In this document: positions 1 through 64,000 of the stretch, in pieces
Layout of the letters: each line of letters begins with the position of its first letter
Numbering within the stretch: the first letter of the stretch is position 1
Assembly (NCBI GenBank): GCA_047967505.1
Contig: CM106538.1
From: Dipteris shenzhenensis
Lineage: Eukaryota
Strand: one strand, 5' to 3'
Length of the DNA stretch: 64,000 nucleotides
Made by a program: the position numbers and the translations under genes
The notes under the pieces: model-generated
Databases searched by the model: none
What the model was told of the DNA's origin: nothing
What the model saw: only the letters and a program-made list of their open reading frames with translations

Positions 1-29
1 TCGCCACCTTTGTGTAGCCTTTTGTACCT

Positions 30-124
30 CTCCATATCTTGACCTCTAGCAGTTCCTGATCCGCTCCATATCTCGACCTCCAGCAGCTCCTGATCTGCTC
101 CATATCTCGACCTCCAGCAGTTCC
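30..124. repeat. 34-bp tandem repeat, ~3 copies
   Basis: CTCCATATCTyGACCTCyAGCAG recurs at about 30, 64 and 98. Confidence 0.85.
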
Positions 125-366
125 GTCGACCAGCAGCCAGCTCCAAGGACTTCACGTCCTCAGTTCATGTACACGAGTAGGCTCCAACAAACATCCTCTG
201 CTCCTGTGTGCAGACTTGAAGTAGACATCCTCAGTTCGACGTCTTGGTGGACGATTCCTTCAACAACCATTTGTATTGCCAGGTTGATTTGCTATGGTTT
301 ACTTTCAGTTGATCGGTCTGCTAAGCGAGTTTATTTTGCATTCCGAGAGATAGTGGACGTGTTGCA

Positions 367-367
367 A

Positions 368-407
<40 letters not shown>

Positions 408-478
408 CCCCCCCCCCTCTTCCACTTATCTTTCTCTTGCATTGGATCATCCCTCAAGACGGTTTTTAAGCATGTGCA

Positions 479-529
<51 letters not shown>

Positions 530-553
530 ATGTGTGTGTGAGAGAGAGTGTGT

Positions 554-584
<31 letters not shown>

Positions 585-1323
585 CTTTTGTGTTTTTGTG
601 AGAGAGGGAGAGAGAGAGAGGGGGGGGGACGTTTATAGAATTTTTGTATGTGGTTTTGAGAGAGGGAGAGAAAGAGAGGTGTAGGGGTTGATCGATGCTA
701 GGGGAAGATGAAAGGGCATGAATATCTAAGGAAAGGAGATGAAAGAAAATGAAGATAATGGAGGAACGAAAGAAGGTAGATTTGAGCAAGCAAGGAGAGA
801 TTTTCCTGAAGGAAAAGAGGTAGTGTGCACCCTGTTATAGGTCAATCAATCGCCATCATGCAACCTTGCATGTAGACACATATGCTACACCCTCCTTTCC
901 CTTCAACTAATTAACTGATTTTAGCATATTCTTTAAGTTAGGGTACATGCTGGTGCCAATCTTACGTGCATTTTGGGAGATAGTGGCATGTGAAGTTTTG
1001 TAATCCTTACAAGCTATATCTATATCTAATCAATTGTGTGTGTGTGTATGTGTGCGCGTGTATGTGTGTGTGTGTGTGTTGTGTGTGTGTGTATGTGTTA
1101 ACACCTCTAGCTGCGGGTTTTTTTTGTGTGTATTTTTGTGCCTCTAGCCTCTATCTATAGCATGCATAGAAGTGTACGTGCCATTTTTAGAGAGAGAGAG
1201 AGAGAGATTATGTGTGTATGTGTTAACACCTCTAGCTACGGGGTTTTTTTTTGTGTGTGAGTTGAGATGTGCATTTTGAGAGATAGTGTCGTTAGTCATT
1301 TGATAAACCCTCCCCCTCCCCCT

Positions 1324-1367
<44 letters not shown>

Positions 1368-1710
1368 GCTATGGTTTTTGGTGTGTGTGTGTGTTGAGAT
1401 ACACATTTCCAGAGGCAGTGGCGTTAGTCATTTGATAAACCCCTCACCCCCCCCCTCACTCTCTCTCTCTCGCATTCACAAATCTTGCATGGCGCTCACA
1501 TTCACACACAAATGTAAAAACATAACGTTTATAATCCTTAAAGCTATATGTATATCTAATCAATTGTGTGTGTGTGTGTGTGCACGTGTGTGTGTGTGTG
1601 TGTGTGTTGTGTGTGCATGTATGTGTGTGTGTGTGTTGTGTGTGTGTGTGTTGAGATGTGCATTTCGAGAGATAGTGTCATTAGTCATTTGATAAACCCT
1701 CCCCCCTCCC

Positions 1711-1775
<65 letters not shown>

Positions 1776-2217
1776 TCTCTCTCTCTAGCTATGGTTTTGT
1801 GTGTGTGTGTGTGTTGAGATACACATTTCTAGAGGCAGTGGCGTTAGTCATTTGATAAACCCCTCGCCCCCCCCTCTCTCTCTCTCTCTCTCGCATTCAC
1901 AAATCTTGCATGGCGCTCACATTCACACACAAATGTAAAAACATAACGTTTATAATCCTTACAAGCTATATGTATATCTAATCAATTGTGTGTGTGTGTA
2001 TGTGTGCACGTGTATGTGTGTGTGTGTGTGTTGTGTGTGTGTGTGTATGTGTTAACACCTCTAGCTACGGGTTTTTCTTGTGTGTATTTTTGTGCCTCTA
2101 GCCTCTATCTATAGCATGCATAGAAGTGTACGTGCCATTTTTAGAGAGATAGAGAGAGATTATGTGTGTATGTGTTAGCACCTCTAGCTACATGGGGGTG
2201 TATGTCATTACGTATTT

Positions 2218-2259
<42 letters not shown>

Positions 2260-2281
2260 ATGTGTGTGTGAGAGAGAGAGT

Positions 2282-2326
<45 letters not shown>

Positions 2327-2936
2327 TTTGTGTTTTTGTGAGAGAGGGAGAGAGAGAGAGAGGGGGGGGGAGGTTTATAGAATTTTTGTATGTGGTTTTG
2401 AGAGAGAGAGAGAAAGAGAGGTGTAGGGGTTGATCGATGCTAGGGGAAGATGAAAGGGCATGAATATCTAAGGAAAGGAGATGAAAGAAAATGAAGATAA
2501 TGGAGGAATGAAAGAAGGTAGATTTGAGCAAGCAAGGAGAGATTTTCCTGAAGGAGAAGAGGTAGTGTGCACCCTACTATAGGTCAATCAATCGCCATCG
2601 TGCAACCTTGCATGTAGACACATATGCTACACCCTCCTTTCCCTTCAACTAATTAACTGATTTTAGCATATTCCTTAAGTTAGGGTACATGCTGGCGCCA
2701 ATCTTACGTGCATTTTGGGAGATAGTGGCATGTGAAGTTTGTATTTTTGTGCCTCTAGCCTCTATCTATAGCATGCATAGAAGTGTACGTGCCATTTTTA
2801 GAGAGATAGAGAGATTATGTGTGTATGTGTTAACACCTCTAGCTATGGGTTTTTTTGTGTGTGTGTGTGTGTGTTGAGATGTGCATTTTGAGAGATAGTG
2901 TCATTAGTCATTTGATAAACCCTCCCCCTCCCCCCT

Positions 2937-2967
<31 letters not shown>

Positions 2968-2975
2968 AGCTATGG

Positions 2976-3008
<33 letters not shown>

Positions 3009-3059
3009 GAGATACACATTTCTAGAGGTAGTGGCATTAGTCATTTGATAAACCCCTCG

Positions 3060-3102
<43 letters not shown>

Positions 3103-3390
3103 ACAAATCTTGACATTCACACACAAATGTAAAAACATAACATTTATAATCCTTACAAGCTATATGTATATCTAATCAATTGTGTGTGTGTGTGTGCGTG
3201 TATGTGTGTGTGTGTATGTGTATGTGTTAACACCTCTAGCTACGGGTTTTGTGTGTGTGTGTGTGTGTGTGTTGAGATGTGCATTTCGAGAGATAATGTC
3301 GTTAGTCATTTGATAAACCCTCCCCCTCCCCCCTCCCCTGTCTCTCTCTCTCTAGCTATGGTATATCTATGAGAGAGAGAGAGAGAGATG
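367..3390. repeat. Compound (CT)n/(GA)n/(GT)n microsatellite-module array with a ~1.74-kb segmental duplication
   Basis: The module GAGATAGTGTCGTTAGTCATTTGATAAACCCTCCCCC-(CT)n-CTAGCTATGG-(GT)n recurs many times; ~480-995 is duplicated at ~2222-2740. Confidence 0.9.
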
Positions 3391-3779
3391 TACAGTTATA
3401 CGAGCGCCCTTGAGCATCTATCTTCTATCTATTGCCTTCCCTTCCTTGCCTCATCGCATGCTCCTCTAGCACATAACAAAAATCACTTCAAACATCCACT
3501 TTGAGACATAACTGAGCATCATCCGCCCAAAAGTGAAGGAAAAGTATCCCCTCACTCATGGAGGTACATTGGAGGTTTGCAGCATAAAGAAAAAGGTGAG
3601 GGAGTGTGATTCAGTTTATGGAATCTAGACCATGGAGGGCCCATGTAGTGAGGCGAAGGGGTGCAATGACTATTTCATTGCATGCGCCGAAAACAAAAGA
3701 ATATGGATTAAATCAAATATAAAGGAAATGGGGAGGGGGGGATAAAGGTGTAAGGCATTAGCTTAATTTATACGTGGGG

Positions 3780-3961
3780 GTGTATGTCATTACATATTTC
3801 TATGAGAGAGAGACAGAGAGAGAGATTTACAGTTCGCTTAGCTTTACTTTTTTTTGGGGTTGTTTTTCTTGCAGGTGCTTCAATTTATTGTTGGACTAGC
3901 ACTAGCTTCTCTCCACAACTTTTGTTTATCCAGGTAGGTGATCACTTTTTTTCCAATCGAC

Positions 3962-4006
<45 letters not shown>

Positions 4007-4813
4007 ATCTTAAACATTTTCAAAATCATTGAAACCATTCCGATCTGATAATTCATGAATTCTCTGTTACATTCATGAAACCATTCTGATCGTAATTCGT
4101 GGACGCTTAGATTCTTAGGAGGGGAAAATTGAACTAAGAACCATCTTTTTTCAAAAAGATAATGGAGGCGAGAGAGAGAGAGAGAGAAGCTTAGAAGCTA
4201 CATTTTTAAAATCATCCAAACCATTATAATCTTATAGTTTCTAGATGATTATATTATTGAGACAGAAGAACTAAAAGATTATGGAGGCGAGAGAGAGAGA
4301 GAGGGAAAATATAATGATGGACAGAAGTGAATTAAGTTAGTGTATTAGTTAGAGACAAGGCGATGATGGGGTTGGACCAGTAATCATTAAATGTAATTGT
4401 ATCTTTCATAGGGGCATCTTGATGACCTGGCAATATGTCTAGAGATAAGCTTGCACTGTCTACCCTAAGTGATCTAATCTAACCTTCATTTTGAGAAGCT
4501 AGCCTTGCTTTTCAATTGACTTTGCTTTCTATTTGGAATTCTTTGCTTCCTTAGGACACGTTGTGTGTGTGTGTGTGTGTGTGTGTTTGCATCGTTTAAG
4601 ATAAGCTACATTTTCAAAATCATTGAAACCATTCCGATCTGATAATTCATGAATTCTTTGCTTCCTTAGGACACATTGTGTGCGTGTGTGAGTTTGCATC
4701 GTTTGAGACAAGCTACATTCATTGAAACCATTCTGATCTTATAATTCGTGGACGCTTAGATTCTTGGGAGGGAAAAACTGAACTAAGAACCATGTTTTTT
4801 CAAAAACATGGTA

Positions 4814-4883
<70 letters not shown>

Positions 4884-5044
4884 CCAACCTACAACACAGT
4901 TGCATGCTAAACTACCAGCCTTTTCTACAATCCTTTTCTATTGGCTTAGCATGATCTCTTCTATTGTGGACCTTGCTGTGCTGCTCTGTGCGTAGAGTCT
5001 CATACCTCAATGCCTGCTTTGTCTATGCATATCTCTTAGGAGAG

Positions 5045-5082
<38 letters not shown>

Positions 5083-5717
5083 ATAATGGTGGACAGAAAT
5101 GAATTAAGTTTGTAGATGATTATATTATTGAGACGGAAGAACTAAAAGATAATGGAGGCGATGATGTGGTTGGACCAGTAATCATTAAATGTAAGCTACA
5201 TTTTTAAAATCATCCAAACCATTATAATCTTATAGTTTCTAGATGATTATATTATTGAGACGGAAGAAATAAAAGATAATAGAGGCGAGAGAGAGAGAGA
5301 GAGGGAAAATATATTGATGGACAGAAGTGATTTAAGTTAGTGTATTAGTTAGAGACAAGGCGATGATGTGGTTGGACCTTAAGTGATCTAATCAACCTCT
5401 CGAGGAGAGTAAAGGATTATGTATGTTTCATGTCATGTGCATTATAGCCATGAGAAGTAACCTCCAAAGGTGAGGCAATTGGATATCAGTAATCATTAAA
5501 TGTAATTGTATCTTTCCTAGGAGCATCTTGATGACTTGGCAATATGTCTAGAGATAAGCTTGCACCCTCTACCCTAAGTGATCTAATCTAACCTTCGTTT
5601 TGAGAAGCTAGCCTTGCTTCTCAATGAGAGTAAAGCATCAAATATGTTTCATGTCATGTGGACTATAGCCATGAGAACTAAGCTCGAGACGTGAGGCGAT
5701 TGGATGATAGGTGGGGC

Positions 5718-5767
<50 letters not shown>

Positions 5768-6056
5768 GAAAGAATATAATGGTAGGGCAGAAGTGAAATA
5801 AGACAAGGCCATGATGTGGTTGGACCAGTAAGCATTAAATGTGATTATATCTTTCGTAGAAGCATCTTGATGACCTGGCAATATGTCTAGAGATAAGCTT
5901 GCACCCTCTACCCTAAGTAATCTAATCTAACCTTCGTTTTGAGAAGCTAGCCTTGCTTCTCAATGAGAGTAAAGCATCAAATATGTTTCATGTCATGTGG
6001 ACTATAGCCATGAGAACTAAGCTTGAGATGTGAGGTGATTGGATGATAGGTGGGGC

Positions 6057-6109
<53 letters not shown>

Positions 6110-6375
6110 GACGAAAAAATATAATGGTAGGCCAGAAGTGAAATAAGACAAGGCCATGATGTGTTTGGACCAGTAATCATTAAATGTAAGCTACATTTTT
6201 AAAATCATCCAAACCATTATGATCTTATAGTTTCTAGATGATTATATTATCGAGACGGAAGAACTAAAAGATAATAGAGGTGAGAGAGAGAGAGAGAGGG
6301 AGAGAGAGAGAGAGAGGGAAAATATATTGATGGACAGAAGTGAATTAAGTTAGTGTATTAGTTAGAGACAAGGAA
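3780..6375. repeat. Second (GA)n-anchored modular repeat array including a 339-bp tandem duplication
   Basis: Recurring GGAGGC(GA)nGGGAAAATAT...GGACCAGTAATCATTAAATGTAA modules; TCAATGAGAGTAAAGCATC at ~5621 and ~5960. Confidence 0.85.
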
Positions 6376-6552
6376 ATATCTCAATCCATCTAACTTGATT
6401 CCAAATTCTTTGTTGAGAGGAGATGGGCTACAATCTTTGGGTATCTACCTCCTATGCCAATTGATTTCTGCTCATGTTTATTCTATGGAATCTGTGTGAT
6501 CCAATTATACAATTGAGCCAATACATACCTGAAAAGGTTTTTGTATTTTATT

Positions 6553-7216
6553 ATGGATGCAGCTCTAGAAATGGCTTCTACCGTTGTTTCAAATCTTGGG
6601 GAGTCGGGTTTCCATGGGCGACAAAGCCTTCGAGCAATAAAGCGAGCCGCAAGGGTGGAGGGCTCTGCAGTTTCTGACATTTTGTTGTCATCTTTTCCTG
6701 AGCCAGATAGCCTTCATGTGATAAATCAAGTTTTTGCAAGGGCCGAGACTTCAACCCATGGAGCAAATCACGGTCCCAAGTTGCCTTCAAAGCGTTTTAA
6801 GTCTACGTTGCACTGATCTTTTAAAGTCCATTCAAGCCATGTGCAAGAATAATAAGGATGCATGTGCCATGAACACACGATATTTGGGCTCTTTGTGGGG
6901 AGAAATCCATTCAGATGGTGCTGCAGTAATAGCGCAGGGCATGGCAGAATTGCCTGGAACTCTCATTGCAAGGATTTCTCAAATTGAGAATAGCGTTAAG
7001 GACTCTAATCAATGGATGCAGCAGATTTTGGGGAGAGGTGGAGAAGGGGCAGTCGTATGTGAGAATGGGTGTAGACTACAAGTTGATAAGCTGAAAGAAC
7101 AAGTTCAGCTACTGTCCACTGAGGTGTCAATGTTCAAAGTTGGTTTAAATAGGCTAACTGCTTTGATGACCAGGATGAGCCGTAAACTAGAGCAGGTTGC
7201 AACCCGTGACAATTAA
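6553..7216 (+). pseudogene. Unidentified ~220-aa ORF broken by one frameshift, C-terminal coiled-coil-like; possibly Helitron accessory or cargo
   Basis: MDAALEMAS...LHVINQ (ATG 6553) overlaps the frame LQGPRLQP...KLKEQVQLLSTEVSMFKVGLNRLTALMTRMSRKLEQ across a T-run at ~6731. Confidence 0.4.
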
Positions 7217-7218
7217 GA

Positions 7219-7524
7219 GACTCCTGAGACTTTTATGTCACTTTTTGTACTGGAATCCCAAATGCTTCTATGGGATTCATGTACTTGGGTTGCCCTTATG
7301 CTATTTGGCAAGACAAGTTTGACTCCTGAGACTTTTGTGTCACCTTTTGTACTGGAATCCCAAATGCTTCTATGGGATTTATGTACTTGGGTTGCCCTTA
7401 TGTTATTTGGCAAGACAAGTTTGACTCCTGAGACTTTTATGTCACTTTTTGTACTGGAATCCCAAATGCTTCTATGGGATTCATGTAGTTGGGTTGCCCT
7501 TATGTTATTTGGCAAGATAAGTTT
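7219..7524. repeat. 102-bp tandem repeat x3
   Basis: GACTCCTGAGACTTTT starts at 7219, 7321 and 7423. Confidence 0.95.
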
Positions 7525-8097
7525 TCTGCAAATGATTATATTTACTTTCATTTGACATATATATGGCAATGGATGCTAATTTAATTCAATATTTGAATCG
7601 CCTATTGTTCCTTCCCATTTTCGTTTTATTTAAGATATACTCAAATATTTGTAATTTTTTTGAATCATGTATTCGCATAAATGCTGATGCAATGCTTATA
7701 CTTTTTTGAGATGGTCAACTTTGAGTTTTTTTAGATATGTTAGCTTTGGTTTTTATGTTTCAAATGATGGTTGCACATATGGTATTGTATTTTGCTCACA
7801 TGTTGAAAAAATATGAGCATTACTCTTACCAAAGATAGTGAGGCACTGAAACTTGGTCATGGGACACTATGAGTTCAATGCATAGATGGTCCGCTCTCAA
7901 TTTTAGATAGATGGGAAAGGGATGGCTTTGCTAATTAACCTTGCTTCTTGCTTTTCTAAATTATTTTCTTCCTAGGGCACATTTGTTGAGATCCATCAAT
8001 TTTGTCATGGTTAGGGATGATGCATAAGTTATTTGATTAAGCTATTTTTCTTTTTGAGGAATAGATATTTATGTAGTTGGTTGAGTGGATACAGAAG

Positions 8098-11000
8098 ATG
8101 GCAGGACAAATAGAAGAGAGGCTACATTCAATACGTTCTCATAGGAGAAGATTGTTGGATTCAACGCGGGCGGCCCGTCGTGCTTATGCTATACAAAGAA
8201 CAAGGTCTAAAACACAAGGTGCTAGAAGCATGAGGGTGGCTGTGGAATCTATGGGTGTAGAAGTAGGAGTTTGCAGTCAACATAATCAGACACATGGATG
8301 CAGTAATGTAGCGTGCATTGTGGCTGAAAATACAATGGACCTCAATACTTCAATAACAGTAGGTAGAGTGCATCAACATGCTTCAGTGATAGGTACACCT
8401 ACTCAAATGGATTCAACACGGGCAGCTCGTCGTAGTTATGCTATACAAAGAACAAGGTCGAAAACACAAGGAGTTAGAAGTGTGAGGGTAGCTGTGGAAT
8501 CTATGGATGTAGAAGATGGCCTTCGCAGACAACAGGACCAAATGTATGGGCACAGTAATGTAGCGTGCATTGTTGAAAATACAATGGACATCAATACTTT
8601 ACCAACTATAGATAATGAGCATGAACATGCTCCAGTAATAGGTACAACTACTCAAATGGATTCAACGCGGGCGGCCCGTTGCGTTTATGCGCGTTTATGC
8701 TATACAAAGAACAAGGTCGAGAACACAAGTTGCTAGAAGTGTGAGGGTGGCAATGGAATCTATGGATGTAGAGTTGGCCTATGCAGAGAACAGAATCAAA
8801 TGCATGGGCACAGTAATGTAGCATGCACTGCTGAAAATACAATGGACCTCCATACTTCACCAATAGTACGTAATGAGCATGAACCTGCTCCAGTAGTATG
8901 TACAACTACTCAAATGGATGCAAGCAGGGATGCTACTCATTTAAGAGCCCAAAGGCGTGTTGTTCACAATAGGGCTGTGATTTTGGGTGCAGGGGGGAGC
9001 CTCTCTATCTTGCATACTTTTCCGTTAAGGGAAAATGTAGAGCATCCATCTTTGTATCCACTGGTCTTCAATGCTCCTTCTGTTCATGCACTCGGATCCA
9101 TGGATCATACATGCAGGTTTTGCCAAGCTCAACTGTGGAAACAAGAGACGCGAATGCATATGCATCAAGTTGTGGGCAAGCACTGTTGCAAAGTTGGTCG
9201 TGTGTCATTGTTGCCGTTAGAAGAACCACCAGAGATTTTGAGAGTTCTACTGCACGGACATGATGCTAGAAGCAGACTGTACATTAGGGCTTATAATAGT
9301 GCCATGGCATTTGTTTCATTGGGAGCTCATGTTGATCAAATGTTCCATGGGAATGGGGGTATACAAAACTTTCGGGTCCATGGTAGTGTGTATCATCGGG
9401 TTGGAAATTTATTGCCCGATGAGGCTAGGCAAGAGATGCCACGTTTTGCACAGTTGTACATGTATGACACTGATCATAAACTAGAACACCGTTTACATGG
9501 GATGCCTGGTTTGGATCCAAGCATTTTGGAGTTGTTGCAGAGGATGATGCACGAGTGCAATCCATATGCTAGTGCATTGATGGCTATTGGGCAAGTGCTA
9601 AGAACAAATCCACATACAAACCTGAGGATAGTTATTTGTGAGAGCCGCTCCACCTCAAGGCAGTACTTGGCTCCTATGGCTAGCGAGGTTGCTGCAATCA
9701 TGCCAGGACAAGGGGATGACTTCGATATTGGAAATCGGGACATTCAAATTTTTAGCGGCAATGGGTTTGTGCGTAGAATATCTAATTTGCACCAATCATA
9801 CATGCCTCTCATGTATGTTCTTTTGTTCCCTTGGGGGAAAGATGGTTGGCATCCATATATCCCATATAGTGATGTTCCTAATCACACACCATTGCACGAG
9901 ATACGTGGACAGAGTTGTGTCACCCAGAGACAATACTACGCATATTGTTTGCAAGTGAGATATGATACAAATGCATGTCTTTTGCGTGGGGGTAGATTGC
10001 TGCAGCAATACATGGTTGATGCCTACAGTAGCATGGAAGAGTCCAGGTTGGTGTGGATACGAAACAACCAAGCTTCCCTACGCGCTGAAGTCTATCAAGA
10101 GTTGATGGACATGGTGAATACAACTGATGGGACACGTACTGTGCTTGGCAATGCTATAGGGTGTAGGGTGGTGTTGCCTTCTTCTTTTACGGGAGGGCCT
10201 CGGTATATGTGTCAGCTATACCAAGATGCTATGGCAATTGTCAGAAAAAGGGGCAAACCTGATTTATTCATAACATTCACCTATAATCCCAAATGGCCTG
10301 AAATATCTATAGCATTGTTGCCGGGGCAAACTGCGCAAGATCGTCCAGATTTAACAGCCCGTGTGTTTTTCCAAAAGCATAAGGACATGATGCAGTCAAT
10401 TACAAAACATAATTTGTTTGGGAAGGTGGCTGGATATGTGAGTGTCATAGAGTTTCAAAAGAGAGGTTTGCCACACTCACACATATTGTTGATATTAGAA
10501 AGTGGTTTCAAACCCGTGGAGATCGGTCACTATGACCGATTAGTGTGTGCGGGGTTGCCAGATAAGGCTATGTTCCCAGAGTTGCATGATATTATTGGGC
10601 AATGTAATGTCCATGGTCCGTGTGGTGCACTAAATCCATCTGCAGCTTGCATGGTTGATGGAAAATGCATTCGTCATTATCCACGTGGATTCTCACAGAC
10701 GACTACTGTTGGCAACGATGGCTATCCAGTTTACATGCGTCGTGATGATGGTAGAAAGATACAAGTGAAAGGGGGTGTGATTGATAATCGTTGGATTGTG
10801 CCATTTAATCCTTTCCTCTCCGTGAAGTACAAGGCACACATAAATGTTGAAATATGCTCCACAATCACTACAGTTAAGTATTTGTATAAATATGTGTACA
10901 AAGGCCATGATAGAGCCATTATCAAGATGCAGCTAAATAATGTAGGAGAGCAAGGGCATTTGCACAACATAGTTGACGGTGGCATTGATCAGATTAGTAG

Positions 11001-13316
11001 TTACTTAGATGCATGTTACGTGTCAGCATCAGAAGCATGTTGGCGGATTTATGAGTATGCCACGCACGATGAAAAACCCGATGTGCAGAGATTGCAGGTT
11101 CATCTTCCGATGTGCAATAATGTCATCTTTCGAGATGATGATGATCTGCAAAATGTTGTAGGCAGGGAACAAAATCAAAAGACCACCCTCACAGAATGGT
11201 TCACTTATAATCAGTTGCAATCTGACCACCCTCACAGAATGGTTCACTTAGAATAGTGACTTGCGAGACAAGTTGGTTTGGAACAAAACCAATAAGCGGT
11301 GGACTAGAAGACAAAAGGGGAATACCATAGGTTGGATGTACAATATTTCCCCCTCAGCTGGTGAGCTCTACTTCATGCGTATGCTTCTTAATGTGTGCAC
11401 GGGATGCAAGTCCTTTGATGACCTACGTACTTTTGACAGCCAAGTGTACCCTACTTTCAAGGTAGCATGCATAGCACGGGGATTGTTGGAGAGTGATGAT
11501 GAATGGTTTGTGTGTATGCAAGAGGCTGTGTTTTATCAAAATAGTGCACAACTGAGACACCTATTTGTCACAATATTGGTTTTTTGTGAGCCAACGTCTC
11601 CTTGACTTTTGTGGGAAAAATTTTCCCTTGAGCTTTCGGATGATTTTTTAATATATTGGAATCAAGTATGGGGAATTTAATTGGTCGTCGTGAACTAGCA
11701 ATAAAGAAGGCTGTATTGCACTTGGAGCACATTCTTCAACAACATGGGCGAAGGTTGGCTGAGTTTGACGGAATGCCTGTTGTAGATAGAACATCTTTGT
11801 TAGAAGCTGGAAATGGCTTATTGCAAGAAGAAAGAATGTTTGATTGTGTGAAAGAAGCACAGACAGCCCAGCAAATGGAAATGTCCTTGAATCATTGTCA
11901 ACGTGCTGCATTCGATCGGATTTTGGCAAGGGTCTATGGAGATGGTGGTGAGGTCTTTTTTCTCGATGGTATAGGAGGGTCTGGAAAGACCTTTCTCTAC
12001 AATTGCTTGCTCTCTCGATTGCGTGGGGAGGGGCTCATCGCTTTGGCATGTGCATCTTCTGGGATTGCTGCATTGCTACTAGCCAATGGACGCACGGCAC
12101 ACTCACGATTCAAGATACCGTTGGAGCTGGATGGTACTAGCAGTTGCAATATTAAGGTTAATAGTCAACTCGTAGATGTTTTGAAGATGGCTAGGCTGAT
12201 AATATGGGATGAGGCACCCATGACTCACCGGTTTGCTTTCGAGGCACTAGACAGAACTTTACAAGATATCATGTCTAATGAGTAACTTTTTGGTGGGAAG
12301 GTGGTATTGTTGGGGGGGGATTTTAGGCAAGTCTTGCCAGTTCTTCCAAAGGCAGGACGAGAGGACATTGTCAATGCTACCTTATGCCACTCAAGGATTT
12401 GGGGTCGCACTACAATATTGAAGTTGACGCAGAATATGCGGGTCCTTCAGAATGGTGATAATTGTGCTGATAAGAGTTCATGCAATGGGTTCTGGACATT
12501 GGCAATGGGATAAATATATGTACAAAAGAAGATACTGTTGTGATTCCATCGCATATGCTTTTAGAGACAAAGTCCATGGAAGGCCTCATTGGATGGGTGT
12601 ATCGAGGGCTTGCAACTGTTTTGGACTGTGCAACATACTTTCGAGAGCGCGCTATTCTTACACCTCGAAACATCGAGGTTGATGCAATTAATGCTATGGC
12701 ATTGAAGGCAATGCCCGGTGAGGAAAGGGAGTACCTAAGTGCAAACTCAGTGGACAACTTACGGGGAGATTCCTTTTTGTTTTCAGTCGAGTATTTGAAT
12801 AGTCTTGATCTTGGTGGTGGATATCCCCCGCATCGGTTGGTTTTGAAAAGGAATGCTCCTATAATTTTGTTGCGTAATTTGAATCCTCGCCAGGATTTGT
12901 GCAATGGGACACGGTTGACATGCAAAGAGTTTCACACAAAAGTGTTAGAAGCTGAAATCATTACTGGTAACAATGCTGGTGATAGAACGTTTATTCCAAG
13001 GATAACATTCATTCCGACCAACCTTAAACTTCCATTCGACATGAGGAGATGGCAATTTCCTATCCGATTGGCATTTGGCATGACAATCAATAAGTCACAG
13101 GGCCAAATATTGACAGTTTTGGGGCTGTACTTGGTGACACCGGTATTCAGTCATGGCCAATTATATGTGGCATTTTCACGTATCCGAGCATCAAACGCTG
13201 TTAAGGTTTTCATTTCGTAGAGTGCGTCTGATGCCAGGGGTGAGGAGATGGATAATACTTCTACCACAAATGTTGTGTGCAAGGAAGTTTTGCAATTGGC
13301 AACAGCAAGAGCCTAG
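8098..13316 (+). pseudogene. Helitron Rep (HUH endonuclease)-PIF1 helicase, disrupted
   Basis: Rep motifs PDLFITFT, EFQKRGLPHSH and YLYKYVYKGHD; helicase motifs GIGGSGKT, IIWDE, GGDFRQVLP, TINKSQGQ, HGQLYVAFSR and C-terminal TNVVCKEVL. Stops or frameshifts at ~8690-8780, 11254, 11603, 12283, ~12470 and 13218. Confidence 0.95.
8158..8920 (+). repeat. ~250-bp (83-84 aa) coding repeat x3 at the RepHel N-terminus
   Basis: DSTRAARRxYAIQRTRSKTQG...HGxSNVAC...TQM units start at 8158, 8410 and 8659. Confidence 0.9.
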
Positions 13317-13631
13317 GAGTATGACATTGCTCTTTCAAGCCCTCCTCAGACTTTCTTGGGTGGAAAATCTTCATTTCGGTAATCTTTGTATAGCTTTTTT
13401 TAAGTTCTTTCAATATTCCAACTATCATAGGTCTTTGGGAATGTTGGCTATTTATACAAAGATGAAGTGAGACGTAATATTTCATGACTTTGTCCTTGAT
13501 AATGTTTGGATTTCATTTTTCATTTGAGTTATGGGTTTGCAATACACTAGAGGCTATTTTCTCTTCAAAGCCTATTGTTTTTTTCAGTATATGTAGATTG
13601 ACACGTGCATTCTTTTTTTGCAATGTGATAG

Positions 13632-14406
13632 GATGTCTAGGCAGTTCACGTTTGTTACCGAAACAAGAGCACAGGTGCAAGGTACATAGTTGCTTGACAA
13701 CCACGTTTTATGTTGACACGTTTAATAGTATAGTCACTCACTTTTTAGAAAATTGTAGATCCTGCGGGCTGGGGATCTCTGGAGAGCGCGCAACTGTTGT
13801 TGGATTTGCTTGAGCTGGAGAGCTACCTTGGGTAAGAACTGTGTACATTGTTTAATGCTTTATTTTTGTTAAAACAAAAGTTTTTTTGGATTATATTTGA
13901 GTGGGAAAACATGCTATTGTTTGTCTTTTAGGAGTATTCCTGATTCAAGGTTTCTAATGAATCTCCATGTCCACAATCCTTTGGATGGACGAGTCCATTT
14001 GGGATATTACGCTGTCCTGGCTTGCCGGCTTCATAGGGATGATGGACCATAGACCATCACTGTTCGCTGGCTGGGATACTATGAATGTGTGCGGACACGA
14101 ATTTTCTATCAAGGGCAAAATGGGGACTACACGTATACCTTTGTCAGCGTTGTTGACAGCCCTTTGTGTCTGAGTAAGTACTCTAAAGAATGAGTTGGGT
14201 TTTACCAACATACATGTATAAAAGTTTTATGGCTCAATAATTATAGTTCCTAAATTATCTTTCTATGTGATGCTGGTCCAGATACGATTGTTGGTACTCC
14301 GTTGTATGTTCGTAGCCGCGGTGGACGCGGCGGACGTGGTGGACGAACAATGAATGGCCGTCGCAGGCTTTTCCCTGCAGTACATGGCCGTAGACTTTTC
14401 CCTTAG
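13632..14406 (+). pseudogene. Putative spliced Helitron accessory or captured gene (exons 13632-13681, 13749-13831, 13932-14173, 14282-14406) with an RGG-rich tail
   Basis: GT-AG introns with compatible phases give ...KQEHRCK/KIVDPAGWGSLESAQLLLDLLELESYLG/SIPDSRFLMNLHVHNPLDGRVHLGYYAVLACRLH...RWLGYYEC...DSPLxL/NTIVGTPLYVRSRGGRGGRGGR...LFP*. The single internal TAG (14050) is CAA or CAG in the tandem copies. Confidence 0.55.
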
Positions 14407-17400
14407 GGATGTTTGTGTGTGTATTGTAGATTTTGTATGTTCAGTTATGACTTTATTTTGCGGCTGTGTATTTGGATATATCAATCAGTTCTTTGATGTA
14501 GCTATTGCATGTTCAGACATGTGACTGCACTTTTGGATGTTATTTTTTGAAGTACTCTGTCATAGAGAAGTTTTTTTTTGGATGTGGCGGATGTGGAGTA
14601 CATTATAGTGCATGGCCGTAGACTTTTCCCTTTAGGGATGTTTGTGTGTCTACTGTAGATTTTGTATGTTCAGTTATGATTTTGCATGCGGATGTGTATT
14701 TGGACATATCAATGAGTTCTCTGGTTTCACTTTTGGATGTAATATTTTGAAGTACTATGTCATAGACATTTTTTTTGGTTAGAATATGTTGCTGGTTTCA
14801 TACATTTTAGCATCTTAAGACCCAGTAGAGCGGGTCGCTAGCCCATCGTAGACGGGTCAGGTTACTCGAAAGAGTTTCACACGAAAGTGTTAGAAGCTGA
14901 AATCATTATTGGTACCAATGCTGGTGATAGAATGTTTATTCGAAGAATAACATTCATTCCGACCAACCTTAAACTTCCATTCGACATGAGGAGACGACAG
15001 GAGCGCAGGTGCAAGGTACATAGTTGCTTGACAACCATGTTTTGTGTTGACATGTTTAATGGTATAGTCACTCACTTTTAGAAAATTGCAGATCCTACGG
15101 GCTGGGGATCTCTGGAGAGCACGCAACTGTTATTGGATTTGCTTGAGCTCGAGAGCTACCTTGGGTAAGAATCATGTACATTGTTTGTTGCTTTATTTTT
15201 TTGTTAAAACAAAAGGTTTTTTTTCGATTATATGTGAGTGGGAAAACATGGTATTGTTTGTCTTTTAGGACTGTTCGTGATTCAAGGTTTCTAATGAATC
15301 TCCACATCCACAATCCTTTGGATGGACGAGTCCATTTGGGATATTACGCTGTCCTGGCTTGCTGGCTTCATAGGGATGATGGACCACAAACCATCACTGT
15401 TCGTTGGCTGGGATACTATGATTGTATGGGGACACAAATTTTATATCGAGGGCAAAATGGGGACTACACGTACACCTATGTGAGCATTGTTGACAGCCCT
15501 TTGCGTCTGAGTAAGTACTCTAAAGAATGAGTTGGGTTTTACCAACATACATGTATAAAAGTTTTATGGCTCAATAATTAATGTTCCTCAATTATCTTTC
15601 TATGTGATGCTGGTCCAGATACGATTGTTGGTACTCCGTTCGTAGCCACGGTGGACGCGCCGGATGCAGTGGACGTGGAGTGAATGGCCGTCGCAGGCTT
15701 TTCCGTGCAGTACATGGCCGCAGACTTTTCCCTTAGGGATGTTTGTGTCTATTGTAGATTTTGTATGTTTGGTTATGACTTTATTTTGCGGCTATGTATT
15801 TGGATATATCAATCAGTTCTTTAGGCTTTTCCCTATAGTACATGGCCACAGACTTTTTCCTTTAGGGATGTTTATGTGTCTATTGTAGATTTTGTATGTT
15901 CAGTTATGACTTTGTATACGGATGTGTATTTGGACATATCAATGAGTTCTCTGGTTTCACTTTCGGATGTAATATTTTGAAGTACTATGCCATAGACATT
16001 TAGAATATGTTGCTGGTTTCAGACATTTTAGCATCTTGAGACCTGGCGGAGCGGGTTGCTAGCCCGTCGTAGATGGGTCAAGTTACTCGAAAGAGTTTCA
16101 CACGAAAGTGTTAGAAGCTAAAATCATTATTGGTACCAATGCTGGTGATAGAACGTTTATTTGAAGGATAACATTCATTTTGAAGGATAACATTCATTCC
16201 GACCAACCTTAAACTTCCATTCGACATGAGGAGACGGCAATTTCCTATCTGATTAGCATTTGGCATGACAATCAATAAGTCACAGGGCCAAACATTGTCT
16301 ATTTTGGGGGCTGTACTTGGCGACACCGGTATTTAGTCATGGCCATCAATGCGTGGCATTTTCACATATCTGAGCATCAAACACTAGGGATCTCTGGAGA
16401 GCACGCAACTGTTGTTGGATTTGCTTGAGCTAGAGAGCTACCTTGGGTAAGAACCGTGTACATTGTTTGTTGCTTTATTTTTGTTAAAACAAAAGTTTTT
16501 ATTTGAGTGGGAAGACATGCTATTGTTTGTCTTTTAGGACTGTTCCTGATTCAAGGTTTCCAATGAATCTCCACGCCCATAATCGTTTGGATGGACGAGT
16601 CCATTCGGGATATTACACTATCCTAGATTGCCGGCTCAATAATTATAGTTCCCAAATTATCTTTCTGTGTGATGCTGGCCTAGATACGATTGTTGGTACC
16701 CCATTGTATTTTCATAGCCGCGGTGGATGTGGCGAACGTCGCAGGCTTTTCCCTGCAGTACATGGCCGCAGACTTTTCCCTTAGGGATGTTTGTGTGTCT
16801 GTTGTAGATTTTGTATGTTCAGTTATGACTTTATTTGCGGCTATGTATTTGGATATATCAATCAGTTGTTTGATGTAGCTATTGCATGTTTAGACATGTG
16901 ATTGCACTTTTGGATGTGATATTTTTGAAGTACTCTATCATAGAGAAATTTTTTTGGGACGTGGCAGATGTGGAGTACATGGTCGGCGCAGGCTTTTTCC
17001 CTATAGTACATGGCCGCAGACTTTTCCGTTTAGGGATGTTTGTGTGTCTATTGTAGATTTTGTATGTTCAGTTATGACTTTGTTTGCGGATGTGTATTTG
17101 GAAAGAGTTTCACACGAAAGTGTTAGAAGCTGAAATCATTACTGGTACCAATGCTGGTGATAGAACGTTTATTCGGAGGATAACATTCATTCCGACCAAC
17201 CTTAAACTCCCATTCGACATGAGGAGACAGTAATTTCCTATCCGATTGGCATTTGGCATGACAATCAATAAGCCACAGGGCCAAACATTGTTTATTTTGG
17301 GGCTGTACTTGGCGACACCGGTATTCAATCATGGCCAACTATACGTGGCATTTTCACATATCCGAGCATCAAACGCTGTTACTTAAGGTTTTCATTTTGC

Positions 17401-18687
17401 AGAGTGCGTCTGATGCCAGGGGCGAGGAGATGGATAATACTTCTACCACAAATGTTGTGTACAAGGAAGTTTTGTAATTGGCAACAGCAAGAGCCTAGGA
17501 GTATGACATTGCTCTTTCAAGCCCTCTTGAGACTTTCTTGGGTGGCAAATCTTCATTTCGGTAATCTTTGTATAGCTTTTTTAAAACTTCTTTCAATATT
17601 CCAACTGTCATAGGTCTTCGGGAATGTTGGCTATTTACAGAAATATGAACTGAGACGTAATATTTCATGACTTTGTCCTTGATAATGTTTGGATTTCATT
17701 TTTCATTTGAGTCATGGGTTTGCAATATACTACAGCCTATTTTCTCTTCAAGCCTATTGTTTTTTTCCAGTATATGTAGATTGACACGTGCGTTCTTTTT
17801 TTGCAATGCGATAGGATGCCTAGGCAGTTCATGTTTGTCATCGAAACAGGAGCGCGAGTCCATTTGGGATATTACGCTGTCCTGGCTTGCTGGCTTCATA
17901 GGGATGATGGACCACAGACCATCACTGTTCGCTGGCTGGGATACTATGAATGTGTGGGGACACGATTTTTCTATCGAGGGCAAAATGGGGACTACACGTA
18001 CACCTATGTGAGCATTGTTGACAGCCCTTTGCGTCTGAGTAAGTACTCTAAAGAATGAGTTGGGTTTTACCAACATACATGTATAAAAGTTTTATGGCTC
18101 AATAATTATAGTTCCTCAATTATCTTTCTATGTGATGCTGGTCCAGATACGATTGCTGGTACTCCATTGTATGTTCGTAGCCGTGGTGCACGCGCGGACA
18201 CGGTGGACGTGGAGTGAATGGCCGTCGCAAGCTTTTCCGTGCAGTACATGGCCGTAGACTTTTCCCTTAGGGATGTTTGTGTGTCTATTGTAGATTTTGT
18301 ATGTTCAGTTATGACTTTATTTGTGGCTGTGTATTTGGATATATCAATCAGTTTTTTGATGTAGCTATTGCATGTTCAGACATGTGTCTGCACTTTTGGA
18401 TGTGATATTTTGAAGTACTCTGTCATACCGAATTTTTTTTTGGACATGGTGGATGTGGAGTACATGGTTGACGCAAGCTTTTCCCTATAGTACATGGCCG
18501 CAGACTTTTCCCTTTAGGGATGTTTGTGTGTCTATTGTAGATTTTGTATGTTCAGTTATGACATTGTATGCGGATGTGTATTTGGACATATCAATGAGTT
18601 CTCTGATTTTACTTTCGGATGTAATATTTTGAAGTACTATGTCATAGACATTTTTTTTTGGTTAGAATATGTTGCTGGTTTCAGACA

Positions 18688-18715
18688 ACCCGTCGTAGAC
18701 GGGTCAAGTTACTCG
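18688..18715 (+). terminator. Helitron 3' termination hairpin and CTCG end (rolling-circle terminator, not transcriptional)
   Basis: 7-bp perfect stem ACCCGTC/GACGGGT with a GTA loop; the end lies 11 nt downstream and is followed by T. Confidence 0.8.
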
Positions 18716-18795
18716 TGCTTCTAATACACTTGTCATGTTGACTATTTGTCCATGTTCAAATTTGACAAGTGTATTGGTTTCTATCTTGAGAAGCT

Positions 18796-19015
18796 ATGGC
18801 TATGGCTATGGCGACCGACGCCGTTGCACTCCATGGCTGCGTAGCCTCTCTTTCTAGGCCACCATATTTGCATCGTCGGATTCCAGCGACTCGGAGAAGC
18901 CTCCTTGCCCAAGCCAACATGCTCGAGTCCTTGCGGTTCTCCCCAAGTCATGACAATCTTCATCCGCGGCCTCACGTTTCAATCGAAGCCAGCCAGTCGC
19001 CCCCTATCCCTGAAG
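18796..19015 (+). CDS. AAED1: AAED1-like exon 1 (putative transit peptide)
   Basis: [10 protein letters not shown]..., Ser/Arg/Ala rich; donor GAAG|GTTGAT in phase 1 matches exon 2. Confidence 0.7.
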
Positions 19016-22000
19016 GTTGATATCTTCCCAATGTACATTTATCTGGCTTATCTGTTTGTTTGTGATGTTCATCTACTTTCACTCCGTTAGCAACTGTTGA
19101 AGCTCTGTGTTCTCATGAGTAGCTCCGTCTTCAAGATTTTGACTTCAGACATATTGTCTAATATATGCTGACTGAGGTATTTCAAAGGAAATTGAAGTCG
19201 ATTCAATTGAGGTTTCACTGAGCGGGATCGTTATTAATAAGGAGTGTATACTTCTCTGAAGTAGTAACACTGAAGCTCAGTCTGCTGTATGAGGCGAAAT
19301 TTTTAATAATGAGTGTCTACTTTTCTGAAGTAGCAACACTGAAGTTCCGTCTGCTGTACGGGCTGAGTTTCCTCCCTATCTTTTCGTGGGAGTATTAGAA
19401 ATTTTGTCGACATTTTAACTGTGGAGCAAGTAACATCGCAAGTAACATACATTTTCCTTCTCTTGAGGGCCACGGCATTCCCTCCTCTGCTTCATCACTT
19501 GACCTCAACTGAAAGCGCCTTTGTGTGCATCAGGAATTGATGCATACTCTTCCTTGAAAAATGATATGCCCATGTTTTTGCGTCCGCTGTCAGCCATGAT
19601 AAGATGCCTTGGGTAAGCTATTTTCTTCTTTTCTTGAACTTTTAGAACATTAGCTGCGGCTCAGAAGGAGTGGATCGTAACGCCAACTGATACTAAAGGG
19701 TTATTGCACATGCTGATGGAATGGCAAAATCAGCCTGAAAGTAACATCAGTTATGAGTTTTGTTATTTGAAACTGTATTTAAGGCCTTAAGGATAACGTA
19801 ATCATCAATGAGACTATCCATCCAGAGTAAATAATATTTGCTTTTTACTATTATTTATTCAGACCTTTATAGTCCACGGGTAGTATCCTTTTTACCCTCA
19901 AAATGATTGGGGAGATTTTTGGGGACAAATATGTCTTAAATGAATGTATTCCTATAATTGCTGGTCAATTTCATCATCTTTTTTAAGGTGCTGTCTTATA
20001 CGTTGTTTAAAAAATCGGCTGATGCCATGCTCCTTTGAGGTGGAAATCCATAAGGTAACTCAGGTGGAAATACATCCAAAAGTTCCGCTAGCGAACTTTA
20101 CAGTAGTAGTGTCTTTTCAGAATCCTCTAACAAGGGCTATCAACGTAGCTTTAAACCTGCCTTTGAACAAACCACCAGGTGCACCTTTGTTGCCATGCCA
20201 CATGATGGTATCGTCATACGTGTTTCGCAAAGTGAACCACATTCTCAAGGAATGACATTTTATTACGGTGAACCTTGTTCTGATAGTCTCACGTTTCAAT
20301 CGATGCATGATGACCATTAAGAACTCTTAGATGATGACCATTAATGGTTCCACGCATGAGTAATATGTCATGCAGACCAAGCATCAATGTAAGTTAACCA
20401 CAATTATCACAAAACACGCTGGTACTATTCAAGCCAATGCTTGAAACTTAAGCAAACATACCTAGTATGGAGACTTTTGCTATGTGCATCGCTTTACCTT
20501 TCCCTTGATCAATGTTCTTTTTCAGGGCCACAAAGATACACTGTTTGGTAATATGCCCAGCCTTGTGGCATTTGAAATAGAGAGACTACCTCCAATCTTT
20601 GGACGAGTCCCCAACCGAGTCCTTCCACTTTGCTTGTGAGGGAAGTTTACAGCGGGTGTTGTATTGGTGGAGGCCCTATTCGCTTGGTTATTTCGGTGGC
20701 AACCTTTAAATCTGCCTTCAAACAAACCACCAGGTGCACCTTTGTCGCCATGCAACATGATGCTATTGTCATACATGTTTGCAAATTGAACCACATTCTC
20801 AAGGGATGACATTTTATTACGGTGAACCTCATTCTAATAGTCTCGTGGGAGACCATATAGTAGAACAGTCGCCAAACCCGTGTTAGGAAATGGAGTCAAG
20901 TTGAGCGAGTTTTATGTGTGTTTTAGTCTAGTGTGTCCTCTGGATGCCACGTGTCATATTGGGAGGTATCCCATATGCACTTTGGTATTCTAGTGTCTAG
21001 TGTCTAGATTATATGAGGCTGTACTTGAGATGTGTGTCACACCCTAGGAGTCAACATCAAGCTTTCTCAATGTAAGTCTTTCATTGATTTAGTACTTTCA
21101 TTTCTCTTTCAGTTCTTTCCATTTCCATTTCCATTCCCATTCGTTGCTTTCCATTTGCATTCGTTGCTTTCCTCTTCCTCTTCCTACCCTACCTCCTCTC
21201 CCTATTCCTCTATACTCCCAACATATGGTATCAGAGCCAGCTCTCCTCTTCCTTTCTCCTTGCTTCTCTAAGGGAATGAGGTTGAGGGAGGCCAAAGGAA
21301 GCTACTCTCCCTCTTTCCTTATGGAGAGTCCACTTTAGCCTCTTCATCGCCTTCTTCTCCTTCACCATGACCTCTTCCCCTCATGGACAATCTTCACTTG
21401 GTTGTGCAAAGCTTTGTCATCACTTTTGCTGTGAGTATCGATTCAATGGCTGCTGTCGCCGGTCGTGGGTATTCGTGGTTGCAGCGTGGAGAAGTCGCAC
21501 TGTGCGCTGCGTTGGTTGCTGCGTGGAGACCTCGTGATTGCTGCGTTGGCTGCTACATGGAGCTGATTCATTCCTGCGACGTGGAGAAGACACATTGGAG
21601 CTGCAAACATTTTCAGCAAGATGACTACTGTGTGGAGCTGTAAAGTGTCGTTTGGAGGCTGTTTCCAGACTGTTCGTGGCATGAAGAATCTCGGGCTACT
21701 GCAATTCATGGAGCTGGTCATCATTTTTTCTGCTACTTGTTGAGTTGGGGATAGAAATTCAGAGATTTCCACCAAACATTAAGGTCGGCCAAACATTAAG
21801 GTCGGCATATTCCGCTTCTTTTCCGCTTCACCTTTTATGAAATGGAGTCTTCTAAGTCTATTATTATCATTGATAAATTCTCGGGTGTTACTAGTAGCTA
21901 AGCTCGCGTGTGAGCCTGGAGCTTGAAGCTCTGTGCGAGGAAGAAGAAGCTTTGTTGGGTGACTTTACATGCATCTTGGTGTGCAGAGACCATTTAGAAA

Positions 22001-25000
22001 CCTTTGGAAATTTCTCTGAGTGGTTTTTTGCAAGTCTGCAGGTGGTTTTGGAGGAAAAATACATTTTTTGATGATTCTCCTATTCCTTTCGACGGACTGA
22101 GAGTCCGGAATGACCTACAGAGGCAAGCATTGCCTGCTTTTGGTGTCCATTGCACTTCGAGAGTTCAAAAATCCCTTCATTCTTGAATTTGGGATCATTT
22201 CATTTGATTTCTGACTCACTGTCTCTACTTCAACATTTCTATGTCAGTGTGTTGGAACTCAAGTTTGAAGCAACCATTCGCAGATCTATAAGTTTTGGTG
22301 GACTCAAGAGGTCCTAAAAACTTCTATTTTTCTCATCATTTGCACTCTAGTGATGTTTACAAACAGATCTATTTGCAAAAATGTTTTTTGGTCCGTGTGT
22401 TGGACTCGGTGATTGGGACCACGGTTTTCAAAACCGTATGTTCCATTGTGTTCCAGAGACCCAAAAACCCCTACTTGTCAGCTATTGCGTGATTTCGTGG
22501 AGATTTAGAGGACTTCCGTCTTTGACACATTGAATTGTCTATTTCTCTATCAAAAATCCATTCAAAGCGTAACACTTACCCATCGGCACAAGCAATCAGA
22601 GAGAGAAGGGAATACACAACACGACAGAGAAAAGCACCAGATCAAGAATGATCGGCCATGTTCCATTCATCCATTAAGACAACCCATTTCGATTACACTT
22701 ACAATAGCTATCAACCGATCTTGGTCTAGGTGCTGCCAAGTGTGGCCTCCGCTCATGACACATCGGATCCATGTGTCGCTTCGTTAGAGCTGTTAGATAT
22801 CAATGCTCCACTCTCGTGTAACTACGCGGGAATCAGCTAACTCTACTTGTAAGCCCCCCATATGAGGAGAAGGCATTTGAGTAGCTCGGTTATTCGGTAG
22901 GTCCTGGTTTGGACACCAGATGGGGGCCATGTGTGGCCTGATGGCTGGACGGCTTCAGATAGAGTTGGCACACCGTCAACTAGGCTACATGCAAGTGCGG
23001 GAAGGCATCCCTTGACTGACCGCACTGAGGGTAGATGGAGCATTTTTCGGGGCAGCCCACTCTCGGGTTGTGGGGCCCGTTTGGAGCCTTAGATGATCCC
23101 GGATGGTTGTGGGCCGAACGGATACTGTAGGTTAGTTGCTCTGTTTTGCGCACCGGTTCTATCGTATGGTCGGTGGCCTATTTCGGGACCGACCCCCAGT
23201 CGACTGTTTTGGGTGGACTGGGTCGGCCACCCAATTGAGCCTAACCGACTACGACTGGTGGCTATATAAGAGCAAGCCCGTGAAGCCCATTTCATCACTG
23301 GCTACAGTAACCTTGATTCCTTAGCATTCAGCCTCCGTCTTCTACTGTTTCCAGCACGCCATCGAAGCTTCTTTCACAGGAGCGCACGGTTGGGAGGCAG
23401 TGCCATTTATTGTATCAATTCTACAGTAATCAAATTTTTGATTCTCCATACTATCTTGTTTTCTCTCTTGCGTACGAGATCCTGTTATCTGTTGAGCACA
23501 TACGTTGTATTATTTTCTTACATGGTATCAGAGCATGGACTCTAGCAAGAAGATTTGGTAGTGTGTTTCTGTTTGCGAGCAGATTGTGAGAGATGGCCTA
23601 GCCCGCAAGACTGCGAATCCCACTGTTTGGCGAAAGCGGAAAGTTGGACGGCTCTAACTATCCTCTCTGGAAGTTCAAGATGAAGACCATCCTAAGCGCA
23701 TATGAGCTTTGGGACACTGCTACTGGGGTGGACGTGAGGCCGGTTCCGAGATCGAATCTAGCCAATGCAGGACAACAGATAGTACCAACTGCGGATGAGA
23801 TTCTCGCGTGGACAAGAAGAAATGCAGATGCGCTGTGTTCTATTGTCTGCAGTGTTAGTGATTCCGTCATGGCGTTAATTCAACATGTCACCACAGCGGA
23901 GGAGCATGGACGGTCTTGAAAAATCAGTACGAGACCACAAATCAGACGCGGATTCAGAATTTGGAGACTCAACTCGCGAATGAAAAGTTGTTTGAGTCTG
24001 AAGCGGCAGAGAAGTTCATCACCAGGGTGAAGAATCTGCGCGATCAGATGACTGCAATTGGCATCACCATCACCAGCGAGAATCTAGCACGAAGGTGCAT
24101 ATGGATTCTCCCACCAAAGTACGACGGTCTTGTTACGGCGCTGAATACGCAGAACAGAAATCCGCCCCTCAACTTTGAGGATTTCAGCGCGATGCTTCTG
24201 GAGGAGGTGAATCTTCTGGCTGTTTATTCTAGTGTCTAGTGTCTAGATTATATGAGGCTGTACTTGTGTTGTGTGTCACATCCTAGGAGTCAATATCAAG
24301 CTTTCTCAATGTAAGTCTTTCATTGATTTAGTACTTTTATTTCTCTTTCAGTTCTTTCCATGTCTATTTCCATCAGTTGCATTCTTTGCTCAGAATCAAT
24401 TCATTATTACATGCCTCTAATTTGCGACCTTGCTCCACTGTGAGCCCTCAGACAATCATCTAGCTTATCAATGAGCAGACCAAATAGTGTTGGTGAGAGA
24501 GTCATCCTTGCTTGCCGCCTATATCACTGCATATAGTGACCTTTTTGCCAGAGTGAGTGCCGTACCGCCAACACCTTGTCGTAGATTCGAAGCGTGGCTT
24601 CCCTTAGGTCTTGGGACGTGGGAGACCCCTAGTTCTGTTATTCGTGCCCAAAGCTTCTCTCTAGGGACTGTGTCGAATTCCTTCTTGAAGTCTACAAAGC
24701 AGCAATATAGAGCATTGTCTTTACCCATTGCTCCTGCTGCTACTGCTCTTGTTGTGACTAGGTGGTCCACCGTAGAATGCCTGGGCCTCAAACCTGCTTG
24801 GGATAGTGGCCTTGCCCTAGTGCTTTCTGCCCATTCACTCATTTTCTATACCAAGTTCGTGCCTGTCCCCCTTTGAATATGGAAACTATTTGGTTGGTTT
24901 GCTGCTCTTGTGAGAACCCCTCCTTTATTTCCCTGTTAATTACTATTGTAAGCATCTCTCTTGTTTTGTGTCCCCCCTATTTTGACTTTTTTGCGAGGAG

Positions 25001-26404
25001 GCCTTGAGGGTCCGGTGCCTTGCCATTGGCTAGTTTCTTCAGTCCATTTTGTATGTCCTCAATTGACATGATACCTCATGCTTGGATAGAAAGTGACTTT
25101 GTTTCCTTCTCATCTCACCGGTCCCTCTCATAGAGGCTCTTGATTTTCCCATTTTGCCTCTCCTTTTTGGAGTTTTTGGAAGAATTGTCTCGGGTCCCTC
25201 TTAGAGTTGTTTCGTACCCCGCTCCTGTCATATGTTTGCAGGAATCTCCTCTTTTTTTGTTTTGTTTATAGAGGATGAGTTTAAGGCATGTTCTTGGATT
25301 CATCTAGATTCTATAAACGTACCAGCCAGTGCCAAAGTATAATCTTGAGAGAACCGTTCTATATGCAACATCTTGATCTTGAGAGTCTCAAGTCCCTAGG
25401 CTTCGTGTTCTAGTTTTTTGTCTTTGTTAGCTATTACTGCTTTGCCCAAGAGACTCTGTGTTTAGAAACCCAGTATAGCTGCTTATGCTTGGGCACTGAT
25501 TTTGACATAAGTGTTGCTTTGCTTGCTAAGTAAGTCTACCTTTTGTTTTTCAAAATTTTTTTGCTACTTCATTTTTATTCTCTTTCGTTTTCTCTTTTAT
25601 TTACTTTGTAGAATTTTTGGACAACAAAAATCTGAATTTGTACGATTGGATAGTCTTACAAAGGTATATTTGTTCACTATTACTGCTTTGCTGTTGATGA
25701 GTTTGGGCATGTTCTTGGATTCACCTAGATATCTGCAAACGTACCAGCGAGTGAACCCACTGATGCACCTAGTGTTGGAAAAAGAAGTCACCAATGGTGT
25801 CTCCGAGGGTCTCGGTTTCTCTCTATATGAGCCCTACTATTCTGAGATTAAGGGCTCTCTTGTCTATCCTTTTGTTCCTTCATACATGAAGTAAACTTAT
25901 CCATCTTGGATTTCACCAAAACTTGTAGTTTGAAGATGATGTTGTGATTGGTGTCTTCTTTCCCCTCTTTTTGCCTTCTTTTGCTTTTAATGCCTTGATC
26001 TAGTTTTTCCTCTACTGTGTAAACATCTCCTGTGAGGTGGACTCATGGACATCGTGAAGAGGCCTGGAGATGTGATGTGGTGAGCACAGCCTCAAATGGG
26101 GCGTGTGCTTTCTACTCCTATATTTGTATTCATAGTGGTGTGGCACTGGTGAACAACGGGCTCAAGATCCCGTGTCCCATGATGGCCACTCAATGTGGCT
26201 TCTTCCCTCATAGAGAAGGCATTTGTGATCTTTGTTGTTTGGTGCCCAGGTATCTTGATTTGTGACTGAGTGCATGTGTGTCCTTCTATGTCTCGTGAAC
26301 TCAGACTTGAATAATGAAGCACGTCATTGGTCCAGAAAGTCAATGATTCAACTCAATGTCTTGGAACACACCCCCACACGCCCACACGCCAACTCAATGT
26401 CTTG

Positions 26405-26447
<43 letters not shown>

Positions 26448-29400
26448 ACTTTATATAGTGAAAGCCATATTTATTTACATTACAAAAAGACTGTCCCCAA
26501 AGCGGAGATTAGCCGATACAAAATCAAAAAATCTTAGTATAGGACAAGTAGAGGGCATATTGTATCTAGTGAATGGACAAACAGTCATAGAATGATTTCT
26601 TGAGTGACATCCGACAAAAGAAGAACATGGAAGTAGTGGGCTCATGAAAGACAGTTTGATTCCTATCTTTCCATATAGTTCAGAGTGCCCAATATCTAAC
26701 CCATATCAAAGTTTGGTGGTTGCGGGTGAATTCCAAAGAGCTAGAAAAGCTTTCCAAATGTAGCAAAAGGAAAGTGTGCCTGAAGACGCTACTGAAGTAG
26801 CAAGAAAAATTCCCGAGTGATGGGGCAAGTCAAGAAAAGATGAAGCATAGATTCCCTAGGAGCCAAGCATTTGGGGCATAACGCAAGAGCAATGTGTCGA
26901 TGAGCTAGGAGTTGGCCAAAGGGAATGACACCAAGCATCACTTGCCATAAAAAAACCTGTTGGCAAAGAGGCAGTTTGCAAGACCAAATTTGATGCAATC
27001 TTTTACGCAACCATTTGGCAGTACGATTAAAAGACCATTATTGGTTGGCATGCTGCATGATCCAATGAGGAGGCGTAGAATCTTGTATAAACTAGCCATT
27101 GAAATATCAACTAGGCGCAAAGGGCGCATAGAAGAACCGTAGCGATGCAAAGACCAATCAGTAATCCGATCTGTGAGCTCCAATCTAGGTGCTGGCAGGA
27201 AAGAAAAAAGCATTTGAGAGAGGGAATGCCAAAGTGGTTTGTAATGCATCCCTCATGGTTGTAAGACACGTTAAGACACGACATGTCAGACACGCTTCAG
27301 AGATGAGTGTCTCAAGAGTCTTAAAGATAAGACACGTAAGACACGTCATTGTAATAATAAATATTTAATTAATATATGTATAAGTATACAAGCGTGCAAC
27401 TTGCTAGCATAGCTAGCTGCTAGATTCTATAAGTACAATAAGCTGCACTTAAACAATGCAAGAAGTAACAATGCACTTGTACAAGGTACTCAAGACTTAA
27501 AAGATTATATATCAATCTGTCAATCACATGTGACATGAATGAAATATGCATCTCGATACATATAATTGAAAGGAAACTTCCAACTCTCAAGAGTCAAATC
27601 TTTGAAGATTCATCCTAATTTGAATATGCAAGGTCACTCCCTCTGCTGGATCCGAAGTCACCATCAATGATAGCATGGTTAAGTCAAACTCGATGTTTGT
27701 TGCTACACCTCACCCACCCAAAAAAAACAAGAGTGTCTTAAGGTGTCTTAAGGTAAGACACGTGTCTTGAGTGTCTTAAGTATCTTATCATAAGACCCAA
27801 GTGGCTTAACAACCATGGCATCCCTAATCCATACTGTTTGGTGGCCAATGGAAAAGGCAATAAAGTACCATCATCACGAAGGACATCACCAACATGTGAA
27901 ATACCTTTAGAAGAGAGGAAATAGGAACACCTAGGTTCCTGTAAAGCAAGCAGCGGATGAAATACTTTCGACCAATGCAAGTTTTCGGCTCTTAAAGAAT
28001 TGCCTTGCAAAGAGTCGCGCCCAGTGCATTTAAGATGAGATAAAGTCTCCTTCCAAGCTAAGAGCATTTGAGAAACAAAAGGACAACCCTTAATCCTGCC
28101 ATCAAGGTGCCCGAGAATAAAGTCCCATGAAGTGGGATGCCAATGCCCAAAAACAGGAGTAGACAACTGCAAAAGCAAATGAGAGATCATGGCTGTCCAA
28201 GGCTGATCACCTTCTAGAAAATGCAGCATCATTTTACCCTTGTGCGCAAGGAGGTGGATGTGAATATTAGGTATGTTCTAGCCACCATGCATCTTAGGCG
28301 AGCACGGATGCTCCATAGAGAGTACTCTGATACTCTTACGACCACGCTTTGAGCACCAGAAAGTCTCCATAATGATGGACATGAAATCAGAAACATCTTT
28401 CTTTTGAAACATGATCAAGGGCAAAAAGAATTGAATGTAAGCCACCAAAATCGATTGCACAATTAGAAGATGAACATGGAGAGGCCATGTGGCTAATTTC
28501 CTGTACTCTAGTTTCTTTGAGTTTTGCAAGCACCCAATCTATTTGCTGCTGACGAGTGATATTCCATCCCAAAGGATATTCAAAATGACGAACAAGCTGA
28601 TTGGATGGAACAATCTCATCTGGCCACAATGAGCTATGCCAATCCTTGGCATGCAAGGGCAAAAGCTTAGAATTTTGGAACTTCACCTTAGACCAGCAGC
28701 TAAACTATATAAAGATAAAGCATTCATGAGCTGAGCAATATCATTTTTTGTGTTCTTAGGAGTAAAGAAAGAGTCATCAGCATAAGCTTGCCCAAGCATG
28801 GTCTTGCTGCCCTGAATCTGCAGGCCATGCAAAACATCTGTGTCAACAAGGTGATCAATATAACAGAGCATCGGAAGTGTAGCAATCGCATAAAGCAAAG
28901 CACTAAGTGGACATCCCTGTCTCACAGACCGAAACAAAGTCCATTGATCAGAGACATCTCCCAATAAGATACATGCCACTTTGCTATCACTGTACAACCA
29001 GTAAATAAGATTTTGCATTCGATGCCCAAAACCCAGAGCTTGCATAGTCTGGGAGATGAAATCCCACTGCACTGTATCAAAGGCTTTGGCAATATCCACT
29101 TGGAGAAAAAGCACATCCTGCTGAGTATGCTTGGCATATTCCAACATAAGCATTTGCAATGTTATCAGTGATGTGTCGGCGAGGAATAAAGCCATATTGA
29201 TTAGGATACAAGCCATCATGCAGGTGACCTTTTATTATGTCAACTACTATTTTGGCAATGATCTTATAGATAACCGGCATGAGTGTGATAGGCCTCCAAT
29301 CAGCAAACGATTCACAAAGATGCTTCTTTGGAATTAATTTAACCAGCCCTTTCTTCCAGGCATCTGGCATTTGCTGATTTTGCCATGCAATATTAATCAT

Positions 29401-32400
29401 ATGTAGCAAAACATCCTTCAAAGGATCCCAATAGGCCAGGAAAAACTCCACCATAAGGCCATCCCAACCCGGATCAATAATTGGAGAAACATGCTGTAGC
29501 AAATGACTTCTAGCGCGCGCACACACACACACACACCCCGAGGAGGAAGGGAGGAAGAGGAGGCTAGAGAGAGGCAGTAAGGAGGAGAAAGAAGAATGTC
29601 GCGAACTCAATTTCTGCTAAATCACTTTTTGATTTTGATTTATATATTTGCTGAATTTCTATTGATTTTTGGGATTTTGATATTATTATGAAAGCTGCAG
29701 GCTTCCATCTTGAGATGTTCTCTTGTGATTTGAATGATTCAGACTCTAGTTTATTCTGGAGACTTTACGATTTTGTTTTTGACACAAATGTATTGTTGAG
29801 CCAGTTTGGGTTAAACTATTGTCAATTTCCTGGCCAGTTTTTTACCAGTCTGTTAGAAGTGCGAACAGTCCTTCCTTCTAGGAATAGTATTGTATCCTCC
29901 ATAAGAAACAAAAATCTCAGATAAGTTGGGGCTGCTCATGATCATATTTCTTCAACTGCCTTCATTTTAGAGCAAGTTTGTTCTAAATGTCCCTGGATAT
30001 ATATATTTCCAGTTTTGAAAGTATAAGCTTAAAGAATACAAGTTTACACAGATCTTACACTACCTTACCCAGTGTGAAGGAAGAACGGGAGCTGATTAAA
30101 TGTTTCAGCAGCTGATGAACCATATGTTTTCTACACTTTGCCTGCGTCCACCATACAGAAGTGGCACACACATATGGCGCACACATGATGTGAAAAGTCT
30201 GAATTCAGCTGATGGCAATTTGTACTTCCAATTACTAAGGTAGTGAATGGCCTGCATATTTTTTACACCTTGCTATTATTTACCATACGCAAGCAAGTTG
30301 TGTTACAGAAAACGTTATAAAGATGCTGCTTGAACCCATGTCTTTTTGGGTTTGGTCTTTCTGTTCATTAAGAGAATCTTAAATGTTAGTTTGTCCTGCT
30401 AGGAAAGTTTCACATACATGATGGGTGAAGTATGCAGCTATTACATAGCCTCTGGTGGTCACTTTTTGATGGATATACAAGCCCATCCCCTTCATCTATA
30501 TAAGGAGTATAATTTATATATTCTTTTAAACCTATGTTGGCAGAAGCACCACCTGGTTCTCTGAAAGTCACTACATCATTGGAGGACGTCAAGGTGCTTG
30601 ACTTGGAAGGGAACTCCATTCTTGTGACAGATCTATGGAAGGATCGCAGGGTGGTTGTGGGATTTACTCGTCACTTTGGGTATTGTCTAGAAACAAAGTT
30701 TGGGCAAACTTTATTGATATAGCTTTAGAAAAATTTATCAGACTTTTGATCATTTTCCATTTAGGTGCATACTATGTAGGAAGCGAGCTGACCTTCTCGC
30801 CTCTCGCAAGGTATCTAAAATTCTATCTTTATGCTGCATGTGTCGAACCCATAGCTTGTGTAATCTGGGCTTTGGTGATCATGGCATACCTGACGTGGAA
30901 ATTGGTACCATGCTGAACTAGCCATAATTTAACTCTGCAGGCTGACATGGAGGCGGCAAATGCATCACTGATAGTTATAGGACCTGGAAGTGTGGAACAG
31001 GTACATAATGGGATTTAATAACAGCAAAGATTTGGATCTTTTTTGAAGCCCTTCCTTTCTATGGTTTGTCTCAATTCCCATTTGTAACCCTTAGTTTTTG
31101 TTTTCCCAGTGCTTGGTTTTGGTAACATCTGTTTGTTTGACTAGTGCCTTTTCTGTAAATGACATAGAGAAGATCTTAGGATATGTAAAAGGACTGCTGG
31201 AAAGTAATCATAAGAAGGCAGCAGACCACGTCAATCAGAGAACGCGTCTCCTACTCACTCTTGCTGCCCCCCCTAGCTCCGCCTCCCCCTCCGCGCCTTC
31301 GCTCCATGCCTCCCCTCTGCCCTTTCTTCTCCACCTTGGCTTACCCCTTCGCCTGGCTCGGTGCCCAGCCCGTCGTGTGCACGTTTGTGCAGCTTGCATT
31401 GGCCGTCTCAGTGCTCACCCCCGTCCTGGATATTCGTGCTGCTCGCCCAGCCCACGTAGACCTCCATGTCCCGTGTGTCGCGTGCAGGCCAGCCAGTACT
31501 AGGCAGCGCCGTGGAGGAGCCATGAGCTCCCCTCCTACACTCGGCAGCCCAAGTCGCTAGGAAAGGGTGGCTCTCAGCTGTCCGTACTCTTGCAAGGAAA
31601 GCCGCGGCCCTCGTGAGTCCATTCAGCATTGTGGCAGCCCCGAGAGAGGCTCCTGGCCTCCGGAAAACCTCACAAATCGACTTCGTACAGAGAGAGCGTG
31701 CCTTAGGTTCTTTTCAGCTTCAAGTGGCGGAAGATCGGCTGACGTGCACTTCAAGATCCTGGGAAGCGGTTCGCCCAGAATTTTTCCTTTTGGACTGCAC
31801 TTGCAGCCCGTTCAGCTTGCATCTCTCTGGTTTTCCTTCCTTTCCTCTTCGTGGCAGTAGAGTGTTAGTGGTTTTTTTTTGGGGAGCATTGCCTTGACGG
31901 TGACCCCTTGTAGCCAAAGGAGCTCTCATGGCAGCATCCTGGACTCCCAAAGCTGTTAAGATTTGCCTCTCCCCCTCAGACAAGCAATAGGTTAAGCACG
32001 TAGTTCCATCTCTTTAGGACAGAGCAGTGGTAGGATGGAGTGTTGGTTTGACACCCTCAGGGAGGCAGATTCGGGAGTGGCTTCAAGCAAGCTTAGCTCT
32101 AGAGGCCAACCACATCTAGGAAGTCACTATCTATGGGAGGGGTGTATTTCTCCTTTAGCTGAGCTCTCAAGCCACCTCACAGACCCTTGTGGAGCATAGT
32201 TCGATCTTCTTGGGTCCACACTTGGTTACCTTATCCCTTGGTATCACGGCTTCACGGTGGAGGATATGGATACGACACATCATGTCCCTTGATTCCTGGT
32301 GATGCTTTGCTTCCCGGGGCTCCCAAGGGAGTACAGGTTTGTCCTTCTAAGTTTTGGGAATGGGCTAATCCCCTTGGGTGCCCCCCCCTTGTGTGGTTTG

Positions 32401-35400
32401 TATGGTTTGTGATTAATGAAAAAAGGGGAGCTCTTGGCTCATTTGACATGTGGGGGACTTTAGTCCGATAATCAATTGTGGGCTTGTGTAGCCCTTGGAT
32501 ATAAAAAGACTGTTTGAACCCCTCTCTCTCATCCCTCTCGGGACTTTTTGGGGGGAGAGAGAGCATTGTGTGGCTATGGGGGACGGGGAGTGGGACCCCC
32601 ACATCCAACGTGCCCTGTGGTTACACGTGGCAGCGACTGCAAACTCCAACAAGGTATCAGAGACTGAATGGCGGCGGATTGTGCATTTCGGCGGCTCCTG
32701 CGCGCGTGACGCGTGGCAGGCAATCTTTGATCCTGACTGTCTGTCAGACTTTGACTGTTGTGAAGTGTCACGATTCATAGAAGATGACTTAAGTGTGACT
32801 ATTTGTTGGCAACGGCTTGCTCTGCATTGGCGGCTAGCTGTCCTCGTTTGGGATGGCGTGGACTTTGAGTCACGAGGCGTCTTGGCTTTGTTGCCGTGTG
32901 CGTTTGTCACATCACCTTTGCGTTGTTGGGACCGGCCTTTGATTTGGTCTAGTTCACCTTTCAAGGTGCTTAGCCCGCGGAGGGTGTTGGGAATGGGCTA
33001 GCCCCCGTGGGTGCCCCCCCCTTGTGTGGTTTGTATGGTTTGTGGTTGTTGAAAAAAAGGGGGCTTTTGGCACATTTGACATGTGGAATTGGGGGACTTT
33101 AGTCCCATAATCAATTGTGGGATTGTGTAGCCCTTGGATATAAAAAGATTGTTTGAACCCCTCTCTCTCATCCCTCCCGGGACTTTTTTAGGGGGGAGAG
33201 AGCATTGTGTGGCTATGGGACTGGGAGTGGGACGGGTCCTCGCACCCGACACACCTCATGGTTACACGTGGCAGCAACTGCAGACTCCAACACCAAGGGG
33301 GGGCTTTTGGCATAGTGTTGGAGTCCCCACCGGTTGCATCATCTTCAGTAGTAGTAGATGATGGGGTTCCGAGGCTTAGGCTTGTCGTGGAGAACTCGGA
33401 GTCCCTCTCGGATATGATTCTCCTCAAGACCCTGGATAGGGGAACACTTCGGTAGAGGTTGGAGATCTTTGGGCTTCCTGGACAGTGCTTACGTTGCAGA
33501 CAACTGGGGCACCTAGCCCGAGACTGTCCCAAAGGACAGACATGGCCTTCTCCCCCTCCCCCATAGGTTCAACAGAGTCAGTAGAGAGAGACTTACGAGG
33601 AGAGGGCTCAACGTTCCCCCCGACAGTAGCAACATGAGTCACAGACACCTTGGGTGACACCCTTAGAGGGAAAGTGGATCCTGGGAAAGGGGAAAAGAAG
33701 TTGAGTAAAAGGACCCAGAAGAATCTGTGACGGCGAGCCAGACGCAGGGCGTGGGAGTGGTTGGAGTGAGAGCCAGCCTCCTCCCCTTCAGGAGGAGCAG
33801 TCCACGGACTCACCTTTAGGTCGTACCCCCCGCAGGCAGAGAGGGTTCCCACTTCTGCAGTGGATCCCTCGAGCGTAGTGCACTTGGGCAGGCAGTCTCC
33901 ATCGTAGCAATACGTACCGGATGTGTTGATGACAGAGGCTCTCCCAGAGGGATGCTCTCAGGAGATCGAGGTGACGCGGTAGCACTACTAGGCTTCGACG
34001 TAGCAGCAGGGACACCCCCTCTTCTTCAGTGGAGCTTCCCTCCTCCTCCCCCTTCTCGTCACCCTCTGGATCCCCCCTCTACTCCCCCCCCCCCCCCTCT
34101 TGCCCCCTTGGAGGTTATCACTCTTGTCACCTGCCCCCCCCTCCTCCCCCCTCCGCTCCACCCCTTTCAGCAGAGCCATCTTCTCCCTCCTCCGAGCCCC
34201 TCTTGCCCCTCAGCCCTCGAGCAAGGGCAAGGGCAAGGCACCGGCCTCTAACTCAGCCCCTCTCCTCTCTCAGAGCAACAAGATGGAGCCTCTCCTCAAA
34301 GGACCTTTACCTCATGGCAGGAATCAAGGAGTAGCATATCCTCTTCGTAGGCTCCAGACCTGAAGCTTCGATATGGACTTACCCTACCGAGGGAGTTCTG
34401 GCGTTTGGGGATGTGGAACTAACTTGCTATTCCAAACTCCTATCCCATGTCTCTCGAGATGACAGTTCTGATTTTGTAGCCCCGTAAAGGGGGATCATTC
34501 GGTGTGGTCGGAGCCCACACCCATCTTTTCTAGGGCATAGAGTTTACCTCCACAGGAGAGGAGAAATGGATGCCGGAGATGTTTGATGACATGATAGAGG
34601 ACGAGTGTCTCGTATGATGGATGAGTGTGGGGCCAAATGGGCTGGACTTGTGGCTCACCTATGGCTTGTCGGATTTCTTCCATCTTGGTTTCAGTCTAGA
34701 GAGATCAGGCTCAGGGCTGACAGTAGGAGTGATACGGCTGCCACCTGGAGTGAAGATTCATTCGACTCAACAGCATTGGACACTACAACAGTGTGCAGAG
34801 ACGTTTGGGACATACTTTCCCTTCATGACGTAGTGGGCGCAAAAGGTGGGTGTTGAGCCGGTTGCTACTCTGGTTCGTAGGTGCATGGACATAGACTACT
34901 CTCCACCAACAGAATCACAGAAGTCTCGTTTTCTAGAACAAGCCCCACTCATAGGCGAGCTTTGTTCTCTTTGACATATTCCTGAGCGGGGCAGTGGTGA
35001 GTTGGAACGTGCATGGACTTCATGATCGTGCATCTAGTTAGTCTCGGTACTTGATTCTTTGCCAGGATTTGCAAAGAGCAGTGGTAGAAAGGTCAGTTGA
35101 CCTCCTCCTGACCCAAGAACATATGTTCACAGCAGTTGGATATCGGACATCGTCATCACCTCCTCTTGGGAAGAAGGCCCGCGATCTGGTCCCCAGCGGT
35201 TGGTAGGAGCAGAGGGGTTTGTATCTCAGCCTCGCAGGCAGTGGCTTTCGAGATTTTTAATTAGGGTGAGCTTATAGCAGGTAGGGCAGTGTGGATGGGC
35301 CTTCACGTGGGAGGCCTTAGGATAGGGATCTAGAACGTCGATGCACCAGCATGCAGACTGCACCGGGCAACCTTTTGGAGACGTCTAACAGAGTGCCTCC

Positions 35401-38400
35401 CAGATGTGGGCTCGTGGATTGTTGGAGGCGATTTCAACAATCTTGAGTTTGTAGAGGATAAGTAGGGGGGACCTCTTTCTTGGAGATGCTGGCAGCAGAG
35501 AGGAGCATCTTGGAGCAGTTTGTTTTTGCGATCAGCGGCAGGGACCCCTAGTGGGAGGCAGAGTTTATTAGGATTCTAGGCAGCCTCCACTTCTCCTTTG
35601 GGCAGAGGACATGCAACGGATTACGCGAGCATTGGACTGGTTCCATGTTGGGGACTGGGCTCTGCACAGAGGGGGATCCATTGGCATCTTAGCAAGTACC
35701 ATGATGTCGGATCGTTCTCCGATTATATTTCACCTTGAGCAGTCCCGCTCGGATCTTCCCCAGAAGGGGATCCGTATTCTAGACAGCTTGCTTCAGGAGG
35801 CAGAGGTCCAGCACTCCATAGCAGCAGTATGGTAGCAGCCGGAGGGAGGACCTTCAGCGGCTTGGGCAGCGTGGGTAGTAGAGGGGATCTAGAGGAGTAG
35901 TGCAAAGCTTAAGTGCACTCAGGAGGAGACTTGCCCTGCAGGAGAGGGAGAGAACTCTGAGAAGGGATCTGGCCTCCGAAGAGCGCCTCAGAGAGGAGAA
36001 GACTGATCTCAGTGGCTCAACGAGAGAGATGAGTCTGTGAGGCTGATATGGAGGTGCGTAGGGCCGAGTTCTCGTATCACTCTTCCCAGCAGGGTGATAG
36101 GATGACTCAACAGTTTTCCAGCTTAACGGGCCACCCTCAACAAGGACGCAGCTGCAGCGACTGAGAGATGCAAAGGGACAGATGCATCCAGACCCCCAAT
36201 AGATTTTGGAGATGACCACGGAGTTCTACAGGCAGTCGTTTCAGGCCCATGCTTCCCTTGTGGCCAGGGAGGCAGTGTGGGAGGAGGTTCAAGTGGTGGT
36301 CTCTCCGAGCCTGAACAGATGCTTAGAGGCCCCTTTCATAGAGGAGGAGCTCTAGGAGGCCCTCAGGGCCCTTCCTCCTTAGAAGTGCCCGAAAGAGGAT
36401 GGCTTGACTCCGACTTTCTTTTGTTTCTTGTGGGAGCATATCCGCACTCTGCTCCGGTGGGCGTGCCAGGAGAGTTTTGATACAGGTTCTCTCCCACAGT
36501 CCTTGAGTTGGGGTTGGATCTGCTTGCTCCGAAAAGGGGGGGGCAGGTCAGACATTCCACAATGGAGGCCGGTTATCCTATTCGACACCGCATACAAGAT
36601 CTTAGCCAAGGTCTTGAGTTTGTGATTGAGGCCCCACCTTCCAAATATCATTCATCACGACACAAGGATTGGCTTTGTTCAGGAACACAGATCTTGTACA
36701 TTTTTACCTTATTGGAGGCAGTGGATTGGGAAAGAGAGGAGGCTAAGCCTCTCACTGTGTCACGAGGGCGTGAGTTTTAATGCTCGCATGTGGCCTCGAC
36801 CCCGGGAATCAAGTGGCGAGGTCACGGGATGGGGTGTGCAAGCGGGATGGGGTGTGCAAGTTTCCCCCTAGAAAATTGTGCCTTGGGGGCAAATGCAAGC
36901 TCTAGGGCCAAGAGGGGCCCAAAGAACCTGTAAACTACTCGGTGCTTTCTATCAATTCAGACAACAGATTTTGCAGAGGCGTTTAAGAGATTGCAATTAA
37001 GTTGGAATTAAGACTTATACAGCTTAAACACAAAGTGACATCATTGGAAATTGCAATATGATTGAGGGGTCAAGACGGCCCCCCCCCCTTATCCAAGCTC
37101 ACTTTATTCTTGAAAATGGAGATACAAGACCAAGGTGCAATGCACCATCCAAACTGATGAACTCAGTGAAAGCCTAGGACCTAGATACAAGACTCAAGAG
37201 TACAAGGTAGACAACAGAAAGGAGGAATCCAAGCTCAGGTTTCAACTCTTGGCTTACCCAATCCACAAGGAAGAAGCGTGCAACAATCACCACTTACATC
37301 CAACGCTAGAGGCAAGCGCTAGTTTCTAGAAAGATCGTAGAAACAACATGAAATAGTGCTGTAAATGATATAAACTTGACAATACAGACTTCTTTCTTGA
37401 CTTGACCCTTTTGTAGATGAAGTCCTTGATGCCTCTGAAGCTCCCTTAGGTGAGGAGAGTGTGGAAATGGGGCTGGAATGAGAACAGCTCAGAAAAACAG
37501 CCTGTAGGCTAGAGAGAGAAAGCCTCTACTGAGTGATAGCTGTAGAGAGAGAGTGCCAATGCTGATCCCAAGGGAGGGGATGTAAGAGAGGAGCTGCTGC
37601 TGTTCCAGAGGTGCGGAGAGAGGCAGATTTCTGCAAGGGGAAGGGGCTGGAACAGTAGAGAGAGAAATTTTGTAGTAGAGAGAGAAAGACTGCAGGAGAG
37701 AGAAAGGGGCTGTGGCTGCTCCAGGCTAGGAGAAGGAGAGAGGATGCTGCTGCTGTTCGAGAATGCTGAGGTGAGAGAATGGCCTGGGGAGAAGTTGGCT
37801 GCAACCAAGCAGTTGGAGAGGTCAACCAAAAGGAGGGAGAAGAAAAGTGATGAATTTTCTTCATGTAGGGAATGAAGGGGAGAGGCCTTCTTTTATAGGC
37901 TCAGTCCCCCCCCGCAGCCCAGAGTGGAAGGTGGACACTTGTCCCAGATTTTTTGGTGGGCTGCAGTCCCAAAGAGGACAGCCCACAACCTGCCCCAAAT
38001 CTACCAGATTTGGGGCCAGACACTTGGCTTGCATGCCCTGCCACTTGCCATGCATGCTGCCACATGTGGTACAGGTGGAATGACCTGCCAGCTCAGATTC
38101 CATGTGGCAATTTGCCACGTGTCACTCCCAAAAACCCTAAAATTTCAAAGTTGTCAGAATTCAATTATGATCGCACCCACGGGTCCCTAACAGCTTGGAC
38201 TATCTACTGACTTACTCTAAGGTCATATTGAGCCATACTGAGCTCATTTGTTTGCCGTCTTTTCTTGTATCTCCATTACTCTTGGCATGCTGCCAGGCCC
38301 ACACCCAAAGCGCAGGGAACATTCTCTTGAATGGTTCCTAGGTCAGTATGCAATCTGTGCAATTGATTGGTTCCATATTTAGGTACTTAGGTGGGGTGTG

Positions 38401-41400
38401 GTTTCCAGATGTCTCTCTCAAAGAGAGGCCATCACTCTTGTGGGTTACTAATGCCCATAACCCTAAGCAAGGGGATCAACCCTCAAATGCTAGACCTAGT
38501 CCCCATTGACCGTAACTGAACAGTAGGAAAACATTTCATTTCTTAATAAGCATACTATTGAAAAACAAAAAGAATTATTACCAAGCAAGTGGATACATGT
38601 TGTTGAAGCAGGATGACATTCCCTCTGTCTTTCATTCAGTTGTCCTCAACTGAAATGCTTCCTCATAAGCATCCTGGATTTTAGGACACTCCTGAAATGT
38701 AACTCTGTCCATCCATTGGGCATCGGTGGATGGAAGCCCTCTGAACTTCAAAAGGTACATCTTGCGAGTCGTGCCTCGACGTCCCGTAGTGAAGTTATGC
38801 AGAATAATCTGCTCTGGGATCAACAAGATCTCAATGTCCTCTACTTCAGGTGCATCGTCCAGTGTGGGCTCTTGAGGTGGTTCCCCAATGAAGGGTTTCA
38901 CCAAGCTTACGTGGAAGACATCGTGGATCTTCCAATGCTCTGGAAGTCTCAATCGGACTGAGACATCATTTATTACCTGCAACACTTGAAAAGGACCATA
39001 ATATCGAAAGGATAGCTTAAAGTAGATGCGCTTTTTGCCCACTTTGATTTTGAACCGGGCTTTCTCAAATTTCAATAAGACCCATTGGCCTTCTTTCACT
39101 GGTGCAAACACCCTCCGTCTTTTATTTGTAGCTGCTCTTTGTTTCTCCTGTGCCTTTTGAATGGCTGCTCGCGAACCGTGGCATAAGCAGAGTCATAATC
39201 CTCCATGAATTGATCAGCGGCGGCAAATATTTTCTCTTTTGTTTGCATGACTGGAGTTGGTAAAGATCTACCATATAGAATTTTGAAAGGAGCTTTTCCA
39301 ATGGAGGAATGAATTGTGTTATTATAAGCAAACTCCACAAGAAGAAGGAATTTCTCCCAAAAGGTTTGTTGGTCATGCACATAAAATTTGAGCAAATCCA
39401 AGAGTGTACTATTCGTAACTTCAGTTTGGCCATCCGTTTGAGGATGAAAAGATGAGGAGAAACTTAGAAGAGTTCCAAGGTTCTCAAACAAAGCCTGCCA
39501 GAAGTTACTAGTGAACTTTGAGTCTCTATCTGATACTATAGACTTGGGCATGCCGTGGTGCCTAAAGATGTGTCTAATAAATAAATTGGCAGCTTCAGGT
39601 GCCTTGAGATTCTTTCTGCAAGGAATGAAGTGGGCTTGCTTGCTGAATCGATCTACGATCACCCAACTCATGTCATGATTTTGATTGGTCCTGGGAATTC
39701 CTGTAATGAAGTCCATGGTGATGTGTTCCCATGGTCTCTCACGAATGGGTAGGGGCTGAAGTAAACCCTTGGGTTTTCCTCTCTCATACTTAGCTTTTTG
39801 ACATGCGAGACAAGCTGAAATGTAGGCAGCAGTGTCCTTTTTCATGTCAGGCCAGTAGAAAAATTTATCCATGGCTGAAAAAGTGGCCACAATACCCCTG
39901 TGACCAACATAGGGTGTGTTATGGCTTTCCTCCACTTTAGATCTAAGCTGCTTTGTGATACATAGTTTGTTCTCCATGAATAAATAGCCATCCCTGATGT
40001 GGTAGGCATGATGGGTGCCTCCATCTTTCAGATGTGCCCATGGCTGAATTAAATCAGCATCTCCCTCATAGAATTCTTTGAGGGCTGCTAGCTCATCATG
40101 ATAGGGAACTGAAATATGGTGAAGCCGTGGTCTACGAGAAAGGGCATCAGCCACTACATTCTCTTTTCCAGGAGTATATTGTATCTGAAAATGAAATGAT
40201 TGCAGAAAGGTAGACCATTTCATATGTCTCTCTCTGATCAGAGGTTGAGTTAGAAAATATTGAAGACTTTCATGATCAGTTTTTACAAGAAAATCTATTC
40301 CTAAAAGATAGTGTTTCCAAAGTTTAAGAGCATGAATTACAGCTAAGAGTTCTTTTTCATACATATCATATTGAAGTTCAGCATCTCTTAGCCGTTGGCT
40401 TTCAAAGGCCACAACATGACCATCCTGGGTAAGAGAAGCCCCAAGGCAATCGCCACTGGCATCAACTGCTACTAGGAATGGTTTCCTTAAGTCACGAATG
40501 ATAAGTACAGGAGCTATAGTCAGGGCATGCTTTAGAGCATTAAAAGAGTCCTTTTCTTTTTGGGTCCATCTGAACTTCAGATTTTTCTTAGTGAGATCAT
40601 GTAGAGGGGCTACAAGTTCAGCAAAATGCCAAATAAACCTTCGGTAATATGAGCATAGGCCTAGAAAAGACCTTACCTCATGGGCATTCTTCAGGTCCAG
40701 GCCACTCTACAACTGTCTGTATCTTGGTTGGGTCCATACGGACACCTTCTCGTGATATAATGTGACCAAGATAGTGAATCTATGTATAGGCATTTGCGGC
40801 CTTCTATTCGACTAAGAAAACATGAGTGATTGTGACTAAGTGCGAGTTTTATTACCAAGAGGGTTAACTGCGGTTAACCAGAGAACTACAGAGCTGACTA
40901 CGGTCAGAGAGTGTTGACTTCAGTCAACAAGACTTGGCATGCGCCAAGAGGGTTAACCCTGGTTAGCCAAGATGTGCCAACTTCGGTTGGAGAGACTTGG
41001 CTATAATTAAGGCGCCTCGACCCTTGGTCAAAGCTCCTTAATTATAATCAAGAGTGTTGACTCCGGTCAACCAGAGAAAAAATATATATATTTATATTTA
41101 TATATATATATTTGTTTAGATGTGCACATGTGTTTAGTGGGGACGCCCACCGTGACGAGAGTTAGTCCACAGTGGGTGCCATGGTGGTGCGCTTTAATTA
41201 ATTGTTGCAGGTACTAGGAAGAATTATTTTTCCTAAGCGTAACGGGAGCCTGACAAGCATCTAGGAGGCGGTTCGTGTGACCGAGAGCTTTGAAGACTCC
41301 AGAATGGCCCTTAGTGGCATGTAATAGGACTTAGTTTAGATTTTAGACAAGTGGCATGTTGCCAATTTGAATTGAGCTTGAAGCTCTTGTAATAAAGTGG

Positions 41401-44400
41401 ATTTTTTTTTCACGTTTTAAAAATGTAGAGGTTACCAGACAGCTCTACGCTGAACTTCTGTAACAGATTTTCTCTCATGAATAAAAACCTTCGGGGGGGT
41501 CCAGCCCGACGTTTTGTCCTGGGCCCTAGTGCATCTTCAGAGAGAGGGAGTGAGGGAGAGCTTATGAAAGCACAATTACTGTCTTTTATGAGTGGTAATG
41601 GCTGTCTTTCAGTAGCGAGTCGGTTTTATTGGTATCAGAGCCTGGTCTCATAGTTTTCCTAAACTGTGACGATCCAAGTGCAAGAGAGTTTCTCGAGATG
41701 ATAAGCGACGCTTGGGAGAGTAGCATGATTTTGATCGGTGGTTAGCTGAAGAGCCCTGCAGGCGAAGAAGCGAGATGCAGTTTTGCACCCAACGTATTAG
41801 CAATGAGCATCTACCTTGCTGAAGGGGTATGCGTGCCATATTAGTAAGCTATTGCGTGAAGAGGGCAAGCAAGGAAAAGTAAGGCGTAGGTGTTTGTCTA
41901 TCTTGAGCGTTAATTGGGCGTCGTGATTACGGCAAATACCGTGCATATCACAAGCGTTGGGCCTGTGCCTACTCATTGGGATTATGCTACGGGAAGCCTC
42001 TTGCAAGCACCGGCAATTACCACTCAGAGGGAGACGCCCTCACGCGTAGTGACTTTTTCATTGCCTCCGCCAGCGGTATCAGAAGATGACTACAAATCTG
42101 CACTTCGCTTAGTTCCGATGGCGTGAACTATTCTCCAAGCCCTGTGTGAAAATCTGTAGACGAATGGCGGAGACACTGACGGGTGCTGACGGACAAATGG
42201 AGGCGGTGCGACGCGCGACGCGCATCAGTCAGCCAAGGTTTGGAACCTTAGGCTGATGTGGCACAGGAGGACACGTGGCAGATAGGCAGCGCTGACGTGG
42301 CAGCCAGCAGGTCCAGACGTGCAACGATGACGTGGCAGCCAGCAGGTCCACACGTGCGATGATGACGTGGCAGCACATGCAGCTGACGTGGCTTTGACAC
42401 GTGGTAGGTGCTGATGTGGCAGGCTGACAGAAAGCTGATGTGGCAGATGCTGACGTGGCACTGACATGTGGCAAACCAGTGGTTAAATTAACTCTGGTTA
42501 GTTAACCCTGGTCAGAGGTCTAGTTAACTTGACCCAACCGGACCAGTCTGGTCACTGTAACTAGACTGTGACCAGTCCAGTTAGTCCAGTTGCAAACTAA
42601 CCAGACCAAAACCAGTCAGTCTGGTTAGAGTAACTAGCCAGTTACTCCATCTGGTTACTGTTCTTTTCAAAAAAAAAAAAAAAGAACAGTTGCAGAGATT
42701 GTTTCTGCTAGCAATTTTCACCTACCTGTCAGACTTTTACTGTCAGAAAAGCAGCAGAAAAACAGAGAAAACAGAGAAAACAGAGAAAGTAGAAAAGCAG
42801 CAGAAAAGCAGCAGAAAATCAGAGAAATCAGAGATTTGCAGAAAAAGAGTATGCATGCCTTTGAGCAGTGAAAAGAGGGGAAAACAGATGCCTTTTGAAG
42901 CCATCTGCAGCAGCCAGAAAAGGGCAATATAGTTGTTGATGCTTTGGCAACTGTGTGGGTATATGCCTTGAATTGACAGCCAGTACTGGCATAGATTGTG
43001 AATGCAAAACACCTCTTGTTGAGGTATTTTTCTGTTGGAAAAGCAAAGGTAGTTGTGCATCAGTTACCTACACGGTGTGTGAAATCTGCAGATCCTAGAA
43101 TATGGATCAATCACCTATCCAGTGGGATTCACAAGATAGGGATGTACATCCAAGACAGAGAAGTGTGCCGCAAACTCAACAAGAATTTGAACAGATGGTA
43201 CGCACTCGTATACAAGAGATGGAAAATCTCAAAAGGGATCCAAGGGCTCAGCATTTGTTTCAAGCAGAAGCTATGCCTAATCCAGTATATGACGTGCCAA
43301 TGCCAGAGGCACACTCTCGTGTACAGCCTGAGAAAGAGAGATCTCATAGGAGACGGTCCCATAGTAAAAAGAGATCGAGGCATCATCACCGATCTCCTAG
43401 TCCATCACCGTCTACCTCGAGTTCGACTTCTGTGTCTTCTTCTTCCTTATCAGATAAACCATCCAGGAAAAGAAGAAAACACAAGAAGTCTAGGAAGAGA
43501 AAGACGTCCAAAGAGACCAAGGAATTTAAAGAGGGAGGAAAATCTGTCAAGTTTATGACCTACAATGGACAGTATGGTCATACAGACAAAGCATTGCAGT
43601 TCATCAGACAGTTTGATGCTGCCTTCGGTACAGAAAAATTTTTAGAATCCTCCAAGTTAAGAATGGTCAGTTTGCACTTGACAGCAACAGCTAGTGCATG
43701 GTGGAGTGCACAGACCACAGATGGGTCAGCCCCAAGGAAGTGGAAGGACTTCAAGAAAGCCCTCTACCAGCAGTTTATGCCTAAACAGTTTAGAGACCAT
43801 GTTCTTCAAGATTGGGACAGCTTGCATATGGATGCAGGAGATACAGTGGATGTGTACAACCAAAAGTTTTGGGATGCTTATTTGCAGGTTGCACCTTTCA
43901 AAAAGATCTCCAAAGGCACCCAAATGAGAAAGTACAGAGCAGGTCTCACTCCAAGAATTCAGGCAGTAGTGAATGCTTTGGGGGCAAAGAATATTCAAGA
44001 CCTTATGCATTCAGCTTCAGTAGCTAGCCTTGTGCCGCTACAAGATCCATCTACAGTGCCATCCTTGCATGCAAGACGTGTTGATAAAAAGAAAACTGAT
44101 TTTTCAAAATCAGAAAAGAAAGAGTACCCCAAGGCTGAAAAGAAAGGGTTTCAGCCTCAGAAGCCGAGGGGTACTCAGTTTTCAAGAACTTGTAAGGGCA
44201 AATCTCTATTCACCCCTGAACAGATAGCGGAATTCCGTAGAGATGGGAAACGCTTCAGGTGCGGCAAAGAGGGGCATGTGGCTGCCCAGTGCCCAGAAAA
44301 GCCTCCAACTTCGAAGGGAAAAGAGGCAGAGAAGCCACGAGGACCGCAAAAGCCAATGGCGGGGGGAATTCCTGACATACTGGGTCATGCTTTGAACCCA

Positions 44401-47400
44401 GAAGAACAAGAATTGCTGCTATCATGGGGCAAAGTTAGAGACCAGCAAGCGCTAATTTTATTTGATTCAGGGGCTACTGATAATTTCATATCAGAGGATC
44501 TAGCCCTGAGGCTGGGAATAAAAACGGAGGAGTTGGGTAGGGCTTTGGATGCCGATCAAATGTTCTGTGGGAATCCTGTGCCAGTTACTCCCTTGATAGG
44601 GAAGCTCCGTCTTTATGTTCAGAGTTATGTGGATCAGGAAGACTTCTTCATTTCTCCACTAAAACATTATGATGTAGTTTTGGGAATGCCTTGGTTTCAC
44701 CGCAAGGCAGTGAAGTTGACTCTTCCTGAAAGAGTGCTGGAGTTTGTGCATAGGGGAAAAAATCAGCGTTTAATTGCCAGGAATAAAGGGGACACTATCC
44801 CCATTGTATCTGATGTTTCATGTGGTAAAGCAATAAAGTGTGCAATTTCTGCGTACATGGTTTTTGTAAAAGAAAAAGGGAATGAAATGCATGCTGAAAT
44901 GAATGATGCAGACAAAGATAAGTTTCAGTTTCTTGTAAACTTTAAAGATTGCGTTTCTGATGCTTTGCCAGGGGAGTTACCCCCAGAGAGACCAGAAGAT
45001 CATCAGATAGAGTTAATGCCTGGTAGTGAGCCACCAAACAGACCACCTTATAGAGTCAGTGCGACTCAGAGAGAGGAGATTATGGCTCAGGTACAGGACT
45101 TACTATCCAAAGGGTTGATTCAGCCCAGCTCGTCTCCTTTTTGTTCTCCTGTACTATTAGTACAGAAGAAAGATGGTTCATTCCGTATGTGCGTCGATTA
45201 TCGCGCACTGAACAAAATGACCATCAAGAATAGATTCCCTATTCCGCGCATTGATGATGTCTTGGATCAATTAAATGGAGCTTCAGTTTTCAGCAGGATA
45301 GACTTAAATAGTGGGTATCACCAAGTGAGGATACAGCCTCAGGATGTGCACAAGACAGCATTCCGCACTACATTTGGGTTGTATGAATACTTAGTGATGC
45401 CTTTTGGGTTGACAAATGCTCCAGCCACATTCAATAGAATGATGGATCGTATCTTCCGAAAGTACAGGCATTTTACGGGTACTTTCTTTGATGATATCTT
45501 AGTTTTTTCTAAGACAGAAGAAGAGCATAGAGAACATCTTGCTATAGTGTTTCAAGAGCTGAGAAATCATCAGCTCTACGCAAACAGCAAGAAAAGTGAA
45601 TTCTTCTTGGAAGAAATCCACTATCTGGGGCATGTAATATCCAAGAATGGGATACAAATGGATCCAGCGAAGATCCGTGCCATTCAGGAATGGCCAGAGC
45701 TGAAAACTGTGCATGAAGTTCGAAGTTTCCTAGGCCTGTGTTCTTACTACAGAAGGTTTATCCGACATTTTGCTGATATTGCAGCTCCATTACATGACCT
45801 TACTAAGAAAAATGCAGCCTTCACATGGGGATTATCACAGAAGAAAGTATTCAATACACTCAAGGAGAAGTTGACTACAGAGCCTATTCTTGTAGTCCCG
45901 GATCTGTATCAGTCTTTTGATGTTGATTGCGATGCTTGTGGAGAATGTGTTGGGGCTGCATTGCATCAGAATGGTCATGTAGTAGCCTATGAAAGCAGGA
46001 GACTTCGGGATGCAGAAAGATATCTAGGAATCTATGAGAAAGAGTTATTGGCTGTAATTCATGCCATCCATACATGGAAGCACTATCTTTTGGGTGCAGA
46101 TTTTATTGTCAAGACAGATCACCAAAGTCTGAGATACTTTTTGACTCAGACCAAGCTTTCCGAGAAGCATATGAAATGGGCAAACATGCTCTCAATGTAT
46201 CATTTTCAGATTGTCCATACTCCAGGAATTCGGAACAGAGTGGCAGATGCTTTGTCCCGAAGACCCCAGGTCAATAATGTGACTATTGCTTATCATCAGG
46301 ACCTGGGAGGCATGAGGGACCAATATGCTCATGATTCAGATTTTGGTGAAATTTTACAGCAAATGCAAGAGGGGCAATCCACCAATCACTATTCCCTGAA
46401 AGATGGGTATTTAATGAAAGATGATTGCCTATGCATCACCCAGGAGATGAGGAAAAAGATTTTGGGGGAATGCCATGCACCTCCCTATGCTGGACCTAGA
46501 GGAATTACAGCAACAACTCTAGCACTAGAGAGGTATTTCTTTTGGCCAGGGATGCGGAAAGATATACATCAGTTTGTTACTAAATGCCTTACGTGTCAGA
46601 AAGTGAAGTATGATAGACGGAAGGCACCTGGCCTACTTATGCCTCTTCCCGTGCCTCAGGCACCATGGGAAAGTATTACAATGGACTTTATTTTTGATTT
46701 GCCGAGATCAAAGTCAGGGAATGATGGGATTTGGACTATCATTGATAGATTCAGCAAGCAAGCTCATTTCATTCCGGTTCGCAAAACCATAAAGGCAGAT
46801 CATATGGCTAAGCTTTTCATGGCACAAATTTTTAAACATCATGGTATGCCTAAGTCGATTGTTAGTGATCGAGATCCCAGAATGACCAATCTATTCTAGT
46901 AAGCCCACGCCTACTTGCAATTTGGGAGCTTTAAGAGCAAGGGATGTAGTGGAGCTTCTTCTTGCCCATGTCCTTGGCCCATAGAATGCATGAAAGAGCT
47001 TTTCCAACTCTAGCTAGTCACTTTTTCGGAAATGCTAGATTGATGCTACGAAACATGGGGACGAATTTGAATTTTTCTTCTTCTTTCCATCCCCAGACAG
47101 ATGGTCAAAGTGAAGTAGCAAATTCTACAATTTTGGATATGCTGAAATGCTACGTGGGTGACCAAAGTTCAGACTGGGAAAAGTATCTACCCTTAGTAGA
47201 GTTTGCTTACAATAATACTGTACATAGCTCTACAGGGAAAGCCCCTTTTGAGGTCATATATGGGAAGGTGATTTTGCCACCTATATTGAGGACCAAAGAT
47301 GAAATATTTGCAGCTAATCAGTTTGTGAGAGACCTCCAGACAGCTTACAGCCAAGTCCGGACAGCAATTGAAAGGTCTCAAGAGAAACATAAAAGAGCTG

Positions 47401-50400
47401 CAGATAAGCATAGGAGACAGTTAGATCTCAAGGAAGGGGATTGGGTACTTTTGAGGTTTGAAAAAGCGAGGCTCCGCAAGTTTAAAGGCAAACAGAAAGT
47501 GTATGCAAAGTTATCTCCCAGATACTATGGCCCTTTCAAGGTTATAGAAAGAACAAATGAGGTTGCATACAGATTAGCATTGCCAGAGCATTGGAGGATT
47601 CACAATGCATTCCATGTGAGTCTTCTAAAGAAATTCCAGGGACCAGAGCCTACAGAACCAGTATCAGAGGATCCACCAGAAGTAGATGAGCTGGAGGAAG
47701 TCCTTCAGCCAAAGCAAATTGTGTATCATACTGTACGTAAAGGCCCTCAGGGTAAGTAATTTTACAGGTATCTTGTAAAATTCAAGAATTATACGGCATT
47801 AGATGCCAAGTGGATGGACGAAGACTCAGAGGCACCGCTCACAGGGAGATGATCCCCATTCATGAGGAGTTTGATCAGGGTGTGGCATAGAGTTTCGGGG
47901 GCACTCATATGGGCTAGCCCTTCCTACAGGGAGGAGTTCGAGAGATAGCCGATTCTTTGGCACCCAGATGTTAGAGATGCGGATAGACGAATGTTAGGGC
48001 AAAGGACACACATTGGATGGGCACAGTGGGACAATGGGCTAGCATGATCCTTTGGTTCTTAGAGACAGCCCCCTAGGGATATAGAGGCCAGGGCACGGGC
48101 ACTCTTTGACCTGAGAGGAGCAGGTATATGGATGGTTGAGATTGACTCAGTGATCCTTGAGTCGTGGTGGAAGGGGTTGTGCAGCCCCTGGACTTCCAAC
48201 TACTGGGACGGCCAGTTCTCTCAGATGAGGACTCCTCTCAGGGTCCGGTTCTTTAGAGAGCATCTGGGATCCATCCGATGCAAGTGTTATATGGTGGGAC
48301 CAAAGGCCTTCTACAAGTAGAGTCGGAGAGGGATTCAGAGGAGTTAGCAGCCTTGGAGGATCTAGAGTGGTAACGGATCAGGATTGTTGGCCGATTGGGC
48401 AGAGTGTGGCATATCAATCTGACCATCATCTTAGCAAGTCCAGAGGGAGCAGTTTGGCATCTATGGCTGTGGGAGGGCAGCCCTCTTAGGGACATTCAGT
48501 GGAATCTAAGAGAGTGGTTTTGGCCTTTTGGTTGGGACACTCAGACAGCAGAGAGGAGGTGCCCTTCTTTTCTTACACGACCCGCATCGGCAGTTACATT
48601 CAGTTGGAGGCAGCAGCATGGAACCCCTCGAGGGAGCGATACTGGTTGGAGTAGGAGGTTTCCAGGGAGGTGGTCAGCTGCTTCTGGCCACGACTATGGT
48701 CAAGTCTGAGACCACGGAAGATCTCTTACTTCTTTTGGATGGTGGTTGAGCCTACCCATCGGTCCCTCGTTGTTGGAACAAATGCAGGTGGATTGGCAGA
48801 TGTGCTCGTTGTACGGAAGGCTTGCTTGAGGTGATCCCACATTGCTTATGGAGCTGTCATGTGGCACAGAGCATTTGGACAACAGCTTTCCGGATTGTGG
48901 CTAGGACGCAAAGGATGCGGAGAGATTTCACGTGGGGGATGGAGGCGTGGCTGACAGAGGGAGGCTCTGCTTTCTGTGTTGATCCCATCTCACCAGCTTA
49001 CAGGATCCATGGTGAGCAGGTCTTCTAGATTGAGTTCCTCGATTACCGTGGTCCCGCACTTGCTCGCAGCTTTCACCGGAGCAAGTTCTTTAAGAATTCT
49101 CATCCAATTTGTGTCTAGTTTCCGTGCTTTATTGATTTATCTAATGAACAATATCCTCTATGCTATACTTGGATGATAGCTTTGTTAAAAATGGGGAGAG
49201 GATGAGAGACAAGATCTGAGGCACGAACTGATGTTGATAGATTGTGTTATCACAGCAAGTACATAGCCTCTTTTATAGGCTGGGCAAGCCTTATCTTCCC
49301 ACACAGACACCTCATAGATGAGGTCACACACAAGAGAATCTAGATCCTATAATCTAGGGGAGGAATCACACCTACCACATGAGGTGGCACAAGTTGCCTC
49401 AAGACTCTTCACACTCACACAACTGTAGGACACTCCTAGGACTCTAGGACCACACACACTAGGACTCCGATTCGAACAAACCCCCCTTCGGAGCTAGGGT
49501 GAGAAACTATGACATCATCCAGGCTGTGCATCCCAGGCAATCTCAGAGGCTAACAGCTGAGCATAATTCAGAGGTTGAACCAAGCACTCTCATGGCTTAG
49601 GTGTCAACGTGATCAGAGACTCAAATCTGAGCATGGATGCATGACCAACTCATAGGTCTAGGGAGTACACCAACATCCTGGAACTCGGCCAAGCTTGATA
49701 AAGGAAAGACATAACAACCCCCCTGTCTCCTAACTGGGTACATGGAAATAAGTGGAGCCTTTTATAGGACAAGGCACACAAAATGACAAATTATTACATC
49801 ATTTTAGGGGGACTACCCAAGGCAGAGTACCTAACACACATGACTCTAGAAAGCCCACTCTTCATCTATCACCTCATGGAGGGATAGACCAGAAACAGCA
49901 GCAGTGCAGGCCTGTTCCTCAGGTCCAGAAGGTGTAGCTTCATCGTCTTCGTCCTCGCTCTGCTCCGCAACCTGATTGGCATGTTCTTTGGCTTGTACCT
50001 TTGCCATCTTCTTGAACCAACGATCCTCTGGATGGCCAAGCTTTTGACAGTAATTACATTTAAGAGGGTTTCCTTTCTTCTTGGGCTTATTCTTGAGAAA
50101 GAATGCTTTGCCAGACTCAAAGGAAGATTCTGCTTTCTCTGTAAGCCTACGGTCCTCATCAATGAGATGAGCTACCATATCCTTAAAGCTCATATTGCGG
50201 CTGACTCTTAGGACAGCAAGGATCTCATTGTACTTGGAAAAGTCTTCAATACTTGAGAGAAGTACAGCAACTTGATCATCATCTTCAACAATGGCTCGGA
50301 TGGCAGATAATTGTTGGAGAATTGACCCAAGATTGCTCAAGTGTTCATTGAGGGTTTCAGTTTCCTTCATCTTGAGCTTGAAGAGTTTTTGTTTGAGAAA

Positions 50401-53400
50401 TACTTTGGAATTCTTGATCTTATTTCCAAACAAATTCTCTAATTTTTCCCACACGTCATTTGCAGTCTTATCAAAATCCACATGGTGGATAAGGTTGTCA
50501 GCTAAAGCTAGGCCAATGATAGCCATTGCTTTGGCCAATGATAGCCATTGCTTTATCATTTTGGTTCTCCCACCAACTGATTCTAGCATCATCACTTTGG
50601 GGTTTTGGCTCCTTGCCATTGGTGATATTCCATATGCCTTCTCGCATAAGAAGAAGCCGGAGTTTCGTCTGCCAAGTTGGGAAATTGCTCCCTGAGAATT
50701 TCTCGATGAACAAGGGGTTTTTTATGCTATCCATTGGTGGGAAGGTCTTAGTTGTTATTACAACTAGTGTCTAAATCCCTTACAATGTTTACTCAAATTT
50801 TGCAAAAAAAAGGCCCAAATTTCACATGGTAGAAGCTTTAATTATGCCAAAGGAAGACACAGGACAGAAAAGCCCTAAATTTTTGGGTTAGGGTTGCTGC
50901 AAAATTAGGGTTTGCAGAAAATTGGGGCTTTTCAAAATTTCCTAGAGCATAGTGTTCTAGCAATACTAGGGAAGCTTCAGACCATAAAAGCCCCAACAAA
51001 TTCACCCAAAATGAGGCAAAATTCTTGAAAAGCGCAATTTAGGGTTTTGGGCTCAGAAATGGGCTGGAACAAGCCGCTCTTTAGGTCGTCATGGAGCAAA
51101 AGTGCTAGGCTTCAAGGTCGGTCTGAATTCCTTCCAAATGTGGTGGCGATTTTGGAACTGATGACAGCTTGAACAGTAAGAAAAACGAGCTGGAATCAGT
51201 TCGTTTTTGTTCCCTGAAGCACCCTCCTCCAAAATAGGGTCGATTAATCAGCAAAAACGGGCAGCTTCATATGGCGACAGTAGCAGCAAAAATCACCATT
51301 TGGAGGCCAAAAACGTGCTGGAGATTGCGCAGATCAGGGCCGGAAGGAGGAGACTTCAACTGAAGCGGCCCTCTGACAGCAACGTGGAGATGACGCAAGA
51401 GTGGCCCAGCGGAGGAGAGAGGTAGCGGGTAGAGGAGCTAGCAGGAAAGAGGTAGCATCAGCGTGGGTAGGATTACGAGGGATGCGTGAGCAGAATTCAA
51501 GGGAGGCGTGAGCAGACTGCGAGGGAGGACGGGCAGAATGGTGCAGCATCAGGGAAGATAGCAGGCAGAACTGGAACGGCCTGCTGGTCAGCAACGTAGA
51601 CATGGCGACGTGCGGTAAATGTTATCGCAGAGACATGGCAGGAAAATCTTGCGTGATGAGGCAAGGCTCAGTCAAGGAAGACCTGCTCTGATACCAACTG
51701 TTAAAAATGGGGAGAGGGTGAGAGACAAGATCTGAGGCACGAACTGATGTTGATAGATTGTATCATAGCAAGTACATAGCCTCTTTTATAGGCTGGGCAA
51801 GCCTTATCTTCCCACACAGACACCTCATAGATGAGGTCACACACAAGAGAATCTAGATCCTATAATCCAGGGGAGGAATCACACCTACCACATGAGGTGG
51901 CACAAGTTGCCTCAAGACTCTTCACACTCACACAACTGTAGGACACTCCTAGGACTCTAGGACCACACACACTAGGACTCCGATTCCAACAAGCTTGGTT
52001 TGACCATCCGTGATTGAATCCTAAAGGTCTAGGTAGTTGAATGTTTAAGAATGTGTAAGTAGTGTTCATAACAAGGTTTTGAAACGTTTTTTAATGTGGA
52101 AGAATTTGACATCTTACCAAGGGATGTTACACAAAAGCTTACACAATAGATTTATCTCAATATGTTTGTGAAATATGTGCATCTTCTTTTGGTTTTTTGT
52201 TTTGTTTTTGGGACACTACACGTGATGTGTCCAACCTTCCTTGCAGCCCTAATCACATATTCATTAGCAAAGCAGGCTATGTTCCGCTTGCCCTACCACA
52301 CCTTTGCCAAATCTTGTTGTCATTAAAAACGCCTTCAAGCTCTCATAAACTATAACATCTCTTTAATGCTTGTTACTTTTGGAGGTGACACTTTATTTAG
52401 AAAATTACTCATTATTTGTAACATAAAAAATTTACACATCACACTTAAACATATATAAAAACACTGGTTAACACCATTTAAACATATATAGTAACAACTG
52501 TACAGGCAAGCCTCCCCCTAAATACTAGTCTCGCTCTTGCTAGAGTTAAGGAATATAGTAAGGGAGAAACTGGCTTGGGATGGGTAGGGAGAGTGCAAGC
52601 AAGTTTCCCAATGCTGGATCGCTTGACCTCAGTGAACAACATTGGAAAAGCTAGTGATGGTCTTCTCTCTTTGGTAGGTGATTTAGTTGGGTCTAGCTCG
52701 GTAAATCAAAACAAAAAACCTAGAAGAAACTTATATAGAGAAAGGTTGAGGTTAAACATGAATAATCTTCATGATTTTGGGGAAGGTAACATTTCTTTAA
52801 GTCTTTATTAGTTAGCACTCACTAAGACATCTTAGAAACAAGCACACACCATTATGTTGTCTATAAGGGACATAGTAGTAATATGCTTTATGTAGGACAA
52901 ACCTATCGGACGGCTTTTATTTGTTTTCAAGAACATGTTAGGGTAGCTAGAAAAGCTCATAGGAAGAATTCCTTGATTGAATTCAAAACCCTTATATGAT
53001 GCAATGGCAAAATCTGGTTTCAAATCTTTTCGTTGCTTTCCTGTTGAGCATATGATGACAACTTTACACAAGAGATTTTAATTTGGAAGGAAAATCAACT
53101 CATCGTAAGAATAAAAGAACCCTATGATGTGGAGAACTCATATCAAGCCCTTTAACATTCCTATGTACGAACATAGTCATATACCTACTCTTGTATAAAA
53201 ATCTAAAGTTATGTTACGGGATTGTCCTAGCTCTCCTGCAATCTTAGATGTTGATCGTGATTTGCTTCCCTCACTTTCTCTTCCTCTTCCTCGTCCTTCA
53301 GTTCCTTTAACTTCCTCAGTTCCAAGAGTTTATCCTCTCAAGACTATAAAAGAGGACTTCGTTACCTAGACAGACTAATGTTTCTGGGAGCTTTTGAAAA

Positions 53401-56400
53401 TATAATGTCCAAGTTCTTTTTAAACACACACCTTGGAAAACTTCTCTTTTGAGGACTTGAATCTAAATAAACTCCATTATATACAACTTAAAACTTCGTT
53501 GATCACTTCTTAAAACTAAAAGCTTCCTTTCAAAGCAAAAAACTCTATCTATATAAGGAACTCTTGATTTCTATTTTTAATTCTCCTTCTCTTGACAAGG
53601 TAGTTGAACTCAATTTTGAAGTCTCTTGAAGTAATGGATCCTCTTCTTGATTATGTGAGAAGAATTTGGAAGCATCCAGTAGTAGCTTGGAAGTATGTAA
53701 AAACTTTAGGATAAAAGGCTTTCAACTATGAAGAGAGAGGCAAAAGGCTTTCAAAGCATTCAAAACCGTCTATACTTAGAGAACCTTGTTGTTGTAAAAG
53801 TAAGAGATTCCAATGCTTTATTCACATGATACTTCAATTTGCTTTCTTGTAACTTAAGAGACCTTTTCATGAAAGGCATGAAATTTTGATCATACTCTTG
53901 GAAAGAGTCTTACCTTTTAAAAGCTAATGATAAGGGAATCTCAAAGTTTGCTTTGCAAATAGAAGAAAGTTTAGGAGTTCAAAATATCTTATCAAAATGG
54001 AAAGGGAAGACTTTGAAGAGAGTTGCTTTGAAACTAGAATAAATCCCTTCATTGAATTGCTCAAAGCAAAGTAACCATCTTTCTAAAGAAGATAAAACGC
54101 TTCGTCAAAAAAATTCCATAGGAAATTTGTCATATCAAATGTTCTAATAACTTTGTCTTTATTTACAAAAGTTTTACTTAGATTGTCTTTTGAGAGAAGT
54201 GAACTCGCCTGCCAAAACTTACGCTCCTTAGTTTCTCAAAAGGATCTGATCTCAAAACACCAGAGTTTTTGCAAGTCTTCAAGGTTTGTTTGCAATCCAA
54301 GTATTCCTTTTCCCTTTGTCCTCCTTGGAGTTTCACAAAACTCCAAAAAAGCCAAGATTTATTATAGCTGCTTGTGAGACTACTTTAACAGATGTCTCTA
54401 AATGGATAAGCTACAGCTTTTTTTTTTTGGGCAAAGAAAGGAACCTTCTATTAATGCTTGAAAAACTTCATACAAAGCAACAGCCCCGAAGGTGCTGAGT
54501 ATGGAAGAAACCAATAAAGACTGAAAGAAGAAAACCAGCCTATTCCAGATAAACCCATCTCACTACTTAGGGAATCTCTGGTATAGGGGCTAACAGCCAA
54601 GTGGGGGGACTATACAACCAGCGAATCCCTCGCAGAGTGAATATGTAGAAAACTCCTGCAGGCCAAGTCTTGCAGAAACGTGCGCGCCTCGCGACAGCCG
54701 CCCTAGAGCCTGGGGTCCCACGCTCCTAGGTGGAGTGCAGGGTATATATGATATCCTACCAAATGTCGATCAAGGTAGCCGAGGGTGGAACCTGATGCTC
54801 ACCCATCACCAGACTACAGCGAGCAACCCAAATATTCCACGCCGTGATGCTGGCACTACCTTCCACAGGCTATCCTCCAGAAGGGGAATGAGAATCCCGG
54901 CTATCAAGAGGGACTGCCTCATGGAGCTTTATCCTCTGAATGCTTTGACCTTGTATCCGGAAAGCTGGAGAGACCTTATCAATCTGGAACACGTGACCTC
55001 CCTCAGTCAACTAGGCCACCATCCCCCAGGTTTAGTCCCTTTGAAGGGAGTTCATGCGTGTCATAATCCTAAGGGATCCCATCCAGATCCTCTCTGCATT
55101 ATGACCACTCCAAAGACAGTGAGGGATCATCTCCAGAACATTAGCAGAGCAACAGTGACACTGCCCCTGCACTCGCATCTGCTCCAACCACGGGCCTATG
55201 GGCAAGCCTCCATGGGGAGCCAGCTCTAAAAAGTAGGAGATCTTCCTCAACCGCAAATTGGACCATAGGCGCGTCCAAAACTTGGAACATGCCTCTTGAG
55301 GCACCCTCTGGGTCACCCAATGCCTCTCCCTCGAAGGGGTCCATGTCAAAAAGTCCATCTGAAGCCTCCTGCCAATTCGAGTGGTATAGGAAAATTGTCC
55401 ACCTGCTCAGTAAGTCCGATCCTGGAAGGCCAAAATCACTCACCCGGATCCCATTGTACCTCCCTCAGGGGCCTACCTTCCCAAAGCCAGAGGCGCTATC
55501 TGGGGTCATCCTGCTCTTGGATGCTGGGAGGATCAATGTGCCACTCCTTCCCCACTTAGCCCACAACTGTGATCATCTGCCAATGAATCCCATCCAGACT
55601 CCCGTTCATCTCTGGGTCTCTCTCAGTGAGTGCTTGAAGTAGGCCTCTAGGCCCTACACGGAAGAAACCAGGTTGCTTGCTGCCTTGCTGAATCATCATC
55701 CTCAAAGGGACCCTAGTCCGAGAAAATGACCCAACCAAACTGCTGTCCATCCACATGTTAAGTCCCTCCCAACTGCTGAAAAGCATTTTTAAGGGCATCC
55801 CATTCGGTAAATGTTTATTATCTTGCTGCATGCAGTAGTACACGGTGGTCCCATTCAGACCAAACGGGAATAGGTCAAACAAGTCATTGTCCATCGTGAC
55901 ACAATTCACCATGCACACAGATTCAAACTCCATAACATGGGTGTTAGGAACCAGGGTTCTTCTCTTTCTTACCCTCGTAGTGGGGTAAATGCACCTCAAT
56001 CATCACATGACGCCGGGGAAAATCCACCATATTACCAATTTGGTCAGCTTGAATTCCTGTGTCGTAGAAGTACAAACTCTGTTACCGTAGGTGTTTGTGC
56101 CATTTTGCTGGCTGATTGCATTGCGATCGCACTCTAGTCTAGTCAGTAGAGATCAACAGAGATATTCTTCGTCCTAGGGATGACACTTTGTCATCAACTC
56201 CCAATTCCTCCTTTGGTGTATTAGCTGATCTTCCCCAGTAGGATCACCACAAAGTGTTGGTAATAAACTGCCACTTAGATCCTAGATCTAACAAGGAACA
56301 ATGTTTGTGTACACACACAGAATTGAAAGAATGATTGCAGCATCATCAACATATTAAGAACAAATAAATTTCCTAGAACTAAATTATAACGACAATTCAG

Positions 56401-58434
56401 AGTATTAATATGGAAAGAGTAACTTTATTCATGAGGATATAGCACGTAGCTCTCTTCTGTAAACTATAGTCTATTATCTTAGAGTCCGAATTCAGAAATA
56501 TTAATTTTCATGATGATAGGGGACATAGCTTGCTGCTGTAGACAATAACTTTCTCTCATACACGGACATACACTACACACCATATCCTTATTGTTTCCTT
56601 GCTTGCAAATATACACCCAAATGGCCTTTTACATGCATTCTAGGGACTGAACACATTCCTCCATTTCTCCCACTAGACCATTTGTTACAGCGTTTCATAT
56701 ATAAAGAATAATGCAATTTCAAATCTAAATCCTCTCATTAGCAATTGCGACAGGTACGACCTTTAGAACGAGCATGACACTTCTTACACTCCCAAGGTTC
56801 ATACCTAGGGCAAATGTTGACTTTGCGATCAACAAGATTTATTGCCCCAACAGGCAGAGAAACATCCCAGCCCAAATACCCCTTGATACAACGATTAAAT
56901 GCTAGACTCAATTTGATGACACATCCGGAAGTGAAGGTAAAAGAGTGATCCCTTTCCCTCTATTGCATACGTGCTAGCAACACATTTTGTTCTCAAGGAA
57001 CACATGACAAAACCTGTGAAACTTAATGTATATCTGAATGACTGGTTTCTAGGTTTACTAAGAGCTCAAAAGGATTTTTAACTGCAGCATCATTTTCAGA
57101 GTGGCTTCAATTTGATCTAAGGTGTTGGCAAGATGAGTGGGGTAGATTTTGCTTCGCTAATGGAAAGTTTCAGTCAAGGTTGCGAGGAAGCTTATGTGCC
57201 TTGGACATGAGGTCCCACTTGCGCAAAGTCCATCGGCATGGACACAATTTAGGAGGATTTATCTAATTGGAATAAATGCTAGGCTCCGTGGGGAACTTGC
57301 TGCAAGAGTTGTTGCACAACAGTCTGTTGGTTGCTTCTATGCTTGGGTTGGCAGCATGGTCAGAAGCAGAACAAAGATTTTGTGTGAGACGTTCAAAGAG
57401 GAATCTCGTAGTGTATACACATTTCTGTCCAAAAGACTTTCAATTCAACAGGAACTTCAGTATGTGCAGGCCCTAGGAAATGTGGTTCTGAATTTCTTAA
57501 TGACTTCATCAGTTATATTAAACCCTATTGAGAAAAATAACATTAATGTCACTTGAGGAACTATGACATGGAAGCGCACTACAATGATGTGCAACAACCA
57601 CCCTCATTGGTCTAAAAGTTTTTAGTCAAGGGGGGCATAAATATGTATACCACCACACAAATCGACCACATATTGTTGGGTTGAGCTTATTTTGTGTTTT
57701 GCAGGCTCAAGCCTTTGCTGAAGCAACACGCTTTCCGGGAGGTAAAAATATGTCTGATTGCTAAGATAATTTAAAATTTTCTTGGCTGAGTAATAAATTA
57801 GCTCCAAAACTTCATAAAAAAACAAGTAGTTTCATGCATTAAAATTCATCCTAATGATATTTACTTTTAGATTAAAAAACTGAGATGTTTTCTGCACAAG
57901 GCAATTCATAGTTTGAGGATTCACTTGGTCCTTTTGTATATTGTATATTTCTTTCAGAGGTTTATGCTGATCCAAGTCACTCAACCCACGACGCATTGGA
58001 GTTTGTCTCTGGGATTGGCTCGACAATTTCTCCAACGGTGCTAATCCAAGATAATTGTTTTTAAAAAATAGGATTCTGCACAAATTCTCATTCTTTGCTA
58101 CTTGATGTCTTTTGGTCCTTTTTCCTTTCAAAAGGATTGAATTCTGTTCTTACACTTCCTAAATTCATGGAGAAGCTAGGGCACCTCAACTTGCCCCAAA
58201 AGGAGTGTGAGAATCTGTAAGGGCAATGTGTACTATGATAAATTATGATGGTGTGTCCTGAAGCATGACCTAACAACTAGGCATGCTTTTTACTAGATCT
58301 AGCTACTGTAGAAAGTTAACGCTGACATTTCCTTTGTAACAGACCGGTATGAGGATTCTATCTGCCCTTTATGAAGGCTATCGACAAGATTGGGGCCTCT
58401 CATTTCAGAAGGATACAGTCTCTAAAGGTGGCTG
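18796..58434 (+). CDS. AAED1: Chloroplast thioredoxin-like / AhpC-TSA antioxidant protein (AAED1/PRXL2C family), exons 1-7; 3' exon(s) not found in window
   Basis: Spliced translation: transit-peptide-like N-terminus, then [39 protein letters not shown]...[26 protein letters not shown]...[22 protein letters not shown]. All junctions are GT-AG and in phase. Confidence 0.9.
19235..19368. repeat. ~70-bp imperfect tandem duplication in intron 1
   Basis: TAATAAkGAGTGTmTACTTyTCTGAAGTAGyAACACTGAAG...GTCTGCTGTA occurs twice. Confidence 0.8.
20149..20845. repeat. ~140-bp dispersed direct repeat (about 20149-20293 and 20704-20845), origin unknown
   Basis: CTTTAAA-CTGCCTT...AACAAACCACCAGGTGCACCTTTG...ACGGTGAACC occurs in both places. 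Confidence 0.75.
20881..21890 (+). mobile_element. Truncated Ty1/copia: LTR 20881-21223, PBS-Met 21226-21237, gag start at 21842
   Basis: TG...CA LTR, TGGTATCAGAGC, and [15 protein letters not shown] followed by truncation; a partial copy of this LTR lies at ~24225-24365. Confidence 0.75.
22791..24207 (+). mobile_element. Truncated Ty1/copia: LTR 22791-23522, PBS-Met 23523-23534, gag fragment 23593-24207
   Basis: TG...CA followed by [30 protein letters not shown]...[12 protein letters not shown]...MLLEE (UBN2-type gag). Confidence 0.85.
24225..24365 (+). mobile_element. Partial LTR matching the 20881-21223 LTR
   Basis: TATTCTAGTGTCTAGTGTCTAGATTATATGAGGCTGTACTTG...TTCAGTTCTTTCCAT is shared with 20986-21122. 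Confidence 0.85.
24430..24845 (-). mobile_element. Non-LTR retrotransposon RT fragment
   Basis: [16 protein letters not shown]...[19 protein letters not shown]. Confidence 0.8.
26640..29480 (-). mobile_element. L1-type LINE ORF2 (RT and zf-RVT), 5'-truncated and decayed
   Basis: [35 protein letters not shown]...HLFLTC. Confidence 0.92.
27254..27817. mobile_element. Non-autonomous hAT-type element (564 bp) inserted in the LINE
   Basis: Perfect 8-bp TSD GCATCCCT (27246-27253 and 27818-27825), TIRs CATGGTTGT-AAG / CTTAACAACCATG, subterminal AGACACG/CGTGTCT motifs. Confidence 0.9.
30544..30679 (+). CDS. AAED1: AAED1-like exon 2
   Basis: CAG|AAGCACC...CACTTTGG|GTATTG; encodes [17 protein letters not shown]. 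Confidence 0.92.
30765..30810 (+). CDS. AAED1: AAED1-like exon 3 (CxxC motif)
   Basis: TAG|GTGCATACTATGT...CGCAAG|GTATCT; encodes [15 protein letters not shown]. Confidence 0.92.
30941..31000 (+). CDS. AAED1: AAED1-like exon 4
   Basis: CAG|GCTGAC...GAACAG|GTACAT; encodes [20 protein letters not shown]. Confidence 0.92.
31240..36757 (+). mobile_element. L1-type LINE, 5' part (ORF1, APE endonuclease, RT start)
   Basis: ORF1 zinc knuckle [14 protein letters not shown] (~33486); EN motifs WIVGGDFN and SDRSPI; RT motifs DGLTPTFF and [16 protein letters not shown]. Confidence 0.85.
32352..33292 (+). mobile_element. TRIM (941 bp): LTRs 32352-32651 and 32985-33292, 333-bp non-coding interior
   Basis: Direct repeats ending CTCCAACA, PBS-like AGGTATCAGAG, purine tract before the 3' LTR, TSD CTAAG/CCAAG; removing it rejoins the LINE ORF1 reading VCPSK|GGFWHSV. 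Confidence 0.85.
36758..40782 (-). mobile_element. Ty3/gypsy chromovirus A, 3' half (RT end, RNase H, integrase, chromodomain, PPT, 3' LTR 36758-38618)
   Basis: EIHYLGH, YEKELLA, ADALSR, HPQTDGQ, YYGPF, chromodomain YLLKFRG...QWM; PPT AAGACAGAGGGAA abuts the TGTCA LTR. Confidence 0.92.
40783..47828 (+). mobile_element. Ty3/gypsy chromovirus B: 5' LTR ~40783-41628, PBS-Met 41630-41641, gag-pol; 3' LTR missing
   Basis: TG start, TGGTATCAGAGC, long gag-pol ORF, chromodomain YLVKFKNY...AKWM, then an abrupt switch to LINE sequence. Confidence 0.93.
43102..46899 (+). CDS. Gag-Pol polyprotein (gag, zinc knuckle, aspartic protease, RT, RNase H, integrase N-part); continues disrupted to ~47825
   Basis: 1265-aa ORF with [38 protein letters not shown] and IVSDRD. 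Confidence 0.95.
47829..49075 (+). mobile_element. L1-type LINE ORF2 3' part, probable continuation of 31240-36757
   Basis: zf-RVT-like CARC...[10 protein letters not shown]; similar to the minus-strand LINE at 54418-55640. Confidence 0.75.
49183..51991 (-). mobile_element. Complete gag-only copia-type LTR element (TR-GAG-like, 2809 bp)
   Basis: Near-identical LTRs 49183-49478 and 51699-51991, perfect TSD AGCTT, PBS-Met 51685-51696, PPT 49479-49489, no pol. Confidence 0.95.
49846..50734 (-). pseudogene. Copia-type Gag (288 aa once a 22-nt duplication at 50511-50554 is removed)
   Basis: [21 protein letters not shown]...LFKLKM...CNYCQKLGH...DEEWAF*. Confidence 0.9.
52758..54417 (+). mobile_element. 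Degraded Penelope-like element with N-terminal GIY-YIG endonuclease, CxC linker and RT N-terminus (Chlamys/Naiad type)
   Basis: [28 protein letters not shown] (52853-), [38 protein letters not shown] (53781), [46 protein letters not shown]. Confidence 0.75.
54418..55640 (-). mobile_element. L1-type LINE 3' end with poly(A) tail; truncates the PLE
   Basis: T-run at 54418-54428; KFWTRLWS...[21 protein letters not shown]. Confidence 0.8.
55770..56080 (-). mobile_element. Probable Ty3/gypsy gag relic
   Basis: [11 protein letters not shown]...LFPFGLNG... followed by a DALKNAF-like motif in an adjacent frame. Confidence 0.45.
57705..57741 (+). CDS. AAED1: AAED1-like exon 5
   Basis: CAG|GCTCAA...GGAG|GTAAAA; encodes [12 protein letters not shown]. 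Confidence 0.9.
57958..58037 (+). CDS. AAED1: AAED1-like exon 6
   Basis: CAG|AGGTTTATGCTGATCCA...ACG|GTGCTA; encodes [19 protein letters not shown]. Confidence 0.92.
58343..58434 (+). CDS. AAED1: AAED1-like exon 7
   Basis: CAG|ACCGGT...GGCTG|GTAAGA; encodes [22 protein letters not shown]. Confidence 0.92.
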
Positions 58435-59049
58435 GTAAGAGTCTGCTGATGAAAAGGAAGGTTAAGCTTGATTGTCATGAATATGGTGCTATGTCAATAG
58501 ATAGGATCATTTGAATGAAATAAAAATCGCAGTTGCAATTTGTGAGAAATGTGTCAGATTTCTACAAAATGCAGAGTCAGAAATAAGACAGGCTTTGTAT
58601 ACCTTAGGTTGCTCTTTGTATTCGTCTGTAAAATTTTTCATTTACAATTTTATCTGCGTGTTGGTATTTTTGGAGTGAGAAGGAGGGGATCAATACCACA
58701 AGGTTTTCCCTAATATTTTCATCAGACAAGAGAATTAAGAGTAATTTTATTTTGGTCGGTCGTAGGAATCTTCAACTTGTAATAGAGGTTGGAAAGTCTT
58801 GTGAGAGAAGCAAAGGTAGTCCAGATAATCAAAGTAGTCGGTAGAGTCCCTTAAATTTATATAATCCTCCTAGATGAAGACTACATCCACCTAGATTTAT
58901 TCAGAAAAATACCCGTTGGTTGATAGCATGTGTATTGTCTCGAAGCTCAATTTCTAAAAGGACTGAGGGAAGGCAAATAGTTTCTTTTATATTTTATGTA
59001 GGCAAGAGAACAACTAAGGGTGGCCCACGTGTGAAAGCACTCTACGTCT

Positions 59050-60238
59050 TCAGAACTCTCGGTGGGTGCTTGACATTTTCATCAAACATGTGATCAAGTT
59101 TCCCAATGAGAGAAGCAGAGGTAATCTGAAGAGTCAAAGTGGTTGGGTTAGTCACATAACTTCCTAGATACGAAAATATGTCCATGATTTATCATAGATG
59201 CATTCAAAAGCATTCCCATGGATGGTGTTATGAACCGATTGTGAAAAATGCAGCAAATGTGTGTATGATTGAATGCTGGATTCAAAATTTGCAGAACCAT
59301 GAAAAGAGGCTCTTCACTGGGGGAAAAATGCTTTCGTGAGAGGATTTGTTGCTATGTTGATGCCTACGTGCAAGATTTCGTCATCCTTGAGTTTACTCAA
59401 GGACCATAACCCCCTTGGTAGGTGGACCACATGACCTAAATATCACGTTTCTTTGTTGAAGAACACACTCTTCTTAGGATTGAGTGGAAGATGCTTTTTC
59501 TGAAGCAATCTTATAACCTTGCTGAAGGGTTCCTTACATCCTCAGCATCACTAAGAACTCATAATGGCTTGCAGGAATACGAAAGACCATCTTTGTGTGT
59601 CCTCATCTTTCATTCTCACTTGGTGAAAACCAAGATTTAAGATCTAACTTGCTGGAACATTGTATCTGCTTTCAACGTATGAAGTAGACCATCCACTCTT
59701 ATAATCATATAGTGGTTCTTAGCAGCCAATTTATTAAGAGATCTATAATTAATGCACATCCTAACACAATTGCCTTGCTTATTACGAACTAGCAACATTA
59801 ATGGATAACTGCTGGGTCTGATCGATTGCAATCTGTTGCTTGACTTATTCATCTCAAATTTGGTATGGAGCTCTACATGGAGGTGCGGAATTAGATATTG
59901 GTTCTTAGGAATTATCTTTTGGTCGACTAATGGGCGTAACAAAGTTAGAATCATTGACAAAACGATCATCACATGCCTGAAGGAATTTGTGTTTTTTCTT
60001 CTCTTCAGGACTTAAACATTGCTTCCCATCCCTAAGATAGATAGAATGGCAACCTGAACCTTTTTTAAAAGATTGATCCATTTGAGTGGGTTGAATGGGA
60101 AGAATGCCTTTGTCTCCTCGAGTAAGGGTATCCTTCCCTTTATGAATGAAGCTACATTGATGTATATGAGGAGCTACTAGGAAATTTCTTGCATCTTGGT
60201 ACATCTGAACTCTGAAGGGAACTTCTTTTACAATGGAC
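59050..60238 (-). mobile_element. Highly decayed Ty3/gypsy RT relic
   Basis: IRPSSYP...RMCINYRSLNKLAAKNHY...RVDGLL, plus a YLGHVV-like motif near 59430. Confidence 0.8.
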
Positions 60239-60943
60239 TGTCACGAGGTTGTGATTTCTAGCGCATGCATGTCGGCCTGTATGTGGGCAAGACCCTGGGA
60301 AATCAAGGAGCAAGGTCATGGGTTGCTTGGTGTGCTAGAACCCCTAGCAATTAATGCCTTGGGGGTAAAAATTGTGGTTGGGTCCAAAGAGGGGGGAAAA
60401 GTGCCCTAAGGATCCAAGGTTGGGCCATTGGAATGGACCCCTTAGAGGGGGCAAGGGGAAAATGAAAGCATGGCTGCCATGTGGCATGCCCATGCAAATC
60501 AATTTGGCAATGTTGCCCATGGAGGCTCCCAGAAAGAAATACAAAGCAAAAAAACCGTCACGTAAGGACGACTGGGTTGGTTGCTAGGAGAGGGACAGCA
60601 ACATGCAAGCCCACGGGCAAGAGGAAAGGATTCCGTACGAAGTTGATTGCTGGTCATCATGCGAGGGAGTGGCGAACTCGTTGGCTGGTTGTGTGTCCAG
60701 GCTGAGCTCATGGCAGTGTACGGCTGTGTATATAACTTGGTGAGCACAGGTTGTGTACGGAAATGCCATGGACTGTGTACGACTGCTTCGAGCTCATGGC
60801 TGATGTAGTGTACGGTTGCTGGAAGCATTCTTTGGATGGCTTGTACGGGTTGAGTATGAAGCATGTACGGTCAGTGTACGTGTATAAAATGAGGTTGGTA
60901 TGGCACAGGTACGATTGACATGAAGGCTGTGTATTGACATTTG

Positions 60944-63324
60944 TGTTGGAGGAATGATCCTCATAGGAGCATTGTTGTGACTAAGGAACGTGACCAGCAT
61001 TGATTGGAAGGACACTCTTATGAACTCGATTGGGTGACCAATGTGTTGTTTGGCTCGTGATTGGCTCCTTGGACGTAGGAACTGTTGCATGAGCTCCATA
61101 TGGCGGTGCATGGCGGTGCTACAGTGCATGGTGGTGCTTGACCTTCTACATAACTCGACGGGGAACCTGTTGAACGTCTCTTTGTTGTGATCACGAACCT
61201 GAGTGCCGTGAGTCTTTGTCAGTAGACATAGCTATCTGGTAGAGCAGCTGCATATTGATATTAGGGTCCGTTAGTTGAGTCCTACATGGTTGTAATCGCC
61301 GACAAACTTAGTAGAGGTGAGGTGTGATCATAGTTTCGATTTGTGTGTTGATGAACAAGAGTTCTCAGTTACAATTTCGAGTCGTATCTCTTGTCCTTGT
61401 GCTGTGTAAGATTATGGTTGATCATAGTTGATGCTGAATTGTGTATATGTGAAGAGTGGGTCTCTTAGTTGATTTCCACGCAATTATCCAACATTTGGTA
61501 TTAGAGCACGATAGTCTGAGATCCTGTGAGCAATATGAGTGTTGAGAAAGTGAAGGTTTGAGCTTTGTGTGCATGTCGAGGAGGCTCAACAAGAAAGAGG
61601 CAGGAGCACTTGCTTTTCCACGAAGACTCAGGAGACCGAGAAGCAAATCTAGTTGGAGAAAAAGACCTACATTAGTCCTGTTGGCTGAGGCGTGCTTCCA
61701 AGAATCGTTAGGCATTGTTTCACTTGTCCATGGATTCGGTGAAGAAGACAAAGGTGTTCAATGGACGAAATTTTGCGAGGTGGCAACTATCAACGAAGCT
61801 ATGGTTCATGCAGAAGGGATTATGGGGAATTGTTTCTGGCACTGAAAAGGAGACGACCACCGGGGAAGCAGAGAAACATGTTTGGAGAAAAGATAACGAT
61901 AAGGCTATTGGCATGATAGGACGAGCCCTAGGAGAAGATTATTTTCACCACCTCGAGGTCACAAAGTCTGCAGGGTTGGCCAACTGGACAATTCTTGAAG
62001 CCTTGTTCGGGGTTAAGATGTGCCATTCGAAGGCAAACCTGAAGCAACAATTGTATGATCTTCGTATGAATGAAAATGAGGACTTGGCAACATTCTTAAA
62101 CCGTATGCAAGCTCTACTGAAGCAATTACAAGACCTCCGTTCTAAGGTCAAGGATTAGGATCAAAAGGCAATATTGTTGTTGTTGAAGAGTCTCCCCTCC
62201 AGATACAGTGAGACTAGTATCCTCAGATTGGATGATGAAGCTGACTTCATCGATTGCATGGTTTTGCTCATGAGTGAGGAGAAGCGGGAAGAGAACCTTT
62301 TTCCCGGTGATGCTGCATATGCTGTGAAGGACAAGAAGAATGCAACTAGAGATTCAAAAGGAGACACCCGTGCGTGCTATTATTGTGGCAAGCCAGGGCA
62401 GATTGAAAGGCTTTGTGCCAAGAAGCGAGGGACGAGGCAGCGAAACAAGAAAAGAATAAGGCATGTATGATTGAGGAGTCTTCACTAGAGGAGATGGCAG
62501 GTTTAGTAACAGATGATCTACTTGACCAGGATTGGGCGTTCTGAGTTTTTGGGTGTGTTATTGGTCTCAGCATCCTGTTCGTTGTATGTCAAATATGTCT
62601 TGGCTATGATGCCAATACCAAGCTAAGATGCTTGGGAAGTTTTGGTATCGGGCTATGATGCCCAGGTGTGTTTTTGTGGACTTCCACTGCTTCATGAGGC
62701 TTTGATATTGTTTGGTGATAAGTTGTAATGGCAACAAGCCCAGTAGGGATGAGCCAGTTCTGGTTGTGTCTTGTTACTGACTCCCTACTCGGATCAAGGG
62801 AGGGTGTTGGAGGAATGATCCTCATAGGAGCATTGCTTTGACTAAGGTATGTGGCCTGCATTGATTGGAAGTACACTCTTATGAACTCGATTGGGTGATC
62901 AGCGTGTTGTTTGGCTTGTGACTGGCTCCTTGGACCTGGGGACTGTTGCATGAACTCCATATGGCGGTGCTTGACCTTCTACATAACTCGATCGGGAAGC
63001 TGTTGAACATCTCTTTGTCGTGATCACAAGCCTGAGTGCTGTGAGTCTTTGTCAGTCGACATAGCTATCTGGTAGAGCAACTGCATATATATTAGGGTCG
63101 TTAGTTGAGTCCTACATGGTTGTGATCGCCGAAAAACTCATTAGAGGTGAGGGGTGATCACAATTTCGAGTCGTGTGTTGATTAATAAGAGTTCTCAGTT
63201 ACAATTTTGGGTTGTATCGCTTGTCCTTGTGCTCTGTAAGATTCTGGTTGATCATAGTTGATGCTCAATTGTGTATATGTGAAGAGTGGGTCTCTTAGTT
63301 GATTTCCACGCAATTATCCAAACA
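60944..63324 (+). mobile_element. Second gag-only copia-type LTR element (TR-GAG-like, 2381 bp)
   Basis: LTRs 60944-61493 and 62805-63324, PBS TGGTATTAGAGC, PPT AAGGGAGGG, TSD ATTTG/GTTTG. Confidence 0.92.
61730..62544 (+). pseudogene. Copia-type Gag with one stop and a frameshift
   Basis: MDSVKKTKVFNGRNFARW...LKSLPSRY...CYYCGKPG...LDQDWAF*. Confidence 0.85.
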
Positions 63325-64000
63325 GTTTGCATGGGTTTGTGCACGGTTCGTATGTGACGTGCAAGTACAGCTGACAGGCTCGTATACAGCTGAGGTGTAT
63401 GGAATGTTTCTGTCAGACGCTCACGGGCTGCTCCCAAGGCTTCGTCAGTGTTTTTGTTAGATGACCATCAGCTGCTCTGGGTGAGCTGGCTGGTCATACA
63501 GGGACTTTCCGTTTATCTGCGAATTGATAGAGAAGGGCTAGCTGATCCCATTGGAACTCGTCACGTGGGGACTTTTCAGCAGTTGGTCATCCCTTTGTTC
63601 TAGGCTCTTTTGATGTTGGCTGAGTAGATATGCCTTTTCTTACTGCAGTGAGCAGGTGAGTGTACAAGTGGGCACTTGAGGCATTTGCAGGGGATTGTGT
63701 CACCAAGTCTTGGCTGCTAGAAACAATCCTAGGCTGAGTGTAATTGTTTTGGAACTGAAATGGATGCTCTTTAGCTATGCTTGATGGAGGTCACTTTCAG
63801 TAGAGCTTATGCGATGGCTTCCCCAACAGATAGTGTTTTTACAGGCAGGGGTTGCTAGGGAGAGGGCACACGATCAGTACAGCCTTGTGGGCTGAATAGA
63901 CAGGGGTTAGGTGTCCATGCTTGACATTGGAAGGTATCCCTGGACCCCAAAGAGACATGATACAAGTGTGACTGCCATAATGTTTGCTGTGTGGAGATGC

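Follow-up and report, generated by a model that had tools for sequence, protein, structure and literature searches.

Locus and host gene

The window, meaning the whole stretch of 64,000 nucleotides that was analysed, carries a host gene in which seven GT-AG exons splice to one open frame. Its product is presumably a thioredoxin-like CxxC protein of the AAED1/PRXL2C kind; single exons compared with Pfam gave nothing relevant, and the last exon was not found within the window. As the earlier note had proposed, the retroelement studied here lies in an intron, the transposon-filled intron 4. The locus is laid out as follows:

18796..58434, + strand: host gene, seven GT-AG exons in a single open frame (18796-19015, 30544-30679, 30765-30810, 30941-31000, 57705-57741, 57958-58037 and 58343-58434)
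31001..57704, + strand: host intron 4, 26,704 bp, from exon splicing
49183..51992, - strand: Copia element upstream of the Penelope-like element (PLE), with 297-bp LTRs 97.6% identical
52482..52811, + strand: 109-codon open frame from the ORF list, whose last ~20 codons, starting at 52749, bear homology to the PLE N-terminus
52749..54417, + strand: what is left of a Chlamys-type PLE ORF, from the nuclease as far as RT motif 2, by collinear frameshift alignment from residue 22 of the relative L001 onward
52850..53100, + strand: dead GIY-YIG nuclease without CCHH, by alignment and by the same domain in relatives
53101..53675, + strand: spacer rich in Pro and Ser and the conserved Chlamys linker with its DYKRGLRYL block, by alignment and by eye against the available part of a published supplement (PMC8557442)
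53676..53886, + strand: PVVAWKY block, CxC motif (53781-53798) and GxKF motif, by translation and alignments
54137..54417, + strand: DK-type motif, which reads KCSNN after a frameshift cost it the Asp, with RT motifs 1-2 and an abrupt end, by alignments
54418..55999 (5' limit approximate), - strand: 5'-truncated L1-type LINE with its poly(A) end against the PLE, by a T11 run and zf-RVT

A decayed copy with its 3' part missing

All motifs claimed in the earlier note were recovered by translation of the window, in the claimed order and on the + strand, scattered across three frames:

52856, + strand: VVY
52889-52903, + strand: YVGQT
52925, + strand: FQEH
52986, + strand: KPLYDAM
53676, + strand: PVVAWKY
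53781, + strand: EPCCCK
53854, + strand: a block of 11 residues
54137, + strand: a second block of 11 residues
54334, + strand: a block of 10 residues

In the nuclease, the catalytic H and N are still present, a Cys occupies the position of the catalytic Arg (52922-52924) and a deletion of ~27 residues removes the helix with the catalytic Glu. The Arg-to-Cys change and the loss of the helix probably reflect decay. Upstream, the 109-codon frame had no match in Pfam, and tblastx of 51993-52760 against the Sphagnum loci described below gave none; the frame is possibly an N-terminal extension of the window copy's family.

The earlier note had the RT cut off by an L1 insertion. The 3' end of an L1 does adjoin the RT: a T11 run occupies 54418-54428, and the adjoining LINE contains zf-RVT (PF13966, E=6.6e-6), a domain that we take to be that of plant L1. 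A fragment related to this LINE lies at 48295-49037. This is not a clean interrupting insertion, however, because the RT remainder is absent from the window, where a search recovered nothing beyond the sequence right at the cut, and because no target duplication of at least 9 nt flanks the L1. We propose that the PLE copy inserted into host intron 4 in sense orientation and then decayed, that the L1 landed directly after RT motif 2, and that the PLE lost 1.7-2 kb from its 3' end during L1 insertion or by a later deletion. The window copy has no present function and is an inert fossil.

Relatives in moss-type and fern-type DNA

Frameshift-aware alignment, the check that the earlier note had proposed, was made against L001, a near-complete relative of 1031 aa with two internal stops. 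It scored 620, compared with 41-58 for eight shuffles and 42 for the reverse strand, and was collinear over 547 columns with 41% identity, 14 frameshifts and 7 stops. Against another relative, P0023, the score was 745 (shuffles 42-54), and 53392-54414 was 53.5% identical to it over 340 columns. A phmmer search of 1.84 billion proteins with the single frame 53830-54417, stops as X, returned three matches, the best with E=1.8e-18. Over the ~60 residues of the RT motif region, identity was 60% to P0023, 56% to the Ceratopteris protein P0019 and 48% to the Sphagnum-type locus L007. GIY-YIG or RT profiles from Pfam, NCBIfam and PHROGs did not match the window frames, nor did Pfam GIY-YIG or RT profiles match the less decayed land-plant relatives; a word-index search with one window frame confirmed 0 of 491 candidates.

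The relatives include the Ceratopteris richardii protein P0019, a fern-type ORF of 700 aa and a multi-copy 4.3-kb family on contigs whose genes match Sphagnum. In the flanks of this last family, three of the seven proteins looked up were letter-for-letter Sphagnum magellanicum proteins. P0013 is 98% identical to P0023, and ten members of an ENA/Logan cluster have long RT frames. Searches with P0023 confirmed neither of 2 stretches in viral contigs and none of 22 in prokaryote genomes, and an Atlas search with P0001 gave only uninformative ankyrin and other clusters.

The nuclease of L001 retains all four catalytic residues (R, H, E and N). The relatives' nuclease matched Naiad-type nucleases by hhalign (90%, E=1.7e-6) and a PHROG homing endonuclease (E=9.4e-4), and scored 0.93 for GIY-YIG in the Atlas. 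Structure was less informative: the model had a pLDDT of 58, the top Foldseek hit was I-TevI at a weak E=0.57, the best VIA Z (3.6) was to an unrelated protein, and a PDB sequence search with the L001 nuclease gave one chance match.

Of 80 loci, 18 had the nuclease upstream of the RT and none had it downstream (threshold >60% identity to the L001 nuclease), so that the C-terminal nuclease in relatives which would have spoken against a permuted element was not encountered. L001, L002, L007 and P0024 terminate after the RT thumb, with no C-terminal nuclease. It is very improbable, and already largely refuted, that a stray GIY-YIG fragment simply lies beside an unrelated nuclease-less RT of the PLE-X type, a reading suggested by the many frameshifts in the window and by the absence of the nuclease from the land-plant elements of Craig et al. 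2021 (PMC8557442): L001 holds nuclease and RT in one frame, the window aligns to it unbroken across nuclease, linker and RT, P0012 runs from the C-terminal half of the nuclease through RT motif 2 in a single ORF, and the same order recurs in the 18 loci. On the fern side the window copy is the one instance of this linkage, since no fern-type relative compared spans the nuclease. The evidence supports reading the remnant as the decayed 5' half of a nuclease-first (permuted) PLE of the Chlamys type.

Placement among PLE groups

The assignment to Chlamys made in the earlier note was borne out in the domain order, the absence of CCHH, the CxC motif and DKC instead of DKA. By eye, the DYKRGLRYL block resembles the start of the Chlamys linker alignment, and the nuclease, linker and GxKF region is closest to Chlamys-1_meVir from Mesostigma viride, both among sequences compared in the available part of the supplement (PMC8557442). 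Like Chlamys-1_meVir (PMC8557442), the family has an N-terminal GIY-YIG without CCHH or CX2-5CxxC, a linker block, CxC, GxKF, a DK motif without a fixed third residue, a long insertion in the fingers and dispersed, often 5'-truncated copies. The relatives are ~4.3 kb long and Chlamys-1_meVir 4.55 kb, with no stated target preference. They differ in the land-plant host, in the dead, 3'-truncated state of the window copy, and in that most Sphagnum-type copies have plain target duplications on either side, a probable pseudo-LTR being seen only in L068.

The note's appeal to Selaginella as a precedent for Chlamys did not hold. For land plants, Craig et al. 2021 (PMC8557442) list nothing but PLE-X, which lacks the nuclease; the Selaginella elements belong here and are no precedent for the nuclease-first architecture in land plants. 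PLE-X of Selaginella and Chara (PMC8557442) shares with the present family the Naiad/Chlamys clade, the CxC motif and a land-plant host. It differs in lacking the nuclease and in having a hammerhead ribozyme, and the Selaginella elements target 28S rDNA. The window, moss and fern family does have the nuclease; Rfam gave no hammerhead in 5 of its loci, and its flanks are genic or unique.

A Naiad or canonical Penelope/Poseidon element acquired horizontally from animals is hardly credible. Such a transfer from arthropods is documented for conifer Dryads (Penelope/Poseidon) in the available text of the source, and these too are nuclease-bearing PLEs in a land-plant host; the Dryad nuclease, however, is C-terminal and has CCHH. 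Invertebrate Naiads are nuclease-first and share CxC and the insertion in the fingers, and Naiad-type proteins match the RT at 26-31%. Yet Naiad has CCHH, an upstream zinc finger and DKA. The cysteine pair inside the nuclease, present in the Naiad-type P0067, P0068 and P0069, is missing from the window and from L001, L041 and L031; land-plant relatives spanning the DK motif have DKC, of which the window retains KCSNN, and the nuclease is N-terminal. Moss-type and fern-type RT cores share 56-60% identity with each other but just 25-33% with those of Naiad-type proteins. In the relatives, the fingers insertion lies between RT motifs A and B, a region missing from the window, and the A-to-B distance is 99 residues in P0019, P0023 and L007 versus 68-87 in Naiad-type proteins. 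Both the window and its relatives have CxC ahead of GxKF.

A tree of the RT part grouped the window with P0023 and Ceratopteris P0019 (SH-aLRT 95); Sphagnum-type loci joined next (99), then the Chlamys-type P0064 (100), and seven Naiad-type proteins stood apart. This was a quick search in which the window fills 21% of columns, no published Chlamys sequence is included, P0019 enters by its RT only, and P0001, P0002, P0012, P0034, P0072 and L002 are left out. Another tree, with P0019 misaligned and likewise no published Chlamys, put the window in no small group with strong support. The Ceratopteris protein is a closer relative of the window fragment than the moss family is. A lycophyte, a gymnosperm or another land plant with a large genome is therefore an unlikely host, though gymnosperms share the trait of very long introns. 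We are highly confident that 52749-54417 (+ strand) derives from a Chlamys PLE that bore a nuclease and has long been dead; the host, a land plant, is probably a fern.

Ends and target sites of the relatives

Among the relatives, 29 distinct 3' junctions share one end point, with no poly(A). A duplication of 14-20 nt (at most one mismatch) was present at the 5' boundary in 12 of the 29, while seven of the remaining 17 extend past the contig end; 5' truncation was clear. Only in L068 does a 3'-end copy stand upstream of the body within a probable target duplication; L007 and L025 have none, and the window copy lacks both ends. An upstream 3'-end copy in L031 was rejected as a pseudo-LTR: downstream of that copy, a separate 16-17 nt duplication belongs to the main copy. 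A look for microsatellite targeting found no run longer than (AT)3 in the 29 downstream flanks. Nor did anything point to 28S rDNA: the window copy sits in a gene intron, the 29 3' flanks differ, and 5 scanned loci held no rRNA. No Rfam hammerhead was found in the 5 of 80 loci scanned; the 3' UTR of relatives, an end that the window copy lacks, contains two CTGANGA cores. Sphagnum-type copies have no in-frame ATG ahead of the nuclease.

An active copy would encode one protein of ~1030 residues with an N-terminal GIY-YIG nickase, a CxC linker and a telomerase-like RT whose fingers carry an insertion. From the relatives' target duplications, the nuclease would nick both strands of T-rich DNA ~14-20 nt apart. 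The RT would then copy the element RNA from the fixed 3' point seen in relatives, primed by the nick as expected from what is known of PLEs, and copying would often end early, giving the 5'-truncated copies observed among them.

A possible Chlamys lineage in seed-free land plants

Relatives in Ceratopteris and in Sphagnum-type contigs bear out the wider range that the earlier note had anticipated. In Craig et al. 2021 (PMC8557442), PLE-X without a nuclease is all that is listed for land plants, so Chlamys with a nuclease in moss and fern extends the known range; a literature search for such elements in either found no report. This suggests that the Chlamys type, described mainly from algae, also occurs in land plants.

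How it arrived there is less certain. Horizontal arrival in ferns or mosses, from an alga or from each other, rather than through streptophyte descent seems unlikely to us, if worth keeping in view: just two land-plant hosts are named, and a moss-fern RT identity of 56-60% is rather high for such an old split. Against this, the closest described family by eye, in the part of the supplement available, comes from a streptophyte alga, and the branching order of P0064, moss and fern is compatible with the plant tree. We lean slightly towards descent: an overlooked nuclease-bearing Chlamys lineage in seed-free land plants would go back to a streptophyte ancestor resembling Mesostigma. It would be abundant in Sphagnum and would still have been mobile in recent times in at least one fern-type genome, as the ten cluster members with long RT frames and the 98% identity of P0013 to P0023 suggest. 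New copies would enter T-rich sites flanked by target duplications of the LINE kind, in most cases with no pseudo-LTR.

In the literature as far as available, the nuclease-bearing PLEs of land plants are only the horizontally acquired conifer Dryads, and the nuclease-first clade is represented in land plants by members without a nuclease. The moss and fern family closes this gap, and with it descent and transfer in the green lineage can be tested against each other. Pfam does not detect this class of repeat, which is being annotated as host genes (KP509_09G028400). The near-intact copies of the family offer material for a first biochemical test of a nuclease-first PLE.

An intronic remnant of a Chlamys-type element

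The earlier note had read a GIY-YIG nuclease, linker motifs and the start of a reverse transcriptase (RT) in this stretch. Six-frame translation recovered all its motifs, in the claimed order, on the + strand and over three frames. Searches of the window's frames against Pfam, NCBIfam and PHROGs produced neither a GIY-YIG nor an RT match, and a word-index search with a window frame returned 0 of 491 candidates. A full phmmer scan with the frame at 53830-54417 matched three proteins (best E=1.8e-18), which bear CxC, GTKF and DKCSNN, with RT motif A in one of them (P0003), and which align back to window 53510-54423. The note had also proposed frameshift-aware comparison with relatives of the Penelope-like element (PLE) type; window 52749-54408 proved collinear with L001, a near-complete Sphagnum-type relative, scoring 620 against 41-58 for shuffles, at 41% identity and with 14 frameshifts and seven stops. 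Aligned in the same way, P0023, a 700-aa ORF and the window's nearest relative, reached 53.5% identity. The window element is very probably a real, dead, 3'-truncated Chlamys-type PLE, in a host that is probably a fern, and it is the only fern-side sequence among those examined with the nuclease still joined to the RT.

Host intron and neighbours

The intronic location was upheld by seven host exons with GT-AG ends, which splice into one open frame and leave the element in sense orientation within intron 4. The product, a thioredoxin-like protein with CxxC and an extended N-terminal leader, is one that we take to be of the AAED1/PRXL2C type.

Features of the window around the PLE remnant
8737-13220: Rep and Pif1 helicase remnants of Helitron origin, 5' of the host gene
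12900-18650: tandem repeats of 1.2-2.5 kb, after the Helitron remnants
20986-24390, 27738-29616, 32351-36700, 60943-63321: more LTR pairs, of 86-92% identity, together with LINE fragments; located in intron 1, in intron 4 and beyond exon 7
31001-57704: host intron 4
38632-47759: a pair of oppositely oriented Gypsy elements, same intron as the PLE; one retains a 1266-codon gag-pol frame
Upstream of the PLE remnant: Copia element, LTRs 97.6% identical
52749-54417, +: PLE remnant
From the T11 run at 54418, minus: LINE (L1) with a zf-RVT match, downstream of the PLE remnant

The truncation had been attributed to the L1 insertion. The L1 does mark the cut, but the remainder of the RT is absent throughout the window and no L1 target duplication of at least 9 nt was found, so a deletion must also have occurred.

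Relatives and their architecture

Searching with P0003 identified 15 proteins among 465 candidates, including Ceratopteris richardii KP509_09G028400, while P0023 identified 19 among 8000 scored candidates, including the full-length Chlamys-type P0064 and eight Naiad-type proteins. P0064 (1047 aa, no stop) is sister to the land-plant group. KP509_09G028400 (proteins P0015/P0019) has been annotated as a gene of the host, with four protein isoforms. It encodes a PLE RT that spans motifs A to thumb in a single frame, and it has no nuclease; it is a transposon annotated in error or, alternatively, a copy that has been co-opted and is expressed.

In a metagenome scan, 225 of 338 stretches were confirmed, from which the best 80 loci were used. 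Seven flanking proteins were looked up; three have identical counterparts in Sphagnum magellanicum and a further two cluster with named Sphagnum proteins, one such cluster also containing other bryophytes; from these matches we take the family to be that of Sphagnum. The same contig set holds a second, diverged subfamily at 67-76% DNA identity (L003:2529-2946, L004:3963-4376, L015, L047, L059, L077), and at L041:5490-8700 a PLE copy lies within the coding region of a gene of the nucleotide-rhamnose epimerase/reductase type.

A single frame of 1031 codons, containing two stops, occupies L001:575-3668 and encodes, in order, nuclease, linker, CxC, GTKF, DKC, RT with FVDD and thumb; it has no C-terminal nuclease. 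This agrees with the nuclease-before-RT order proposed earlier, as do the best 80 loci, of which 18 have the nuclease upstream of the RT and 0 have it downstream at >60% identity, a filter that excluded two matches (L003, L004) representing the leading part of another, diverged copy. No in-frame ATG precedes the nuclease core in the Sphagnum-type ORF (L001:575-870, L007:3800-4100, L031:1500-1800), and a 5' intron or a non-AUG start is possible; the leader, 850 nt long and T-rich, contains an internal repeat of ~170 nt.

The nuclease domain

The N-terminal domain of the relatives matched the nucleases of four Naiad-type proteins (hhalign 90%, E=1.7e-6), whose own Pfam GIY-YIG matches fall below the curated cut-off. 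It also matched Atlas GIY-YIG clusters at 0.93, and the L041 nuclease matched a PHROG homing endonuclease (E=9.4e-4). In L001, catalytic R, H, E and N are all in place. The structural evidence is weak: the predicted structure has a pLDDT of only 58, and four GIY-YIG proteins account for five of the seven highest Foldseek rows, no row being significant. Judging from its codons, the window copy cannot cut DNA, because Cys replaces the catalytic Arg and ~27 residues including the catalytic Glu are deleted.

Placement among PLEs

In an RT tree from a quick search, in which the window occupies only 21% of columns and no published sequence is included, the window grouped with P0023 and Ceratopteris (95), then with the Sphagnum loci (99) and then with P0064 (100); seven Naiad-type proteins lay outside this group. 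A slower linker-region tree, likewise free of published sequences, set the land-plant rows and P0064 apart (96/96) and gave the window no firm position within them. Compared over the RT core, P0023 and Ceratopteris are 74% identical and fern and moss 56-60%; identity is 36-40% against P0064 and 25-33% against Naiad types. By eye, Chlamys-1_meVir (Mesostigma), from the accessible part of its source, was the best match among the sequences compared for the nuclease, linker, GxKF and DK regions.

Insertion features of the Sphagnum family

Sphagnum-family elements measure ~4.3 kb, with coverage declining toward the 5' end. The 29 distinct 3' junctions all share a single end point and lack poly(A). 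At the 5' boundary, 12 of the 29 show a 14-20 nt duplication, 10 show none and seven run off the contig; over the first five positions of the flank, each position has T in 16-17 of 29 cases. In L068 the body is preceded by a 400-nt copy of its 3' end, within a probable duplication. This was the sole pseudo-LTR seen, with none in L007 or L025. The five loci scanned with Rfam yielded no hammerhead. Two hammerhead-like CTGANGA cores lie in a 3' UTR (L007:7290-7480), with no canonical partner and no Rfam match. The insertion features fit a pathway in which staggered nicks would be followed by target-primed reverse transcription. The accessible text of PMC11167929 describes in vitro cutting of AT-rich DNA on both strands by an element whose nuclease is C-terminal.

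Range of nuclease-bearing Chlamys elements

In the accessible text of Craig et al. 2021 (PMC8557442), Chlamys is defined from green algae, Chara, Physarum and Selaginella, BlastP hints of the PLE-X type are given for mosses, and ferns are not mentioned. This agrees with the range given in the earlier note (green algae, Selaginella and slime moulds), but the sole land-plant families described by Craig et al. are nuclease-less PLE-X. For land plants, the part of a 2022 review available to us (PMC9033089) names Dryads and PLEs without a nuclease, and no others; that of PMC11630846 adds nothing further. Within the openly accessible literature, as far as its text was available and leaving aside the repeat libraries Repbase and Dfam, we found no description of a Chlamys element with a nuclease from a fern or a moss. 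The anticipated extension is borne out by nuclease-bearing Chlamys-type relatives in the Sphagnum loci, by the RT relative in Ceratopteris and by the window copy, whose host is probably a fern. The range of nuclease-bearing Chlamys elements is thereby extended to mosses and ferns.
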